From assembly GCA_965261545.1 (NCBI GenBank), contig CBDHDF010000010.1, positions 128,001 to 192,000 of the forward strand: a stretch of 64,000 nt of DNA, read 5' to 3'. The notes below the pieces were generated by a model. That model did not search any database. It had not been told where the DNA came from and saw nothing but the letters and a program-made list of their open reading frames with translations. Shown one piece after another: positions 1 through 64,000 of the stretch (position 1 is the stretch's first letter; each line of letters starts with the position of its first letter). The translations under genes were made by a program, and so were the position numbers. This DNA is from Bdellovibrionales bacterium. Its GTDB lineage: Bacteria > Bdellovibrionota > Bdellovibrionia > Bdellovibrionales > UBA1609.

Positions 1-445
1 TGACTTCTTTCAACAAAAGATCAGAAATTCTCTTAAGGGCACGATCTTTTGTGTATTTAACAGCCACACGACTGACACCAAGCTTTTTTGAAGCTCCGCC
101 CAAGCTAAGGTTTTCCCAGAAAATGTGATGTAAAACCTGTCTTTGATTCTCTGAAAGATGATTGATGATCTCTCCCAGAATTTCTTCCAGATGAAGGAAA
201 TTCTTTGGATCGGTGGCCGGAGAGAAGACTTTTTCATGATCTTCTTGAGAAAGATTCTCAGAAAGACGCCCCATCAGGCTTGAGTTCTCCATGAGAAGCT
301 CTTTTTGTTTAACGTCTACAGTGGAATCAAGATAGGTCTCCCAATCACTCGCTGACCAACTATGACAGACCTTTTTGATCTCTTCATCAGACATTGGTAA
401 GCCGTCTTTTTGGGTCCAAATTTTACTTGTACTCTTTTTTTTCAT
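1..445 (-). CDS. Sigma-70 region-4 type HTH protein (runs off the left edge; absent from the ORF track)
   Basis: Manual translation from ATG at 445 with an AAGGAG RBS gives MKKKSTSKIW...LSENQRQVLHHIFWENLSLGGASKKLGVSRVAVKYTKDRALKRI, a sigma4/HTH pattern. The frame is open to the window edge. Confidence 0.7.
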   Translation of the reverse strand, partial: MKKKSTSKIWTQKDGLPMSDEEIKKVCHSWSASDWETYLDSTVDVKQKELLMENSSLMGRLSENLSQEDHEKVFSPATDPKNFLHLEEILGEIINHLSENQRQVLHHIFWENLSLGGASKKLGVSRVAVKYTKDRALKRISDLLLKEV

Positions 446-558
446 ATCAACTCCTTGTAATGCTCCCTGCAATGTTCTCTTGTTTTCAAGGAAGCTAAGA
501 ATTAAACTCATTTTCTCACTTCTTTAATTATTTAATAATTTACTCTTCTTTCTATTCA

Positions 559-893
559 CCTCCTCTCATATATGTGAAAATGTTAATGTAGAGGATTAAC
601 AGCTCCTTCTTTTATGGCGAGAACATCTCACTCAATCAGAAACCATCAAAACCCATTCCTTGCTATTCTGAGTCTCTTTCAAATGCTTCAAAAAAAGCCT
701 TTCCCCCCTACCTATGTGAAAACGTTAATGTGGGGGGTTAACAGTCCCGTATTTATTGAAGAAAATGGAATTCATTAAAAAATCTATTTCCTCCTATTTT
801 TGAGATCCTTTCAAATACTTGCCCAAGGTCTCTCCCAAAAAAGCCATTCCCCCTACCTATGTGAAAATGTTAATGTAGGGGGTTAACAACTCC
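559..893. repeat. Three degenerate ~143-bp tandem repeats with a conserved hairpin core
   Basis: The core TATGTGAAAA(T/C)GTTAATGT(A/G)G..GG.TTAACA starts at 571, 713 and 858, each inside complementary arms (cctct/agagg; cccccc/gggggg; ccccctac/gtaggggg). Confidence 0.8.
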
Positions 894-959
894 TTATTTA
901 TTGAAAGAAGCACCTGAACTCATCACGACCCTTCCATCATTGCCTTTCAATTTATTCAA

Positions 960-975
960 TGCACAAGACGGACCA
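960..975 (-). promoter_or_regulatory. Candidate sigma54 (-24/-12) promoter
   Basis: The minus strand reads TGGTCCGTCTTGTGCA (GG-N10-GC). Palindromic 18-mers lie upstream at 1029-1046 and 1100-1117. Confidence 0.35.
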
Positions 976-1360
976 AATGTTCCAAAGACATAAATGACTG
1001 ATTTTATTGGATATTTAATTTTGAGATATGGACCATAAATAGGTCATGGCCCAAAATATTGAGTTAATTTCATCGAAGCGAAGTAAAAGTAAAGAACAGT
1101 GGACCACTTTCGGTCTATTTAAAATATGTGATGAATGATTTAAGGGATTTAGACAAACCCACAAGTGGGACAGAATAATAAAGTGATGGATTATTTGGGA
1201 CTGTAAAAATAATTGTGTAACTGCAATTTTTTTCTTAAATCTTAAAGCCACTTATGTGGCTCCACTCCTGGTAAAAAGCACAGTCCCATATTATTCGTCA
1301 ATGTATAATTGACATTTTTTCCTTCAAGCGATTTTGTCAGTCACAATGCATTATAAGTTA

Positions 1361-1498
1361 ATGGGGAGGTGGACATCTTCGCTGGTCTATATAATTGGCC
1401 TCTTTAGTTACTCTGGACTTTTGATTGTATTATGGAGCCGTAATGGGATCATATCAGAACTGGAAAGAACTCAAATAAATAATTATCATCTTGGTTGA
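1361..1498 (+). CDS. Small hydrophobic 45-aa ORF in the IS256 non-coding tail
   Basis: MGRWTSSLVYIIGLFSYSGLLIVLWSRNGIISELERTQINNYHLG*, with one TM-like stretch. Also present in IS256 copy 2. No clear RBS. Confidence 0.3.
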   Translation: MGRWTSSLVYIIGLFSYSGLLIVLWSRNGIISELERTQINNYHLG

Positions 1499-1809
1499 AA
1501 AAAAATCAGCAATGGCTCTCTCAAAAAAATGGAAATTCCAATCTCATCAAAGGGTTCATGTGTTTAGGTTCCCATACTATATTACCCCCTTTTTTTTATT
1601 TTTTTTAACTTAGGATATTCGAGAAATACCAGAATTGGGATGAAATATGAAAAAAAATGGAAACCCAAATCTGCACCAAGAGGGCATGTATTTAGGTTCC
1701 CATACTATATTACCCTAACCATAGTCTCGGTATTCCAGTACTTCTGTCAACGCCTTAGAGGGGCTTTTAAGCCCCCTTATAAGGCAGGTGGTGGACCTTA
1801 TTAAAAAAC

Positions 1810-3638
1810 TTAGTTGTCAAAACGGTCACCGTATTCAATGGCAAACCTGTTCATGGCTGGCTTCCAGTTGTGTAATGGTCGTGTCCATCGCTTAGAGGCC
1901 ATTTTTATCGCTAAATATACAACTTTTAAAGCCGACCGATCACTGGGAAATATCTTACGATTTCTGATCGCCTTGCGGATCACGCTATTTAACGACTCTA
2001 TGGCGTTTGTGGTATAAAAAATCTTTCTGATTTCATCCGGATAATCGAAAATAGTGATGAGATTGTCCCAATTCCTACGCCAAGACTTTTCAATATTCGG
2101 ATACTTTGAAGACCACTTGGTACAAAATTCCTCAAGGGCCTTTTCAGCTTCTGTCAGAGTCGTAGAGCCATAAATGGACTTGAGGTCTTGGGCGACAGCT
2201 TTCATATCCTTGGAAGGAACATAGCGAAGGGAATTGCGGACCATATGGACAATGCACAGTTGCACTTTAGACTTGGGAAAAGCCGCTGAAATGGCTTGAG
2301 GAAAACCTGTAAGACCATCTACAGAAAATATAAATACATCTTTCAACCCTCGATTTTGCAGCTCAGTCAAAACACTCAACCAAAACTTTGAACCCTCATT
2401 TTCAGAAATCCATAGGCCCAACAAGTCTTTCTGACCCTCCTCTGTAATACCAAGAGCTAGGTAAATCGCCTTATTAATAACTCTCTTGTCTTGATGGACC
2501 TTCACCACGATACAGTCCAAAAATACGATAGGGTAAGTGCTATCCAAGGGGCGGTTCTGCCAAGCCGTAACTTCATCAATAACAGCATCCGTCACGTTGG
2601 CTATCACTGAGTGGGATATCTCTGCACCATGGTAGAGGTCTTTGATAGCTCCTTGAATATCCCTGGTCGTCATTCCCCTCGCATAGAGGGTCAGGATACT
2701 GTCTTCAAAGCCCTCAAGACGAGTCTTACCCTTGGGAATGACTTGAGGTTCAAAGGAGGCACTTCGGTCACGGGGGACCTGAAGCTCCACCTCGCCTTTC
2801 TCTCCCTTTATGGTCTTTCTACTGTAACCATTGCGAGTGTTGGATTTGCGGGTCTCAGACTTCTCATGCCTCTCATAACCTAGGTGATCGTCCATTTCCG
2901 CATTAAGGGCCGTCTCTAAAACAACCTTCATCAGTTGACCCGTTATGTCGGATAAATCCTTTTGGGTCTTGACGTTCTTCGCTAGTTCCTTGCCTATCGA
3001 GTAGGCAGTGGGAACTTCCCCCACTGCCCCTCACAGAACCGTGCTTGAAAGTCTCCCCTCACACGGCTCCTATGATTTTCCGTTTCATTAGGCTCCTCCT
3101 CAGCATAACCAAGTTGGCCTGACTACTTCCATAAATCATGTGACCCCTTCGCTCCATTCTCATTACAAGAACTTCATCACTACTACGAATCACTCTGCCC
3201 CTGGTTGGTGGCATCGGTATTTAGCACTTCGGGGGTCTCCCTTATAGCGTTTCCCTTATCATCCACCAGCAGGTTCCCACGTTCCGATACGAAGCCTGTA
3301 CTAGGTTCATGCCCCCTATACACCGCACGCCGTCTAGATCGGTCATCAGGCTTCCTCTAGACTTATCCCGACGGAGACAACCTTCCTTCGGTTTTGACGC
3401 GACTGTTAATCTTTCGATGCGTCGTCGGTGGGTTTGCTTTCGCTCATCTCCCTAGTACTTACATGACCGTTTACTACGGCCTTTTCCTTGCTCGCTCACT
3501 ACAAGGGCCTTGCCTCCCATGCAGCAGCAAGGTTGTTTGCACTCAAATCCTGAAATCCGAGTGCGGAGGACCTACCTCCATCTTCACATCAGCATGTCAC
3601 CTCCGTGACTTCGTGGCACACATTGTCTTGATATCCAT
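1810..3638 (-). CDS. IS256-family transposase split by an intron in codon 6 (exons 3622-3638 and 1810-2995)
   Basis: Joining ATGGATATCAAGACAAT and AGGCAAGG reproduces the intact 400-aa copy at 55092-56294, with IS256 motifs RNGY, PRDR, SVDGL, QLCIVH and TTNAIES. Confidence 0.92.
2996..3621 (-). ncRNA. ORF-less group II intron ribozyme (626 nt)
   Basis: 5' end GTGTGCC; domain V GAGCCGTGTGAGGGGAGACTTTCAAGCACGGTTC; DVI hairpin ending ...CTCGAT. The EBS1-like loop GTTGTC (3376-3381) pairs with the exon end GACAAT. Boundaries are fixed by the empty allele in IS256 copy 2. Confidence 0.92.
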
Positions 3639-4108
3639 TCTGCCTTCTCCTTTCAAGATGATAGTTCATCCTAATATGATTCGGCAGTTACACAAAATAG
3701 TTTACAGGCTCGATTATTTTGTCATTTATTACAATAAAATATTAAACGATAACCCAAAATCTAGAAATTTTTCTTATTTTTTTATGATTTTTTATTAATG
3801 AACTCGACGGAAAACCATGAGAGTCGGAAATTCAAAATGAGTTATATTAAAAGTTTAGAAAAATCCTCTCTTGTATCTCACAATCATAATTGCAATAGCA
3901 CCTTGAGTTTGGCTTTCATTGGTAATCATAGCTCTCTGGATTCCTGTTTCAAGGGGTGATCTATTCAGTCGACATAGAGATTGGAGCCCTCATTGCCTAC
4001 TGTTTAAGAAATAGGAAGCCTAGCATCCAAGCTAGTGAGCATGAGGAAGCCTTCTAAAGGCTTTCTAAAAAAAACAAAACTGGGTTTAAGCTATCATCGG
4101 AAAATACT

Positions 4109-6163
4109 TTAACCACCATCATCGAGTCCATCGTCACTAATACTCCAACTACGATCTATGAGGGCGCTCCGTGCATCAATAGCACTATTATTGTATTTTG
4201 AATTTCCACCATGGAATGAGATATTATTCTGTTGTGAGGTGGTGTGGATTTGGTTGAGCAGGCTGCTGTATATTCCCGTGGGAAGGGTGAGTCCTTCAAG
4301 CATGCTACTCATGTCTGTGACACTAAGGAAATTCCATTGAGTCATATCGGGTTGAGCCATTGGGGCTTGCCTAAACATAGAACTCATGTTTGTGACATTG
4401 GAGACATCCCAACCGCTGACGTCGGGATTGGCAACATCTGCCCCATCAAACATATAACTCATGTTTGTGACATTGGAGACATCCCAACCGCTGACATCGG
4501 GATTGACAACATCTGCCTCATCAAACATATGACCCATGTTTGTGACATTGGAGACATCCCAATCGCTGACATCGGGATTGGCAACATCTGCCAAATAAAA
4601 CATATAACTCATATTTGTGACCTTGGATGTATCCCAGCGACTCACATCGAGATCGGCCATATTTGCATCGGAAAACATAAAGTTCATATTTGTGACCTTG
4701 GATGTATCCCAGCGACTCACATCGAGATCGGCCATATTTGCATCGTAAAACATATAACTCATATTTGTGACCTTGGATGTATCCCAACCGCTGACGTCGG
4801 GACTAGCAACATCTGCCCCACCAAACATATAACTCATATTTGTGACCTTGGATGTATCCCAACCGCTGACGTCGGGATTGGCAACATCTGCCTCATAAAA
4901 CATATAACTCATATTTGTGACCTTGGATGTATCCCAACCGCTTACGTCGGGATTGGCAACAGATGCCTCAGAAAACATAGAGTTCATGTTTGTGACATTG
5001 GAGACATCCCAATCGCTGACATCGGGATTGGCAGCTTCTGCATCATAAAACATGCTACTCATATCTGTAACCCCAGAAACATTTCCTCCACTTAGATACT
5101 CAAGGGCTTCGCATTGCCTAAAGGCTCCTTTTAAACTCCGCCACCCCACATCACCAAGATCTTTCACAAAGATGAGTTTTAATCTATGTGCTGTAGCCTC
5201 GCTATCGAAATTCCAAGCCTCAAGGGTCCCCGAAATGGTGACAGTGTAATCTCCAGCTTCGGCGTAAATATGAGTGATATCGCTGTCATCATGGGACGTG
5301 ATCTCACTGGAGGAATCATCCCCCCAATCCACAGTAAAATTAGACTTGTATCCTGAGGGCAAGGGGAGAGCGATGGCTTCACTTGTTTGAGAAGTTCTCC
5401 AAACAGAGACAAAGAAAGAGAACCCTCCATCACTGATACTCCACCCTCGTTCTTTTAAGAGTTGTCGGATATTTTCGGAACGGCTGTCGTACTTAGAGCT
5501 CCCCATATCCAATGTGAAATTTTCCTGGCTGGAGGTTTCATAAAGTCGCTGAAGGAGTGTGTTATAGACCCCTGTGGGAAGGGTGACTTCACTGAAAGTC
5601 TCATCCATCTTTGCCAAAAGAGCAAAATTCCATCCACTGAAGTCTATTTTCTTTATAGAAGTCACTCCTTTAAACATGCGATCCATGTTTGTGACATTGG
5701 AGATGTCTCCTCCTCCTACTTGGCGAAGGTTGCTGCAACCCTCAAAGGCTCCCTCTAAGTTGATCCACCCCATATTCCCTAAGTCGGTCACAGAAATGAG
5801 TTTGTCTTTGCTCCCACTGTTGTTGAAATACCAAGCCTCAAGCTCCCCCGAAATAGTGACGGTGTAGTCTCCAGACTCGGCATAGGTATGAGTGATATCG
5901 CTGTCATCATGGGATGTGATTTCACTAGAGGCACCATCACCCCAGTCCACAGTGAAATTATAATTATACCCTGATCGCAACGGAAGAGTGATGGACTCAT
6001 TTTCACTGGACAAACGCCACACAGAGATAAAGGAAGAAGCTGTCACAGAAGGAGCTTGCTTTGTATCACCACAGCCTAAAAGACTCGCCATGGTCAGGCC
6101 AACAGAGAGACCCATGGTGAGTAAAGGTAGGGTGCATCTTGTAAAAGTTTGTAATGGAGTCAA
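4109..6163 (-). CDS. Surface lipoprotein with two PKD-like (VDWGD) modules and BspA/DUF285-type 25-aa repeats
   Basis: Lipobox-like LLGC; about 10 repeats of WD(V/T)S(N/K)VTNMxxMF; AAGGAGGT RBS before a TTG start. Confidence 0.88.
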   Translation of the reverse strand: MTPLQTFTRCTLPLLTMGLSVGLTMASLLGCGDTKQAPSVTASSFISVWRLSSENESITLPLRSGYNYNFTVDWGDGASSEITSHDDSDITHTYAESGDYTVTISGELEAWYFNNSGSKDKLISVTDLGNMGWINLEGAFEGCSNLRQVGGGDISNVTNMDRMFKGVTSIKKIDFSGWNFALLAKMDETFSEVTLPTGVYNTLLQRLYETSSQENFTLDMGSSKYDSRSENIRQLLKERGWSISDGGFSFFVSVWRTSQTSEAIALPLPSGYKSNFTVDWGDDSSSEITSHDDSDITHIYAEAGDYTVTISGTLEAWNFDSEATAHRLKLIFVKDLGDVGWRSLKGAFRQCEALEYLSGGNVSGVTDMSSMFYDAEAANPDVSDWDVSNVTNMNSMFSEASVANPDVSGWDTSKVTNMSYMFYEADVANPDVSGWDTSKVTNMSYMFGGADVASPDVSGWDTSKVTNMSYMFYDANMADLDVSRWDTSKVTNMNFMFSDANMADLDVSRWDTSKVTNMSYMFYLADVANPDVSDWDVSNVTNMGHMFDEADVVNPDVSGWDVSNVTNMSYMFDGADVANPDVSGWDVSNVTNMSSMFRQAPMAQPDMTQWNFLSVTDMSSMLEGLTLPTGIYSSLLNQIHTTSQQNNISFHGGNSKYNNSAIDARSALIDRSWSISDDGLDDGG
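4345..5080 (-). repeat. 75-bp coding tandem repeats (about 10 units)
   Basis: tttgtgac(a/c)ttgga...atccca recurs every 75 bp. Confidence 0.9.
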
Positions 6164-6850
6164 AGCTTACCTCCTTCGCTCATATTTTCTTCTTTTCACC
6201 TTTTTTCTTCTCAACTTGATATAAAAAGATGTAATATATATTATATGCGCACTCTGGTTAAGGTGAAAACGCTGACTTGGATTTATGGACTTTATAAATA
6301 AGAAGATCGAAGGAAATCCTGCTCAAGGTCGTGGTCTCTAACCCACATTTCTCACAAAGATATACTGGAGTTCTATTGGGTATAGCCATAAAATTTACTG
6401 GAAAGATACTGCCGAGGCTCATGCCCTTTGCCTATTATTTTTATATCCAGTCAGAACTCACCACTCATTTTATCCTCCCCTTCATTGTGTGCCTCAGTGA
6501 AAATCTTTTACATAGTGATGGTGCAGTAAAAGACTCATTTTCCAGATGATTTTGGAACCCTATAGATAGAGGAATGGTTGAAACCCAACCTTGATTATTA
6601 GATTTTGTAAAGCTATGTGGCACAATGTGGAGCAAGAAGGCCAAACTGTTGGAGTAAATTGCACCCTCTGGTGAGATAAGAGTTCTTTCTGCTTTTACTT
6701 CCTTTACTTCCCCGTATCAACTTTAATTTTTATGATCGTACAAAAATTGATGGAATGAGGGTGTACCAGTGAAATGATGTAGACAAACAGCTTGTTTCCT
6801 GTAATACTTTATTTTTGCAACGAAATTATCAACCAAAAAGTGGGGACCTC

Positions 6851-7010
6851 ATGTCAAAATCTAAGGTAAAGTTAAAATCAAATCGTTCCAATTCAATTAC
6901 CACTGAAGTCACAACTTCCTTATCAAAATCAATGTTAGGAATGGAAGAAAGCATAAGAGATGCCTTAAATGAAGCTGGTAGCATAGCGACCAAATCGACT
7001 TTAAATCACC
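6851..7010 (+). pseudogene. N-terminal remnant resembling an ISKra4-type transposase
   Basis: LSKSMLGMEESIRDALNEAGSIATKSTLNHLD resembles the ISKra4 N-terminus as I recall it. No catalytic domain follows. Confidence 0.5.
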
Positions 7011-7185
7011 TTGATAAGGTTATTACATCGTCTGAGACAAAATTAAAAAAATGAATTGAATGCGGTTATTACATATGTTGTTGAGAATCATAAATTGATT
7101 GTTACCATCCATCTTTGACAAGAAAATAATCTAACAAAACTATCATAGATTTTTTCCGAAAAGGAATAAAAATAAGAAATTGTAT

Positions 7186-7595
7186 ATGGCAGCACAGCAA
7201 AGAACATGGGTACGTGATCCCCACAAGGTATCAAAGAAGATTCCAAAAGCATTAAAAGATGAAGTAATGAAGAATGGGGAGAAACTCGTTGAGTTATATT
7301 TGAAACCTCAATATATACAAGAACCACCAAAAAATCGAGAAGAAAATTATTTGCTGATTTGAGTTGCAAGTGGATTCGGAACTTCTTTTATTTCACATCG
7401 AAGTACCACTGCCGGTCTAAACGAGCCATAGAGCCATTTTTTACTTGGCACTTTGCTCGGCTTGGCTATCAGGTAAACAATAAATTTAAAATATCATACA
7501 TGAGACACAACGAAGAATGGCATGATCTTTACTTCGATAAATCATTAAAAGAATCCCTCAAGCTAGTCAAAAATGGAGGACATTTGGAGCCATAA
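7186..7595 (+). pseudogene. Frameshifted hypothetical gene
   Basis: ORFs 7180-7362 and 7359-7595 join into one plausible ~136-aa protein with a 1-nt shift near 7350 (ENY/LADLSCKW). Confidence 0.55.
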
Positions 7596-7654
7596 GTATA
7601 ACTTGCCGTGACTCTCAACCCACCATCTGGGAGTCAGACAGAACAGTACGAAAA

Positions 7655-8059
7655 TCATTGGAGTTGATGAGCTGTCTCTGTGGAGTGATACCCCTTCAAT
7701 GGGGTGTGCCCACTGAGAAGATCAAATATTTCTTTTGGATGAAATGGCTTGCTGATTCGCCGGATCTGATGTTTTGCGTATGAGTCTTTTATAGTAGAAA
7801 GTTGTCCTGATAGTAAAAGAAAGGGCGTGTCTTCAAATTGATGAATCTTTCGCATCATTTCTAGGCCATTGATTTTTGGCATGGAATAATCCGTTATGAG
7901 GAGGTCAATTTTCTCCGATCTCATCTGAAAAAACTTGATAGCCCACAGAGGTTTCTCGAAAGATATAGCTTGGATATTCATAAGATTCAATATTTCCAAA
8001 AGCATGATAATCATCTCTGGATCATCATCAACAACTAAGACCTTTTGATAAGTACTCAT
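7655..8059 (-). CDS. Single-domain response regulator receiver
   Basis: VLVVDDD, ITDYSMP..G, LLSG and KPF motifs; GGAGG RBS before ATG 8059. Confidence 0.9.
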   Translation of the reverse strand: MSTYQKVLVVDDDPEMIIMLLEILNLMNIQAISFEKPLWAIKFFQMRSEKIDLLITDYSMPKINGLEMMRKIHQFEDTPFLLLSGQLSTIKDSYAKHQIRRISKPFHPKEIFDLLSGHTPLKGYHSTETAHQLQ

Positions 8060-8082
8060 TTTATCCTCCCCTTCGTGTGACC

Positions 8083-8328
8083 TCAACGAAGACCTCTTGG
8101 CATAGCAATGGTGCAATAACTGGTTTTAAAATTGTCTTCTTCAAAATTCCGAGCAATACAATAGGCATCGTATTTCCTCAATAAATCTTTTTCCACTCCT
8201 GATATTGTACGACTCTCTGAAAAGACAATCTTAATCTTATTTTTTTCAAAAAGGTCATGGATTTTTTCTTTTAAATCTAGGTCCATGCATAAAACTAACA
8301 TTTCTATTTCTTCTTTTTTATTTTCCAT
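8083..8328 (-). CDS. Hypothetical protein
   Basis: 81-aa ORF, co-oriented with and just upstream of the receiver gene. Confidence 0.5.
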   Translation of the reverse strand: MENKKEEIEMLVLCMDLDLKEKIHDLFEKNKIKIVFSESRTISGVEKDLLRKYDAYCIARNFEEDNFKTSYCTIAMPRGLR

Positions 8329-8557
8329 AAATTTCCTATGAAATCTAGACTTTTCATTTTTTTTAATGAAATGCTTCTTGGCATAGGTGTTCGTGGTTTT
8401 TTTCTAATTTTAATTCCGAATTAATGGAAATACTTTTCAAGCCTCCTTTTTTACATAGAGGGAAGTGGGCGATTTATAAATATTTATAGATGGTATTTTG
8501 AGAAATGGACGCAGATTGACATTTGATATCCACGACAAGCCATGTGTTTTAAGAGAC

Positions 8558-9022
8558 TTAATTGTGTAACGAAAGAACTGTGGACTTTTGGGAACAACAG
8601 AATTTAAATTTCTTTCCACTTCCGCATGGACAGGATTGATTTCTTCCAATTTTTTCGCTTTGGTCATTTTTCTGCTGTGATGCAGACATATCTTCAGTTA
8701 CAATTTTTTTTTGCTTTTCATCTTCCAAATCCTCATCCAAATTATCAAAAAGAATATCTCCTAGATTCTGGTGAAAGTAACGATTTTTAAATTGAGATAT
8801 GAGCATCATAAAAATACATGTAAGAACCAAAAGTGTGAGTGAAGCAAAAAACAAAGAAGATGCTTGCATCTGAGTTAATGGGAGGATGAGTGCCAGTAAA
8901 TAACCAAATCCAAATACCAATAAGGAAATAAGAAGAGATATAAAGGATCCCAAAGAAAGTAATATTAAAAGTCCAAAAATCATTGCTATTTTTTGCTCCT
9001 GTCGAATACAATGAATCCGCAT
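8558..9022 (-). CDS. Membrane protein with a C-terminal SEC-C metal-binding motif (IS passenger)
   Basis: Hydrophobic N-terminal helices, an acidic linker and IGRNQSCPCGSGKKFKFCC. Confidence 0.85.
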   Translation of the reverse strand: MRIHCIRQEQKIAMIFGLLILLSLGSFISLLISLLVFGFGYLLALILPLTQMQASSLFFASLTLLVLTCIFMMLISQFKNRYFHQNLGDILFDNLDEDLEDEKQKKIVTEDMSASQQKNDQSEKIGRNQSCPCGSGKKFKFCCSQKSTVLSLHN

Positions 9023-9127
9023 AGATACAAGTGAGTTATCTACAGACTTAATGATTCTCGCGTTAGTATCTTAATAGGTCAAGATTAATTGGAGGAAATT
9101 TTTATTTTTTAAACGCAGGGGGCAAAT

Positions 9128-10372
9128 ATGAGCACGGAAGCTCAAACACTTAAAACGATCAAAAAATGTTTCAAGAAAGTTATTCCTGAAAAGGACTCTC
9201 GGGCAACCATTCCACCTCTTGAGTTTATTGTGGCTCTTGTCTTGTCATTCCAGGGAGACTCTAAGACATATTCAATAGAGGGAATTAGGAGGTTTATGAT
9301 AAGTCATTTAGGATTAAGAATTGAAAGACACAGCTTCTGGGAAAGACTCTCTAGAAAAAGATTAAAAGAGCTTCTGAGTAAACTGGTTGAAATGCTCATG
9401 ATAAAGCTATCTCATGGAGCTTTTCATGGGAGCAAAGCCATATTATTACAACTGGGAGTCTCAGACGTTCTTCTTGTTGACTCAAGCACAATAAGCCTTT
9501 GGGATGGAGCATCTGAGAATTTTCCAGGGACAAGAACAAACGCAGGAATTAAATGGCACGCTTGTTTCAGTTTATTCAGTGGTATAATGACTTGGTTCGA
9601 ATTAACTCCGTCTTCCACTAACGATAGGAAGTGCTTTCCTGATATAAAGGAACTCGTTGGAAAATTAGTCATCTTTGATTTGGGATATTGGGACTATGGC
9701 TTATTGTCATCTATTCATGAAGCTAAAGGATTTTTCTTGTCTAGAGTAAAGTCAAATGCCTCTATTCTTATTGATGCTGTTGTTGAAGGTTTGCCAGATT
9801 ACTATGTTGGAAAAGAGTTCTCTGATATTAAACTCAAGAAAAAAAACGATGTTGTTGAATTTATAGGCAGTGTCTTGTCCAATGGTAAATGGGTAAGTTT
9901 GAGAATTGTAGGCTTCTGGAATTCCTCCGAAAAACGCTATCATTGGTATTGCACGAATTTAGATGTGGCAGCGGAGTCCATATATCCAATTTATCGTTTA
10001 CGTTGGCAATGTGAACTTATTTTCAAATCTTGTAAGAATTCTTTGAATGCAAATCAGATCACCTCAAACGATCAAAATATCATAGAGAGTCTTCTTCTTG
10101 CTTCATTAGCGGCTCACCTCACATCAAGTGTTGTTTTGAGGATAGGAAGAACTAAACTCAATAAGGAACAAAATGACTCCACATCGTTTCAAAGAGTTGC
10201 TAAGGTTACCGTCTTATTAGCCTCTGATTTTATCAAATATCTCCTAAGCTCATCTCAAAAGTATTTAAATATTTTGATAGAGAAGATCAAGATATTCTCC
10301 CATGAAATTTATGACACAAACTACCGACGGCGAAAAACATCAATGAATATGGCTAAAAAGGTCTTGCTATGA
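9128..10372 (+). CDS. IS4-family transposase
   Basis: LVDSS, FDLGY and YRLRWQCELIFK (YREK) motifs. Confidence 0.93.
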   Translation: MSTEAQTLKTIKKCFKKVIPEKDSRATIPPLEFIVALVLSFQGDSKTYSIEGIRRFMISHLGLRIERHSFWERLSRKRLKELLSKLVEMLMIKLSHGAFHGSKAILLQLGVSDVLLVDSSTISLWDGASENFPGTRTNAGIKWHACFSLFSGIMTWFELTPSSTNDRKCFPDIKELVGKLVIFDLGYWDYGLLSSIHEAKGFFLSRVKSNASILIDAVVEGLPDYYVGKEFSDIKLKKKNDVVEFIGSVLSNGKWVSLRIVGFWNSSEKRYHWYCTNLDVAAESIYPIYRLRWQCELIFKSCKNSLNANQITSNDQNIIESLLLASLAAHLTSSVVLRIGRTKLNKEQNDSTSFQRVAKVTVLLASDFIKYLLSSSQKYLNILIEKIKIFSHEIYDTNYRRRKTSMNMAKKVLL

Positions 10373-10424
10373 AAGAATAAAAAACCACGAACACCTATGT
10401 GCTTCTTGGTTGATTAAAAATTAT

Positions 10425-10877
10425 TTATTTTTCTTTCTTTCTCTCTTTCTTTTCTTTGTCTTCTCTTTCTTTTTCTTGTTTAATGACTTCTTTCTTTGCT
10501 TCTTTCTTAAGGGAGTGAAACACAGTCATACCTAGACGAGCATTAAAATCACTAAAGCTTTTTCCGTACTCCATTCTTATCTGATTTCTTATCTCTAACA
10601 TCTGCTCATGACTATTATTCCCTGATGGTGTTTGAAACCAAAAAATGACGATTCTTTTCTTGTAATCAAATTCAAGGTCCAGTTCGGGGTTATCTTTAAA
10701 CATTGTCTTCACGCCACGCAGAGCAAGGGGGTCATCATCATTTAAATGATCTCCAAAAATTCTTCTCAGTGTTCCTCGAATGGCAAGGGTTGCCAAATCT
10801 AAATCATGAAAGCACTCTTTATGAACTGTGAATGGGTTAGGAATTTCACCCAAATTGGACATAACAGGATCATCCAT
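10425..10877 (-). CDS. Hypothetical protein with a charged C-terminus
   Basis: 150-aa ORF with an AAGGAGGT RBS. Confidence 0.65.
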   Translation of the reverse strand: MDDPVMSNLGEIPNPFTVHKECFHDLDLATLAIRGTLRRIFGDHLNDDDPLALRGVKTMFKDNPELDLEFDYKKRIVIFWFQTPSGNNSHEQMLEIRNQIRMEYGKSFSDFNARLGMTVFHSLKKEAKKEVIKQEKEREDKEKKERKKEK

Positions 10878-10999
10878 AAGACCTCCTTACATATTTAAAG
10901 TATGTTAACTTACTTATAGTAAGTCAAGTTGTATGGAGAGAAAAAATCCCAATACTCAATTACTTAGACTCACTCACCTTTTTATGGTAATTTTTCTAA

Positions 11000-11491
11000 G
11001 TGGTGGTGAAGGAAGAAAAGACAGCGGAAGGAACGAGTCACTTCAAAGTGACGAAGAAAAAAGTTGCGGGGCGTCCAAGCACAAGAGATGAAGAAATTCG
11101 TTGTTTTGTGAAAGACCTTCATCACTCGTATTTGCCTAATAACGAAGCTATGAAGCAGTGTTCCAAGGAAGCTGGAATATCACTGTCCACTATTCAGCAA
11201 GCCAAAACGGATGGAAAAGGAAGCATTGAAACCCATTTGAGTATTTTTTTAAATCAAACGGGGCTGACCACCTCTAACCTTAGAAAAATGCTCCCAGAGA
11301 TTCGGAATATCTCAAAGTATGCTGGGCATTATTCTCTTTTAGAAGAAAAGCTTGAGGCTGTCCTTACAAAGTATTCTGTGGATCAGGTGATTGTGATTCT
11401 TGAATTGATGCTGGCCAAGGAGAAGGTGGAAAGCAGTTTGGGGCTGAGTAAGAACACAAGCAAGCCCAGAGATTCCCTCGATGAAAAATAG
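11000..11491 (+). CDS. Hypothetical protein, possibly an XRE-like HTH regulator
   Basis: CSKEAGISLSTIQQAKTDGKGSIET is HTH-like. Divergent from 10425-10877. Confidence 0.55.
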   Translation: MVVKEEKTAEGTSHFKVTKKKVAGRPSTRDEEIRCFVKDLHHSYLPNNEAMKQCSKEAGISLSTIQQAKTDGKGSIETHLSIFLNQTGLTTSNLRKMLPEIRNISKYAGHYSLLEEKLEAVLTKYSVDQVIVILELMLAKEKVESSLGLSKNTSKPRDSLDEK

Positions 11492-11946
11492 CTTCCATTT
11501 AATCAATGACGCATATCGCAGATCTGTGATGCGTTACGTTATTCTCGTGGTATTATAGAGAATACCAACCAAGGTGAGTAAGAGCGTCTGCCCTCGGCTT
11601 CTCAACCCAAATTTTTATTGAACCCACTGACCCATCTCACAACACGGCCTCCCTTCCATGGTGTTTCCCAAGCCCTTACTAAACCCAATCATCCACCTGA
11701 AACTGTGGCGGCACAAAGTTCTTTTCCTCAGCATCTAGGAATGGCAAGCTAATTGAATTGAGGCATTGTTGTGGCTGCCTCTCCGGGCCAAATGAGATTG
11801 TGGAAAAGCACCTTCATGGTGCGCCCTTTTACGTCACTTGTGTTGAAAAAATTGATAGTTTTTGCCCCCACCCCCTTTCATGCAACCTCATTCACTTTAG
11901 AGCCTCTCAGGTCGAATCTCAAGCAATCAAATAGCATAAATAGCGT

Positions 11947-12106
11947 TGTCCCAAAAATGGCCTTGTTTAAATAGGAGGTCGCCTTAAATGGACCATGGGT
12001 GGTCCATTGAAGATATTTAAATATTTCAGAAAAAAAGTGTGTCATTCCATAATGATAAATACTTTTCCTTTGCACATACTTCATATTTTGACCCAAATTT
12101 TGGTCA
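11947..12106. promoter_or_regulatory. Cluster of palindromic 18-mers (candidate enhancer/UAS sites)
   Basis: TGTCCC-aaaaat-GGCCT (11947), TGGACC-atgggt-GGTCCA (11989-12006) and TGACCC-aaattt-TGGTCA (12089-12106). Confidence 0.45.
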
Positions 12107-12166
12107 ATGGAATGACAGTGAGATGGTGTGAGTGCCTTGAAACCCACTTAGGTTTGAATACAGATT

Positions 12167-12182
12167 TGGCATGATTTATGCT
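12167..12182 (+). promoter_or_regulatory. Sigma54 (-24/-12) promoter
   Basis: TGGCATGATTTATGCT fits GG-N10-GC and is close to TGGCACG-N4-TTGCW. It lies upstream of an NtrC-type gene. Confidence 0.65.
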
Positions 12183-12193
12183 TATAAAAATCT

Positions 12194-12331
12194 ATGAAAG
12201 CATTTTTTAATTTACATCATTTGAACTTACATCATAAAGGCTCATATATTTTTAGGTCTATATTAGAAACCACATCTTTTGATTTACTCCCCATCATAGC
12301 CTCTAAATATTACAGGAAAGAAAAGAACTAA
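12194..12331 (+). CDS. Possible leaderless 45-aa peptide
   Basis: MKAFFNLHHLNLHHKGSYIFRSILETTSFDLLPIIASKYYRKEKN*. The ATG falls at about +2 of the predicted sigma54 start. Confidence 0.3.
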   Translation: MKAFFNLHHLNLHHKGSYIFRSILETTSFDLLPIIASKYYRKEKN

Positions 12332-13508
12332 GAAGAATTAAGAAGAATTAAGAAGAATTAAGAATAAGGTGTCACGCCCACCTATATATGAAAGTCTATA
12401 AAAGACATGTTCATAACATGAAAGACATGCTCATATAGTTCATATAGATATATAGGTCGTATAAAGGGCTGTAGGCAATAGATTCGATTCTACAATAGTG
12501 GGAGGTATCAATCAATGAACTATAAAATTCTTATCGCCGATGACCAAGAATCTGTTCTTGATAATTTTCGAGAAATGTTCAAGAACCATTTGGACATTGA
12601 GCCCACCCTGACCCAACAATCCTTGGATGCCTTAAAGCTTATCCAAGAAAACCCCTATGATTATGCCGTTGTTGTTCTGGACTATCATTTTGAAGGTCAA
12701 AAACTCAATGGAGCGCAGGTGGCTCAAGAGATTCTTAAGATCAACCCCAAGCTGATTGTTCTTATTTGCACAGGGGACATGGGTCGAGAAGCTCCTATTT
12801 CTTGTCTCAAGGCCGGAGTGAGTGACTTCATTCAAAAAGACGAACCCCTTGATAAGATTATTGCTAGAATTAGATCCAATTTTAGGAAGTTTGATGAACT
12901 CTCACGAGTGGTGACAAGCAAATCCACCCAATATCAGTCCCACCAAAAAGAATTTGAAGAGGCATCTCTGATTTCAAAATTGGGTATGGTCGGTTGCTCT
13001 GCATCTATGGCTTCAGTGGCACAAAAGGTCTTGACCTTGAGTAAAAATGGAGGGGATAAATCGACAATACTTATTCGTTGTTAGGCGCCAATTAAAATTG
13101 GCCATTTTTAGAAGCCGTCGCCAATGAAAAACGGCCAGTTGATGATGTACTGATTTAGTTATTCTTCGTTCAGAGTTTAGTCAAGTGTCTTTATTTTGCT
13201 CATCATTTAACTCGGACTATGCCACAAGATTCTGAGGAATGATTTTCTGCCCACCACTTTTGGCATGACCCCAAATGCATCCTTCAGCCCTATGGCAGAG
13301 GTAAATGGAGTATTTTTCAGGATTCCTTGGCGCAGCTAATGTCTAAAGCTCCGCGAGAGTGACGAGCAAATAGTACGGTAAAAGCCAGTTATCCATAAAT
13401 TTATCCATGGCGACACTGCGGCTGTGACCCCGATGTCTAGCAACGCAGTGCTGCTGTGGATAAATTTTGTGGATAACTGGCGAGTTCCTTCCCCAAAAGT
13501 GGGGATCT

Positions 13509-14291
13509 CTAATGAACTTCTTTGGTTGAACTTTCCTCTTTGCTCTGTTTAGACTTGGCTTTTGCCGATTCGGTTCTCCAACTTTCTTTTCCTTCAATGT
13601 TGAGGGTTTCACAGTTGTGAATAATTCGATCAACAGCAGCAGCGGTGGTAATAGGGTTAAGAAACACCTTATCCCATTCAGAGTAAGTTAAGTTTGTAGT
13701 GATCATGAGACTTTTCCTTTCATATCGCTGAGATATGAATTGAAAGAAAAGATCAGCACCCTCTGTGCAGGAAGCTGTATAGCCAAGTTCATCACAAGCA
13801 ATAAGATCAAAACGGTCTAATTTCTTAAAAAGAGCATTCAATGAGAGTTCTTTCTTGCTTTCACGCATTGTTTCAATAAGTTCATGAGTGGTGACCCATA
13901 AACATCGATAGCCTTGTTCACAGAGTGAACGAACTAGGGACATGGCCAAATGACTTTTCCCCATTCCAAAGCTTCCGTAAAACACAACATTACAGGCTTT
14001 TCTGACCCACTCTCCCTCTGCCATCCAATTAATTTGCTGAGCTGTCACTCCCGTTCTTTTCTGGAAGTTATAAGTTTGGAGTGATTTAAGTTGAGGAAGC
14101 TTGGCCCCCTTAAGCAATCTTTTCACTCTCTGGGAATGCTTGTCAGCAAGCTCATTTTGAACGAGTATACCTAAATACTGTTCATACGTCTTTTTTGTTT
14201 TTTCGGCAACTCTAGCCGTTGCAACATATTCATCCGCCATCGCTGGAAGTCGGAGTTTTTTAAGAGAACCTATAAGTTCTTCGTGATTCAT
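13509..14291 (-). CDS. istB: IstB ATP-binding helper protein
   Basis: GSFGMGKS, ACDELGY, ITTNL...W and AVDRIIH. Confidence 0.93.
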   Translation of the reverse strand: MNHEELIGSLKKLRLPAMADEYVATARVAEKTKKTYEQYLGILVQNELADKHSQRVKRLLKGAKLPQLKSLQTYNFQKRTGVTAQQINWMAEGEWVRKACNVVFYGSFGMGKSHLAMSLVRSLCEQGYRCLWVTTHELIETMRESKKELSLNALFKKLDRFDLIACDELGYTASCTEGADLFFQFISQRYERKSLMITTNLTYSEWDKVFLNPITTAAAVDRIIHNCETLNIEGKESWRTESAKAKSKQSKEESSTKEVH

Positions 14292-15757
14292 TAAGAACCT
14301 CCTATGTTTGGAACAAGACTGTCATATTGAGACAATCTAGGTTGAAGTGGTTTTTGTTGGTCATTCAAATTAATTTTGGTGGGATTGCCTAAGAGCAAAT
14401 CTTTTATGGATTTAAAGTCGAAAATCTCACGACTTTCTAATTGAAGCTCCATGGCTGTAGATAAGTCCTGCCAACTCACATGCTGAATCAAGTTGATAAC
14501 TCTTAAATATTCATGCTCGGCACGGCTTGAATCTTGTTGCTTGAGGTATTGATAAAAATTTTCAAACACATTTGTTGGAAAAAGAATGGATCGGTGAGCC
14601 CATCTTACCATGGCTTGCGGCTTACGAACTAAAGAGGGAAGGATATGTTCAAGAAGAAGACTATGCTCCCCATCAGGTTTTCTTTGATGGCGAGCGACAA
14701 TTTCTTGCTTCCCTCCTGCACGATAGATCGTGACATGATAGGGACCCTGTACGGTTTTACAGGGAGATTGGATCACCTCATCAGGTATGGAATATGTGGT
14801 TTTACCTATTCTCAAAGTCCCATAACCATTACTTTGACAAATATTCACCTTACAGAGAATATCTTCATCTCGTGGAGGCAAAGGCTTAAGAACTTTGGCC
14901 TCCTCCTCAAAGCGAGATTTGGTGGAGTCACTCTGATGCTGATCCATATAAGACTCTAAAAACTGATTCAAATGATCCCAGTCTTTAAAAACAATTCCTT
15001 TGTTTCTAACAATATTTTTTATCCGAGAACTGAAGGTTCGAATATCACGCTCCACATCTCCCTTGTCAGAGCCCTTCCCTGCGCGGCAGGGAAGAACCTT
15101 AAATCCATAGTATTGGATGGCTCGATCAAAAGATTGGGTGTAAATTCGCTGATTTCCTTTAAGAACTTTCTTCACACAGGGAGATAAATTATCAATACGG
15201 ATGTTCGCACTCATCCCACCTATCTTTTCAAAAAAAGCATGCACCCCATCGATGAAACACTCATAGACAAGAAAGGGGTAGGCACGAACCCAACAGGTGC
15301 CACTACAAGGCAATGTTCCAAAATGGAGATGAACGATCTGAACACCATCGGCAAATGGTAAAGCAACCTTCTCCTTAAAATCAAACTGAGCCTGTTCTCC
15401 AGGATCATATCTTTGGCTGAAAAAACGCTCCTTGGGGCGAGAACCAAGAATCTCACAAACTCTTCTCTGAACCGTTCTCTCACTCCCACGATAACCCTCC
15501 TCAACTAATAGCTCATATATTTCACGGGCGGTGTTACTTGGGTTCAACTTCAAAAAGTACTTCACCCGATCCATATATCCATTAAGGGGATCTGGGCGAG
15601 TTCTTTTGGACCTCGCCTTGTACTTCGGTGGGGTGTTGGACTCACAGTACTTGCGCACCGTCTTACGATTGATCCCTAATTCACGAGATATTTCTGTCTT
15701 ATTTTTACCACTGTGACTCAGGTCACGAATGCGGCCGAAAGTGTATTGACTAATCAT
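14291..15757 (-). CDS. istA: IstA transposase
   Basis: HTH (ISRELGINRKTVRKY), PGEQAQFDF, IDN and KGDVE. Start placed at MISQY after GAGGAGG. Confidence 0.92.
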   Translation of the reverse strand: MISQYTFGRIRDLSHSGKNKTEISRELGINRKTVRKYCESNTPPKYKARSKRTRPDPLNGYMDRVKYFLKLNPSNTAREIYELLVEEGYRGSERTVQRRVCEILGSRPKERFFSQRYDPGEQAQFDFKEKVALPFADGVQIVHLHFGTLPCSGTCWVRAYPFLVYECFIDGVHAFFEKIGGMSANIRIDNLSPCVKKVLKGNQRIYTQSFDRAIQYYGFKVLPCRAGKGSDKGDVERDIRTFSSRIKNIVRNKGIVFKDWDHLNQFLESYMDQHQSDSTKSRFEEEAKVLKPLPPRDEDILCKVNICQSNGYGTLRIGKTTYSIPDEVIQSPCKTVQGPYHVTIYRAGGKQEIVARHQRKPDGEHSLLLEHILPSLVRKPQAMVRWAHRSILFPTNVFENFYQYLKQQDSSRAEHEYLRVINLIQHVSWQDLSTAMELQLESREIFDFKSIKDLLLGNPTKINLNDQQKPLQPRLSQYDSLVPNIGGS

Positions 15758-15882
15758 AAGATCCTCCTCATTGCTAACCTTTTGAGTTGCAAAAGGGAGG
15801 GACTCTGTGAGCTTAGTATCTATATCAGAAGAAGAGACTTCATTGTCTAGTATTTGAACACTCCCTGAAGATTGGTCACTTT

Positions 15883-16257
15883 TCATTGGCGACAACCTCC
15901 ATATTGAAAGTGGGACATTTTAATTGGCGACGGCTTTAAGGGAAGCCTGTCTTCAAAAAGAAATTCCATGAAAATTGAGGCAAATGTTGGAATCTTGTGG
16001 AATTTAAATACTTTAGAAAATGGGCACAGCCTAAACAGGCTTTTCTTGACTATATATTTAACCTCATTGAAATCCAGAAACAGTCTACAAATGAGAAATA
16101 TGGAACCTGAATAGGCTGTCATGGAAGGACTCTCCAACACGGAGCCCCTTTCCAGGTCGACAAGAACCCAAAAGGAGTTCTTATCAGCTCGGAGCCTTTT
16201 TATGAGTAATATCAATTGATTATATGCGTCTCGGTTGACAATGCCAAAAATCACCAT
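15883..16257 (-). CDS. Hypothetical passenger ORF inside the IS21 left end
   Basis: 124-aa ORF with a GAGGAGG RBS, lying between terminal repeat copies. Confidence 0.5.
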   Translation of the reverse strand: MVIFGIVNRDAYNQLILLIKRLRADKNSFWVLVDLERGSVLESPSMTAYSGSIFLICRLFLDFNEVKYIVKKSLFRLCPFSKVFKFHKIPTFASIFMEFLFEDRLPLKPSPIKMSHFQYGGCRQ

Positions 16258-17192
16258 AGGTCCTCCTCTGAAAAGTGGCCACTTTTCATTGGCGACGGTG
16301 GGGCATTTTAATTGTCAGCTAACATTCGTGGTGAGTCGGGAACAGGAAAAGAGCTTGTTGCAAGAGCCATTCATGAAAACTCATCTCGAAAGGCAAAGCT
16401 TCGCATTGATATCAATTGTGCTTCTATTCCAGAGGGTCTTTTAGAATCAGAGTTTTTTGGCCATGAAAAGGGAGCCTTTACGGGAGCGGATAAAAAGCGA
16501 CTTGGTAAGTTTCAGGTGGCCACAGGTGGTACAATTTTTCTTGATGAAATTGGTGAAATGCCCAAAGAACTTCAGGCTAAACTTCTTCGAGTCTTACAAG
16601 AAAAAACCATTGAACCCATTGGCTCCAACTCTCCCATACCTGTGGACGTTCGAGTGATTGCCGCAACACATGTGAACCTTGAGGAAAAGGTTGAATCTGG
16701 GGAATTTAGGGAAGACCTCTTTTATCGACTGAACCAAATACCCCTCTTTATTCCCTCCCTAAGAGAGCGTCCCGAAGACGTTGCCCCCTTGGTCACCCAC
16801 TTTATGGACAAGCACTCTGGGAGAGAAAAGAAAAAACTCATGTATAAGACCTTGCAATACTTAAAATCTTACCAGTGGAATGGCAATATTCGTGAACTCG
16901 AAAACACCATCAAGCAATTGGTTGTTTTAACCCCCAGTGATGAGATTCGTCCAGAGCATCTTGATGCTAAGATATTTGAAGCCAACAGCAGGGCGGCCAC
17001 AATGTCGTATCCAGAGTTTAAAAATATTGTGAATAAAAAAGTCGAAGAGGAAGAAAAAGAATTTCTTGTCTCAAGAATAAGAGCTTATCCCTCCTTAAGA
17101 GCTGCGGCAAAGGCTCTGTCTATACCAAAAACCTCACTCCAGAGAAAACTCTCTGAATGGGGATATTCTTCAAAGGGCGAGGGGGTGTTGGT

Positions 17193-18275
17193 ATGAGTTT
17201 CTTAAAAACAATGGAAGACTATCTACTCAAAAAGGTTATAAAGCATATTGGAGGCCAAAAAAGCATGGCCATTCAACTGGATATTACAAATGCTTGCAAC
17301 CTTAAATGTTCCCACTGTTACCATTCCCATCATAAAAATACGGGAGCTTTAAACCTTGAAGGCTGGCTTGAGATTCTTGACCAGTACGACAAGATGCTTC
17401 AAACTCTCAAGCTACAGCCCTATATTGTGATTTGCGGCGGGGAGCCCACATTAAGTCCCTATCTTTTTTCTATTCTAAAAAGAGCCAATGAGCTTTGGGA
17501 AAGTCCCACCATTACAATTCTTACCAATGGTACAAAGCTTACAGACAAACTACTGTCTTCCCTCAGTGAGTACAATATGCGGTTTCAGGTCTCTCTAGAC
17601 GGTCCTGATGCTAAGAGGCATGATGCTCTTCGTGGTAAAGGGAATTTCCAAAAGGCACTGGAGGGAGCCAAACGGGCCAAGCAGTACGGCATTGAGACAA
17701 ATATTCTAAGTATTTTATCAAAGAAGACCTCCCATTGGATTCCAGAGTTCTTTCAAATGGTCAAAGAAAACGACCTTAACTCTATGGGCTTTACACGATT
17801 TATTCCACAGGGTTTTGGCGCAGAGCTTGTCGAAACTGGGGGAGATGATTCCTTGTATGGTTTTGAACTCAGGGATGCCATGAAGTCCATCATTTATTTT
17901 TCAAAGAAATCTGGGGTGCGAACTTCAACAGACCACCCCTTATATCACCTTATTGACCCCAAGCTTGGTCATAATGGCCGCTTTGGATTCCAAGGACTTG
18001 TAGTGGACTACAAAGGTAACTTGAAGGTTTCTAGCAGAGCCAATTACATACTTGGAAATGTACTCGGCGAAGGTCTGCAAAATTTGTTCTTACACCATCC
18101 TTTAATGAAGGATTTGAGAAACTCCCAAAAGATCAATGGATGTGGTGATTGTATGTATTATGCACGATGTGGTGGAGATAGAAATATAAGCTATGCCACA
18201 ACGGGAAGTTTTTTAGAAAAAGACAAAGGATGTTGGATTCATCCAAGAACTATCAAGAAAGGAGTTGTCGCATGA
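17193..18275 (+). CDS. Radical SAM/SPASM-domain protein (candidate peptide maturase)
   Basis: [20 protein letters not shown] and C-terminal CGDC-x5-CGGD...KGC. ATGA overlap with the upstream stop. Confidence 0.92.
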
Positions 18276-18643
18276 AAAAAATAACAAGGAAAATAAAAAG
18301 AAGAAGCTTATTATTTCTTCTGTCTTTAGTGCCCATACAGTCTCTTGCTTTTGCTGTGGATTTTTCTTCAAAATTAGGAAAGAACAGAGAATCTCTAGGC
18401 AATCATAATTATGAAGAAGAGATGGTAAATCGTTTGTTGGAAGGAAGTATGCCTGAAAAATATTATGATCTTATGGATAAGCATCATGTGAAGCATCCCG
18501 AAGATTTATATCTTAATGAATTTCAGTCACAGAGAATCCTCTTAAAAAGAGAATTTATCAATGATCTCTATGCTTCCAATGAAACAGAAGATGGAATTGA
18601 TAAAGAAACAAGTGGAGCTATGAGTGACTTTCTGTGGCCATAA
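18272..18643 (+). CDS. Secreted 123-aa protein, candidate precursor peptide
   Basis: AAGGAG RBS and ATGA overlap; basic n-region, hydrophobic h-region and AFA cleavage site; acidic region, then C-terminal TSGAMSDFLWP. Confidence 0.75.
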   Translation: MKKITRKIKRRSLLFLLSLVPIQSLAFAVDFSSKLGKNRESLGNHNYEEEMVNRLLEGSMPEKYYDLMDKHHVKHPEDLYLNEFQSQRILLKREFINDLYASNETEDGIDKETSGAMSDFLWP

Positions 18644-18676
18644 TTCATGGACGAAACAGTTTGAGAGTCTTGTAAA

Positions 18677-20197
18677 ATGAATAAATTTATAATTTTTTTT
18701 ATTATATCAATGAGTATCTTCAGCTACCATTGGATATGGAAAGGAGAGGGTAACGAGATGATCTTAAAAGTAGGATATCCAGATGGGTGGAATGATCTCA
18801 CGCCCACACTTCAACATACAGGACATGCGGACTCTATTTTGCATAACGCTTTTGAGCCATTGGTCATCCTCGGGAAAAATGAAATTATTCAACCTATGGC
18901 CGCAAAATCATGGTCTATCGATCCTCAAAAAAGAGTATTTACATTTGAAATTGATACCAAAAGAAAGTTTTCTAATGGAACTCCACTTTCTGCACAACAT
19001 TTCAAAGATTCATGGGAGTATAGCCTCAAAGTGACACCTAAGTCTTCTAATAACAGCTTGCTTGATGTCCTTTACAAGATGGATGGTTTTGAAAATCATG
19101 AGAAAACAGGAAATATCTCTGGAATTGAGGTTCTTAACGAGAGTACTTTAAGAGTTACTTTTAAGAAATCTTTTCGTATGGCCCTTAGTCATTTGTCTGG
19201 ATCAAGAATGTCTTCTTTCCTCCGAGAGGGCGAAAATTTTCTAGGAACCGGTCCTTATGTTATCAATGAAATAAGTGAGAAGGAAATCATGTTGATAAAA
19301 AATGAATACTTTTTGGACTCTGTTCCTTTTGACAAAGTAAGCATTAAGATTGTCCCTCCTGATGTGGCTCAAGAATCTCTAGATCGTGGCGATATTGATT
19401 TTTATGCCTTCGCCAAGGGCTCTCTTGATCTTTGCCGTGAGGAGTTTTTAGAGTGCAGTGCGGGATCTGAAAATCGCCATGCTGTGATTATCGTCAATGG
19501 TCAAGAGGGACGTATTTTTAGCAATCCACAGCATCGGAAAGCCCTTCAATACCTTTTCTTAGATGGCTTTACATTGGAAGATATGCCCAAGGAAAGTCGT
19601 TCTGGAATCCAGTTAGACCCTCAAATATTCTTACCATTCCAATCGGGGCGCATAACAGAGTCAAAAGCCAAGGAGATTATTCAGCAAGGCCAAACATATG
19701 TTGAGAACTTTATCAAGGCCACCCAAGAACAACCACTTTATTTTGCCCTCCATAAGAGAGGGAGATGGCTCCAAGAATACCTCGGAAAGAAGGGAGTTCA
19801 ATTTTCTAAGAAATCAGAAAGTGACCATGAGGAACAATTTAGAAAAATGTACCATAAAACCTACGAACCAGATATCATCCCTAGGGCCTTAAGCGTTTTT
19901 AATGGTGACCCCGATGGAATATATCATGCTCTTGGTGAAAAAGGGGCTATCAGTTCTCCCATGATTCATCGTAAAACTATTTCATCACTCCTTGAAGAGG
20001 GCCGCAAAATACTTGATTTTGATAAATTGGCTCCACACTACGAAAAGGTGGCTGAAGCAGCCTTGCAAGAAGTTCCTTTTATCCATATAGGATTCTTGCA
20101 CGACATTATGATTTTAAAAAAAGACCGAGTGAAGCTTAATGGAAAATACGTCAATCGTGAAGATGGACGCTTTACAAACTACCAGCCAGTGGAATAA
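18677..20197 (+). CDS. Family-5 (OppA/DppA-like) solute-binding protein, orphan
   Basis: FEPLV...PMAAKSW, FSNGTPLSAQHFKDSW and GTGPY motifs; N-terminal TM anchor. No permease or ATPase genes nearby. Confidence 0.88.
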   Translation: MNKFIIFFIISMSIFSYHWIWKGEGNEMILKVGYPDGWNDLTPTLQHTGHADSILHNAFEPLVILGKNEIIQPMAAKSWSIDPQKRVFTFEIDTKRKFSNGTPLSAQHFKDSWEYSLKVTPKSSNNSLLDVLYKMDGFENHEKTGNISGIEVLNESTLRVTFKKSFRMALSHLSGSRMSSFLREGENFLGTGPYVINEISEKEIMLIKNEYFLDSVPFDKVSIKIVPPDVAQESLDRGDIDFYAFAKGSLDLCREEFLECSAGSENRHAVIIVNGQEGRIFSNPQHRKALQYLFLDGFTLEDMPKESRSGIQLDPQIFLPFQSGRITESKAKEIIQQGQTYVENFIKATQEQPLYFALHKRGRWLQEYLGKKGVQFSKKSESDHEEQFRKMYHKTYEPDIIPRALSVFNGDPDGIYHALGEKGAISSPMIHRKTISSLLEEGRKILDFDKLAPHYEKVAEAALQEVPFIHIGFLHDIMILKKDRVKLNGKYVNREDGRFTNYQPVE

Positions 20198-20199
20198 TC

Positions 20200-21894
20200 A
20201 TGAAGAAAATGATCTTAAAGAAAATAACCTTGAACAAGTGGCTTCTTAGAAACACAAAAATGCCATTGCTCATCCTAGGGGTGATGGTCGCCCTTGCTCA
20301 AGTATGTTTTGTGGCTTATACCCACAATAGATCAAAAGAAACACAAACAAAATCCATCAAAAAGCTTGTCGCCACGGTCATCCAAATTGGAATACATCAA
20401 AAAAACCGCCCTCTCTTAGAATCATCCTTTCAACTGGCCATGGAAGAACTTGGCGTAAGGTCCATGATTTTTTGCGAGGGCACAAGAAAAATATTCCACC
20501 AACCCTTTGGGTTTGGAAATTGCCCCCATAATCTCAAGGAAGGATTTTTTGAATCTGTGATTGAAGTCAATCCCTCTGGATTTAAAGATCATCATTTCTA
20601 TTTTTATGTGGATCGTTTTCACATTGGCCCCTCTCTCATCGCACTGAATGTCATTATCTTAGTATTTTTGTCTATTGTTTTTATTATCATCTATAGGATA
20701 CAAAAACATCTTTCAAAAGATATATTTTTGCCTCTAGAAAGTCACTTGTCTGGAGGAGATGAGATTTATATTGAAGAGCTTGATGCCATTAGAAATAAAT
20801 TTGAAGAATATCGAAAATCCAAAGAGAAGCAAGCTGTGGCGGGGGCCATTATTGAGTACAATATGAGCATTAATCACAACATCAAGTCAATGAAACAGAC
20901 TCTTGATGTGATTATGTCAGGTGAGTTTTCTTCGGAAAGGCAAAAGCAGAGATTTAACCAAGTTTCCAATGATTTTAAGAGGCTTATGGCCAAAATTGCC
21001 GACCAGATACCAGATAGAAATAAAGTAAGCCTTATCACCTCAGACAAAACATTCTTTGAGTACCTTGAAAAGGAGAATGAGAAGACAACAAAGGTATGTG
21101 CCGTTGATGCCTTTGAAATTGCTTGCGAACATAAAAAAATCGAAAAGAAATCTTCTAAAAATGATCTTCGTATTGAAATATCTTACGATGATGAGGTAAA
21201 AAAACTGTATATTGAAGCCGTCGATCCTGAGTTGAGGGGTATTTTTTCAAACTTGATGAACAACTCTATTGAATCTGGAGCCACTCATATTGAGATCAAT
21301 CTACGAAAAGAAGAGACCGACCTTGTAGCAACAATTTTTGATAACGGGAAAGGAATCCCTCAAGACATCAAGGAAAATATATTTCAGCGAGGTTTTAGTT
21401 GGGAAAAAGAAGGTGGAACAGGCTATGGACTCTACCACGCTCAAAGATTTATAAGGTCATGGCATGGAGAGTTTCATCTTCTAGAGAGCAAGAAGGGACG
21501 AACAGAGTTTGAAATCAAACTTCCCATATGGAGCCCCTCCTCCATGGATATTGATTCAGCAGGCCATATCGTGATTTTAGATGACGAAGATTCCGTTCAT
21601 GACCAATGGTTGGAAAAGATGAACTCGATCAATCCAGAAGCCAAGGTTCTTTCTTTTAAAAAGCCCCATGAGTTTCAAGATTGGTTTAACGAAAATGAAA
21701 TCTTCTCCCATTATATCTTCTTTTTTGACAGTGACCTGGGGGAGCATGAAGAAAATGGAGAGCATTTAATAAATGAAATGGGTCTTAACCACATCTCCTA
21801 CCTTGTCACCAACAACTATAATAATCCAAATCTGACAAAATGGTGTGATGAAAGGGCCATTCAAGTCATTCCCAAGGGCTACTTGCTGGGTTAA
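20200..21894 (+). CDS. Membrane sensor histidine kinase with a C-terminal receiver-like domain
   Basis: Two TM segments, H-box-like NHNIKS, N box NLMNNS, DNGKGI, GTGYGL and ILDDE...FDSDLG. Confidence 0.9.
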   Translation: MKKMILKKITLNKWLLRNTKMPLLILGVMVALAQVCFVAYTHNRSKETQTKSIKKLVATVIQIGIHQKNRPLLESSFQLAMEELGVRSMIFCEGTRKIFHQPFGFGNCPHNLKEGFFESVIEVNPSGFKDHHFYFYVDRFHIGPSLIALNVIILVFLSIVFIIIYRIQKHLSKDIFLPLESHLSGGDEIYIEELDAIRNKFEEYRKSKEKQAVAGAIIEYNMSINHNIKSMKQTLDVIMSGEFSSERQKQRFNQVSNDFKRLMAKIADQIPDRNKVSLITSDKTFFEYLEKENEKTTKVCAVDAFEIACEHKKIEKKSSKNDLRIEISYDDEVKKLYIEAVDPELRGIFSNLMNNSIESGATHIEINLRKEETDLVATIFDNGKGIPQDIKENIFQRGFSWEKEGGTGYGLYHAQRFIRSWHGEFHLLESKKGRTEFEIKLPIWSPSSMDIDSAGHIVILDDEDSVHDQWLEKMNSINPEAKVLSFKKPHEFQDWFNENEIFSHYIFFFDSDLGEHEENGEHLINEMGLNHISYLVTNNYNNPNLTKWCDERAIQVIPKGYLLG

Positions 21895-22096
21895 TGGCCT
21901 TATCGTGAGTTGTGGGTATGAGTGGAGAGTGGTGAGTGAGAGTGAGAGCGAATAACCACAATGAGTCAAACAGAAGGAATCAGAATATAGTGAGTCAACA
22001 AAAGCACTTCGTGGGGCCAATAGTAAGGGCGGCAAGGATGGCAAGTGACAAGGGTGGCAAGAGTGATAGTGGTGTGGTCAGCAAGGTGGTAAAATA

Positions 22097-25069
22097 GTGA
22101 TGAAAATAAAGAACCTAAATCCGAGAAACAAGGGATATTTTGCAGTATGCCAGATCATGTCCCCATGGACTGTATTTTCCTGCTTGTTATTTCTTTTGTT
22201 TTCTACGGCATTGGTTGTACAGGCACAAGGTAGAGTGGCCAGTGACAAGGGCATGAATAAAGACGTGGACATGGGAGCGAACAGGGGAATTGGCAAGGGT
22301 GGCAACAAGAATTCTCTGGCTTTGAAAGCCGAAGCATTAGAGCGACAAAGCAAGCCACCTTCAGACAACAAGTCGCCCTTAGACACTGCAAAAAAGTCCG
22401 TGGTTTTACCTAAGCCTTCCCTTCCCCCCAACAAGGTTCTTCAAAATAAAAAAAATAAAGATATGGAGAAGATTAAAATCACTGGCTCACGCATTCAGCG
22501 CATAAACATGGAGGGTTCTTCACCCACCATTGTTTTAAGTCGAGAGGATATGGAGAAAACAGGCTATAATTCCATTGCTGATATTCTGCGTGATATGACG
22601 GTGAGTTCCTTTGGGTCGCTACGTGAGTCTCCTGGCAGCACTTCATCGGGTGTAGCTCTCATCAATCTAAGAGGTCTTGGGGCTGATAGAACTCTTGTTT
22701 TGATGGATGGGAAGAGGGTGCAAAGAGACCCTCTTAAAAATGCCGTGGACCTAAACCTCATTTCTTTGGCTGCGGTGGAGAGAATCGAAATTTTAAAAGA
22801 CAGTGCCTCAGCCATTTATGGGTCTGAAGCCCTTGGAGGTGTTGTTAATATTATCACCCGGAAAAACTTTAGTGGCCATGAAGCCTCAGTGAAACAACTT
22901 ATCAGTGAAGGCTCTGGCGGAAATCAGACCGAGGTGGGCCTAACCTCTGGAGCTTCTTCTGGGCGATGGAGTGCCACGGGAATCTTGCACCATAGAAGCA
23001 ATGAAGCCATTTATGATATTGACCGCAAGTACTCTCGGTTAAGATTGAGTCCCTTAAGCTCTCCTGCAACATTTCGAGTTTTAAAATCAGACAAAAAAAC
23101 CTCCTACACAGAAGCGGACGGAAAAACACTTGCGTTTCGCTCTCGCCCACAGGCGTCCCCAAGTTGCCCCACGGATAGAGTTGCCAGAGGATATGGGGGA
23201 ACTGTTTGCCAAGCCAATTATGCAAGCCATCTCACAAACCGCCCTAGCTTGGAGCAAACCAGTGCTATGCTCAACACAAACTTTCAAGTTAGAGATGACG
23301 TGAACACCTTCTTTCGCCTCCATGGTGCCTTCCGAAATGTTCAATGGGCCTATTCCCCCACTCCCATTGGTTCTTTTTCAGGACATGGCATTTCGGGGAG
23401 ACAAGCCAAAATATACGCCATGGAAGACCCCCAGCTAAAGAAAATTTTTGAAGGTTTGAGAGATGATGATTTTGTAGAGGTGAACAGCCGCCTCATGGAG
23501 CTAGGAGACCGTCAATCGGATATTACCACCCACCAATATGGTACATTGGCAGGGGTGACATTGGAAAAGGGAGATACTTGGGAGATCGAAATTTCTGCTG
23601 GCTACAACCAGAGTTTTACCAAGAATGTGGGAGCCAATGGATATGCTCGCTCTCATGAAGTTCAACAACGACTTGATACAACAGGCTTCAATCCATTTGC
23701 CTCTCCAGGAACAAGGGGAGACCTTTCAGAGTTAAATTATCAGACTTGGACCACGTCCATGACAAGCTTGATTTTGGCTGAAGTTTCGGCCACGGGAGAT
23801 ATTTTTCAAATGCCATCGGGTCCCGTGGGGTTGGCCATTGGAACTCAAGCCCACAGGGAAGCTTTTCGTATAGACTCCGATGAAGCCACTAAAAATGATG
23901 AAATCATAGGAGCTGCTGGAGGAAAACTTGACGGGTCTCGTAATGTTGTGTCTGGCTATATGGAGCTATCACTTCCCTTGCTGCCAAGTGTGGAGTGGAG
24001 CCTCTCAAGCCGCTATGATGCTTATTCTGATTTTGGTCAAGCCTTTAGTCCTAAGACAAATATTCGTTGGCAGGTATCTCCCAAAGTCATGGTTCGCTCA
24101 TCCATAGGAAGAGGTTTTAAAGCACCCAACATGGATGATCTCTATAAAGAAGGTTCCCATGGCTTTCAAACTTTTATAGATCATGTGCTTTGCCAAAAAA
24201 GTGGTGGCAGTAGTGGAGGTGGTGGAAGCAATAGAAGTGGGGGAGGTGGCAGCAGTAGCGGAAGTGCTTGCCGCCCTCACCAGTGGAAGGTCATAAGCCA
24301 TGGCAATACCAACCTTAAGGAGGAAAGGTCTTTATCTGCAAGCCTTGGGGCCTTTGTGGAGCTTACCCATGGCATCGAGTTTGGCATTGATGGTTGGTAC
24401 TTGAAGTTAGAAAACGAGGTGGGGCTTCAGTTTGACGATATGACAATGGCTGAACATCGTTTTGGGTCCCAATATCTTCAAGGTTTTGGCATTCATGTGG
24501 AGCGTGACCCATCCACAGGCCAAATCAAAAAAGTCATAGCTCCCCACCAAAATCTTTCAAAAAGAGAGTTGAGTGGGGTCGATCTTGTTACAGAAGTTTT
24601 TAAAAGCACGAAGTGGGGTGATATTGCTCTTGCAGTCCAACACTCCCATTTGCTTTACAACAAAACTGTTGGCTTTTCTGGCTTAGAGAAACAAGATACA
24701 TTGGGTCACTATGGCTTGCCTCCATGGAGAAATGTTGTTTCCCTGACATATTCTCCAAGCCACTCAACGGGAATTCGTATGAGAGGGTCAAGCGACCATC
24801 AAACGGGAACATTGGTAGCAAGAACCGTGGCCCCTCATCAAAAGCGTAGCTCCAAGGCTGGCAATCACAAGCAATATACAGAGCTAGACCTTCAATACAC
24901 ATATAACGGCTTATGGGGAGGCTCTGGCAGCATCTCCATGGGAATTCGCAACATATTGGCAACCACGCCCCCCGTGGATGACAGCAACCCAAGCCTCCCC
25001 CAAATGCACTCGTCTTTGTACGACGGAAATGGCCGCATGGGATGGCTGCAATATAAGTATTTGTTTTAG
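22097..25069 (+). CDS. TonB-dependent receptor
   Basis: EKIKITGSRI TonB box, NLRGLG..RTLVL.DG, ERIEILKD.ASAIYGSEALGGVVNII and a terminal F. Confidence 0.93.
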   Translation: MMKIKNLNPRNKGYFAVCQIMSPWTVFSCLLFLLFSTALVVQAQGRVASDKGMNKDVDMGANRGIGKGGNKNSLALKAEALERQSKPPSDNKSPLDTAKKSVVLPKPSLPPNKVLQNKKNKDMEKIKITGSRIQRINMEGSSPTIVLSREDMEKTGYNSIADILRDMTVSSFGSLRESPGSTSSGVALINLRGLGADRTLVLMDGKRVQRDPLKNAVDLNLISLAAVERIEILKDSASAIYGSEALGGVVNIITRKNFSGHEASVKQLISEGSGGNQTEVGLTSGASSGRWSATGILHHRSNEAIYDIDRKYSRLRLSPLSSPATFRVLKSDKKTSYTEADGKTLAFRSRPQASPSCPTDRVARGYGGTVCQANYASHLTNRPSLEQTSAMLNTNFQVRDDVNTFFRLHGAFRNVQWAYSPTPIGSFSGHGISGRQAKIYAMEDPQLKKIFEGLRDDDFVEVNSRLMELGDRQSDITTHQYGTLAGVTLEKGDTWEIEISAGYNQSFTKNVGANGYARSHEVQQRLDTTGFNPFASPGTRGDLSELNYQTWTTSMTSLILAEVSATGDIFQMPSGPVGLAIGTQAHREAFRIDSDEATKNDEIIGAAGGKLDGSRNVVSGYMELSLPLLPSVEWSLSSRYDAYSDFGQAFSPKTNIRWQVSPKVMVRSSIGRGFKAPNMDDLYKEGSHGFQTFIDHVLCQKSGGSSGGGGSNRSGGGGSSSGSACRPHQWKVISHGNTNLKEERSLSASLGAFVELTHGIEFGIDGWYLKLENEVGLQFDDMTMAEHRFGSQYLQGFGIHVERDPSTGQIKKVIAPHQNLSKRELSGVDLVTEVFKSTKWGDIALAVQHSHLLYNKTVGFSGLEKQDTLGHYGLPPWRNVVSLTYSPSHSTGIRMRGSSDHQTGTLVARTVAPHQKRSSKAGNHKQYTELDLQYTYNGLWGGSGSISMGIRNILATTPPVDDSNPSLPQMHSSLYDGNGRMGWLQYKYLF

Positions 25070-25299
25070 TTTTGCGATTTGTCTGGAGAGGACATCCTCA
25101 TAAGGATTGGGCCTAGCTTACAAATTTTTTGACTTCCCAACAGCCCATTGGACTCGTAGGTGGAGAGAAATTTCAAGGCTACTTTTAGGGGTTGAATATA
25201 AAGATGGAGTCATGGTAACCAATGAAAATCAAGGATAAGAGGTTCGTAGCTATATAGATCAGCCACAACTTTTCAAAATAACACGTATTAAGGAAAATT

Positions 25300-27807
25300 A
25301 TGGCCAAAAAAAGAATACTTAATTTTCAATTAAAATTATTTTACAGCTATTCTCATGAAGATAAACAGCATAAAAATGATATGGAGAAAGCACTTGCTAT
25401 TCTTAAAAGAGATAAGCTACTCAATGAGTGGTCTGACAAAGAAATTTTACCGGGTCAATTAATTTCTAAGGAAATAAAAAAGAATATGAGAGAAGCAGAT
25501 ATTATTGTATTTCTCTTTAGTCAAAATTTTATCGCTTCTCAAGAATGTATGAACGAGTGGGAAGAGGCAAAAAAAATTTCTCTAGATAAAAAAAAATTTT
25601 TCCGAGTTCCAGTTATTCTATGTGATTGTCCATGGAAAGATATATTAAAAGATGATAACATCAAATCATTACCGAATGATGGGAATCCAGTTGCCAATTT
25701 TTCCAACAAAGAAACTGCATGGAATCAGATTTATGAAGGCATCAAGAATATCATTAACGAACTAAGAAGTGATTTTACTCCTAATGAAAATTTTTTAAAA
25801 GAAATAGAGAAAACTGATTTTTTATCTGAGAGTCAAATTAAATTAAAAAATATTTTTATATTCTTGCCATTGTTGAATTATAGACAAGATCAAGAATATA
25901 GTCAATTAAGAGAAGAAAGAACTACAAGCCAAGGCCGTTTAAGAGAAGAAAGAATTACAAGCCAAGACCAGCTGTTTAATAAAAAGTATACCATCATCCA
26001 TGGCGAAGAGATGAGTGGGAAAACTGCTCTTAGTAGGTATTTATTTCTCTGTTTAGTTGAACAGTTAGTTCCTGTTCTGCATATAAATATGGATGATATA
26101 CCCAAGCAAGTTTTGCAAGTGGATTTTCTAAAAAAAGTATATCAAGATCAATTTAATGGAGACTATGACCTATGGGTGAAAAAAGATAAGAAAGTTCTCA
26201 TATTAGATGATTTACATTGCAAATCAAATATGATTGATTTCGTTATTCAATCAAAAGATATTTTTGATAAAATAATTATAATGGTATCATCAGATATTTT
26301 TAATTCGTTTTTTAAAGATGAATCTCGACTGGCTGATTTCCATCAATTAGAAATCCAACCAATGGGACATCAACAACAAGAAAATTTAATTAAAAAAAGA
26401 TTAAAGTTATCCGATATGAAAGCAGAAGATGGACTTATAGATCAAATAGAAGAACGTGTAAATTCCATAATTATATTTAATAAATTTGTTCCAAGATATC
26501 CATTCTTTGTATTATCTATCCTCCAAACCTATGAAGCGTTTATGCCTAATAACATGTCTATAACTTCTTATGGACATTGCTATAACGCTTTAATTATTTC
26601 GTTCCTTATTAAGTCTGGGGTCCAAGAAAGCGATAAGGATATTAATACGTGTTTTAATTTTCTTGAAAACTTAGCATTTAAAACATACAAAAATAATAAC
26701 AAAATACATTTTGATAATTTTATTCGTGAATATGATAACCAATTTATTATTGCAGATTCAATAATTAATAGGTTAAAAAGCAATGAATATGGAGTTCTTA
26801 ATGAAGAAGGTTCTTTCAAGAAAAAATATATTTATTATTTTTTTCTTGGAAGATTTCTTTCTAAAAATAAAGAATACGAAAAAATAATTGAAAATATGTG
26901 CGAAAAAAGTTATTTAACATCAAACTATTTGACTCTTCTTTTTATTATTCATCATACAGATGATGATAAAATAATAGATGATATTCTTCTTAGAACTATG
27001 TGTACAATAGATTCTGTCGAGCCAGCAACTCTGGATTGCAAAGAAACAAAGAGATTTGACAAAATTCTTAAAACATGTCAAAAAAACATACTTTCCAAAG
27101 GTAGTGTTTCAAGTGAAAGAAGAAGAGAGAGAGAGAATCGAGACATAAGTGACCGATCAGAAATTAAGAACGAAAAAATAGAAGATGACGATCCTTGTAA
27201 TTATATTTATAGGATTTTTAAAAACAATGAAATTATAGGGCAAGTTTTAAGAAACAAATATGGGAGTATGAAAAGAAAGCAAATTGAAGATATAATTGAG
27301 ATAATTGGAGATAGTGGTTTGCGTCTCATTAATATAATTCTCAAAGATAAAGAAGAGATAGACGAAGTTGCATTATGCATTAAAAAGAGGGGGACTGATA
27401 TTAGTGTTAACAAGATAAAGAAAGAACTCCAATTTTTTTCTTTCATATGGGCAATGTTAAATATTGAAAAAATTGTTAGATCTATAAATATTCCTGAGAT
27501 TAAAGAGGCTATAGATCATGTTGTATCCAAAAAATCAACTTCAGCATATGATCTTATTGGATACTTCAACCAACTAGATAGGTCAGAGTCATTTGGGGAG
27601 AGAGAAAAGAAGGCTTTAAGTAGTTTACTCAAAAAACATGATAATAATAATTTTATTAAAAAAGTAATTTCTCTAAGAACACAACACTATATGAATACAC
27701 ATAGAACCAAAGAGCCTATACAACAAGGAGTTTGTTCTTTACTGAATATCAAGTATACCCAAAGGGCCCTCCATCAAATTGAAGAAAAGGTTAGGGAGTG
27801 TCGTTAG
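25300..27807 (+). CDS. TIR domain + STAND-like P-loop NTPase (putative antiphage protein)
   Basis: TIR: FYSYSHED...ADIIVFLFS..FIASQECMNEW. Walker A GEEMSGKT, Walker B VLILDD. Very AT-rich. Confidence 0.8.
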   Translation: MAKKRILNFQLKLFYSYSHEDKQHKNDMEKALAILKRDKLLNEWSDKEILPGQLISKEIKKNMREADIIVFLFSQNFIASQECMNEWEEAKKISLDKKKFFRVPVILCDCPWKDILKDDNIKSLPNDGNPVANFSNKETAWNQIYEGIKNIINELRSDFTPNENFLKEIEKTDFLSESQIKLKNIFIFLPLLNYRQDQEYSQLREERTTSQGRLREERITSQDQLFNKKYTIIHGEEMSGKTALSRYLFLCLVEQLVPVLHINMDDIPKQVLQVDFLKKVYQDQFNGDYDLWVKKDKKVLILDDLHCKSNMIDFVIQSKDIFDKIIIMVSSDIFNSFFKDESRLADFHQLEIQPMGHQQQENLIKKRLKLSDMKAEDGLIDQIEERVNSIIIFNKFVPRYPFFVLSILQTYEAFMPNNMSITSYGHCYNALIISFLIKSGVQESDKDINTCFNFLENLAFKTYKNNNKIHFDNFIREYDNQFIIADSIINRLKSNEYGVLNEEGSFKKKYIYYFFLGRFLSKNKEYEKIIENMCEKSYLTSNYLTLLFIIHHTDDDKIIDDILLRTMCTIDSVEPATLDCKETKRFDKILKTCQKNILSKGSVSSERRRERENRDISDRSEIKNEKIEDDDPCNYIYRIFKNNEIIGQVLRNKYGSMKRKQIEDIIEIIGDSGLRLINIILKDKEEIDEVALCIKKRGTDISVNKIKKELQFFSFIWAMLNIEKIVRSINIPEIKEAIDHVVSKKSTSAYDLIGYFNQLDRSESFGEREKKALSSLLKKHDNNNFIKKVISLRTQHYMNTHRTKEPIQQGVCSLLNIKYTQRALHQIEEKVRECR

Positions 27808-28204
27808 TCGAGGTGAAGGGAGAACTATTGTCAGCTAGGCTGTGAAGCGGAAAAGGCTGCTCCCATCAGGCTAGTCGTAAACACCGAGGGGGATTGGATC
27901 ACAGGTGCTACAACAATGGTCAGCCTCACGGAGTAAATTTAGGTTCACTGCCGCACAGACGCAGCTTAGAAATCACAGCACCACCGAATTCCCACAAATG
28001 GCCTGGTTTAACCCGCCCATCGAGGATTATTCGGGTCTTGAGGGTTCATCGCAATACTGTGAAGAAATATCTTCTACACTTTTTTCCAACCAAGCCCGGA
28101 TGGGTTGGCACACCTTAGAGTCTTTAAAAAACCTGAAGGGGTAAACATTCACAAAAGTTGAAGTTGGGGTTACCCCCTCCGTAACTGGCTCGGACTTACA
28201 CCAA

Positions 28205-28402
28205 CTAAAAAGACTCTGTTCTGCTCCCATTCTTCTCTTCCGAGTCACTAAGCAAAGCATCTGTGAACTTAGTGGTTGGAGTTAAGCCACGAAGGATTTG
28301 CTTTGTGGCTGCCTCTTGGAAGAATTGAAAAACTTCTATAGCAGAAAAGCACATAAAAACCCAAAATAAAGTGCCTACAATTAAATCAGTTAATGCTTTC
28401 AT
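28205..28402 (-). CDS. Small membrane protein of integrase module 1
   Basis: GGAGGT RBS and an N-terminal TM segment; second copy at 52726-52926. Confidence 0.65.
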   Translation of the reverse strand: MKALTDLIVGTLFWVFMCFSAIEVFQFFQEAATKQILRGLTPTTKFTDALLSDSEEKNGSRTESF

Positions 28403-28567
28403 AATAATACCTCCATTTATGGCTTAAGTTGAATCCTCACTCTCTGGCCCCCGATGGGCGGATCAAAACCATCCATTTGTGGGCTAACAAAACCATCCAT
28501 TTAAAAACTTAATATCTGACAAGGCGTATTATAGAATACTTCCTAGAAAACAACCTGGGAGGGAAGG

Positions 28568-30664
28568 ATGAACGTCTTGAATAAACAAAAACAAGAAGAG
28601 ATATTAACATTAATTATAGCAGGTCGCTCCTTTCGTGAAATAGCGAAAAGGCTACATGTCAGTCGATTTACAGTTTCAGAATATGCTAAAGCCCATAGTG
28701 TCATTGCGAAAAAAGGGCGCACAGGAGGTGTGGAGCCAAAGTCTCTACCTTTTTCAGGTCCCCCTGAAGCAGAACCATCATCTTCAGGGTCCCTTGAGGT
28801 TTGCTCTGTAGAGTCTTCAAGTGCTTCTGTAATCCAGATCCAAGAGCCCGATGAAGTTTCGGTTTCCTCTACAGAGGCCAATCAGCGGACACTCCTTGGG
28901 GAATCAGGCCTAACACCAGTAGAATCTCATTCAGCACCCCCTGTGGAGCCATGCTCAACTTCTTTGGCCGTGTCTGATTTGGTTAGCATGGGCCCCAGTG
29001 TTTGCCAAAAGCCCCCATCTCCAACCACCACCATGGTGGAAACGAATTTAGCTGCTCCTACAGAAACTGGATCCACCGACTGTGTAGCTCATTTAATCGA
29101 ACGAGACAAGCCAGTTCCACCCTCACCTATGGATACAAAGCAGGCTTTTGCCAATGAAAAGCCACCTACTCTTTCTTCTTCGGAATTAGGTTTTGTTGTC
29201 CCCATGGAAGTAACAAAACCCTTTGAGACAGCACCACCTGAATTGAAAAAGTCTCTTACTGACCAGGCTTCCCCAAAGCACCCTCAACAATCTTCCTACC
29301 ATCAGTCGGCTTGTGAGCCCCACAGGGTTTGGATTGAAAATCAGGCTTTGAACTTAGAGCGCAATCGAATGGCCATCTACCAAGATTTGGTGGAGAAATT
29401 TGGTTTTTCTCACTCCTACGACAGCGTGAAAAAATTTGTAAGGAAGCTGAAGAAGAGTACCCCCAAACGCTATGATCGCTTGGATTTTCCCCCCGGAGAG
29501 GAAGCCCAAGTGGATTATGGCCAAGGGGCTCTGACTATTCACCCCCGGACAGGCAAATATAGGCGGCCTCGCCTTTTTGTGATGACCCTCAAGTACTCTC
29601 GTGCCTCTTTTCGCAAGGTTGTTTGGAAGTCCAGCCAAGAGACGTGGAGCAGACTCCATGAGGAGGCTTTTCATTATTTTTTGGGCTGCCCTCAATATGT
29701 CGTCTTAGACAATCTCAAGGAAGGTGTTATTAAGCCAGATATCTATGAGCCAACGCTGAACGCCGTTTATAGCGCTGTACTGACTCACTACGGGGTCGTT
29801 GCTGACCCGGCAAGAGTTCGTGATCCTGATAGGAAAGGAACCGTTGAGCACGCCATTCACCACACCCAAGACACAGCACTGAAGGGTCGTTCATTTAAAA
29901 CCATTGAGGAGCAAAATGAGTGGCTCATGCACTGGGAGCACACTTGGGCTCGCCCTCGAGTCCATGGTCGCACCAAGCGGGTCGTTTCTGAGATGTTTGA
30001 AGAAGAGAGCCCCTTTCTCAAAAAGCTCCCCCAAAAGAAATTTGATTTTTTTAAACAAGAGATACGAACAGTTGCAGACGATGGGCTCATTCAAGTGGGA
30101 AACAGTTACTATTGCGCCTACCCTTCTGATCTAAAGAGCCAAGTCATTGTGCGTATTTATGATAAAGACATAGAGATTATGGACCCTGCCACGATGAGTG
30201 TGATCCGCCGCCACCAAAAAGCCACTCTCCCGGGGAGTCTCTCTTTGCTAGACAAAGATCGTGTTTATAATCCATCTCGCCATGTAGAAAATATTTTAGC
30301 TGATGCGGGTCAGATTGGCCCTCAAACAAAAGCTTTTTGTCAGTCATTACTCAGGGTGGATGAGAGAGTTGGAAACAGGCAGATGCGTGGGGTGGTGTCC
30401 TTGGCTAAAAAATATCACTCTGATCTTATTGAAAAAGCAGCCATTCAGGCTGTGAGCAGAGGGGTCTTATCTCTTAGGGTCTTTAAAAGGCTTGTTGAGG
30501 AACTACAGCCCCCTGTGGATGAGAAAAAGATGGAATCCCACCTCACCCAAGACCACGACATCATTCGACCACCATCCGAGTATGCCATCTACTGGGATTT
30601 ACATGCCAACAACGAAATCCACCACTCACCCTTACACCCTCAGCCTAGCACCAACCTTACTTAA
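28568..30664 (+). CDS. istA: IstA transposase with a long S/T/P-rich linker
   Basis: HTH, PGEEAQVDYG, LDNLKEGV and KGTVE. Confidence 0.92.
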   Translation: MNVLNKQKQEEILTLIIAGRSFREIAKRLHVSRFTVSEYAKAHSVIAKKGRTGGVEPKSLPFSGPPEAEPSSSGSLEVCSVESSSASVIQIQEPDEVSVSSTEANQRTLLGESGLTPVESHSAPPVEPCSTSLAVSDLVSMGPSVCQKPPSPTTTMVETNLAAPTETGSTDCVAHLIERDKPVPPSPMDTKQAFANEKPPTLSSSELGFVVPMEVTKPFETAPPELKKSLTDQASPKHPQQSSYHQSACEPHRVWIENQALNLERNRMAIYQDLVEKFGFSHSYDSVKKFVRKLKKSTPKRYDRLDFPPGEEAQVDYGQGALTIHPRTGKYRRPRLFVMTLKYSRASFRKVVWKSSQETWSRLHEEAFHYFLGCPQYVVLDNLKEGVIKPDIYEPTLNAVYSAVLTHYGVVADPARVRDPDRKGTVEHAIHHTQDTALKGRSFKTIEEQNEWLMHWEHTWARPRVHGRTKRVVSEMFEEESPFLKKLPQKKFDFFKQEIRTVADDGLIQVGNSYYCAYPSDLKSQVIVRIYDKDIEIMDPATMSVIRRHQKATLPGSLSLLDKDRVYNPSRHVENILADAGQIGPQTKAFCQSLLRVDERVGNRQMRGVVSLAKKYHSDLIEKAAIQAVSRGVLSLRVFKRLVEELQPPVDEKKMESHLTQDHDIIRPPSEYAIYWDLHANNEIHHSPLHPQPSTNLT

Positions 30665-30707
30665 TCCACCCCCCCAACCCCTCTTCTAGAGGAAAGGAGC
30701 AATCACA

Positions 30708-31478
30708 ATGCCAATGTCACCTACAGAAATACAAGAGACTCTCAAAAGCCTTAAGCTTATAGGCATGTTTGAAACATTTGAGGCTCGAAGTTACCAACAC
30801 ACACAGAACCAACAAAACTTCCAAGAGACCTTCTCATTGCTCTTACAGGATGAAAAGGATTTCAAGAAAAGCAAAAAATGTGAGAGACTCCTCAAAGCAT
30901 CCAAACTCACGGAAGAGTCCACCCTCACTGGCTTTGACTGGAATTTTAACCCAAAAATACCGAAACCAATGATCTTGGAATTAATGAACTTGAAGTTCAT
31001 CAAGCAGGGGGAGGGAGCCTTGCTTATTGGCTCCCCTGGAACTGGAAAAAGCCACATTGCAAAAGCTATAGCCACCAAGGTCTGTTCCATATCAAATTAC
31101 AAGGTTTTGTATCAAGAAGCTCACAAGCTCTTTGAAAATCTCTTTGAGGCCAGGCAGCTGGGGCGCAGAAAGAGGTTCTACACCCAACTCATCCATGTGG
31201 ACCTATTGATCATTGATGATCTTTTTCTTAGAAAGCGCATCCCACCAGAGGCTTGTGATGACTTCCAGGAAATCATTCTGGATCGATACTCAGCGAGAAA
31301 AAGCACTCTTATTACCTCCAATCGTATTATTGAAGATTGGGGAAAGTGTTTGGGCGATAATACCGTGGCCTCTGCCATCCTGGATCGCCTTCTCCACTGT
31401 AGCCAACTATTAAAATTTGAGGGAAAAAGCTACCGATTGAAGGAAGCTTCAAACCGACTTGTCAAGATAAAAAATTAA
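30708..31478 (+). CDS. istB: IstB ATP-binding helper protein
   Basis: GSPGTGKS, LIIDD, ITSNR and ILDRL. Confidence 0.93.
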   Translation: MPMSPTEIQETLKSLKLIGMFETFEARSYQHTQNQQNFQETFSLLLQDEKDFKKSKKCERLLKASKLTEESTLTGFDWNFNPKIPKPMILELMNLKFIKQGEGALLIGSPGTGKSHIAKAIATKVCSISNYKVLYQEAHKLFENLFEARQLGRRKRFYTQLIHVDLLIIDDLFLRKRIPPEACDDFQEIILDRYSARKSTLITSNRIIEDWGKCLGDNTVASAILDRLLHCSQLLKFEGKSYRLKEASNRLVKIKN

Positions 31479-32180
31479 ATGTAGGGTGAGCCCATCTTGT
31501 CAGATCACCCTAAATGGATGGTTTTGTTAGCCCACAAATGGATGGTTTTGTCCGCCCCTCCGGGTCTGGCCCATCGGGGCTGGTAAGGGTGTTCATTTTA
31601 TTTTCTCAAGTCCCAATCCTAGATGCTCAGTAAGCCCGCAGGGCAGGCAATCACCAAATTTGATTATTGTCAGCTAACAGCACAGCACCTAACATCTCTA
31701 ACAAATGACCTAGACATGGACCAAACCTTCTTTTGAAGCTCCTCAATTATGGCCCGGCGCAGACCCCGATGGGCAGAAGGGCCATAAAAGTGGAGTAAGA
31801 AAAGAAACAACGCAAAGCGCAAAAACTTATCTTGCCTGACAAGTCCAACTTCTTCCGTTGCCCCAGCCCCGGGGGGCCAGTTCATGGAAAATTCCAAAAA
31901 TTTAGGTCAACAACAGGTCAACAAAAAGTCAACTGACTTTGAAATAACCCGAAAGATTCAGAAATATAGACTTAAAATCATAGTCTCAAGTTGTGTGTTT
32001 TCAACTACTTAGAATGAATGAGCTTTTGCTCTCCGAAGAAGTTCGGAGAGATATTGCAATGAGTCATTTGGCGGGGGTTCTCAGAAATGAGGAATTCCCA
32101 TAATTTAGTTTACTTAAACAGGAAGAAAGAGAATTTTCATGAAATACCGAGAAATATTAATTGCTTATGGGGAAAAAGGC

Positions 32181-33344
32181 TTAGGGCTTTCCCTTAAAGT
32201 TACTCATACTCAAAACTCTGCCACTTGTAATGCTATCCATCTGGGGCATGACATCAAGAACATCTGTTGCACCTTTGACTTCAACCCCTGCAAGCCTGAC
32301 ATAAATCTGAAAGGTCTTGATATCTCTCCAGCCACCGATTTTCATAACGGTGGCCTGATTGACTCCAGAGGCCAGCATGTGAGTGGCAAAGCAAGCTCTT
32401 AGTGAATGAAAGACGACATTGCTTTCAATGCCCAAGTCTTTCAAATACTGCCGCAGTATCTTACCAGCTTGACCATTCCTCCAAGCATAATGCCTTTCAA
32501 GAACAAGGTCTTCTGGAGTGGCGTTGTCCTTCCTAAGTTCCAAGATGACCGCTTTTAGGTCATTTGAAATAGGAACAGATCGCCAGTACCCAGCCTTCGT
32601 GCTTTTGATCGTGCGGCGAGCATCATTATAGGATTTTGATACGGTTATGATTCCTTTTTCGAGGTCAATGTCCTTCCACTGAAGGGCCATTAATTCTCCG
32701 CTTCTCATACCCGTACAAATAGCAAAAGCCCATGTGGGATACCAAGGGTTGTTGCTTGTTTTAGCCTGCTTAAGAAGCACCCTAAGCTCATCTTTTGTGA
32801 GAATCTTAGGGACCCTTTCTTCCTTAGTTCCTACAGTCAAACCTTCAGTGGGGCTTGAGTGAACACCTAAAGCGTATTTCTCCTCAATCGCCCATCTAAA
32901 CACAACATTGACGGAAGATTTGATACTCCTTAAAAGACCAGTTCCAGCTCCCTGAGCCTTAGCTGAGTCTAAAGCCTGCCTTCCATCACCCTTGGTTAAA
33001 TCAGAAACCCTACATTTCCACCAGATTTGTGTGTAATTTCTTAATCTGTTGACATGGGCTTGCACGATGGAGCGATCTAAGTATTTATCCCCAAGGTGTC
33101 CCGTCCGGGTTTTAATTTCCCATCGGTCCACAATCTCACCCCAAGTGAGACCACGGCCTTCAAGTTTTGCCACTTCCTCAACAACGCTCTTAAAGAGCTT
33201 TTTTTCAAGCTTTAAGGCTTCTTTCAAAGTTGGAATGTTTTTCCTACTTCTCTGTAGCCTTAAAGTTGGACTTGCCTTCCCTCGTGCTTCAACATGAACA
33301 CGAAAGAACTTTACTTCATTTTTCTTATAACTACTTATGGCCAT
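32181..33344 (-). CDS. Tyrosine integrase, copy 1
   Basis: TGMRSGEL, K, HSLRACFAT, GWRD and Y catalytic residues. Start at MAISS after AAGGAGG. Confidence 0.93.
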   Translation of the reverse strand: MAISSYKKNEVKFFRVHVEARGKASPTLRLQRSRKNIPTLKEALKLEKKLFKSVVEEVAKLEGRGLTWGEIVDRWEIKTRTGHLGDKYLDRSIVQAHVNRLRNYTQIWWKCRVSDLTKGDGRQALDSAKAQGAGTGLLRSIKSSVNVVFRWAIEEKYALGVHSSPTEGLTVGTKEERVPKILTKDELRVLLKQAKTSNNPWYPTWAFAICTGMRSGELMALQWKDIDLEKGIITVSKSYNDARRTIKSTKAGYWRSVPISNDLKAVILELRKDNATPEDLVLERHYAWRNGQAGKILRQYLKDLGIESNVVFHSLRACFATHMLASGVNQATVMKIGGWRDIKTFQIYVRLAGVEVKGATDVLDVMPQMDSITSGRVLSMSNFKGKP

Positions 33345-33534
33345 TATAAACCTCCTTAAATGCTGAGGTTTCAATAAGGACGCAAAGCTTATCTTTTCTG
33401 AAGTAAAATTTCCCTCGAAACTGCCTTGCTCTTAGAAGTCCTCTATGAGCGAGAATCCTAATCGCATTGGCACTTTTCCGAAGGTATTAAGCAGCTTCTT
33501 CTGTTGTTAACCAAACTAAATTGTCAAAGAGCAT
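33331..33534 (-). pseudogene. Excisionase-like HTH gene with an in-frame TAA, copy 1
   Basis: MLFDNLVWLTTEEAA*YLRKSANAIRILAHRGLLRARQFRGKFYFRK...; stop codon at 33487-33489. Confidence 0.75.
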
Positions 33535-33674
33535 ATCAGAGTCGCACATTTTGTGATGAACACTCTGACCACTGCCATCTTCTATCTGACAGTTGTATGT
33601 AAACATATCAAAACCTTCTGTGGTTAGACAAGTAAAATTTAAAGAAATTGATTCTAAGAAAATTTAGAAGAGTA

Positions 33675-34067
33675 TCACACTTTAATCTTCCAGTCTTTTC
33701 TTTCTGGAAAAATCATTTGCATACTTTTCACTTGCCAATCAGGCCAGCTAGAGACTTCAGAGACAGCCTCTTGATGACGCTCCTCAAAAGTGCGATTGGA
33801 GCAACTGTTCTCTACCTGAGGACTAGGCTGCCCCTTAATCTTCCAGTCTATTCTTTCTGGAAAAATCATTTGCATACTTTTTACTTGCCAATCAGGCCAG
33901 CTAGAGACTTCAAGGACAGCCTCTTGATGACGCTCCTCAAAAGTACGCTTTAAATCCGATTTTCTCCTTTCTTCTGATGAGAACGAAATATCATTTTCTT
34001 TCTCTTTGCTCTTTGGATTTGATAAATTTTTATCGTTATAAAATCTTTCTTTTTCTACTTCAGTCAT
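33675..34067 (-). CDS. Hypothetical protein with a duplicated ~38-aa motif
   Basis: RTFEERHQEAV.EVSSWPDWQVKSMQMIFPER.DWKIK occurs twice. Immediately downstream of the deaminase; second copy at 60398. Confidence 0.6.
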   Translation of the reverse strand: MTEVEKERFYNDKNLSNPKSKEKENDISFSSEERRKSDLKRTFEERHQEAVLEVSSWPDWQVKSMQMIFPERIDWKIKGQPSPQVENSCSNRTFEERHQEAVSEVSSWPDWQVKSMQMIFPERKDWKIKV

Positions 34068-34076
34068 AAAAAACAC

Positions 34077-35630
34077 CTAAGCATCGAAGCCTTTCTTAAT
34101 TTCTGCATTTATAAATATTTCTTTCTCAAAATATTGTTGAGTATTCACCCTGACCCTCACTTCTTGATTCTTCCGCATAAAAGAAACAACTTTCCCATCT
34201 GCACCCTTTCTTTTGATGTCCTCCCCCCTACCCAGCTTCATCGAGAATAAATCAAGATACCTTTTTGCAGCAACACCAATAAAATGTTTAAAAGCCACCT
34301 TGCCTTCATTACCCTCAGTAGAACCACCAGAAACAAATATAGCATCCCCATGTAATTCTTCAGAAAAACTTTTCGGATATGGTTCAACAAATAAAACTTC
34401 TTTGATTCCAGACTCTACAATATGTTTTGCACAATTATGACAAGGAAAGGTTGTGCAATATAAAGTTTTTCCCACAGGACTCACACCATTTCTCGCACAA
34501 CTTAAGATAGCTGCCATCTCTGCATGTGTAGCTCTCGCAAACTCAGTGATGTCGAACAAGCCACTTTTACGGAAAATATCTTTCATTTTTTCACTTGATA
34601 TTTCTTTCACCTCATCTTTTATTGCTTTCTCGATAATTTGACCTATCTTCTCACGCTTTTCCTGATTAGGGTCTTTTTCACGTCTATAATCCCTCCAGTC
34701 ATGAACACCCCCTTTCTTTATTACAGAAGGCCAATAGGGGCCACCACCAAACCTTGGAACATCATTGGATCCAAGACCCAAGATGTTTCCCCTTTCACTT
34801 GCAACAACAGCCCCTACTTGTCGAGACAAATCTGCTGTTCTTGTCGAATAGGCGTAGGCAATATACATCATATGCTCATCAATTGTAGGGGTAATATATG
34901 GATGACCAAACATTAAATCAAATATTCTCTCAAGTTGTATTTTTGTGGAAAATTCATCTTCATAGCTATGAGAAACAAATATATCTGACAGCTCAAACGC
35001 ACCTCTCGTTTGCTGACCTTTAGGGTCTTCTTCAGAAATATCTCTTTCAGTCAATATATATGCGTCCTCCTTTTTTATTCCTTCTTTATTGATTAAAAAA
35101 GAAATTCTCTGACTTTTAGAGGAAAATACGCCTATTTGATAGTAGGCATCTCCATATGTTCTACTCAATAACTTAGATTCATCTGGGTGTTTTATGGAAT
35201 CAAATATATAAGCCACACCGGTGGATAGATGCTCTTTGCTTTCGCTTTTATTTCTATCACCTAGATGTTCTTTTATCTCTTCTCTTTTTTCCTGAATCTG
35301 AATCACTGCATATTCAGACAAAAGGGAGCCTCGTTTCCTCCTAGCTTGTGTTCCTAATGTCATCTGACTGCTAATTTCATCGAATCGATTCGACGATTTA
35401 TCAACCTTTAATTTATTAGATTCTTCAGGGCTAAGATTGAGGATCTGTATAAAATTCTCATCCTCTAAGAAGTCACTAAACTTAAGAGTTTCAACTTTAT
35501 AGTTAAACTGGGACAATATATTTTTAATCTGGCCTTGAACAGATTTTAAATTTGAGCCAGTAGCCCCTACCAAGCCAATAAATAGCTCTGTTCTTTTTCC
35601 GTCTCCAGACTGTTCCCACTTAGTACTCAT
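34077..35630 (-). CDS. Antiphage dCTP deaminase (P-loop kinase-like + deaminase, AvcD-like)
   Basis: ELFIGLVGATG, DSIKHPDE, DLSRQVGA, NDVPRFGGG, HAE, TTFPCHNC and EPYPKS. Confidence 0.9.
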   Translation of the reverse strand: MSTKWEQSGDGKRTELFIGLVGATGSNLKSVQGQIKNILSQFNYKVETLKFSDFLEDENFIQILNLSPEESNKLKVDKSSNRFDEISSQMTLGTQARRKRGSLLSEYAVIQIQEKREEIKEHLGDRNKSESKEHLSTGVAYIFDSIKHPDESKLLSRTYGDAYYQIGVFSSKSQRISFLINKEGIKKEDAYILTERDISEEDPKGQQTRGAFELSDIFVSHSYEDEFSTKIQLERIFDLMFGHPYITPTIDEHMMYIAYAYSTRTADLSRQVGAVVASERGNILGLGSNDVPRFGGGPYWPSVIKKGGVHDWRDYRREKDPNQEKREKIGQIIEKAIKDEVKEISSEKMKDIFRKSGLFDITEFARATHAEMAAILSCARNGVSPVGKTLYCTTFPCHNCAKHIVESGIKEVLFVEPYPKSFSEELHGDAIFVSGGSTEGNEGKVAFKHFIGVAAKRYLDLFSMKLGRGEDIKRKGADGKVVSFMRKNQEVRVRVNTQQYFEKEIFINAEIKKGFDA

Positions 35631-35843
35631 TCTTCCTCTCAATGACTTGTAGTCGTAAAAAGATAATATAGAGAGATTCTTGAGATGCAAGCTCTATTTT
35701 ATCATCAGAGGGGCACCAATTTGTGACCTTTGCAGGCCCCAGTTAGTTATAAGCTAAATTTTACTTCAATATAGCAGCAATTTGCTATTCTTTTTTAAGG
35801 GTCTCTGAGGGGGCACTTCTCTGTTTTATCGCTAGGAGTCGAT

Positions 35844-36288
35844 TCATACAACGATAGACTCCCAATGTTTTTCGAGAATTTTGCTCATCTTGAGATTGTC
35901 AGCCATCCGACCTAGTTGAGCTAGCGTCGTTAAGTTTTCTTCCAGAGCCAACCTTGTTGCTTGGATAGCTATTCTTGGCCCAATTTTAGAAGAAAATTTT
36001 AAAGATTCAATCAATGTGCGTTCAATATTTGTGATTCTAAAATATTTCTTTTCATGAGTACCATAACTAAGTGTTGTGGTTGTCCTCAGACATTTGAACT
36101 GTCCCATAGAAGTTTGATCTTTCCTGGACGGTGGGATAATAACCCATATCTGTTGGGGAGTTTGGCCGATGAGTCCATAGTAAAACAGAGCGGAAAGACC
36201 TCCGATAACTGCTTGGGCTCCAAAGTGTGTACAAGTTATGGCAAAGTCCAATTCTTCCGGTTTTATGGAAGATTTTGGGTGCATATAA
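35844..36288 (-). pseudogene. AbiEi-type (type IV TA) antitoxin, 5'-truncated by IS1634
   Basis: GGLSALFYYGL...PQQIWV and ITNIERTLIE; the frame runs into the IS end. Confidence 0.75.
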
Positions 36289-38038
36289 CCTGAATTCTAC
36301 AAAAATGGTAACAAGGATTCTGGCCTAAGGTCCTGACATTGTGAAGCGACGGCTGGGATTAATATTTGTACTTACATTGAACGCCTTCAAAATATCTTTT
36401 TGCTTTTTTGACACTTCACCAAGTATGGGAGTGCCTGTGGCTAGCTCATACAACTTGAGACGGTCTAATATCTTATAAAGTTCGGCTTTTGTCATTTTTT
36501 TGTATAGCTCATTTTTCTTCATCACATGATCAACCCATGTAATCAAAATTAAAGAGATAAAATTAATGAAAATACTTCCTCTCATTGCGATCAACGAATG
36601 TGTCCTATTTCTTTTCTCATCTATGTCATGCTTAAAAGCACGAAAAACCTTTTCTACACAATCTTTTCTTCTATATAATCTTAAAATTTCATCCCGATCC
36701 ATTTGAATGTTATTAGTGATGAGAATCAAGCAGCCCATCTTTATCATCTCATCTCGAAAAACATTGAGGTTTCTCTCAATTACAAATTTATTCTCGGATT
36801 CTTCAATGAAAAAAAAATTTTTCTTAGTTTTTAATGTCTCTTTCAAATAAAGAGATGCATCATCCTTACTTGAAAAATTTTTTTCTAAAAAAAGATTTTC
36901 TAAATCTGATATCTTTCTTATAAAAATAGACTCCTGATCAGACCGCCTCTTACCTTCTAAAAAAACATGAGCCATACAACTTTCACTTCCAATTTCTATT
37001 TCTTTCTTAGAGTAGGAGTATACTTGCTCATAGAAAGCAAATAATGATCCAGGAGATAATAACTTGTCATGCAAGTCAAATAAAATTTCTTTAGATTTCT
37101 GAGTGCTGAAGCTCATAGGAACTATATAGCTCAAGCCTTGTTTGTTCATATTCTTTATGTTTTCTTGACTATAAAACCCTTTGTCCATCACTAAAATATC
37201 AAGATTTAACTTATATCTACCCACAAGATCTGTTACATTCCTCAGTGTCGTTACATCCGTAATACTGCCAGGGTATACCCTGTAAGCTAAAGGTAAGCCT
37301 ATTGAATTAGTGCTGGAAGCTCGTGCAATCAAACCCAAATTTACTTGTTCTAAATTTTCGCCATCTCTATTGTAACCTCGTTCCAAAAATTCATTTTTGG
37401 ACCCATAAGAAGAAATAGATGTAATATCAAATAGGATAGAGCCAGTAGATTTAAGCTCTTTTATCCAATTTGTAAAAAAAATATCTATTTTTTTCTCGTC
37501 TTGACCAATAGAGTGTAAAAGTCTACTAGTTTTGGTCGATCCCATAGAAATTTCTTTGGAAACGTAAGACTCTTCACACCAAGACTTATAAAAATAATAA
37601 GGCTCTTTCTTTATAATCTTAAAACATGACAAATGAAGAATCTTTTCATATTCCTCAGGAAAAACTTGTTTGACAACTTTAAGTAGTTTGGATTGTTTAC
37701 AAATTTCTTTCAGAAAATATAAAGATCCAACAGTATAGGAGCCTATAGGGACTTTTTTCTTTTTAGTTTTAATCTCACCGCTGACCTCATCTTTACGCCC
37801 TAAATAGGTTCTTTTTTGGCGAGATTGTTTTTTCTTTGAGTCCCAATAGCCGTGTATCTCATAAACGTAAATTTTACCGTTTCTCTTTTGCTCATGTAAA
37901 TAAGACATTGTTACCAATGGTAACAAGGATTTTGAATTCTTTCAATTCAAAAGAGGTCTGAAACCGCGTTATATTTGTTCTGAAGTCAGATTCTAGACTT
38001 TAGACCTAAACCTTGTTACCATTTTTGTAGAATTCAGG
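36289..38038 (-). mobile_element. IS1634-family element
   Basis: 28-bp perfect IRs cctgaattctacaaaaatggtaacaagg; no direct TSD. Confidence 0.88.
36325..37908 (-). CDS. IS1634-family transposase
   Basis: FDITSISSY, GYNRD, QVNLG, MDKGFYS and YRRKDCVEKVF. Confidence 0.88.
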   Translation of the reverse strand: MSYLHEQKRNGKIYVYEIHGYWDSKKKQSRQKRTYLGRKDEVSGEIKTKKKKVPIGSYTVGSLYFLKEICKQSKLLKVVKQVFPEEYEKILHLSCFKIIKKEPYYFYKSWCEESYVSKEISMGSTKTSRLLHSIGQDEKKIDIFFTNWIKELKSTGSILFDITSISSYGSKNEFLERGYNRDGENLEQVNLGLIARASSTNSIGLPLAYRVYPGSITDVTTLRNVTDLVGRYKLNLDILVMDKGFYSQENIKNMNKQGLSYIVPMSFSTQKSKEILFDLHDKLLSPGSLFAFYEQVYSYSKKEIEIGSESCMAHVFLEGKRRSDQESIFIRKISDLENLFLEKNFSSKDDASLYLKETLKTKKNFFFIEESENKFVIERNLNVFRDEMIKMGCLILITNNIQMDRDEILRLYRRKDCVEKVFRAFKHDIDEKRNRTHSLIAMRGSIFINFISLILITWVDHVMKKNELYKKMTKAELYKILDRLKLYELATGTPILGEVSKKQKDILKAFNVSTNINPSRRFTMSGP

Positions 38039-38040
38039 TT

Positions 38041-38640
38041 ATACAGGATCAGGCCACAGCCAACATCTATGCTCAAGTGGGTCTTCAAGAGGATGATAGG
38101 GTTTTTTCAACATATACTAAAAAGCTTAAAAATCGACTGCCATGGATGTTACTCAATCTTTTTCTTGCTGTGATGGCGAGTCTTGTGGTCAGTGTCTTTG
38201 AGAGGACTATGAATGAGGTGATTATTTTAGCCACACTTAAGAATATTGTGGCGGGAATGAGCGGAAATACAGCTATTCAAACATTGACAGTGATGACTCG
38301 GGGGATGGCTTTGGGTGACTTTGGCTTTACTTCCTATTCAAAGGCCATTCTAAGAGAAGTGGCTGTGGGGCTCTCCATTGGCTTTATTATGGGGCTCACC
38401 GGCGGTCTATTGACATACTTTTGGAAGGGGCAATTGAAGGTGTCTATTATTCTTTGTATCTCCATGGTGCTAAGTTCTGTCATTGCTTCGGCGGCGGGCG
38501 CACTCACCCCTCTTTTTCTGAGAAAAATGGGAAAGGATCCCGCTCTGGGAAGTGGAGTTCTTATCACTATGGTGACAGATATCTGTAGTTATCTTTCTTT
38601 TCTAGGCATTGCGACAGTCGCTCTGTATCGCTGGGTTTAA
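38041..38640 (+). pseudogene. mgtE: Magnesium transporter MgtE, C-terminal TM domain only
   Basis: RLPW, GMSGNTAIQ, RE, DPAL.SG..ITMVTD. The N-terminal and CBS domains are missing at the IS junction. Confidence 0.88.
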
Positions 38641-38919
38641 TACTGCTGGGGATGATATCACTGGATCTGGTTATCCACAGTGTCTTTTTGTTTAATTTCG
38701 TGTTGTTTTGTCAAAAAGTAGACAGCCGAGAATCTGTGCGAAGTTTCTTATCCTAAATTACTGAATGATTTCAATAGAGCGAATACAGTGAAGGTGGTAT
38801 CTCTTTTGCTTCTTATTATTCCTATAAATATGTCAGCATATTCAGCCTATGTTTAGAAGAGTGTTGGATAGAGAGCGGGAGAAGTATTTATTGAAACCAT
38901 TGAACCATTGAAGCCATGG

Positions 38920-40057
38920 GGTTTTCAAAACAAAGCTCCATCCACAAAGGAGAAGAAAATGAATAGAGTGAAGGGAATTATAGCATTATCAACCTTAGGA
39001 AGTTTAATTGCATTGGTCATTGCTTGCAATGGACTAACACCTCTCATCCATACTAATAGAATAACACTAACACCTCTCATCCATACTAATAGAATAACAC
39101 TATCGTCATTGAAAGAACAAGATTTACAAAAAAAAATCCATAGGTGTTTCTGATTGATACACAATTTTTTTATGAATCTATGATTTATGAGTTGATTTAT
39201 GATTGCCTCGTGATTGCATTTGGTAAAAACGAGCAGCGTACTCTCCACTAAGGGCCATAAGCTCTTCGTGTTGCCCTTGTGTTCTCAAAGATGGCGCACA
39301 TCTTTGAGAACAAGAATAGGAGCGTCCTTATAAGTGGATTTGCCACTGCCGCTGGATCCAATAATGGCCAACATTTCCCCACGGCGAATGGAGAAATTGA
39401 GACCGCTGAGAACTTCCCTTCCAAATATTTTTCATAGCTCTTACAAACAGCGGTTTGTTCCATCACACAAGCCGACCTTGAAGACCAAGGAAAGCCAGTT
39501 TTGCAGTTGACCTCCCAAGGGTTTAATTGACGCCCTGGGACCCCGTGGACCTTGTGGGAGTGGTCGTTTGCTCATCTTGATCTTGGATGGGAACTGGTGT
39601 TGCCTTTGTGTCATCGTGAAGGTTGGCGCTGGATAGCCAAGGATGAGGTCGAGTGTTTGGCTTATTGCATACCTCTCTACCTGTTCATCTTGATCCCGTA
39701 GTTCTTTGGCGGCAATGGAGTTGATACGCCCACGCCACATGGAATCGAAAAGATAAGGTTCTAAGTAGCCCATAGTGGCTTGCAACTCATTGGAGGCTAT
39801 CTTTAACAACGCTCCCAAATACCAACGACACCGCCCTGAAAAGACTCTCCTTTACAAATTGGTGCAAGAAAATCTACTCACTTTCTACCGGCACATAGAA
39901 AATGAGCATGAAAATGGCCTTCCCCAGTTCGTTAAAAAAGAATTCGATGAGTTTCTCAAGTGTGGAATTCTTGCCCATGGTTTCTTGAGAACCCAGTGTG
40001 AATCTTGCCACCATGAAAGGCTTGTGGCCTTTAGCTGCAAGCGTCGAGGCTTCTGTC
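38920..40057 (+). repeat. Partial tandem duplication of the 5' part of the IS91-like element, including a truncated transposase (39775-40057)
   Basis: Near-identical to 40058-40870 plus 45178-45467; carries an extra 33-bp duplication and a 1-bp indel. Confidence 0.88.
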
Positions 40058-40870
40058 GTTTTCAAAACAAAGCTCCATCCACAAAGGAGAAGAAAATGAA
40101 TAGAGTGAAGGGAATTATAGCATTATCAACCTTAGGAAGTTTAATTGCATTGGTCATTGCTTGCAATGGACTAACACCTCTCATCCATACTAATAGAATA
40201 ACACTATCGTCATTGAAAGAACAAGATTTACAAAAAAAAATCCATAGGTGTTTCTGATTGATACACAATTTTTTTATGAATCTATGATTTATGAGTTGAT
40301 TTATGATTGCCTCGTGATTGCATTTGGTAAAAACGAGCAGCGTACTCTCCACTAGGGCCATAAGCTCTTCGTGTTGCCCTTGTGTTCTCAAAGATGGCGC
40401 ACATCTTTGAGAACAAGAATAGGAGCGTCCTTATAAGTGGATTTGCCACTGCCGCTGGATCCAATAATGGCCAACATTTCCCCACGGCGAATGGAGAAAT
40501 TGAGACCGCTGAGAACTTCCCTTCCAAATATTTTTCATAGCTCTTACAAACAGCGGTTTGTTCCATCACACAAGCCGACCTTGAAGACCAAGGAAAGCCA
40601 GTTTTGCAGTTGACCTCCCAAGGGTTTAATTGACGCCCTGGGACCCCGTGGACCTTGTGGGAGTGGTCGTTTGCTCATCTTGATCTTGGATGGGAACTGG
40701 TGTTGCCTTTGTGTCATCGTGAAGGTTGGCGCTGGATAGCCAAGGATGAGGTCGAGTGTTTGGCTTATTGCATACCTCTCTACCTGTTCATCTTGATCCC
40801 GTAGTTCTTTGGCGGCAATGGAGTTGATACGCCCACGCCACATGGAATCGAAAAGATAAGGTTCTAAGTA

Positions 40871-43017
40871 GTTCCTGTCCAGGGAAGAAAGTTAAGTAGT
40901 TTTAAGTATTTACATGCCTTCCCTTTAGATTTTATGCTTTAAAATGGAGTCCATCAAACATAATCCGTGTAAATTCAGTTACTTACATAAAACGGAAAAA
41001 TAAAATAAGTTCCCCCCCCCCTCTCTTGACGAACCTTTCACAGCCCCTCCCTTTCAGTGACTTATGTGGCTATCAACTGGTTACTTGATATGAGAGGAAG
41101 AGTTGGATCAACCTGTGTTTCCACCGTGGTGATTTCAAACCTCCTTCAGGGAAATAACATTACGTTGCGCATCAACTTCAAAAAATACTTGACGTGTTTT
41201 TTCAGAGAAATAATTTTTGATATTTTATTCTTCATTTATTTTTTATGTAGGTTTTAGGAGGCGTGGGAACCTCTCTATGAGGTAGAATTCTTATCCATGT
41301 TCTCCGAGAACCTCTCTGATTTTTTTCTTCTTAAAAGACATCCTTGCTCACTTTTTTCCCTCAAAAAAACGTATGTTAATATAAAAATTAAAGAGAAACT
41401 TTCACCAAAGGGGGGACTATGCGCCATTTGAAGAAGACACAGTTGGGACTCTTTTCCCAATATCCTAACCACCAACTCAGTACAGAATTGCAGCAAATTA
41501 ATAACATCATTGATCGCCATCCAGAGTTTGCCCATATGGTTCATGAAGACCTTGTTAAAGAAAAGAAAGATTCTGGTGATATTGGTATGACATCGGAGCA
41601 AGTTCTCAAGGTGGCTATTCTTAAATCCATAAGAGGTCTTTCCTATCGTGCGTTAGCCTTTAATCTTGTCGATTCAGTATCCACCAGAGCTTTTCTGGGC
41701 CTTGAATTGGAAGAAAATTACGCTCACTCCACCTTACAGGACTTGATTGTTCAAATAAGTGAAGAAACTTGGGGAATTATTAGCGCCTCTTTAGTTTCAG
41801 ATGCAAGAGATCAAAAGATTGAGCCGTGTAAGAAAATGAGATTGGACAGTACAGTGACGAAATCAAATATTCATCATCCAACGGATGCATCGCTTTTATA
41901 TGACTGCATAAGAGTTACAGAAAGAGAATTTAAAAAAGTTCGTAAAAATGTCATGAAAGATTTTTGGCGACTTATTTCAAGAGAAGATCTTAAGAGAGCA
42001 AAAACCTTTCTTTACAAAATTAATAATTCCAAAAATGATGCGGAAAGACTACCTTGCTATAAGGAGCTTTTAAAAATCGCTACCAAATTGAACAAAGGAT
42101 TACCTGATACCATCAGAAAGATAAAAAAAGAACAAAAATGTGTGAAGATGAATGCTTTGAAAAAGAGTCTAAAACAGTTAGAAAATGTTGCCTTCTACCT
42201 GGAAAAAATCATCTTTCAAACTCAAAAAAGAGTTATTGAGGGGAAAAAAGTATCTTCTGAAAAAAAGGTCCTATCCATCTTTGAACCGCATACAGACATT
42301 ATTGTAAAGGGGCAAAGAGAAGTCGAGTTTGGGCATAAAATCTTTCTGACCTCAGGGCAAAGCAACATGATTTTAGATTGTCAGATCCCTGATGGCAACC
42401 CCGCAGACTCTGATATGTTTTTAAAAGTTATGAATTCAGTGACACAAACCTATGGGGCTTGCCCTGTAAAAGTAAGTGCAGATGGTGGGTTTGCTTCAAA
42501 AGAAAATCTTGAAGAGGCCAAAGAGATGGGGGCTAAAGATGTTTGCTTCCCAGAAAAAAAAGGAATGAAAATATTAAAGATGGTTAAAAGTGCTTGGGTC
42601 TTTAAAAATCTTCTCAATTGGAGAGCCGGAATAGAGGCTGTTATTTCATTCCTTAAGAGATGTTTTGGTATGAGAGTTGCTTACTGGAAAGGGCATGATG
42701 GTTTTAAGAGGTATGTAAAGAATGCCGTTTGTGCCTATAATTTTGTTGTCTTGGCAAGACATGAATTATCAACTGTCACCTAAATTTATCCATTAGGAAT
42801 AACAGCAATGGACCAGGTCGAAGGTGCTAAAATCTTCCAAAGGTAGGGGTGCGTCTTCAAATCGAAAAAACTAGGGCGCAAGTCGCTTAAAGACCTTTTT
42901 CCCCTTAATCTGTAGAGTTTGTGTGGCAAATCTCCAACTCTCACTCCCCCATTGAGGCATTGGGAGGCTCAATGGGGAGTGTCAGAGAACAAAAAATGGG
43001 CCTTTCTGGACAGAAAC
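40871..43017 (+). mobile_element. ISNCY/IS5-like element, copy 1
   Basis: IRs gttcctgtccag / ctggacagaaac; TSD TAAGTA. Confidence 0.9.
41419..42783 (+). CDS. ISNCY/IS5-like DDE transposase
   Basis: RLDST, HHPTDASLL, SIFEPHTDII.KG, SADGGF and RAGIEAVIS.LKR. Confidence 0.88.
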   Translation: MRHLKKTQLGLFSQYPNHQLSTELQQINNIIDRHPEFAHMVHEDLVKEKKDSGDIGMTSEQVLKVAILKSIRGLSYRALAFNLVDSVSTRAFLGLELEENYAHSTLQDLIVQISEETWGIISASLVSDARDQKIEPCKKMRLDSTVTKSNIHHPTDASLLYDCIRVTEREFKKVRKNVMKDFWRLISREDLKRAKTFLYKINNSKNDAERLPCYKELLKIATKLNKGLPDTIRKIKKEQKCVKMNALKKSLKQLENVAFYLEKIIFQTQKRVIEGKKVSSEKKVLSIFEPHTDIIVKGQREVEFGHKIFLTSGQSNMILDCQIPDGNPADSDMFLKVMNSVTQTYGACPVKVSADGGFASKENLEEAKEMGAKDVCFPEKKGMKILKMVKSAWVFKNLLNWRAGIEAVISFLKRCFGMRVAYWKGHDGFKRYVKNAVCAYNFVVLARHELSTVT

Positions 43018-43023
43018 TAAGTA

Positions 43024-45171
43024 GTTCCTGTCCAGGGAAGAAAGTTAAGTAGTTTTAAGTATTTACATGCCTTCCCTTTAGATTTTATGCTTTAAAATGG
43101 AGTCCATCAAACATAATCCGTGTAAATTCAGTTACTTACATAAAACGGAAAAATAAAATAAGTTCCCCCCCCCCCTCTCTTGACGAACCTTTCACAGCCC
43201 CTCCCTTTCAGTGACTTATGTGGCTATCAACTGGTTACTTGATATGAGAGGAAGAGTTGGATCAACCTGTGTTTCCACCGTGGTGATTTCAAACCTCCTT
43301 CAGGGAAATAACATTACGTTGCGCATCAACTTCAAAAAATACTTGACGTGTTTTTTCAGAGAAATAATTTTTGATATTTTATTCTTCATTTATTTTTTAT
43401 GTAGGTTTTAGGAGGCGTGGGAACCTCTCTATGAGGTAGAATTCTTATCCATGTTCTCCGAGAACCTCTCTGATTTTTTTCTTCTTAAAAGACATCCTTG
43501 CTCACTTTTTTCCCTCAAAAAAACGTATGTTAATATAAAAATTAAAGAGAAACTTTCACCAAAGGGGGGACTATGCGCCATTTGAAGAAGACACAGTTGG
43601 GACTCTTTTCCCAATATCCTAACCACCAACTCAGTACAGAATTGCAGCAAATTAATAACATCATTGATCGCCATCCAGAGTTTGCCCATATGGTTCATGA
43701 AGACCTTGTTAAAGAAAAGAAAGATTCTGGTGATATTGGTATGACATCGGAGCAAGTTCTCAAGGTGGCTATTCTTAAATCCATAAGAGGTCTTTCCTAT
43801 CGTGCGTTAGCCTTTAATCTTGTCGATTCAGTATCCACCAGAGCTTTTCTGGGCCTTGAATTGGAAGAAAATTACGCTCACTCCACCTTACAGGACTTGA
43901 TTGTTCAAATAAGTGAAGAAACTTGGGGAATTATTAGCGCCTCTTTAGTTTCAGATGCAAGAGATCAAAAGATTGAGCCGTGTAAGAAAATGAGATTGGA
44001 CAGTACAGTGACGAAATCAAATATTCATCATCCAACGGATGCATCGCTTTTATATGACTGCATAAGAGTTACAGAAAGAGAATTTAAAAAAGTTCGTAAA
44101 AATGTCATGAAAGATTTTTGGCGACTTATTTCAAGAGAAGATCTTAAGAGAGCAAAAACCTTGCTTTACAAAATTAATAATTCCAAAAATGATGCGGAAA
44201 GACTACCTTGCTATAAGGAGCTTTTAAAAATCGCTACCAAATTGAACAAAGGATTACCTGATACCATCAGAAAGATAAAAAAAGAACAAAAATGTGTGAA
44301 GATGAATGCTTTGAAAAAGAGTCTAAAACAGTTAGAAAATGTTGCCTTCTACCTGGAAAAAATCATCTTTCAAACTCAAAAAAGAGTTATTGAGGGGAAA
44401 AAAGTATCTTCTGAAAAAAAGGTCCTATCCATCTTTGAACCGCATACAGACATTATTGTAAAGGGGCAAAGAGAAGTCGAGTTTGGGCATAAAATCTTTC
44501 TGACCTCAGGGCAAAGCAACATGATTTTAGATTGTCAGATCCCTGATGGCAACCCCGCAGACTCTGATATGTTTTTAAAAGTTATGAATTCAGTGACACA
44601 AACCTATGGGGCTTGCCCTGTAAAAGTAAGTGCAGATGGTGGGTTTGCTTCAAAAGAAAATCTTGAAGAGGCCAAAGAGATGGGGGCTAAAGATGTTTGC
44701 TTCCCAGAAAAAAAAGGAATGAAAATATTAAAGATGGTTAAAAGTGCTTGGGTCTTTAAAAATCTTCTCAATTGGAGAGCCGGAATAGAGGCTGTTATTT
44801 CATTCCTTAAGAGATGTTTTGGTATGAGAGTTGCTTACTGGAAAGGGCATGATGGTTTTAAGAGGTATGTAAAGAATGCCGTTTGTGCCTATAATTTTGT
44901 TGTCTTGGCAAGACATGAATTATCAACTGTCACCTAAATTTATCCATTAGGAATAACAGCAATGGACCAGGTCGAAGGTGCTAAAATCTTCCAAAGGTAG
45001 GGGTGCGTCTTCAAATCGAAAAAACTAGGGCGCAAGTCGCTTAAAGACCTTTTTCCCCTTAATCTGTAGAGTTTGTGTGGCAAATCTCCAACTCTCACTC
45101 CCCCATTGAGGCATTGGGAGGCTCAATGGGGAGTGTCAGAGAACAAAAAATGGGCCTTTCTGGACAGAAAC
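43024..45171 (+). mobile_element. ISNCY/IS5-like element, copy 2 (direct tandem)
   Basis: Same IRs; TAAGTA at 43018-43023 and 45172-45177. Confidence 0.9.
43573..44937 (+). CDS. ISNCY/IS5-like DDE transposase
   Basis: Differs from copy 1 by one residue (F>L). Confidence 0.88.
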   Translation: MRHLKKTQLGLFSQYPNHQLSTELQQINNIIDRHPEFAHMVHEDLVKEKKDSGDIGMTSEQVLKVAILKSIRGLSYRALAFNLVDSVSTRAFLGLELEENYAHSTLQDLIVQISEETWGIISASLVSDARDQKIEPCKKMRLDSTVTKSNIHHPTDASLLYDCIRVTEREFKKVRKNVMKDFWRLISREDLKRAKTLLYKINNSKNDAERLPCYKELLKIATKLNKGLPDTIRKIKKEQKCVKMNALKKSLKQLENVAFYLEKIIFQTQKRVIEGKKVSSEKKVLSIFEPHTDIIVKGQREVEFGHKIFLTSGQSNMILDCQIPDGNPADSDMFLKVMNSVTQTYGACPVKVSADGGFASKENLEEAKEMGAKDVCFPEKKGMKILKMVKSAWVFKNLLNWRAGIEAVISFLKRCFGMRVAYWKGHDGFKRYVKNAVCAYNFVVLARHELSTVT

Positions 45172-45184
45172 TAAGTAGCCCATA

Positions 45185-46693
45185 GTGGCTTGCAACTCAT
45201 TGGAGGCTATCTTTAACAACGCTCCCAAATACCAACGACACCGCCCTGAAAAGACTCTCCTTTACAAATTGGTGCAAGAAAATCTACTCACTTTCTACCG
45301 GCACATAGAAAATGAGCATGAAAATGGCCTTCCCCAGTTCGTTAAAAAAGAATTCGATGAGTTTCTCAAGTGTGGAATTCTTGCCCATGGTTTCTTGAGA
45401 ACCCAGTGTGAATCTTGCCACCATGAAAGGCTTGTGGCCTTTAGCTGCAAGCGTCGAGGCTTCTGTCCAAGCTGCGGCGCAAGAAGAATGGCTGAAAGTG
45501 CAGCCCACTTAGTTGATGAAGTTTTTCCCCAAAAACCCCTACGACAATGGGTCCTTAGCTTTCCTTTTCAAATAAGATTCCTCTTTGCCAAAAATCCAAA
45601 GGTCATGGGAGAGGTCTTAGCCATCGTTCATCGAGCCATTTCCACCTACCTGATCAAAAAAGCTGGTCTCACCAAAAAATCAGGAGCCAAGGCGGGTTCT
45701 GTTACCTTCATTCAACGCTTTGGCGGAAGCATCAATCTCAATATTCATTTCCATATGATGTATTTGGATGGAGTGTACACATTCCCCGAAGGTAAACCTC
45801 ATTTTCACCCCATAACTCCACCCACCCAAAGTGAAATGGATCACATCTTGGTGAGCATAGCTCATAGAGTGGTCAAGCACCTAGAAAAAAAGGGACTCAT
45901 CCTAAGGGATGAAACAGGGCAAGAGTATCTGGCTATGGAAGCCTCTGACAGTATGGACCAAGTCCACGGATCATCAGTCACCTATAGAATAGCTCTCGGT
46001 CCTCACAAAGGGAAAAAAGCACTGACTCTTCACACTGTATCAGCAAGAGGTAAAGATTTTAACAGTGAATTTCTCGCCAAATATTCTGGCTTTAGCCTCC
46101 ATGGAGGAGTCGCATGTAGAGCCCATGAGAAAAAAAAGCGAGAGAGGGTATGCCGGTATATTTCAAGACCCAGCCTCAGTGAAGAAAGGCTCTCATTAAA
46201 TACCAGGGGCCAAGTTGTCTATAAACTCAAAACTGCCTATGACAATGGAACCACTCATATCGTTCTGGACCCCCTTGATTTCCTTAGCCGTCTTACCTCC
46301 CTCATCCCTCGACCACGAGTGAATCTCACAAGATTCCACGGAGTTTTCGCGCCCAATTTCAAATATCGATCCTCAATCGTCCCTCAATTCCAAATCGAAG
46401 CCTCCATCGATGAAGACTCAAGGGAAGATGCCTTAGATTTGGAAGATTCAGAGCCAAGGCCAAACAAGAAAAAATCTTCAGGAATGACCTGGGCTCAAAG
46501 GCTCAGGAGGGTTTTTGACATAGACATTGAAACTTGCCATGAGTGTGGTGGAAAAGTAAAAGTCATTTCTTCCATTGAAGACCCTCAGGTCATTGAAAAA
46601 ATTCTTACTCATCTCGGCATCACCTCACAACCTCCAAGCCTATGGCCTCCTAGAGGCCCACCACAAAGTGAGAGCTTCGATTCATTTTCTTAA
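45185..46693 (+). CDS. IS91/ISCR-family rolling-circle transposase
   Basis: Zn ribbon CESC...SCKRRGFCPSC, HFH (HUH) motif, RYISRP and RFHGVFAPN. Confidence 0.93.
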   Translation: MACNSLEAIFNNAPKYQRHRPEKTLLYKLVQENLLTFYRHIENEHENGLPQFVKKEFDEFLKCGILAHGFLRTQCESCHHERLVAFSCKRRGFCPSCGARRMAESAAHLVDEVFPQKPLRQWVLSFPFQIRFLFAKNPKVMGEVLAIVHRAISTYLIKKAGLTKKSGAKAGSVTFIQRFGGSINLNIHFHMMYLDGVYTFPEGKPHFHPITPPTQSEMDHILVSIAHRVVKHLEKKGLILRDETGQEYLAMEASDSMDQVHGSSVTYRIALGPHKGKKALTLHTVSARGKDFNSEFLAKYSGFSLHGGVACRAHEKKKRERVCRYISRPSLSEERLSLNTRGQVVYKLKTAYDNGTTHIVLDPLDFLSRLTSLIPRPRVNLTRFHGVFAPNFKYRSSIVPQFQIEASIDEDSREDALDLEDSEPRPNKKKSSGMTWAQRLRRVFDIDIETCHECGGKVKVISSIEDPQVIEKILTHLGITSQPPSLWPPRGPPQSESFDSFS

Positions 46694-46934
46694 CTTCTGA
46701 CTGTCCTGAATGACGCATAGGGCTGTATCATCTGCTCCCTCTATGTTCATGGAGAGGTACGTCTCAACACCATAAAACAACATATTTTTCTGGCCTTATT
46801 TTCCTCAAACTTTGCCCAACACCATCCTAAACCACCAGTTAAGCCCAAAAATCCTATTGGAGCTTTCGCTGGCCTCTGCAGTTTTTACTGATATGCCTTG
46901 CGGATTTCTAAAAAAGACCTTTTATCCTTCCTAT

Positions 46935-48251
46935 TCACTCCTTGCCCTCTTTCTGGATTTCTTTGTGACAGGAGCTTACAAAGCCCATAGCTCTTCTGAG
47001 ATTTTCAATGGTCCCACCCTGAAAAAGCTCCTCAATGAAGTTTTCAAGCTCTTTACAAATCATACTTGCTTGAATGAGAATGTTCTGGGGAGTGGCCTCC
47101 TTGTAGGCGCGACTGGGCTCCGGGAGGTGTTCGTTTTTGGTGATGTACTCTCCGAGTTTACCTTTGGTCCTCTTGTGGCGAGCGAGGAGCTGTTTTTGAA
47201 AGTAAATCTCCACACTCTCCACTCCAATTTTTACATCTACATACTCCCCTCGGTGCTGAAACGGAGCCGAGTAGAAGTTGGATTCAACGCTCACATGACA
47301 GTCTTGGTGGAGTTTTTTCTTCTCCCAACGTCCCCACCGGTAGGGAAAAGAAGGCAAGGGTTTTAAAGTTTTTACCTCTCGTTGAAATTTTTCATTGCGA
47401 GAGACCTTAAATCTTGTGTGAGGGCGAGCATTTATCTTCTCGCACACCTCCCTTAAAGCCTTATTAATTTGATCCAGACTGGTGAAGGTCTCTCGTCTGT
47501 ACATGAACCTGAGGGCCCTTGTAACGAGCTTCACGGCATTCTCAGTAAGGCTTTTATCCTGGGGACGACGAACTCGAGCGGGAACAGCCACCGTGTCATA
47601 GTGTTCCAAAAGCTCTTGGTAGGATTTATTCAACTCTGGATCATACAAATGGGGTGTGTTCACTCCAGTCTTTAAATTATCAGGAACAACCACTCTCGGA
47701 ACCCCACCGTAATATTCAAACATCAGAACGTGAGCGTGAAGAAAATCTTCACTAGATTCGCTCAAAGAGCCATAAGCAAAAATACGCTGAGAGAAACATA
47801 GATTTGAGCAAAATATATGGGCCTTATGAATATTAAGGTCTTCATCGATCCACTCTGGCTGAAACCCTGCGTAATCAACCTCAACTTGGTGGCCTGGCTG
47901 AAAATCACGCAAGGTAATAATCCTTTTGCCAGCTTTTGGAAATTGCTTATGAAACTCCCTCGTAAACTGGGGGTAGCTAATGACCTTCAGAAATTTTTCC
48001 TCCCAAACGTCACTTAAACAATGCCTATCCTCAATCTCCTTCTCAATAATCTTCCAATCTATACCGTAAGACCAAGGGGGAATTTCTCTTTGGGTCTTCC
48101 AATCCTTGGGGTCTGTTAAAAGACCACGTCTTATCTTTCTAAGAGTCTTGGTGCAGCATTTCATGCGGCGACTGATTTCTCGGTCGGGAATATTTGCCTT
48201 TATTAATGATTTTATTTTTGTGTAACGCTCATGATCCATCTTTGTTCTCAT
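46935..48251 (-). pseudogene. istA: IstA of IS21 #3, 3'-truncated at the IS91 ori end; istB absent
   Basis: PGHQVEVDYAG, VPDNLKTGV and PARVRRPQDK; the ORF ends abruptly at the junction. Confidence 0.85.
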
Positions 48252-49047
48252 TTCGACCTCCTTGGTTAAAGATTGGAGGTCTTTATAGAACATCAATGAC
48301 GCTATGCTAAGGGGAATCAGTCATGCCAATCAGTGCGGGCAATGCCATGGTTCGCCGGGCGAACTGAGATAAGATAGGGGGTTAGAGTCCCCCGAGAGGA
48401 AGGTCAACCGACCACTTCTCTCCCCAAGCCGTGCGCGGTCGGCCGTGAGGCCGAAGCGATGTATCGGTAGGGGTGTGTGTGGGCCAAATAATTGAGCGTC
48501 GAAAATGCCGAACTCTGGAGTGCGGAGGCTGTCATGGTAGCCGAACGCAACATACCCACCAGCGCTATGGTGAGTTGGTGGGTAACTCCACGGCGTCGTA
48601 GAAACTGGCACATACATGAATCTTATCTCGGGACCTCGGGAGGTCTTTATTTAACCCCGTCATGTGCGACGGGCGACATGGGAAAGGAGGTAACCGTAAC
48701 CCATGAACGAAATAAAGAAATCGGATCCACTCATAGTAGCGATGAAGAGGACGAACAAAGGGCCTACAAGCCCAGCGGAGTCCTTGGAGCGAAGGGGTGG
48801 AACTGAAGGGAACTCAATCCGTCAAAGCATCTGCCGAACACAGAGTTGGGAAAAGGTGTCACAGGCGACGGAGCGAGTCCGTATAGCAGCAAAGAGAAAG
48901 GATGGTAAGCTCACTTGCTTGCTTCACCATGTATCTGTGGAAGCCCTCCACTTGGCTTACCTCTATTTGAATAGGGGAGCCAGTGCGGGAGTGGACCATT
49001 TAACATGGAAGGAGTATGGCGAGAACCTCGTGCAAAACCTGTTCGAT

Positions 49048-50682
49048 TTACATCGTCGGGTCCACACTACTCCCCGGACACAATGGCAAACTTTTGGAGG
49101 TTGGCACAACGTGTCGAACTACAATTTCACTTGCCTTAATGTTCACCTCAACCTCCTTCACCAGTAGCCTTACAATCTCCTTTTTTTGCTCAAAACTCAA
49201 TACCTTTAAATTGGCACTCACTTTTTTTTGGAATTCTTGGAGTTGATCTACAAGCTGTAGTTGTTGTCCTTCTTGCCTTTGCTCATACTCTAAAGATTGC
49301 TTTTCATTTTCAAGTTGCTTTATTTTTCCTCTTATTTTTTTTAATCGTGACTCTATTTCTGATAGATTTAGAGTTCCATTTTGATAAAGATCCAAGAGAC
49401 GTTCCTTTTCATGTGTTATTTGACGAATCTCCTGAGCCTTTTTTACAATTAATTTTTCCAATGATTGTTGTTCACCTTTTTGCTCATGAATTCTACTTGT
49501 ATACTCATCTATAACTGTCTGAGGATTTTCAAGTAATTTAACTGTTTGTTCCCAAACTAAGTCATCTAAAACTTCAACTCTTACGGGATGAGATGAGCAA
49601 ACTCTACCTTTAGCTGGCCACCTATAACCATCTTGTCCCATGCAGCGATAATAACAAAGCTTATACCTTGAGTGAGAAGCAGGTTTGCCATAGATCGAAT
49701 AACCACACTCTTTGCATCGTAAAAGACCACTTAACAAATACTCATATTTTTTATTATTCCGAGAGGAAAGTTTTTTGTTAGCTTCCAATTGGCTGGACGC
49801 ATCTTGAAAAGTTTTTGAAGAAATTATAGATGGAACGGGAATATATATCCAATCCTTTTTATTTCGATTGGAAGAACTTGATTTATGTTTTTTTGGATAA
49901 AAATTATTGTCTCTTGCGAACTTGGTTGGACGCAACCTTTCTACCTTGATAGTCTTTCTAAAAGCAGCTTGTCCATAATAAGCGGGATTTTTAAGCATAC
50001 ACAAGATAGTTGAACGCCCCCAAATACCTTGTTGTCTTCTAGTAGGCACCCCCCTTATATTTAATTCCTTTGCAATTGCTCTAATACTTAGTTTGTTTCG
50101 GCAATACATTTGAAAAATATTTTTAACAACTTTAGACTCTTCTGGATGGATTTCATATCGTGCGTCAGCGGAGTCTGTTTTCAGAATATATATATAACCA
50201 TAGGGGGCTCCACATAAAACGCTAACAAAGCCCTTAGAAGCCTTTTGAAGTTTACCCCTTCGACTTCTTTCCATAATTTTTTCTCTTTCATATTCTGAAA
50301 TGACTCCTTGTATTTGTAGCAAAAGCTGATCTTCGGGTGAATTTGTAATATCTCTATTAGAAAAAATAATTTCAACACCTAGCCTCTGAAATTCTTCAAT
50401 TAGAATCAATTGATGGGCATATTTACGAGCTAATCTGTCTGGACATAACACAAGTACCTTTGTAACCTCCCCAGAAAAAGCTTTGTCGCGAAGAGAGTCT
50501 AAAGCAGGACGAACAAGGGTGGCGCCACTCACACCATTATCCATAAATATAAGATCCTCCTCTACACAAAAATTGTGTTCCTTAGCGAAATCGTGAAGAC
50601 TAGAAATCTGTGAATCAATGGTTCCCTCTTGAGCTTGTTTATCTGAGGACACTCGACAATAAAGAGCTACTGATGTTTCCAT
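49048..50682 (-). CDS. Large serine recombinase
   Basis: YCRVSS, DNGVSG..RPAL, DRLAR, YERE.I.ER, YGY, Zn ribbon CKEC...YYRC...C and a coiled coil. Confidence 0.95.
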   Translation of the reverse strand: METSVALYCRVSSDKQAQEGTIDSQISSLHDFAKEHNFCVEEDLIFMDNGVSGATLVRPALDSLRDKAFSGEVTKVLVLCPDRLARKYAHQLILIEEFQRLGVEIIFSNRDITNSPEDQLLLQIQGVISEYEREKIMERSRRGKLQKASKGFVSVLCGAPYGYIYILKTDSADARYEIHPEESKVVKNIFQMYCRNKLSIRAIAKELNIRGVPTRRQQGIWGRSTILCMLKNPAYYGQAAFRKTIKVERLRPTKFARDNNFYPKKHKSSSSNRNKKDWIYIPVPSIISSKTFQDASSQLEANKKLSSRNNKKYEYLLSGLLRCKECGYSIYGKPASHSRYKLCYYRCMGQDGYRWPAKGRVCSSHPVRVEVLDDLVWEQTVKLLENPQTVIDEYTSRIHEQKGEQQSLEKLIVKKAQEIRQITHEKERLLDLYQNGTLNLSEIESRLKKIRGKIKQLENEKQSLEYEQRQEGQQLQLVDQLQEFQKKVSANLKVLSFEQKKEIVRLLVKEVEVNIKASEIVVRHVVPTSKSLPLCPGSSVDPTM

Positions 50683-51005
50683 TTTTAACCTCCATTATTT
50701 TCTGTTGTTTTACTTTCTGCTTTAATTGTTTCTTTATTTTTGGAACAACAACTTCGTATGTCTGTTGAATCCGTGTGGTTTGGTCGCTTTGATAGACACT
50801 TTTTAGCTGAGCTGTCCATGGATTTTGATGTTTTGTTTGGTGGGCCATTATCATTCCTTTGACTATGGTTCGAAGCTAAATGGGAAGAATCCTCAGGTGG
50901 ATGCCAACGATAGTGAGCATATTTACGACCACTTGCATAAAGTGAATGATTATATATATTTATGGAAATTTCAATGGAAAAGTTGTCTATTGTGTCCGAG
51001 GAGTA
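49068..51005 (-). mobile_element. Minimal large-serine-recombinase integrative element
   Basis: Imperfect IRs tactcc(c/t)cggacacaat...actttt flank it. The core AC is duplicated at 49066-49067 and 51006-51007. Confidence 0.88.
50639..50854 (-). CDS. Small ORF upstream of the recombinase (possible directionality factor)
   Basis: Basic 71-aa ORF overlapping the recombinase start. Confidence 0.45.
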   Translation of the reverse strand: MIMAHQTKHQNPWTAQLKSVYQSDQTTRIQQTYEVVVPKIKKQLKQKVKQQKIMEVKNGNISSSLLSSVLR

Positions 51006-52199
51006 ACGGGTGCTTACAAAGGGCAACCTGTCTTGCGGGTAGAAATACCCAAGTCAGACGGGGGCACAAGACCCTTGGGTGTCCTGGCCTTGGAGGACAA
51101 GATTGTCCAGAAGGCCGTTGTAGACAGCATCCTCTCTCCCATCTACGAGGAACATTTCCTCGGTTATAGCTACGGATTCCGTCCAGGGCGTGGAGCGCAT
51201 AATGCGTTGGATGCTCTGGCTTACGGAATAGAGCGTAGAAAGATCAGCTACATATTGGATGCGGATATAAAATCCTACTTCGATAGCGTGGATAGAAAGA
51301 CTCTAATTCGCTTTCTAAAACACCTCATCGGAGATGAGAGACTCATTCGTCTCTTTGAAAAGTGGCTCAAGTGCGGAGTGCTATCTCAAGGCGTCTTAGA
51401 AGACACAGGGAGAGGGACCGTTCAAGGTTCAAATATTTCCCCTATCTTCGCCAACATATATTTACATTATGTGTTGGATTTATGGATGCAGAAATGGCGC
51501 AAGGACCATGCCACAGGGGACATGATATTTGTTCGCTACGCCGATGACTTTGTCGTAGGCTTTCAATACAAGGGGGAAGCTGAACGCTTCCTCAATGATC
51601 TGAAGCGCAGGCTTAAGGAGTTTTCTCTAGAAATACATCCGGGGAAAACTCGCCTCATAGAGTTCGGTCGATTTGCAAATGCAAATTGCCGCCGACGAGG
51701 TCTTGGTCACTCCGAGACTTTTGATTTCTTAGGATTCACTCACTTTTGTGTGCGCACGAGGAAAGGAGGCTTTAGGATAGGGCGTAAACCCATATCCAAG
51801 AGAGTCTGCCGGACCTTACAGCACCTGAAGCTGAGTCTGAGAAAACGAGTCTACACGAGGGACCTAGCGGAATGTGCAAAGTGGTTGGGTTTGGTCATCA
51901 AAGGCTGGCTCAATTATTTTGCGGTTCCAGGAAGTACGGTGTACCTACGAAAATTTATTTGCGCAATCAGGAGTGCTTGGATGAAAGCCATCCGACGACG
52001 CTCACAGCGTGGACGGAGATTCTCGTGGAAGAGGTTGGATAGAATGATTCGTCTATTCTGGCCTCGTATATCCATACGCCACCCGTGGCCAACAGATAGG
52101 TTCGCTATGCGGTACCACCTGAAGTAGGAGCCGGATGCTTTAACGAGCACGTCCGGATCTGTGCGGGGGGTGCGTGGCAACACGCATTCCTACCGTAAC

Positions 52200-52360
52200 C
52201 AACTGGTGCGGGCAATGCCATGCAACTGGTGAGGGTAATGCCATGCAACTGGTGCGGGCAATGCCATGCAACTGGTGAGGGTAATGCCATGCAACTGGTG
52301 CGGGTAATGCCATGCAATCGGTGCGGGTAATACCATGCAACTGGTGAGGGCAATGCCATG
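52200..52360. repeat. Seven tandem 23-bp repeats (IS21 left-end transposase-binding repeats)
   Basis: caactggtg(c/a)ggg(c/t)aatgccatg with no spacers; an eighth unit at 48327-48349. Confidence 0.9.
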
Positions 52361-52725
52361 CAATTTTACAATACTATCAGTTTAAGAAGAATCTACCCAC
52401 AAGATTGACTCTGCAAGTGCTTTGTATTGAACTTTTAAGGGATTGATGAAAATTTTAAGGCCTTAAACCGACAGTGTCGAGCTCAACCTATGACTAAATG
52501 CTGATTGAAGAGGGCACAAATTGACGCTGTGGGTATATAATCTACAGTATATCGTTAGCACACCCTTGATTGAAGTGAATCAGCATATGTCCAATATCTC
52601 GGGTTATAGACACCACCTCCTTTTCAAAAATTCTTAGGGTAGTATCAGTGGTGTCCTTCATGTATATCTGAGTGGCAACACACTGTACGAACTATGACAA
52701 TGGAGCCACCTAATCATTCTGGACT

Positions 52726-52926
52726 TTACTGGGATTTTCTACCCTGACTCCTTCTTGGCCCTTCCGAGTCACTAAGCAAGGCATCTGTAAACTTGGTGGT
52801 TGGAGTTAAGCCACGAAGGATTTGCTTTGTGGCTGCCTCTTGGAAGAATTGAAAAACCTCCACAGCAGAAAAATACATAAAGACCCAAAATAAAGTGCCT
52901 ACAATTAAATCAGTTAATGCTTTCAT
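52726..52926 (-). CDS. Small membrane protein of integrase module 2
   Basis: Paralog of 28205-28402. Confidence 0.65.
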   Translation of the reverse strand: MKALTDLIVGTLFWVFMYFSAVEVFQFFQEAATKQILRGLTPTTKFTDALLSDSEGPRRSQGRKSQ

Positions 52927-53550
52927 GATAATACCTCCATTTATGGTTTAAGTTGAATCCTCACTCTCTGGTAAGGGTGTTCATTTTATTTTCTCAGGTC
53001 CCAATCCTAGATGCTCAGCAAGCCCACAGGGCAGGCAATCACCAAATTTGATTGTCGCCTCACATCGTCTAACAAATGACCTAGACATGGACCAAACCTT
53101 CTTTTGAAGCTCCTCAATTATGGCCCGGCGCAGACCCCGATGGGCAGAAGGGCCATAAAAGTGGAGTAAGAAAAGGAACAACGCAAAGCGCAAAAACTTA
53201 TCTTGCCTGACAAGTCCAACTTCTTCCGTTGCCCCAGCCCCGGGGGGCCAGTTCATGGAAAATTCCAAAAATTTAGGTCAACAACAGGTCAACAAAAAGT
53301 CAACTGACTTTGAAATAACCCGAAAGATTCAGAAATATAGACTTAAAATCATAGTCTCAAGTTGTGTGTTTTCAACTACTTAGAATGAATGAGCTTTTGC
53401 TCTTCGAAGAAGTTCGGAGAGATATTGCAATGAGTCATTGGCGGGGGTTCTCAGAAATGAGGAATTCCCATAATTTAGTTTACTTAAACAGGAAGAAAGA
53501 GAATTTTCATGAAATACCGAGAAATATTAATTGCTTATGGGGAAAAAGGC

Positions 53551-54714
53551 TTAGGGCTTTCCCTTAAAGTTACTCATACTCAAAACTCTGCCACTTGTAA
53601 TGCTATCCATCTGGGGCATGACATCAAGAACATCTGTTGCACCTTTGACTTCAACCCCTGCAAGCCTGACATAAATCTGAAAGGTCTTGATATCTCTCCA
53701 GCCACCGATTTTCATAACGGTGGCCTGATTGACTCCAGAGGCCAGCATGTGAGTGGCAAAGCAAGCTCTTAGTGAATGAAAGACGACATTGCTTTCAATG
53801 CCCAAGTCTTTCAAATACTGCCGCAGTATCTTACCAGCTTGACCATTCCTCCAAGCATAATGCCTTTCAAGAACAAGGTCTTCTGGAGTGGCGTTGTCCT
53901 TCCTAAGTTCCAAGATGACCGCTTTTAGGTCATTTGAAATAGGAACAGATCGCCAGTACCCAGCCTTCGTGCTTTTGATCGTGCGGCGAGCATCATTATA
54001 GGATTTTGATACGGTTATGATTCCTTTTTCGAGGTCAATGTCCTTCCACTGAAGGGCCATTAATTCTCCGCTTCTCATACCCGTACAAATAGCAAAAGCC
54101 CATGTGGGATACCAAGGGTTGTTGCTTGTTTTAGCCTGCTTAAGAAGCACCCTAAGCTCATCTTTTGTGAGAATCTTAGGGACCCTTTCTTCCTTAGTTC
54201 CTACAGTCAAACCTTCAGTGGGGCTTGAGTGAACACCTAAAGCGTATTTCTCCTCAATCGCCCATCTAAACACAACATTGACGGAAGATTTGATACTCCT
54301 TAAAAGACCAGTTCCAGCTCCCTGAGCCTTAGCTGAGTCTAAAGCCTGCCTTCCATCACCCTTGGTTAAATCAGAAACCCTACATTTCCACCAGATTTGT
54401 GTGTAATTTCTTAATCTGTTGACATGGGCTTGCACGATGGAGCGATCTAAGTATTTATCCCCAAGGTGTCCCGTCCGGGTTTTAATTTCCCATCGGTCCA
54501 CAATCTCACCCCAAGTGAGACCACGGCCTTCAAGTTTTGCCACTTCCTCAACAACGCTCTTAAAGAGCTTTTTTTCAAGCTTTAAGGCTTCTTTCAAAGT
54601 TGGAATGTTTTTCCTACTTCTCTGTAGCCTTAAAGTTGGACTTGCCTTCCCTCGTGCTTCAACATGAACACGAAAGAACTTTACTTCATTTTTCTTATAA
54701 CTACTTATGGCCAT
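53551..54714 (-). CDS. Tyrosine integrase, copy 2
   Basis: Protein identical to copy 1. Confidence 0.93.
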   Translation of the reverse strand: MAISSYKKNEVKFFRVHVEARGKASPTLRLQRSRKNIPTLKEALKLEKKLFKSVVEEVAKLEGRGLTWGEIVDRWEIKTRTGHLGDKYLDRSIVQAHVNRLRNYTQIWWKCRVSDLTKGDGRQALDSAKAQGAGTGLLRSIKSSVNVVFRWAIEEKYALGVHSSPTEGLTVGTKEERVPKILTKDELRVLLKQAKTSNNPWYPTWAFAICTGMRSGELMALQWKDIDLEKGIITVSKSYNDARRTIKSTKAGYWRSVPISNDLKAVILELRKDNATPEDLVLERHYAWRNGQAGKILRQYLKDLGIESNVVFHSLRACFATHMLASGVNQATVMKIGGWRDIKTFQIYVRLAGVEVKGATDVLDVMPQMDSITSGRVLSMSNFKGKP

Positions 54715-54904
54715 TATAAACCTCCTTAAATGCTGAGGTTTCAATAAGGACGCAAAGCTTATCTTTTCTGAAGTAAAATTTCCCTCGAAACTGCCTTGCT
54801 CTTAGAAGTCCTCTATGAGCGAGAATCCTAATCGCATTGGCACTTTTCCGAAGGTATTAAGCAGCTTCTTCTGTTGTTAACCAAACTAAATTGTCAAAGA
54901 GCAT
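54701..54904 (-). pseudogene. Excisionase-like gene with an in-frame TAA, copy 2
   Basis: Same sequence and stop codon as 33331-33534. Confidence 0.75.
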
Positions 54905-55018
54905 ATCAGAGTCGCACATTTTGTGATGAACACTCTGACCACTGCCACACCTTTCGTCCTGACAGCTATCTATAGTCATAGCAAATACTTCTATCTAAGA
55001 CAAGTTTGATTCCTAAGA

Positions 55019-56907
55019 GAGCCTGTAAACTATTTTGTGTAACTGCCGAATCATATTAGGATGAACTATCATCCTGAAAGGAGAAGGCAGAATGGATATC
55101 AAGACAATAGGCAAGGAACTAGCGAAGAACGTCAAGACCCAAAAGGATTTATCCGACATAACGGGTCAACTGATGAAGGTTGTTTTAGAGACGGCCCTTA
55201 ATGCGGAAATGGACGATCACCTAGGTTATGAGAGGCATGAGAAGTCTGAGACCCGCAAATCCAACACTCGCAATGGTTACAGTAGAAAGACCATAAAGGG
55301 AGAGAAAGGCGAGGTGGAGCTTCAGGTCCCCCGTGACCGAAGTGCCTCCTTTGAACCTCAAGTCATTCCCAAGGGTAAGACTCGTCTTGAGGGCTTTGAA
55401 GACAGTATCCTGACCCTCTATGCGAGGGGAATGACGACCAGGGATATTCAAGGAGCTATCAAAGACCTCTACCATGGTGCAGAGATATCCCACTCAGTGA
55501 TAGCCAACGTGACGGATGCTGTTATTGATGAAGTTACGGCTTGGCAGAACCGCCCCTTGGATAGCACTTACCCTATCGTATTTTTGGACTGTATCGTGGT
55601 GAAGGTCCATCAAGACAAGAGAGTTATTAATAAGGCGATTTACCTAGCTCTTGGTATTACAGAGGAGGGTCAGAAAGACTTGTTGGGCCTATGGATTTCT
55701 GAAAATGAGGGTTCAAAGTTTTGGTTGAGTGTTTTGACTGAGCTGCAAAATCGAGGGTTGAAAGATGTATTTATATTTTCTGTAGATGGTCTTACAGGTT
55801 TTCCTCAAGCCATTTCAGCGGCTTTTCCCAAGTCTAAAGTGCAACTGTGCATTGTCCATATGGTCCGCAATTCCCTTCGCTATGTTCCTTCCAAGGATAT
55901 GAAAGCTGTCGCCCAAGACCTCAAGTCCATTTATGGCTCTACGACTCTGACAGAAGCTGAAAAGGCCCTTGAGGAATTTTGTACCAAGTGGTCTTCAAAG
56001 TATCCTAATATTGAAAAGTCTTGGCGTAGGAATTGGGACAATCTCATCACTATTTTCGATTATCCGGATGAAATCAGAAAGATTTTTTATACCACAAACG
56101 CCATAGAGTCGTTAAATAGCGTGATCCGCAAGGCGATCAGAAATCGTAAGATATTTCCCAGTGATCGGTCGGCTTTAAAAGTTGTATATTTAGCGATAAA
56201 AATGGCCTCTAAGCGATGGACACGACCATTACACAACTGGAAGCCAGCCATGAACAGGTTTGCCATTGAATACGGTGACCGTTTTGACAACTAAGTTTTT
56301 TAATAAGGTCCACCACCTGCCTTATAAGGGGGCTTAAAAGCCCCTCTAAGGCGTTGACAGAAGTACTGGAATACCGAGACTATGGTTAGGGTAATATAGT
56401 ATGGGAACCTAAATACATGCCCTCTTGGTGCAGATTTGGGTTCCCATTTTTTTTCATATTTCATCCCAATTCTGGTATTTCTCGAATATCCTAAGTTAAA
56501 AAAAATAAAAAAAAGGGGGTAATATAGTATGGGAACCTAAACACATGAACCCTTTGATGAGATTGGAATTTCCATTTTTTTGAGAGAGCCATTGCTGATT
56601 TTTTTTCAACCAAGATGATAATTATTTATTTGAGTTCTTTCCAGTTCTGATATGATCCCATTACGGCTCCATAATACAATCAAAAGTCCAGAGTAACTAA
56701 AGAGGCCAATTATATAGACCAGCGAAGATGTCCACCTCCCCATTAACTTATAATGCATTGTGACTGACAAAATCGCTTGAAGGAAAAAATGTCAATTATA
56801 CATTGACGAATAATATGGGACTGTGCTTTTTACCAGGAGTGGAGCCACATAAGTGGCTTTAAGATTTAAGAAAAAAATTGCAGTTACACAATTATTTTTA
56901 CAGTCCC
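55019..56907 (+). mobile_element. IS256-family element, copy 2 (intact)
   Basis: IRs as in copy 1; TSD TCCTAAGA at 55011-55018 and 56908-56915. Confidence 0.95.
55092..56294 (+). CDS. IS256-family transposase
   Basis: Full 400 aa with IS256 motifs. Confidence 0.95.
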   Translation: MDIKTIGKELAKNVKTQKDLSDITGQLMKVVLETALNAEMDDHLGYERHEKSETRKSNTRNGYSRKTIKGEKGEVELQVPRDRSASFEPQVIPKGKTRLEGFEDSILTLYARGMTTRDIQGAIKDLYHGAEISHSVIANVTDAVIDEVTAWQNRPLDSTYPIVFLDCIVVKVHQDKRVINKAIYLALGITEEGQKDLLGLWISENEGSKFWLSVLTELQNRGLKDVFIFSVDGLTGFPQAISAAFPKSKVQLCIVHMVRNSLRYVPSKDMKAVAQDLKSIYGSTTLTEAEKALEEFCTKWSSKYPNIEKSWRRNWDNLITIFDYPDEIRKIFYTTNAIESLNSVIRKAIRNRKIFPSDRSALKVVYLAIKMASKRWTRPLHNWKPAMNRFAIEYGDRFDN

Positions 56908-57025
56908 TCCTAAGAATCAACTAGAATTTTTTAAATTTTTTTGGTGCTTGGGACATGATCCCTAACTTGAAATTTATCACAAAATCAGCTCTGGTTTTAT
57001 GACAGGTATTGACCAAAGATTTTCA

Positions 57026-58030
57026 TCATTTGGAAGGAGTAACAAAAGAATTAGGAAAGGATTTGATATAAAGGTCTATAACAGAACTTGGGTTGACATC
57101 AGGGGTTCCAATTTTAGAAAAAAAAATTCCCATGATATTCAAAAGCCTATCAGAAAAATTCTCAGTTAACGATATAACTCTTTTTTCTTTCAAAAGATTG
57201 CTTAATGTTCCATCTTTTTGAACTTCTTCCTTAATTTTTAAAGTAATCATATCATCTAACTGAATAATATAAGATAAATCATGACCTTGACTCGAAAGAG
57301 GAGTGCTGGGTTCGTAGTAAAAGATTCCTGATGAATCCATTTGATTGAGAAATAACTTGGGCAACTTATTCTTTATCGCACTAGAGTTTAAATTAATTTT
57401 ACTCTCTTTCTTCTTTTTCTTAACCTCTTGATTAAATGATTTAACTGTTTTTAACCAAATTTCTGATTTACGAAAGCGAATCAAGTTTTCTGTCAATATT
57501 TGACTATCTTTGGAATACTCTCTGAGGCTGTCTAAAAGACTATCTAATGATTGGGTCTGTTCCGCTCCTTCTTTAAGAATTCCCTCAATTTTTTTAAGAA
57601 TACTTTTTATAGATTTTTCGGGCTCTTTATTTTTCTTAAGAAATATTTTGTATGACTCTATAAAAGACTGTTCAAGAGAAGGAACATTTCCTTGAACGAA
57701 AGGACTATTCCCTAAAACTCCCTCTTTTAAAACATCCATTAATCCCTGAAGAGGTGCGAGGAATAAATTGTTTTTGAAGTGTCGATTTTTCTCCTTATCT
57801 TGAACCATATCACACGCCTTATTGAGGATAGCCCAAAGACAGTGTTTATATTTTAGGTCATTATTGTACTGTTTAAAGAGGTCTAATATTGAATCATGCT
57901 TTACAATATTCTTAAAATCATCAATTTTGAGTAAAACAACATCTCCAGTCTTTAAACTAAAACTTTTTTCTGGATACATGACCGAGGGGTAATTCTTTAA
58001 ATGTGACATAGTACTGCTACTATTAGCCAT
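57026..58030 (-). CDS. Hypothetical protein (cargo of integrase module 2)
   Basis: 334-aa AT-rich ORF with GDVV...NKACDM and a C-terminal FFSKIGTPD. Confidence 0.75.
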   Translation of the reverse strand: MANSSSTMSHLKNYPSVMYPEKSFSLKTGDVVLLKIDDFKNIVKHDSILDLFKQYNNDLKYKHCLWAILNKACDMVQDKEKNRHFKNNLFLAPLQGLMDVLKEGVLGNSPFVQGNVPSLEQSFIESYKIFLKKNKEPEKSIKSILKKIEGILKEGAEQTQSLDSLLDSLREYSKDSQILTENLIRFRKSEIWLKTVKSFNQEVKKKKKESKINLNSSAIKNKLPKLFLNQMDSSGIFYYEPSTPLSSQGHDLSYIIQLDDMITLKIKEEVQKDGTLSNLLKEKRVISLTENFSDRLLNIMGIFFSKIGTPDVNPSSVIDLYIKSFPNSFVTPSK

Positions 58031-58057
58031 GATAAAAAATTGAAGAAAAATAGAAAA

Positions 58058-58249
58058 TTATGAATTTTTTTGCCTAATAGCTTCTGTAGATGCCACAACA
58101 AATGAATATGGAACCACAGGCTTGTAGTTCTTCCAAGCTTGGCCTAAAGATTTACAGTGACTTTGAGGTGAGAGGTCTTTAGACTTTCCATCATTACTTG
58201 TAATTGTATGCTCTGCATCTGTCTTTTTTGTGTCCGTCTTTTTTTTCAT
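58058..58249 (-). CDS. Small hypothetical protein
   Basis: 63 aa with an AAGGGAG RBS, directly upstream of the 334-aa gene. Confidence 0.55.
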   Translation of the reverse strand: MKKKTDTKKTDAEHTITSNDGKSKDLSPQSHCKSLGQAWKNYKPVVPYSFVVASTEAIRQKNS

Positions 58250-58903
58250 AATTCTCCCTTATAAGCTTTTCGGCTTTTTAGCGCCCAAACTAAAGTCAGA
58301 ACTCCTCAAATTGCCCCCTTTAAGCTGCTCTACTAATACAATTAATGAATGGTAACTTTTACCTTACTTGTCCCTGTCAGCTCTTCAAAGTAATTTTCTT
58401 AGGGTCCTAGTTCTCTTGGTTGGACAACAATCTTCCTAGCAAAAACAAGGATTTAGCACATATGGAGCGAGAAAATGAACACGCTATAACCGAATTAGCT
58501 TGCCTGAAAATCTTATCCCAACTACTATAACTGACATAACTATGAGTATGTCAATATTATATTAATATTGACATAATATTTATATGATACAATAAGACAT
58601 GGTGCGGTCAACAGAATGTTCCCTTAAGACTTGTAGTTAGATTAGTAGAGGTACAGTGGAAAGGTGTGCATATAAGCAGTAACTTTTGAGCAACCTCCCA
58701 ATGTCTCCTGGATTTTAGGTAGTTTCTGTCCATGAATGACCCTTTTTACTTATTCATGGCTTCTCAAACCCCGTTACATTTGAGTAGAAAACGGGGTGGG
58801 GTTTTCAGAAATGAGGAATTCCCATAATTTAGTTTACTTAAACAGGAAGAAGAGGGATTCTCACGAAATACCGAGAAATATTAATTGCTTATGGGAAAAA
58901 GGC

Positions 58904-60067
58904 TTAGGGCTTTTCCTTAAAGTTACTCATACTCAAAACTCTGCCACTTGTAATGCTATCCATCTGGGGCATGACATCAAGAACATCTGTTGCACCTTTG
59001 ACTTCAACCCCTGCAAGCCTGACATAAATCTGAAAGGTCTTGATATCTCTCCAGCCACCGATTTTCATAACGGTGGCCTGATTGACTCCAGAGGCCAGCA
59101 TGTGAGTGGCAAAGCAAGCTCTTAGTGAATGAAAGACGACATTGCTTTCAATGCCCAAGTCTTTCAAATACTGCCGCAGTATCTTACCAGCTTGACCATT
59201 CCTCCAAGCATAATGCCTTTCAAGAACAAGGTCTTCTGGAGTGGCGTTGTCCTTCCTAAGTTCCAAGATGACCGCTTTTAGGTCATTTGAAATAGGAACA
59301 GATCGCCAGTACCCAGCCTTAGTGCTTTTGATCGTGCGGCGAGCATCATTATAGGATTTTGATACGGTTATGATTCCTTTTTCGAGGTCAATGTCCTTCC
59401 ACTGAAGGGCCATTAATTCTCCGCTTCTCATACCCGTACAAATAGCAAAAGCCCATGTGGGATACCAAGGGTTGTTGCTTGTTTTAGCCTGCTTAAGAAG
59501 CACCCTAAGCTCATCTTTTGTGAGAATCTTAGGGACCCTTTCTTCCTTAGTTCCTACAGTCAAACCTTCAGTGGGGCTTGAGTGAACACCTAAAGCGTAT
59601 TTCTCCTCAATCGCCCATCTAAACACAACATTGACGGAAGATTTGATACTCCTTAAAAGACCAGTTCCAGCTCCCTGAGCCTTAGCTGAGTCTAAAACCT
59701 GCCTTCCATCACCCTTGGTTAAATCAGAAACCCTACATTTCCACCAGATTTGTGTGTAATTTCTTAATCTGTTGACATGGGCTTGCACGATGGAGCGATC
59801 TAAGTATTTATCCCCAAGGTGTCCCGTCCGGGTTTTAATTTCCCATCGGTCCACAATCTCACCCCAAGTGAGACCACGGCCTTCAAGTTTTGCCACTTCC
59901 TCAACAACGCTCTTAAAGAGCTTTTTTTCAAGCTTTAAGGCTTCTTTCAAAGTTGGAATGTTTTTCCTACTTCTCTGTAGCCTTAAAGTTGGACTTGCCT
60001 TCCCTCGTGCTTCAACATGAACACGAAAGAACTTTACTTCATTTTTCTTATAACTACTTATGGCCAT
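58904..60067 (-). CDS. Tyrosine integrase, copy 3
   Basis: Differs from copies 1 and 2 by two residues. Confidence 0.93.
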   Translation of the reverse strand: MAISSYKKNEVKFFRVHVEARGKASPTLRLQRSRKNIPTLKEALKLEKKLFKSVVEEVAKLEGRGLTWGEIVDRWEIKTRTGHLGDKYLDRSIVQAHVNRLRNYTQIWWKCRVSDLTKGDGRQVLDSAKAQGAGTGLLRSIKSSVNVVFRWAIEEKYALGVHSSPTEGLTVGTKEERVPKILTKDELRVLLKQAKTSNNPWYPTWAFAICTGMRSGELMALQWKDIDLEKGIITVSKSYNDARRTIKSTKAGYWRSVPISNDLKAVILELRKDNATPEDLVLERHYAWRNGQAGKILRQYLKDLGIESNVVFHSLRACFATHMLASGVNQATVMKIGGWRDIKTFQIYVRLAGVEVKGATDVLDVMPQMDSITSGRVLSMSNFKEKP

Positions 60068-60257
60068 TATAAACCTCCTTAAATGCTGAGGTTTCAATAA
60101 GGACGCAAAGCTTATCTTTTCTGAAGTAAAATTTCCCTCGAAACTGCCTTGCTCTTAGAAGTTCTCTATGAGCGAGAATCCTAATCGCATTGGCACTTTT
60201 CCGAAGGTATTAAGCAGCTTCTTCTGTTGTTAACCAAACTAAATTGTCAAAGAGCAT
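60054..60257 (-). pseudogene. Excisionase-like gene with an in-frame TAA, copy 3
   Basis: Same TAA at the equivalent codon. Confidence 0.72.
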
Positions 60258-60397
60258 ATCAGAGTTGCAATATTTCATGACTACACCCTGACCCCTGCCG
60301 TCTTTCTGCTGACAGTTGTCTGTAACCATATCAAAAATTTCTGTGGTTAGACAAGTAAAATTTAAAGAAATTGATTCTAAGAAAATTTAGAAGAGTA

Positions 60398-60790
60398 TCA
60401 CACTTTAATCTTCCAGTCTTTTCTTTCTGGAAAAATCATTTGCATACTTTTCACTTGCCAATCAGGCCAACTAGAAACTTCAAAGACAGCCTCTTGATGA
60501 CTCTCCTCAAAAGTGCGATTGGAGCAACTGTTCTCTACCTGAGGACTAGGTTGCCCCTTAATCTTCCAGTCTTTTCTTTCTGGAAAAATCATTTGCATAC
60601 TTTTTACTTGCCAATCAGGCCAGCTAGAGACTTCAAGGACAGCCTCTTGATAGCGTTCCTCAAAAGTGCGCTTTAAATCCGATTTTCTTCTCTCTTCTGA
60701 TGAGAACGAAACATCATTTTCTTTCTCTTTGCTCTTTGGATTTGATAAATTTTTATCGTTATAAAATCTTTCTTTTTCTACTTCAGTCAT
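60398..60790 (-). CDS. Hypothetical duplicated-motif protein, copy 2
   Basis: Paralog of 33675-34067. Confidence 0.6.
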   Translation of the reverse strand: MTEVEKERFYNDKNLSNPKSKEKENDVSFSSEERRKSDLKRTFEERYQEAVLEVSSWPDWQVKSMQMIFPERKDWKIKGQPSPQVENSCSNRTFEESHQEAVFEVSSWPDWQVKSMQMIFPERKDWKIKV

Positions 60791-60799
60791 AAAAAACAC

Positions 60800-61460
60800 C
60801 TAAGCATCGAAGCCTTTCTTAATTTCTGCATTTATAAATATTTCTTTACCAAGATATTGTTGAGCCTCCACCTTGACCCTCACTTCTTGATTCTTCCGCC
60901 TTTTTTATTCCTTCTTTATTGATTAAAAAAGAAATTCTCTGATTTTCAGAGGAAAATACGCCTATTTGATAGTAGGCATCTCCATATGTTCTACTCAATA
61001 ACTTAGATTCATCTGGGTGTTTTATGGAATTAAATATATAAGCCACACCGGTGGATAGATGCTCTTTGCTTTCACCTTTATTTCTATCACCTAGATGTTC
61101 TTTTATCTCTTCTCTTTTTTCCTGAATCTGAATCACTGCATATTCAGACAGAAGGGAGCCTCGTTTCCTCCTAGCTTGTGTTCCTAATGTCATCTGACTG
61201 CTAATTTCATCGAATCGATTCGACGACTTATCGACCTTAAATTTATTAGATTCTTCAGGGCTAAGATTGAGGATCTGTATAAAATTCTCATCCTCTAAGA
61301 AGTCACTAAACTTAAGAGTTTCAACTTTATAGTTAAACTGGGACAATATATTTTTAATCTGGCCTTGAACAGATTTTAAATTTAAGCCAGTAGCCCCTAT
61401 CAAGCCAATAAATAGCTCTGTTCTTTCTCCGTCTCTAGACTGTTCCCACTTAGTACTCAT
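60800..61460 (-). pseudogene. dCTP deaminase copy with a ~0.9-kb internal deletion
   Basis: The junction at ~60899 joins the equivalents of 35070 and 34176. The deaminase domain is lost and the tail is frameshifted. Confidence 0.9.
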
Positions 61461-61587
61461 TCTTCCTCTCAATGACTTGTAGTCGTAAAAAGATAATATA
61501 GAGAGATTCTTGAGATGCAAGCTCTATTTTATCATCAGAGGGCACCAATTTGTGACCTTTGCAGGCCCTTAGTTATCTAAATTTTAC

Positions 61588-63302
61588 GTAACTATTCAGG
61601 GGGTGCTGCATTAATTCGAACAATTTTTTTAAAAAAAGTATAAAAATTCTTGACAAGTTTTTGAAGCAAACGACCTCTTTCATTTGTTCTTTATCGAATA
61701 TGTTCCTGCATATGCCTTAAACTCTCTGAGAGCCATAGTATTGAAAGATTGTGAAACATAGGTCGCAGGGGGCACTTCTCATTCCTTTTGCTTCTTAGAA
61801 CGAATCCTAGTGCATTTTTTTTAATGAAAAAAAGGCATGTTAATATTTTCATAAGGTAAGTATGAAAATAGAAAATATTGACGTGTCTTCAGCCATAAAT
61901 AAAATCAGGAAGCTTCTTAAGAAAGAGAAGTCCCTTTCTCCCGCTTTTATTGTGGCCATTGAGTTGTTGATCAAAATCATCACTATTCTAGTAAATCAAA
62001 AAAAATTAAATAGTCAAAACAGTAGTATTGCCCCTTCTCAAGATCCGAATGGCCCTAAAAAGAAACCTAAGGAAGAAACTGGTAAGAAGCCAGGAGGACA
62101 ACCCGGACACGAAGGAGCTACTTTAAAACCCGTGGATACTCCAGACAAGGTGGAGTTCATTTCTATTAATAAAGAGGAACTTCCTCCAGGTGATTACATT
62201 TCTTCTGGAGTTGAAAAGCGTCAAGTATTTGAGGTAGACCTTTCTGTGCATGTCACGGAGTATCAAGGAGAAATCCTCGAAGACCAAGATGGGAATCAGT
62301 GGGTTGCAGGTTTTCCAGAAGGAATCAATAACCCAACTCAATATGGCCCTTCTGTGAAAGCTCACTCAGTTTATATGTCCCAGTTTCAGTTAATCCCTCA
62401 TCTTCGAGTCGCAAGTTACTTTAATCAATGGGGTCTATCGCTTGCTGGATCTACGGTACACAATTTTAACAAATCTGCCTTTGAGGCTCTGGAAGCTTTT
62501 GAGGAGTGGGCAAAGGAAACTCTTCTGAACTCACCTTTGATTCATGCTGACGAAACTGGAGTGAATGTTAATGGGAAGAGGCTGTGGTTTCACCTCTTGT
62601 CCAATGATACTGTGGTTCTCTATCAGGTGGACGAAAAAAGAGGCGCAGAGGCTATGGATCGCATGGGAATTCTTCCAAAATACACAGGGATTGTTTGTCA
62701 TGACCATTGGAAACCTTATTATACATATACTTCCTGCATTCATGCCCTTTGCAATGCGCACCATTTAAGGGAGCTTCAAAGAGCTTGGGAGCAAGATGAT
62801 CAAAAATGGGCAAAAGAAATGAAGTCTCTTTTAGAGACAATAAACAAAGAGGTGCACGATACGCAGAACCAATGCCTTTCACAAGACCGAATTGAATATT
62901 ACAAAGAGAAATATCGAAATATTCTCTTCGAAGGGGAAAAGGAATCTCCATTAATGGAGAGGACAGAGAAAAAAAAGAAGGGAAAGGTTAAACAATCCAA
63001 ATCTAGAAATTTACTAGATCGACTGAGAAACTTTGAAGATGATACCTTGCTCTTTATGAAGGACCCCATAGTTCCATTTACGAATAATATAGCAGAAAAT
63101 GATCTGAGAATGACCAAAGTTCAGCAGAAAATATCTGGGTGCTTTCGTTCGTTGATGGGAGCCAAGACATTTTGTAGAAACCGAAGCTTTCTCCTGACTT
63201 GCCAGAAAAATGGCATAGAACCTAAAGATGCTCTAAATATGCTATTTCAAGGAAAACTTCCCTCATTTATGACTCGAATTCGCCCACCCCCTGAATAGTT
63301 AC
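61588..63302 (+). mobile_element. IS66-family element (single-ORF type)
   Basis: IRs gtaactattcagggg / cccctgaatagttac; no matching TSD. Confidence 0.9.
61862..63298 (+). CDS. IS66-family transposase
   Basis: NSSIAPSQD, GGQPGH, HADET, CHDHW, CNAHHLREL and FTNNIAENDLR. Confidence 0.93.
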   Translation: MKIENIDVSSAINKIRKLLKKEKSLSPAFIVAIELLIKIITILVNQKKLNSQNSSIAPSQDPNGPKKKPKEETGKKPGGQPGHEGATLKPVDTPDKVEFISINKEELPPGDYISSGVEKRQVFEVDLSVHVTEYQGEILEDQDGNQWVAGFPEGINNPTQYGPSVKAHSVYMSQFQLIPHLRVASYFNQWGLSLAGSTVHNFNKSAFEALEAFEEWAKETLLNSPLIHADETGVNVNGKRLWFHLLSNDTVVLYQVDEKRGAEAMDRMGILPKYTGIVCHDHWKPYYTYTSCIHALCNAHHLRELQRAWEQDDQKWAKEMKSLLETINKEVHDTQNQCLSQDRIEYYKEKYRNILFEGEKESPLMERTEKKKKGKVKQSKSRNLLDRLRNFEDDTLLFMKDPIVPFTNNIAENDLRMTKVQQKISGCFRSLMGAKTFCRNRSFLLTCQKNGIEPKDALNMLFQGKLPSFMTRIRPPPE

Positions 63303-63390
63303 TATGAATCTCCGGGGTAGTTTGGACGCACGAATCCACTATCCGTTCTTCGAATTTTTTCAAATGTCCGAGTTTTTAAATCATCCTACA

Positions 63391-64000
63391 TTACATGAAA
63401 TCATACTTTTTTAACGCTCTAATCCACCTTGGTGCATTTTTTTTCACCATGAGCTTTTCATAGTCAATTCCAGGGTCTTTGTAGGGGGTGTCATTACTTA
63501 TGACTGAATAAACAACTCCCATCATTTTGTGACCAACGGCAATCACTGATCTCTTGTGCCCACGCCTTATAACAAGTGATTGGTATTTGCCTTTGAATTG
63601 TGAATTCGTCTTAATAGCACTATTGGCCATCTCACATACCAACGATTTCACATATGTGTTCGCTTTCCTCGTTCGTGAAGACTTTTTTTCCTGCGCTCTC
63701 ATTATTGGATGGGCAAATCCCCATCCAGGAGCAAAAATTTCCTTTATTTTTAAAAGACTTCACATTGCCTCCTATTTCTGCAATCAAAAGCGCTGCACTT
63801 AATTCGTCAATTCCAGGTATAGTCTGGAGTAGATGCCACTGCCTTTCATAGGGTTTCATACGAATGAAAAGTTCTTCTTCAATTTGAGAGCATTCTTTTT
63901 TCAAAAAATCTATTCGATCAAGAATGCGTTGAAGAACAAAACGATTTTCTTCCGTCATCTTTCCCGACAGGGCGTAAGAAAATTCTTCGGTCTTTTGACG
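63391..64000 (-). pseudogene. IS110-family transposase, C-terminal half, frameshifted
   Basis: TIPGI...AEIG...SW.GICP.NNESAGK then KSSRTRKAN...AVGHK in another frame. The shift is at an A7 run (~63683-63689). Continues past the window edge. Confidence 0.85.

Follow-up and report, generated by a model that had tools for sequence, protein, structure and literature searches.

The locus considered here raises the question of how a group II intron without an ORF came to lie within the transposase gene of an IS256-family element and of whether the intron and its host IS depend upon one another. It is found in a stretch of 64,000 nucleotides from a Bdellovibrionales genome (assembly GCA_965261545.1, contig CBDHDF010000010.1, positions 128,001 to 192,000), to which we refer as the window. 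A first-pass annotation, made from the sequence letters alone, described a complete ribozyme, inserted in the sense orientation in codon 6 of the transposase and needing a protein in trans, and proposed that it rides the IS and makes transposition depend upon splicing. The first part of this description is borne out by the analysis reported here and the second is not. The intron is very probably a non-autonomous class D retro-intron, which spread through retrohoming, helped in trans by a class D protein and guided to its targets by its EBS.

The position of the intron can be read directly from the sequence (Table 1). It begins with GUGUG and ends with AU, and the 2-nt ambiguity of its boundaries is settled by the GUGYG/AY ends together with EBS1. 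The 17 nt of the 5' exon, which starts with the ATG at 3638, and the sequence of the 3' exon have exact matches in a second IS256 element (copy 2), where they abut at 55108/55109, and each of the two exon sequences recurs once more within the window. Removal of the intron from the sequence yields the empty allele at 55092-55131 exactly, the insertion point lying after the second base of codon 6. This confirms both the placement of the intron and the empty target that had been proposed in copy 2. The joined exons encode a 400-aa Transposase_mut (Mutator-family) protein and residues 6-400 of the copy 2 transposase are the same as those of the window frame that ends at 1810, while the unspliced frame meets a stop after 13 codons. 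Since the joined exons equal the copy 2 coding sequence, splicing would restore the transposase exactly. The insertion is precise, comes without a target duplication and is accompanied by EBS/IBS pairing, as expected of a group II intron.

Table 1. Coordinates in the window of the intron, its functional parts, the exons and the two IS256 elements.
Feature	Position	Strand	Basis
Group II intron of 626 nt without ORF, class D/IIB3, family A	2996..3621	minus	Rfam, ends, fold, alignments
5' exon, the initial 17 nt of the transposase coding sequence; IBS1 (-1 to -7), IBS2 (about -9 to -12)	3622..3638	minus	
3' exon, from the third base of codon 6 through to the stop; its initial A = IBS3	1810..2995	minus	
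Loop that we take to be alpha (3553-3549), complementary to alpha' (3350-3346)	3546..3553	minus	sequence and predicted loops
EBS2, GAUU	3408..3411	minus	3/4 pair with the window exon; compensatory variant elsewhere
EBS1, 7 nt, Id3 loop	3375..3381	minus	predicted loop, register with the S. meliloti element, compensatory variants
EBS3, U, pairs with A or G at +1	3318..3318	minus	inferred from alignments
Reduced DIV, about 68 nt: 6-bp basal stem, DIVa-like small inner hairpin, RBS 3101-3093, ATG 3088-3086	3072..3139	minus	
DV, 34 nt, AGC triad, AA bulge	3036..3069	minus	
DVI, bulged A at 3002 (seven bases from the intron end)	2998..3033	minus	
Intron-carrying IS256-family element, 8-bp duplication at 1189-1196 and 3712-3719	1197..3711	minus	IS features, joint 1188-3712 with 8 shared letters
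IS256 copy 2, intron-free, own 8-bp duplication, empty target 55108/55109	55019..56907	plus	

Two Rfam models recognise the ribozyme, namely RF01999 (group-II-D1D4-2) at 3579-3462, with 88.5 bits, and RF00029 (DV/DVI) at 3071-2996, with 66 bits. The intron strand folds better than all of 20 shuffled sequences (z -4.2) and the six domains are present with covariation: in an alignment of 16 ORF-less relatives, picked because they carry both Rfam matches, 106 of the 150 consensus pairs over DI-DVI show compensatory change. The ends, the two models, the fold and the covariation agree in describing a complete ribozyme that can be folded into DI-DVI. The bulge of DV is usually AC; here it is AA, a form shared with 4 of 15 relatives. 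DVI contains an in-frame GTG (3024), which opens a 404-aa frame into the transposase. Translation from this codon, independent of splicing, is possible but we judge it to be weak because a gap of just 2 nt separates the SD-like run from the codon and the DVI helix takes in both.

DIV had been described as a relic of an RBS and a start codon that runs straight into DV. The relic is real, since its RBS and ATG align with the corresponding signals, RBS and start, of the annotated ltrA in an Azotobacter plasmid intron. The description is too austere in its other part, as a stem and a hairpin are kept and 16 nt separate the ATG from DV. Folded alone, DIV does no better than its shuffles (z 0.16). 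A promoter and terminator scan gave results at the level of chance, and GC skew within the window flips sign several times, so that it offers no basis for judging a replication-strand bias.

An element on pSymA of Sinorhizobium meliloti 1021 also matches RF01999 and aligns colinearly with the window intron over DI-DIII, with EBS1 in register; on the strength of this shared model and alignment the intron is assigned to class D/IIB3 and is RmInt1-like. The record of the pSymA element is unannotated and we take it to be RmInt1 from its host, its 419-aa frame and its target. The size of the RmInt1 protein is given as 419 aa in PMC4615759 and the naming of class D/IIB3 follows PMC3552965. DIV of the window intron does not encode the RT/maturase, lacking an endonuclease domain, of class D, the ORF having been deleted with the RBS and ATG left behind, and the class assignment is made from the RNA and from the ORFs of the nearest ORF-bearing relatives. 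Introns of class C/IIC have a shortened DV with a CGC triad, no EBS2 and insert after hairpins. Such a reading is ruled out here by the 34-nt DV with AGC, by an EBS2 that covaries with the target and by sites that are defined by their sequence.

The pairing of EBS1 with the end of the exon, from which it had been argued that the intron likely homed to this site, holds at all seven positions, one of the pairs being G-U. The EBS1 common to most copies likewise pairs 7/7 at the IS256, L011 and L013 sites (L numbers are our labels for loci outside the window) and 6/7 at L001 and L009, the latter falling to 5/7 when the mutated EBS1 now present in the L009 copy is used. At L059, one of the seven 5' ends outside IS256, the exon has no match to the common EBS1 and the copy is truncated before its own. 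Two variant copies have a changed EBS1 that pairs 7/7 with their own exons and, in one of these, EBS2 has changed in step with IBS2. IBS2 reads ATC at -11 to -9 in four of five sites and is shifted by one in the fifth. The EBS3 column varies with the first base of the 3' exon in most rows of the alignment, with a miss at L013, where the base at +1 is C. This covariation with different targets, together with the full pairing in the window, is what would be expected had the intron homed to the IS256 site. A U at EBS3 would also pair with G1 of the intron itself and thereby explain the copies found head-to-tail; the same combination has been reported for RmInt2 (PMC4615759).

The search of this genome for other copies returned 36 matches, with all 40 of 40 candidates scored, of which 10 are full-length and eight of these reach the top score. 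An exact search found 17 intron 5' ends, eight following the IS256 exon, two lying head-to-tail after another copy (at two loci) and seven elsewhere. At least four non-IS256 sites have been used. Empty alleles reveal precise insertion at three targets, which are IS256, a DDE transposase (presumably IS1634-like) and a third that we take to be an IS3-like element. Many of the copies are already interrupted or deleted. The family is thus multi-copy, ORF-less and placed at EBS-matching sites, as are the non-autonomous introns of the TeI3 type. A second ORF-less class D family, B, is 71% identical to the first and has four full copies; it is found at L053:5025-5671, L054, L062 and L063, with its own set of EBS and a position at or near the ends of IS elements. 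L056 is a chimera of the two without an ORF, joining DI of family B to DII-DVI of family A. At L057:2352-5106 an RF02005-type intron with an ORF, lying on the opposite strand, interrupts a family B mini-intron. At L007, 50 nt after the intron 3' end, the IS256 copy that carries the tandem introns is interrupted by an element of 253 bp, which has terminal repeats and a short duplication.

The genome is very repeat-rich and the tandem copies could have been misassembled. The notion that the intron is an artefact of assembly, or a chance resemblance, is nonetheless so improbable as to be negligible: the E-values of the two Rfam matches are 1e-10 and 1e-16, the flanks are distinct at each intron locus and a near-identical intron occurs in contigs of two samples from two studies. 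For the intron itself it is refuted.

Both IS elements of the window have a Mutator-type DDE transposase, terminal repeats with TGTAAA and an 8-bp duplication, features that PMC7780238 describes for the IS256 family. Copies are about 1890 bp long, with some 600 bp of non-coding sequence after the transposase (1300-1810 and 56290-56880 in the window) that includes a 65-nt internal repeat; this non-coding part differs between haplotypes. The genome has 59 empty IS256 junctions against 9 occupied 3' junctions (9/68), and at least 35 intron-free full-length copies were found among the 40 of 157 candidates that were scored. IS256 transposition is therefore not splice-dependent, contrary to the first-pass annotation; splicing can matter only for the transposase mRNA of an invaded copy, such as that in the window.

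The same occupancy bears on the proposal of one or a few entries into IS256, after which the intron-bearing IS would have transposed as a unit, with its transposase spliced or supplied in trans. The window copy speaks for this, as it has both ends and its target duplication and has received no other insert. In contigs of one related sample (three runs) the locus lacks the whole IS, and in a run from a second study the end of the IS adjoins the flank; presence in one related sample and absence from another indicates that the insertion of the IS is recent and polymorphic. Two occupied copies also have a rare IS SNP in common. We rejected this SNP as proof of riding, since it is present in four empty copies too. 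The occupied copies fall in four haplotypes (defined by three marker SNPs and one alignment), every one of which is also found empty, eight of the nine carry other insertions or truncations, leaving that of the window as the sole clean one seen, and empty sites greatly outnumber occupied ones. Taken with the use of sites outside IS256, these observations make riding as the main mode of spread unlikely, and at the level of the genome the claim that the intron rides the IS is not supported. The four haplotypes, each also empty, favour instead repeated homing into IS256. The same distribution over haplotypes could have arisen by gene conversion among the IS copies, and some riding within one haplotype may have occurred. 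A 626-nt skip in contigs of related samples represents the empty IS in DNA. The SNP at 3656 of the window copy is unique to it within the genome.

For RmInt1, the closest relative that has been studied, splicing from the host IS in vivo is reported to reach about 0.07% (PMC3035460), and the intron has been proposed to restrain that IS (PMC3035460, PMC4238363). By analogy, this points to a host IS copy that would be inactivated rather than controlled by a working splice switch. The likely consequence of invasion is near loss of the copy's own transposase, with little effect on the IS family.

The explanation that we favour, retrohoming in trans, would proceed as follows. The RT/maturase ORF would have been lost by deletion just after its start codon, with the ribozyme and a small DIV being kept; the intron would retrohome with a class D protein in trans, its targets being picked by EBS1/2/3 pairing; and the start of the IS256 transposase would be the most used target because it is abundant, with other IS elements and other sites also used. 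With no ORF in the intron and an RBS/ATG relic left, a need for protein in trans, as first proposed, remains the natural reading. We infer both splicing of the window intron and its mobilisation in trans from sequence features.

A donor for such a protein can be recognised only in pieces. There are 30 RVT_1 matches in the genome, and a class D protein query finds a single close ORF, which is broken into five pieces, 44-69% identical each, spread over three loci. The first is cut on its 5' side by an IS21 element, the second (L071), truncated on its 5' side in DI, contains a stop and is divided by a recombinase element, and the third is a middle fragment; a short class D 3' remnant lies elsewhere. 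Every copy of the class D protein is thus broken in the assembly, which comprises 11 contigs and is 96.8% complete, and no closely related, intact ORF-containing donor of the TeI3 kind was found there. The broken class D intron is too distant for the mini-intron query to match it in DI-DIV. As the class D pieces are all broken, the likely donor is the class D intron before its breakage or a copy missing from the assembly; it was probably the genome's own class D intron. The search for an ORF-containing parent found no close one elsewhere: 60 related genomes gave one 41-nt DV-like match and nothing else, two lineage-specific motifs had no match in metagenome contigs, one such motif had none in viral contigs and the best plasmid matches to the intron are about 70% identical.

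The state of the donor invites the suggestion that the family is a fossil, which spread while the class D donor was intact and today neither splices nor moves in vivo. The breakage of all class D ORF copies and the interruption or deletion of many mini-introns speak for it; against it stand eight copies that are identical by score, a ribozyme that has stayed intact and the chance that an intact donor is missing from the assembly. We regard it as a serious possibility, falling somewhat short of probable, and one that is compatible with retrohoming in trans, which concerns the mode of spread. A different source of help would be the intact RTs of RF02005-type introns (435-495-aa frames), which are the only intact group II RTs found, or else splicing free of a maturase, and it is true that the mini-introns are near-identical and multi-copy. 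These RTs are only 29-35% identical to the class D protein, however, most heterologous pairings among RmInt1 relatives lost mobility according to PMC4615759 and the broken class D donor suffices historically, so we hold such help to be improbable.

The window contains one RF02005 intron with an ORF (48384-52200, plus strand), whose RT frame is split by a 1.9-kb serine-recombinase element. Eight near-identical copies of the RT occur genome-wide, part of them in tandem, and the class D ORF at L071 is divided by this recombinase element too. At L058:4093-4260 an RF02005-type intron begins right at the 3' end of a broken class D intron, with no exon between them.

Several parts of this arrangement have precedents in better known systems. 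RmInt1 of S. meliloti, in ISRm2011-2 (PMC3035460, PMC4238363, PMC5894124), resembles the window intron in its RNA class, Rfam model and colinear DI-DIII and in its sense insertion in the transposase gene of a multi-copy IS, and its protein can act in trans; it encodes that protein of 419 aa and targets an IS630-family element, whereas the window intron is ORF-less and inserts into IS256 and several further sites. RmInt2, from strain GR4 of S. meliloti (PMC4615759), is likewise a class D intron with a U at EBS3 and head-to-tail copies, imperfect EBS2 pairing and IS targets, but is autonomous and targets the inverted repeats of IS elements, whereas in the present genome that kind of position, at IS ends, belongs to the sister family B. 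TeI3 of Thermosynechococcus elongatus shares the loss of the ORF by deletion and families with diverged EBS, having 17 ORF-less copies mobilised by proteins of ORF-containing relatives and one family that always occupies the same site in an IS200-family element (PMC2882425). It differs in being IIB1/CL with intact donors, 85-100% identical, in the genome, whereas here the class is D and the donor is distant and broken. IS-targeting class D introns and trans-mobilised ORF-less introns are therefore known already, and a single insertion of this kind is ordinary. An IStron, in which a group I intron contains an IS that moves the unit, is alike in combining a ribozyme and an IS in one unit. The present case is that of a group II intron inside an IS, with 59 of 68 IS sites empty.

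Compact introns of the same type are found well beyond this genome. An exact scan of GTDB for the DIII and DV motifs, 68-98 nt apart, gave at least 116 stretches. From those with about 3 kb of sequence 35 loci were tested, and 23 of these, in 19 genomes from several phyla, have RF01999 some 600 nt from DV, the arrangement of the compact ORF-less type; the others comprise seven with DV only, three without a match and two nested arrangements. Another such compact intron lies on a Methylomonas plasmid. Nested or adjacent group II introns surround ORF-less class D copies at the GTDB loci L092, L145, L097 and L090. Bacterial ORF-less group II introns have been called rare and nearly always accompanied by related ORF-containing introns (2015 review, PMC4424553); the scan, with its 116 or more motif stretches and 23 of 35 compact RF01999-type loci, suggests that the ORF-less class D type may be undercounted. 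In mainly open-access literature we found no description of a natural ORF-less class D family or of a group II intron in IS256, though supplementary intron tables may list some.

It is likely that these introns form a cross-phylum, largely uncatalogued family of about 600-650 nt, non-autonomous and behaving like bacterial SINEs. The further idea that this SINE-like family is still retrohoming here, by means of the RT of another intron class and with no intact class D protein left, is one to which we give little credence. The natural 626-nt class D ribozyme, its natural EBS variants and the target pair occur together in one genome, which makes for a convenient test both of maturase distance in trans and of the damping of IS elements by introns. 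A modest further interest comes from an ORF-less class D family that seems to be undercounted and from the failure to find an intact donor.

Other features of the window lie apart from the intron. The minus strand at 4109-6163 encodes a protein of 684 aa, in which PKD and DUF285 domains are recognised and which has a 75-bp tandem repeat. At 550-905 a 69-nt motif, itself containing a palindrome, is present in three spaced copies, and a 170-aa ORF lies downstream of them. One CRISPR-DR4-like repeat, scoring at the gathering threshold, occurs at 27943-27972, with no array seen. An array of 23-bp tandem repeats occupies 52177-52386, and an identical-looking unit stands just before the RF02005 intron, at about 48330.

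Follow-up and report, generated by a model that had tools for sequence, protein, structure and literature searches.

A conserved gene block of Bdellovibrionota and Elusimicrobia as a candidate circuit for signalling by a radical SAM-modified peptide

In the window, a 64,000-nucleotide stretch of a Bdellovibrionales genome, we found a gene block that is probably a mobile circuit for peptide signalling, complete in itself and existing in specificity alleles, in which a modified peptide would autoinduce its own operon. The encoded families are, in order, Response_reg plus Sigma54_activat, Radical_SAM, a 123-aa open reading frame, SBP_bac_5 and a HATPase_c kinase (Table 1). ATGA overlaps couple the regulator gene to the radical SAM (rSAM) gene (17193-17196) and the latter to the putative precursor gene (18272-18275), and gaps of 33 nt and 2 nt separate precursor from solute-binding protein (SBP) and SBP from kinase. 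The initial annotation had described a coupled five-gene operon with two such overlaps, lacking an ABC permease/ATPase and a dedicated exporter. Gene order, families and overlaps were recovered, and domain and neighbour inspection found no permease, ABC ATPase or exporter inside the block; the regulator, however, is not a single ORF, being split by a 3.2-kb IS21 element. This split was missing from the features listed there as observed, though its proposed checks spoke of a 'repaired regulator'. The observation is real in part, and its reading as a modified-peptide circuit is partly supported. Kinase-sensed modified-peptide signalling is textbook knowledge in Gram-positive bacteria. Our literature search, outside of which lay subscription papers and RiPP genome-mining supplements that possibly list such clusters, found no Gram-negative system of this build, and the block would be an undescribed kind of Gram-negative peptide signalling. 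If confirmed, it would be a defined channel by which predatory bacteria communicate in an allele-specific manner and would provide a receptor chassis with swappable chemistry, and an intact allele is available for direct testing in the same genome (C11).

Table 1. Coordinates of the gene block and its upstream elements in the window
Feature	Position	Strand	Remarks
Degenerate distal enhancer-like box	11947..11964	.	>1 mismatch, uncounted; L019 has a similar but intact box here
Inverted repeat, off-consensus	11983..12012	.	roughly at the middle enhancer box position
Enhancer (UAS) box TGACC-N8-GGTCA	12089..12106	.	perfect match to family motif
Sigma54 (-24/-12) promoter-like site	12167..12182	+	2 mismatches to consensus
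NtrC-type regulator, 5' part with receiver and linker	12515..13078	+	PF00072; 98-99% identical to intact C2/C11 copies
IS21-family element splitting the regulator	13079..16324	-	istA 14291-15895, istB 13509-14291
Regulator, 3' part: GAFTGA-bearing AAA+ domain followed by HTH	16325..17196	+	PF00158; GAFTGA in intact copy
Radical SAM enzyme, unnamed family, reduced SPASM region (4 Cys)	17193..18275	+	
Putative precursor, 123 aa	18272..18643	+	
Family-5 SBP, putative receptor subunit	18677..20197	+	PF00496; co-fold
Hybrid histidine kinase	20200..21894	+	HATPase_c; 2 TM segments

Synteny, named initially as a check of the circuit proposal, was conserved among the 91 non-redundant family loci collected from Bdellovibrionota and Elusimicrobia. 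An ORF with a signal peptide stood beside the rSAM gene in 77 of 80 loci (12 placed by eye), a family-5 SBP in 62/65 and the kinase in 55/58, and the linkage was kept despite reshuffling in L060, L068 and L104. The regulator was linked in 22 of 40 long loci (25 under a looser rule), with at least two regulator lineages in use across the family. At sister rSAM loci the corresponding counts were 0/39 for the SBP, 0/32 for the kinase and 0/16 for the regulator, and our leader HMM gave no match of 12 bits or more there. Trees of the rSAM, SBP and kinase (13 rows; the kinase tree a quick version) agreed in their starred groups. In a named isolate, Oligoflexus tunisiensis Shr3 (L027), rSAM, precursor, SBP, kinase and regulator lie in a row under generic annotation only. 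The same chassis also occurs with a YcaO enzyme replacing the rSAM, in four copies in the window's own genome and in six of six other genomes with matches; these versions often sit on conjugative elements. Of 39 long loci, 11 have a gene for VirB4 or a coupling protein no more than 10 kb away. Two candidate core parts were dropped: ABC-2-type transporters (up to 7/99 loci, in a loose ATPase cluster) and a TonB-dependent receptor, found near one locus besides the window. In the window itself this receptor lies 3' of the block (22097-25069), as a non-conserved part.

The window precursor consists of a signal or leader (residues ∼1-28, cleavage site judged by eye), a helical domain (∼43-106) and a flexible tail with Ser118 (codon 18623-18625). 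Its homologues have the leader in common, and their C-terminal tail varies around a serine that almost never changes, Ser118 being kept in 17 of 17 aligned relatives. A Ser-centred tail motif was present in 43 of 47 precursors of less than 60% identity (score 250 versus 206 ± 5, maximum 215, in 20 shuffles; these statistics ignore kinship). In other subgroups the folded domain is missing or non-homologous and the leader and Ser tail stay; many precursors comprise only 48-66 aa. The genetic pattern is that of a RiPP cluster: in 77/80 loci the maturase adjoins a small precursor whose leader is conserved and whose core varies. No Pfam or NCBIfam model exceeded its cut-off on the precursors, and the 123-aa ORF had no family match. 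The ESM Atlas returned no usable match (low recognition), and a fold search with the precursor model gave no chain of Z ≥ 5 among 48,161, which is uninformative. Pfam PqqD did not match in 19 precursors; one subgroup aligned weakly with the PqqD proteins of sister loci (probability 9%, E 0.004), the window subgroup gave no such alignment, and the window precursor lacks an N-terminal RRE. We consider it very likely that the 123-aa protein is the rSAM substrate. The cytoplasmic enzyme would act at or next to the conserved serine of the variable tail, which is a reasonably good candidate for the modification site itself. The product would then leave by the general Sec route via its N-terminal signal, which appears conserved enough to serve also as the enzyme-recognition leader.

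The enzyme is a radical SAM protein by PF04055 (87.1 vs 29.5 bits), and the three cysteines of CxxxCxxC occur in 74/74 members. Its earlier label as an rSAM/SPASM enzyme stands for the first half; Pfam SPASM gave no match in the window enzyme, and only four of the seven canonical SPASM cysteines are left, in the arrangement CxxCx5C...C (C317, C320 and C326 in 74/74, C347 in 72/74). We take this set to be AuxII, going by the cluster ligation of anSME. At the other three positions the common residues (G, S/T, D/S/N) at no point included Cys, and sister enzymes have it there in 34-36 of 36 cases. The best fold matches were the peptide-modifying SPASM/twitch enzymes SkfB, SuiB and anSME. All named NCBIfam rSAM peptide maturases scored below cut-off (best TIGR04053, 127/395, and TIGR04340, 120/400), as they did for three further family members. 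If confirmed, the enzyme would represent a new radical SAM family in which the SPASM region is pared down and Ser is the predicted target. The label SynChlorMet for the sister group was dropped, no model having reached cut-off.

Cofactor-biosynthesis enzymes do not appear to include this rSAM: the heme models AhbC, AhbD and NirJ gave 79-102 bits, far below cut-offs of 500-650, no heme genes of the AhbC/AhbD/NirJ context recurred among the neighbours, and the nearest sister rSAMs adjoin PqqD and a Cys-rich CxxCxxC peptide, not heme genes. These scores, and the non-recurrence of heme or cofactor genes, also count against a reading in which the signal made by the rSAM is a small molecule or cofactor, or the enzyme's substrate is the SBP or kinase, and the small secreted protein serves as an accessory subunit. 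Such a role would accord with the weak AhbD/NirJ similarity (98-102 bits), with the missing RRE and with the folded domain of the precursor; since that domain is absent or non-homologous elsewhere while leader and Ser tail persist, we regard this reading as very improbable.

Under the preferred circuit reading, the secreted product is sensed by the SBP and the kinase. The kinase has a periplasmic domain of ∼100 aa, His226 (His in 52/52 family kinases), and a C-terminal receiver-like motif with Asp510. Co-folding of the SBP with the kinase sensor domain, proposed initially as a check, backed docking with a score of 0.79 versus 0.00 for the best of three controls. Of 157 solved complexes, 116 attained that mark, against 2 of 215 mismatched pairs (a calibration only roughly valid, own alignments having been used). 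Runs shared at least 68% of contacts at a partner pLDDT of at least 71, and one of the three scored 0.57. At E ≤ 10, no sequence relative with a solved structure turned up for the sensor domain. Interface columns were conserved close to average in the SBP (0.52 vs 0.51, p=0.46) and above average in the kinase (0.45 vs 0.35, p=0.007, in a partly circular test). On the strength of the model, the SBP very probably docks on the kinase periplasmic domain. The modified tail, free or carrier-bound, would bind the SBP and is likely its ligand.

The SBP had been proposed as a receptor and not an Opp partner. The co-fold and the rarity of permeases (OppB/C homologues near one family locus only, L025, beside other binding proteins) favour this; two Opp/Dpp-type operons elsewhere in the genome count against it. 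On those operons, on the nearest named SBP relatives being Opp/Nik/Cnt transport proteins, and on the TonB receptor 3' of the window copy one could base another reading, in which the product is a metallophore or antimicrobial that the SBP captures for housekeeping Opp/Dpp uptake or immunity, and the two-component pair answers another cue. We find this improbable, given the modelled SBP-kinase contact, the near-absence of permeases and TonB receptors at other family loci and the Cys-free final 14 residues of all 47 tails.

Signalling with specificity alleles is suggested by a comparison of copies in the same genome. Between two of them, DNA identity is 87-100% over promoter, regulator and rSAM, and ∼57-78% over precursor, SBP and kinase. 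Between window and C11, identity falls at the precursor start, and dS (dN/dS was computed on 15 pairs) rises from 0.09 in the regulator and 0.32 in the rSAM to 0.96 in the precursor and 1.5 in the SBP, with the kinase saturated. L047 and L049 agree in the rSAM (94%), kinase N-part (95%) and SBP (82%) and differ in their tails. Precursor, SBP and kinase thus differ like specificity alleles and, by varying together as a block, could define kin-specific channels. Among recurring neighbours of the family loci, neither a protease nor an outer-membrane exporter or importer was conserved, so the release of a diffusible signal is left without explanation. This fits an alternative in which the product is retained in the producing cell's periplasm, or in the prey compartment, where the same chain would read it as a report on Fe-S or oxygen status, leakage of the envelope or confinement, as does the well-folded helical body of the window-type precursor, which by its model would be too large for porins uncut; bufferins, too, remain periplasmic according to PMC11626156. 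With many precursors of just 48-66 aa, an oxygen-independent YcaO able to stand in for the rSAM, and divergent alleles side by side in one genome that vary block-wise, we think this alternative unlikely.

Returning to the autoinduced circuit, the sigma54 promoter claimed ahead of the operon was confirmed, in that 0/100 shuffles of the region gave a site; rpoN is present in the genome. Across the family, 22 of 72 upstream regions had sigma54-like sites (2.8 expected), and an enhancer motif, TG(A/T/G)CC-N8-GG(T/A/C)CA, lay 5' of the sigma54 promoter with 37 sites versus 0.74 expected in 18 regions (both statistics ignore kinship); it was missing in 4/18 regions (L027, L032, L040 and L072). Counting only boxes with at most one mismatch to the conserved motif, the window promoter retains one of three: among the palindromic UAS-like sites first annotated, the proximal one fits the conserved enhancer and stands 79 nt 5' of the promoter (most homologues: 66-71 nt), and the other two are off motif. 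These conserved elements support autoregulation in this lineage. The docked SBP would switch the kinase through its periplasmic domain, and the kinase would phosphorylate the sigma54 activator, which, judging by motif conservation, may bind the three palindromic boxes 5' of its own operon and close a feedback loop. Among 604 sigma54-like sites in the genome, a strong box (score >17) was found only at three cassette promoters; two further high-total sites were discarded because they fall within transfer genes and on the wrong strand. In window-type loci, the transfer genes had no sigma54 site directly 5' of them. A further output could conceivably be the carrying element's transfer operon, and we lean somewhat against it.

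Among known systems, agr and ComQXPA are autoinduced loci that each unite a precursor with its modifying enzyme, a membrane kinase and a regulator, and in which a variable specificity block adjoins a conserved part. The block shares these four component kinds and the joining of constant to variable parts. It differs in having an NtrC-type sigma54 activator in place of a LytTR or ComA-type regulator, and in its diderm host, Sec-type signal, separate family-5 SBP and rSAM or YcaO maturase, and had no match to the AgrB/AgrD or ComQ/ComX families. The anaerobic sulfatase maturase anSME acts on Ser or Cys of a peptide and is among the top fold matches; unlike it, two listed family members scored only 52-66 bits (cut-off 349), three SPASM cysteines are lost, and no sulfatase recurs among the neighbours. 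Like the block, Rap-Phr systems are linked to mobile elements (ICEBs1), and the binding protein CBP belongs to SBP family 5. LuxO is a sigma54 activator by its NCBIfam model name. In Vibrio, LuxP-LuxQ and CBP-ChiS are precedents for a periplasmic binding protein acting on a hybrid kinase, with AI-2 and chitin oligosaccharides as ligands (10.1101/2020.01.10.902320); here the putative ligand is instead a co-encoded ribosomal peptide with a maturase. Streptococcal RaS-RiPPs under shp/rgg likewise have an rSAM-SPASM enzyme adjoining the precursor and a tie to quorum sensing, but are produced in response to a separate Shp/Rgg signal and have their own peptidase/transporter (PMC9389541), whereas our peptide sits with a putative receptor and no transporter. 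According to PMC11626156, bufferins are a precedent for Sec-exported RiPPs (precursors of ∼80-120 aa, modified, no dedicated exporter), yet use MNIO/DUF2063 enzymes and Cys-based copper chelation without a receptor kinase; MNIO/DUF2063 genes did not recur at family loci, and the tails again lack Cys. Rap-Phr, too, exists as several divergent alleles within a genome that have moved horizontally; its peptide is unmodified, imported and sensed in the cytoplasm (PMC5199041), and it has no homology to the block. Tentatively, and with the odds rather against it, predatory Bdellovibrionota and Elusimicrobia may have their own RiPP quorum-sensing family, largely on integrative conjugative elements, with a fixed receptor chassis (SBP, hybrid kinase and sigma54 activator), swappable maturases (a one-auxiliary-cluster rSAM with new Ser chemistry, or a stand-alone YcaO) and allelic peptides, each element counting its own carriers and timing transfer.

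The window copy itself is damaged. The inserted element carries istA and istB, is assigned to IS21 by PF01695 (194 vs a cut-off of 24 bits), and has fitting TG..CA ends and a 5-bp target duplication, TTCGT (13074-13078 and 16325-16329), just 5' of the regulator's Walker A motif. Because the regulator is split and the enhancer partly decayed, this copy cannot autoinduce alone, and the claim of autoinduction holds for the lineage but not for the window by itself. It is seen as a divergent allele that could work only through the near-identical intact regulators of the two other copies, on C2 and C11. In one sequencing run, IS-free regulator contigs had a depth of 11 versus 6 for the window allele, which fits the presence of those copies; no contig bridging the IS junction was among those listed from the runs, of which there were four, from one sample that is possibly the assembly source and hence not independent. 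The same IS21 has 31 full-length, near-identical matches across the genome.

The gene order reported by the initial annotation, with an NtrC-type regulator, a radical SAM enzyme (rSAM), a 123-aa putative precursor, a family-5 solute-binding protein (SBP) and a histidine kinase, recurs well beyond the window. Its rSAM stands for a distinct family of about 50 sequence clusters (50% identity; 53 matches at E≤2e-40, fragments among them). In wider scans with an 11-sequence alignment as query, the best 80 of 295 genome and the best 80 of 445 metagenome matches were taken, so that the counts are lower bounds; 70/78 genome loci and 29/80 metagenome loci belonged to the family, and the remainder were sister enzymes (∼24-36% identity). 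By title, most records were from Bdellovibrionota; 14 were from Elusimicrobia, and a few bore other MAG labels. Removal of duplicates left 91 family loci (C11 copy included) and 54 sister loci, and only loci with enough flank were counted. The predicted synteny was borne out: a precursor adjoined the rSAM gene in 77/80 family loci (12 placed by eye), and we observed an SBP in 62/65, a kinase in 55/58 and a regulator in 22/40 (25/40 under a looser distance rule), versus 0/39, 0/32 and 0/16 in sister loci, which gave no leader-HMM matches either.

The cassette is patchily distributed (4/41 genomes in the first search), with SBP matches below 1e-40 in 20/251 class genomes and in 26 at 1e-25. Some loci (L026, L031, L068 and the YcaO loci L189 and L191) carry two SBP genes or, in L060, head-to-head cassettes, which are possible intermediates in specificity change. 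Membership failed in each known family tested, the Oligoflexus tunisiensis proteins are named in RefSeq only as 'radical SAM protein', 'hypothetical protein' and 'ABC transporter substrate-binding protein', and searches of full-text literature, judged by titles and the beginnings of abstracts, listed no paper describing the cassette. The system is real and conserved, has apparently not been described before, and would work like peptide quorum sensing.

For the rSAM, no NCBIfam model reached cut-off, and its structure model (pLDDT 93) best matched SkfB, SuiB and anSME. Four C-terminal cysteines are kept in the family (74/74, 74/74, 74/74 and 72/74) and three others, present in 34-36 of 36 sister enzymes, are replaced; by the ligation in anSME, we take this to mean loss of the first auxiliary cluster and retention of the second. 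Since sister loci encode PqqD (2/3 tested over cut-off) and a CxxCxxC peptide, the closest relatives resemble peptide maturases rather than heme enzymes, in line with the initial reading. A non-peptide substrate of the rSAM is very improbable. In one unnamed sister system (L086-L091, L093, L094), a seven-Cys rSAM is accompanied by PqqD and by a peptide with a CxxCxxCHGCR-type motif at its end; the two enzymes tested gave no NCBIfam model over cut-off.

All precursors have in common a basic-hydrophobic segment at the N-terminus, in which a Pro is conserved and the end is rich in Ala, and 76/79 satisfy a simple charge-plus-hydrophobicity rule for a signal segment. The middle varies by subgroup: the window group has a helical domain there (pLDDT above 90), another subgroup has an unlike domain that weakly resembles PqqD (probability 9%), and forms of 48-66 aa lack it; between the two long groups the leader alone is alignable. 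The tail is variable, yet Ser118 is invariant in 17/17. After leaving out 12 truncated or broken and 4 Oligoflexus-type precursors, and reducing 63 to 47 below 60% identity, a tail motif (S/G)(G/A)x(P/L/D)S had its Ser in 43/47 (score 250 versus 206±5 in 20 shuffles, inflated by kinship). Oligoflexus-type precursors (L027, L031, L032, L040) have a doubled hydrophobic leader directly followed by a Gly/Ser motif, before the helical part; in the first three loci the regulator gene comes after that of the kinase.

The enzyme itself has been swapped. Four cassettes in the window's own genome, two of them near-identical copies, run regulator, small secreted ORF, family-5 SBP, YcaO, kinase. Among 351 phylum genomes 6 others matched, all (6/6) with small ORF, SBP, YcaO and kinase; the regulator precedes these genes in 3, and one SBP is below the Pfam cut-off. 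Because two unrelated peptide-modifying enzymes share one slot, we argue that the small ORF serves the enzyme as substrate and that its product is relevant to SBP and kinase.

The suggested co-fold of SBP (27-506) with the kinase sensor (40-146; 48-row alignments) scored 0.79 versus 0.00 for the best control, a mark reached by 116/157 solved complexes and 2/215 mismatched pairs, counts that are only roughly valid here. At least 68% of contacts agreed between runs, with partner pLDDT≥71, and the modelled interface is centred on residues Q67-N69-R70-E74 of the kinase and 319-325 and 409-411 of the SBP. Kinase-side contact residues are more conserved than the rest of the domain (p=0.007); SBP-side residues show no extra conservation (p=0.46), and no solved structure was related in sequence to the sensor at E≤10. 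The model supports binding of SBP to the sensor. The kinase has two TM segments, His226 in 52/52 aligned homologues and the receiver Asp in 29/29 rows having that column.

We consider a complete circuit fairly probable, in which the precursor would be modified by the rSAM and exported by Sec, the product captured by the SBP, and the kinase switched by loaded SBP, activating the sigma54 regulator and feeding back on the operon through allele-specific channels. Linkage, motifs, mosaic structure and the enzyme swap are observed and the SBP-kinase contact is modelled; the peptide's chemistry, processing and travel we infer throughout. No protease, exporter or permease recurred among family-locus neighbours, which extends the earlier observation on the window. 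Self-sensing confined to the periplasm is a lesser possibility. Less probable still is an effector product with Opp uptake. The genome has two Opp/Dpp-type operons outside the cassette, and Opp permeases lie near 1 family locus. The agr, ComQXPA, ICEBs1 and anSME systems served as comparisons. Others were CBP-ChiS and LuxPQ (10.1101/2020.01.10.902320), RaS-RiPPs and shp/rgg (PMC9389541), bufferins (PMC11626156) and Rap-Phr (PMC5199041).

Sigma54 is encoded in the genome, and a sigma54-type site (≤2 mismatches) lies upstream in 22/72 regions versus 2.8 expected. The palindromic box TG(A/T/G)CC-N8-GG(T/A/C)CA occurred 37 times versus 0.74 expected in 18 regions, which were preselected for the site and from which the pattern was derived; in 11 of 14 box-bearing regions there are three or four boxes, at about -67, between -145 and -172, and between -210 and -256. 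The annotated motif class stands, and its plural boxes do not: the window keeps one, at -79, and its leader, 348 nt up to the start codon, is longer, which suggests promoter decay. The enhancer-like box that falls within the rSAM gene may have arisen by chance from the coding sequence.

The window copy is damaged. The five-gene order and both ATGA overlaps were read correctly; the regulator is split by an IS21 element of which the genome has 31 full-length copies. Two further rSAM cassettes exist, whose precursor-SBP-kinase blocks are 99.8% identical to each other. Against these the window has 87-100% identity (150-nt bins) from promoter through rSAM, dropping to ∼57-78% from precursor start through kinase. 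Synonymous divergence between window and C11 copies is 0.09 in the regulator and 0.32 in the rSAM, climbs to 0.96 in the precursor and 1.5 in the SBP, and is saturated in the kinase. The window-C11 tree path is 0.09 for rSAM and 0.96 for SBP, the latter equal to the distance to other genomes. From this mosaic, the cassette would be a recombined or converted 5' half with an old, divergent specificity block. A comparable join is found among agr groups.

VirB4 or a coupling protein lay within 10 kb in 11/39 long loci, and all four YcaO cassettes are near VirB4-like genes. The window cassette lies ∼12 kb from a cluster of transfer genes (pilin and VirB families verified on homologues) that, together with an integrase-like gene, is situated at the window's left edge; the cassette is apparently carried by a conjugative element riddled with ISs. 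A sigma54 site facing away from the regulator, toward the element's head genes, occurred in 7/11 regions versus 0.28 expected, in regions chosen after the pattern was noticed; these are YcaO cassettes and L043/L045. Because window-type loci have scattered boxes only and no such promoter ahead of transfer genes, control of conjugation is a lead, not a result. The TonB-dependent receptor after the kinase, of which the last 37 codons remain downstream of the C11 cassette, is not a conserved neighbour at other loci; it could conceivably import signal.

Features of the window and of contigs C2, C7, C10 and C11 of its genome, G000
Feature	Location	Strand	Remark
NtrC-type regulator	window, split by 13079-16324	+	first cassette gene
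IS21 element	window 13079-16324		in regulator, just ahead of Walker A motif; 5-bp target duplication
rSAM	window 17193-18275	+	second gene
123-aa ORF, putative precursor	window 18272-18643	+	third gene
Family-5 SBP	window 18677-20197	+	fourth gene
Histidine kinase	window 20200-21894	+	fifth gene
10-bp tandem repeat	window 12323-12362		long leader; two units more than C2 and C11 copies
Perfect enhancer-like box	window 17954-17971		in rSAM gene; retained in other two copies
PKD/DUF285 repeat surface protein	window 4109-6163		type recurs upstream of both other copies
DDE transposase	window 9128-10372
TonB-dependent receptor	window 22097-25069		directly after kinase
TIR-domain protein	window 25300-27807		defence-like cargo
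Second IS21-like pair	window 28568-31478
Tyrosine integrase	window 32181-33374
dCMP-deaminase-domain protein	window 34077-35690		defence-like cargo
rSAM cassette	C11:301572-307717		fully intact
rSAM cassette	C2:538533-546410		rSAM interrupted
Fourth regulator copy (L016)	C2:221392-222126		internally deleted; runs into tRNA-like sequence (by eye)
YcaO cassette L175	C11:438710-444946		stand-alone YcaO in rSAM's place
YcaO cassette L176	C11:224656-230524		same; divergent sigma54-type site, as in L175 and L177
YcaO cassette L177	C11:476837-482728		same replacement
YcaO cassette L178	C2 copy		same replacement
Transfer-gene cluster, integrase-like gene	C10:112906-128511		ends at window 511
Transfer-gene cluster, integrase-like gene	C11:250904-266512		near-identical to that of C10
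Other sigma54 regulator-kinase cassettes	C10:77227-84243; C10:226445-232439; C11:982993-990010		∼1010-aa lipoprotein-like gene in middle, without family-5 SBP; each adjoins coupling-protein gene
Gene pair, possible MNIO (DUF692) enzyme and partner	C7:452006-453362		resemblance by eye; near a kinase

Follow-up and report, generated by a model that had tools for sequence, protein, structure and literature searches.

The 123-residue protein encoded at positions 18272..18643 of the window (the whole 64,000-nucleotide stretch of Bdellovibrionales DNA analysed here) is proposed to be the precursor of a serine-modified, signal-peptide-exported peptide in an autoregulated signalling circuit of four or five genes in Bdellovibrionota, a reading to which a probability of roughly 0.55 is given. 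Synteny, a disordered tail on a folded body and a structural model of the complex make it very likely that the protein is a substrate of the radical SAM enzyme (rSAM) encoded directly before it. The original prediction had described the same frame as a candidate rSAM substrate with a Sec-type signal, a body of about 75 residues, an acidic stretch and the C-terminus TSGAMSDFLWP, and all of these are present; it missed the circuit of solute-binding protein (SBP), histidine kinase (HK) and sigma54 regulator that gives the frame its meaning. The features are collected in Table 1.

Table 1. Features of the cassette in the window, with the evidence or remark belonging to each
Feature	Position	Strand	Evidence or remark
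Sigma54 (-24/-12)-type promoter site TGGCA-N7-TGC	12167..12181	+	Upstream of operon; putative function
NtrC-type response regulator, 5' part (receiver)	12515..13078	+	Pfam Response_reg; cut by IS21
IS21-family element (istA/istB)	13079..16324	-	IstB_IS21, rve; 5-bp target duplication TTCGT
Response regulator, 3' part (sigma54 AAA+ domain, HTH)	16325..17196	+	Sigma54_activat E=3.7e-65
Radical SAM enzyme, 360 aa	17193..18275	+	Pfam, homologue alignment
Ribosome-binding site AGGAG of precursor gene	18260..18264	+	Sequence
Precursor gene, 123 aa	18272..18643	+	ORF translation, profile of relatives
Signal peptide, residues 1-28	18272..18355	+	Register [KR][KR]..L..L...P..[SA][VI][SA]FA
Folded helical body, residues 45-107	18404..18592	+	AlphaFold2
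Acidic linker NETEDGIDKE, residues 103-112	18578..18607	+	Specific to this copy
Disordered C-terminal core T113-P123, motif SGAMS	18608..18640	+	Conservation, AlphaFold2, complex model
Family-5 (peptide/nickel-type) SBP	18677..20197	+	SBP_bac_5 E=4.3e-30; no permease genes in cassette
Two-transmembrane histidine kinase	20200..21894	+	HATPase_c E=5.7e-18

Gene order, regulation and the in-genome swap

In Bdellovibrionota the rSAM gene lies in a conserved cassette with the order (sigma54 response regulator), rSAM, small ORF, family-5 SBP, HK, which in the window are all on one strand. Seventy-five loci of the family were gathered, 11 of which end too early, leaving 64 that are informative; a small leader-bearing ORF stands behind the rSAM gene in 62 of these (duplicates included), and an SBP follows in 52 of the 54 loci with at least 500 nt downstream. 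The named relatives are Bdellovibrionota MAGs. Among sampled genomes, 16 of 401 from the phylum and 23 of 384 from the order carry the rSAM; the two sets overlap and contain the genome analysed here. From metagenomes, 80 loci were obtained; analysis was confined to the 36 with identities of about 39% and above, the remaining 44 having 26-31%. Apart from an alternative short regulator in three, the 37 longer loci have no further gene family in common, be it a transporter, a protease or another, which bears out the lack of an exporter remarked on in the original prediction. No description of the cassette was found in a literature search that left most subscription journals outside; large rSAM-RiPP mining tables could list it. 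The family-5 SBP is the probable receptor. The HK has hydrophobic segments at residues 21 and 146, and its C-terminal receiver-like domain is weakly matched (cREC_REC, E=0.01).

The pattern TGG[CT]A-N7-TGC, which we take to be the sigma54 consensus, was found upstream of the regulator in 13 of the 26 regulator-adjacent loci, against a background of 0.022 per 700 nt, and in 2 of the 49 other loci. Of the 13 misses, ten have fewer than 90 nt upstream and one a broken regulator; the other two, L034 and L069, are true misses, with a full-length regulator and no match. RpoN is encoded in the genome. A sigma54 activator under a sigma54 promoter would give positive feedback. Between the site and the regulator start of the window, a 10-mer occurs in three tandem copies (12330-12359).

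The genome holds two more copies of the cassette, an intact one on contig C11 and one on C2 in which the rSAM gene is split by another IS. The regulator of the window is interrupted by the IS21 element, and its 5' part is 98-99% identical to the intact copies on C11 and C2, which could act in trans for the window copy. The element does not count as a member of the cassette and is possibly polar. Since an adjacent regulator is absent in 49 of the 75 loci, many of them short, it is regarded as optional. The same IS21 element also precedes the C2 copy (L006 448-2052), and at G000:C2:221392-222126 there is a further copy of the regulator, partial and broken.

In pherotypes, precursor and sensor change together as a specificity module. 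A comparable pattern emerges when the window is compared with the copy on C11. At the DNA level the two are 86-100% identical up to position 18273 and 56-79% after it, and the protein identities are 99% for the response regulator, 92% for the rSAM, 42% for the precursor, 57% for the SBP and 65% for the HK, the last three being near the between-species level. That the break is no artefact of assembly is shown by a short-read contig of the other type, which departs from the window sequence at 18293; a contig from a public run (one sample, maybe the source sample) spans 17731-20200 with 0 letters differing. In this one pair, then, precursor, SBP and HK appear to be exchanged jointly while the enzyme and the regulator change little.

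The swap bears on a different reading, in which the small protein is no rSAM substrate at all and serves unmodified as a periplasmic ligand or accessory of the SBP and HK, the rSAM making a small-molecule signal. The ORF indeed co-segregates with SBP and HK and not with the rSAM; in two loci on short contigs (L084 1472-2876 and L087 548-2134) the rSAM gene stands directly before the SBP gene and the ORF is missing; and the best NCBIfam matches of the enzyme include the small-molecule enzymes AhbD and NirJ, far below the cut-off. This reading is nonetheless considered quite improbable, as the precursor gene is translationally coupled to the rSAM gene (its start overlaps the rSAM stop as ATGA), the position of a serine is fixed within a disordered tail and persists where the bodies are unrelated or absent, and the model of the complex described below passes with that serine in the active site.

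The precursor family and its tail serine

A profile built from the relatives of the ORF, which were gathered through gene context and a profile, matched 56 proteins at E<=0.001, including a 796-aa repeat protein that is unrelated; because of these matches and the recurrence of a small ORF behind the rSAM gene, the frame is not regarded as a chance one. Pfam and NCBIfam hold no family for the 123-aa protein, a single-sequence homologue search (four candidates) returned the ORF itself as the sole match, the ESM Atlas gave no usable match, and for RNA no holder was listed. Scans of the precursor alignments with Pfam yielded weak, scattered matches; similarity to Coq4 appears in 3 of the 21 scanned (L005 6079-6450, L001 4027-4365 and L002 7113-7466; best E=3e-4). 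For the comparisons below, 52 complete precursors were kept, 6 broken and 4 contig-cut ones being left out, and 44 remained after removal of those at least 80% alike.

The signal of the window protein has seven K/R in residues 1-11, a hydrophobic stretch at 13-20, Pro21 and the end SLAFA|V. Residues 1-28 were assigned to the Sec/SPI type by hand rules (n/h/c-region, AxA-type site), by which the precursor family, too, is predicted to be Sec/SPI-exported. The register is family-wide: Pro occurs in 44 of 44, where it was used as the anchor, Ala at +7 in 38 of 44, and the whole motif in 28 of 44 against 0 of 133 other signal-like N-termini selected with a crude filter. The signal sequence is thus more constrained than expected, with fixed spacing of the basic pair, Leu, Pro and FA. 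This fixed register suggests that the signal peptide may double as an enzyme-recognition leader; the confident interface of the model includes none of residues 1-27 by name, which gives no evidence either way. It had been held that a Sec signal on an rSAM substrate would be unusual; on RiPP precursors such a signal is rare but known, bufferins being an example (PMC11626156).

The stretch KRRSLL resembles a Tat motif, and TatC is encoded in the genome. Such a motif is found in 4 of the 44 precursors, the window protein among them, and across the precursors K outnumbers R at both twin positions (19 K/18 R and 28 K/11 R). Tat was rejected as the family-wide export route on account of these K-rich positions, and may serve the clade of the window protein.

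Three kinds of middle part follow the signal: a helical body as in the window, a winged-helix-like body, or none, the body-less precursors having 49-62 residues and making up 11 of the 44. In the window protein the body comprises residues 29-102 (74 aa), and AlphaFold2 gives pLDDT 91-96 across residues 51-100 and models the tail as disordered. A fold search with this model returned nothing at E<=0.001 (best Z 4.6). The model of the second long type resembles winged helices of a generic kind (best Z 6.9, rmsd 3.0, 68 aligned), its search listing these only and PqqD not among them; neither search points to a new fold. When the profiles of the two long types are compared, the alignment is confined to the first 27 residues, and the signal peptide is therefore the sole part common to them. 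Body type clusters on the rSAM tree, with 7 changes against 21.4 when shuffled (quick tree, 43 rows), though kin share labels on such a tree and relatedness alone can yield this clustering. The acidic spacer taken up in the original prediction exists in this copy and is not a conserved trait: a spacer with net acidic charge of at least 3 occurs in 6 of 73 precursors, and it was rejected as a family feature.

The tails are Gly/Ser-rich, and a serine lies within the last 10 residues in 43 of the 44 precursors, against 21.3 expected from body windows. The same holds for 39 of 40 further profile matches (17.4 from body windows), these 40 being what remains of the 56 after removal of 9 fragments, chimeras, duplicates and unrelated proteins and 7 already counted. 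In 14 of the 16 winged-helix-type precursors this serine falls in the same alignment column, and in the other 2 it is one column off. The residues after it vary, and the chain ends 2-8 residues later in 72 of 73. A shared core of the form small-small-x-[LIMP]-Ser, SGAMS in the window copy, was recognised; the patterns were framed after viewing the first 15 sequences, and of the 29 precursors held out, 17 then proved to contain [SGA]xx[LIMP]S, where shuffling gave 4.1. It is weaker in the 40 further matches (13 against 6.3), and the short precursors show no enrichment (2 of 11 against 1.4 shuffled). Conservation and the model together make Ser118 (codon 18623-18625) the probable target of the rSAM. 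The suggested comparison of ORFs behind homologous rSAM genes for a C-terminal motif points to the serine core and not to an aromatic tail. Conservation of the body without the tail had been named as the outcome that would speak against the proposal; in this family the bodies differ or are missing and the tail serine stays.

The aromatic residues of DFLWP were the substrate originally envisaged, the rSAM cross-linking them in a cyclophane or streptide-like manner. F120 and W122 are present in the window copy, Trp is commoner in tails than in bodies (2.1% against 0.3%) and lies within the last 6 residues of 11 of the 44 precursors where 0.8 would be expected, and residues 109-123 all contact the enzyme in the model. 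Any W, F or Y is nevertheless present in the tails of only 23 of the 44 precursors and 15 of the 40 further matches, and two aromatics within the last 8 residues are rare (2 of 44 and 3 of 40). Four of the five nearest relatives have tails without aromatics, and the C11 rSAM, 92% identical to that of the window, is paired with a tail that has no Phe. In the model, F120 and W122 fall outside the 25 pairs of least error. AuxI, reported to act as oxidant when SuiB forms its Lys-Trp cross-link (PMC10114670), is missing. Such cross-linking is considered very unlikely, the conserved residue of the tail being Ser118.

The radical SAM enzyme and its modelled complex

The enzyme belongs to the radical SAM superfamily (PF04055, 87 bits against a cut-off of 29.5) and has the GGE motif. 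Its start at 17193 was taken from the alignment of homologues, the longest ORF starting at 17157. At least 400 rSAM sequence clusters were found at E<=1e-60, and the cysteine counts given here refer to the 120 homologues listed. CxxxCxxC is present in all 120. The C-terminus is SPASM-like and holds only four cysteines, C317, C320, C326 and C347, which are kept in 119-120 of 120; the fourth Cys of CxxCx5Cx3C is found in 0 of 120, 111 of 120 have no Cys within 245-290, and SSR replaces the pC of SPASM enzymes in 118 of 120. The auxiliary ligands being incomplete, the enzyme does not fall within the canonical two-cluster rSAM-SPASM group of the anSME, MftC, AhbD and SuiB type.

The second-best structural relative by sequence profile is anSME (PDB 4K36, E=1e-19). 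C255, C261 and C276 of anSME are without a Cys counterpart and C330 aligns to D329; these four we take to be the AuxI ligands. Q64, which presumably faces the substrate, aligns to C81, a residue that precedes GGE and is kept in 118 of 120 homologues. Judged from this alignment, the enzyme is an rSAM without AuxI ligands that retains those of AuxII only. The best 25 of 82 NCBIfam matches are all below the cut-off (top 127 bits against 395) and include TIGR04053, ACGX, AhbD, NirJ, MftC, WgkB, DynA and GeoRSP. No PF05402 match, which would indicate an RRE, was found in the genome (96.8% complete) or in the rSAM enzyme.

The complex of rSAM and precursor, modelled with SAM and two clusters, gave 0.82 against 0.01 for the best control. 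Of pairs with a solved structure 116 of 157 reach the mark that it passes, and of mismatched pairs 2 of 215; these figures are only roughly valid here, and a job bearing ligands falls outside the calibration. Three runs gave 0.04, 0.84 and 0.82, so that one of three failed; the agreement was at least 38% of contacts and the pLDDT of the partner at least 55. The pass may rest on likeness, since rSAM-peptide complexes such as that of anSME have been solved. With these qualifications, the model supports binding of the precursor by the rSAM. The pairs of least error join G115-S118 to A26, Q28, V79, C81, G262-V270, S280 and S281 and would thus place small residues where AuxI would be; S118 touches C81 with an expected error of 1.6 A. 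The body enters the modelled interface with residues 50-61 and 95-103, and the helical body is the probable enzyme-binding leader domain. The leader/core polarity first proposed from the sequence of the protein is supported by the disordered tail on a folded body, the modelled position of the tail in the active site and the synteny.

Conservation and the model both suggest that the rSAM acts at or next to Ser118. Because there is no AuxI to take up an electron and the conserved Cys81 lies beside the serine, the reaction is most likely a redox-neutral one in which Cys81 serves as H-donor. A conserved Cys serves as H-donor in rSAM epimerases (PMC8326336), and C81 fits this description of a conserved non-cluster Cys near the substrate by its conservation and its modelled contact with S118. 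Given that the protein is a substrate, epimerisation of the serine is a fair candidate at somewhat under even odds. Oxidation to formylglycine, known for Ser or Cys in anSME (PMC10114670 and PMC8326336), would be a rather unlikely outcome, backbone cleavage an unlikely one and an ether cross-link through the serine oxygen a doubtful one. Epimerisation would be mass-silent, so the MS/MS of the tail that had been proposed as a check would miss the change.

The putative circuit and its relation to known systems

The proposed sequence of events may be outlined as follows. The rSAM would bind the precursor in the cytoplasm through its folded body, with the core S114-G-A-M-S118 threaded into the barrel as modelled, and would modify it at or next to Ser118. 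The signal peptide would then direct Sec export of the precursor, no exporter being needed. The modified tail, free or still attached, may bind the orphan family-5 SBP, which would switch the HK, and the sigma54 activator would re-induce the operon from the -24/-12 site. Precursor, SBP and HK would change together as the specificity module. If this is correct, a Gram-negative phylum gains an agr/ComX-type modified-peptide circuit built from rSAM, Sec, SBP and sigma54, and with it a candidate RiPP class with a mechanistically odd enzyme, SPASM-like, in which an active-site Cys is combined with ligands for AuxII alone. As one genome carries both natural types of specificity, a comparison of their cross-reactivity would be straightforward.

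Whether the product would act within or between cells was considered separately. In the former case, the modified 95-aa protein would stay in the periplasm and tell the cell's own SBP and HK that the rSAM, which is sensitive to oxygen, is active, as a gauge of anoxia, Fe-S or SAM. Sec delivers to the periplasm only, no protease or outer-membrane exporter recurs in the longer loci, the body is predicted to be a stable fold, and insulation of parallel circuits in one genome could also drive divergence of precursor and SBP. The diversity of tails and the swapped precursor-SBP-HK module would, however, suit kin discrimination better, and precursors without a body exist; a reporter of this kind is held to be unlikely. 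An extension in the other direction, likewise unlikely, is a pheromone system with pherotypes, in which the AuxI-less rSAM would epimerise the single tail serine via Cys81 in a Sec-exported precursor with interchangeable leader domains, and the orphan SBP and HK would read the D-Ser peptide into a sigma54 loop for kin or strain recognition. Predators would then possibly mark occupied prey. Against the signalling circuit as a whole stand the want of a recurrent protease to release the tail, the unexplained crossing of the outer membrane by the product, the two loci lacking a precursor and the IS21-broken regulator of the window.

The design is familiar from the modified-peptide two-component quorum-sensing cassettes of Gram-positive bacteria, namely comQXPA of Bacillus and agrBDCA of staphylococci, and appears unusual for a Gram-negative lineage. 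As in these, genes for a maturase, a precursor, a kinase and a response regulator are co-located, with an autoregulatory-type promoter and, as far as the sequence tells, apparent autoinduction, and precursor and sensor vary jointly, here as a sequence signature in one in-genome pair. Unlike them, the present cassette has an rSAM as maturase in place of a prenyltransferase or the AgrB protease, no AgrB/ComQ homologue being found by Pfam or among the neighbours. It further differs in its Gram-negative phylum, in a signal peptide as the means of export, in the SBP interposed between ligand and kinase, in a sigma54 output, and in a swap of precursor, SBP and HK under a maturase that stays.

The cassette falls outside the canonical two-cluster SPASM, anSME, aromatic cross-linked and bufferin families. 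Bufferins are Sec-exported RiPPs modified on Cys by MNIO enzymes for copper chelation, and share with the window precursor a length of 80-120 aa with a Sec signal, a folded mature part, cytoplasmic modification and the lack of a dedicated exporter (PMC11626156). They are set apart by the rSAM in place of an MNIO and by the sensor genes alongside; no other gene family recurs in the cassette loci, and the mature parts are Cys-poor, with Cys in 3 of 44. Membership in the aromatic cross-linked rSAM RiPPs (streptide, triceptide and darobactin types) is contradicted by the absence of a conserved core aromatic. The substrate motif of anSME/AtsB is [CS]xPxR in a sulfatase; the precursor is without this motif and is not a sulfatase, and the system is not counted among the formylglycine systems. 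The three AuxI-side Cys and C330 are absent and Q64 is replaced by Cys; the likeness to anSME/AtsB (PMC10114670) would consist in an rSAM-SPASM enzyme with no N-terminal RRE match acting on Ser/Cys of a protein substrate.

A conserved non-cluster Cys as candidate H-donor is shared with EpeE and PoyD (PMC8326336), and the long folded leader of PoyA loosely recalls the precursor body. Unlike here, the targets of EpeE and PoyD are Val/Ile in toxins and not Ser in a signal, and C223 of EpeE and C372 of PoyD lie elsewhere in the chain than C81, any likeness being one of putative role. Streptococcal rSAM RiPPs are under Rgg/SHP control and have dedicated exporters; they differ from the window system in having neither signal peptide nor SBP-HK pair. 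StrB/SuiB of streptide and TqqB are likewise rSAM-SPASM enzymes of RiPPs tied to quorum sensing, TqqB using a side-chain hydroxyl (PMC10114670); they keep their auxiliary clusters, form -2 Da cross-links and act on short precursors, unlike the window system.

Several variants of the cassette were noted. One member is broken by an IS, a frameshift or a stop in many of them (the window, L006, L003/L004, L036, L039, L040, L048, L053, L055, L057, L092 and L095), and in L003/L004 the IS takes away exactly the tail after the body; these breaks could reflect loss of signalling or, in part, assembly error. In L070 (810-2251) the rSAM gene is followed by a short leader-bearing ORF with a Cys-containing tail and by a transporter-like ORF replacing the SBP, the kinase being upstream. 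An extra SBP-like protein lies near the cassette in L038 (9716-12888) and in L074, with a kinase beside the former, so that the pairing of SBP and HK may be a sensor design of broader use in the phylum. Right behind the kinase of the window, a TonB-dependent receptor with a Gly/Ser-rich insert is encoded at 22097-25069, and a 37-aa remnant follows the C11 kinase; it was rejected as a member of the cassette, as it does not recur in other loci. Farther on, an 835-aa low-GC protein (25300-27807; TIR_2 E=1e-11, weak nSTAND3 match) is possibly anti-phage. The region is IS-rich, with more transposase-like ORFs, recognised by translation only, at 9128-10372 and 28568-30664.
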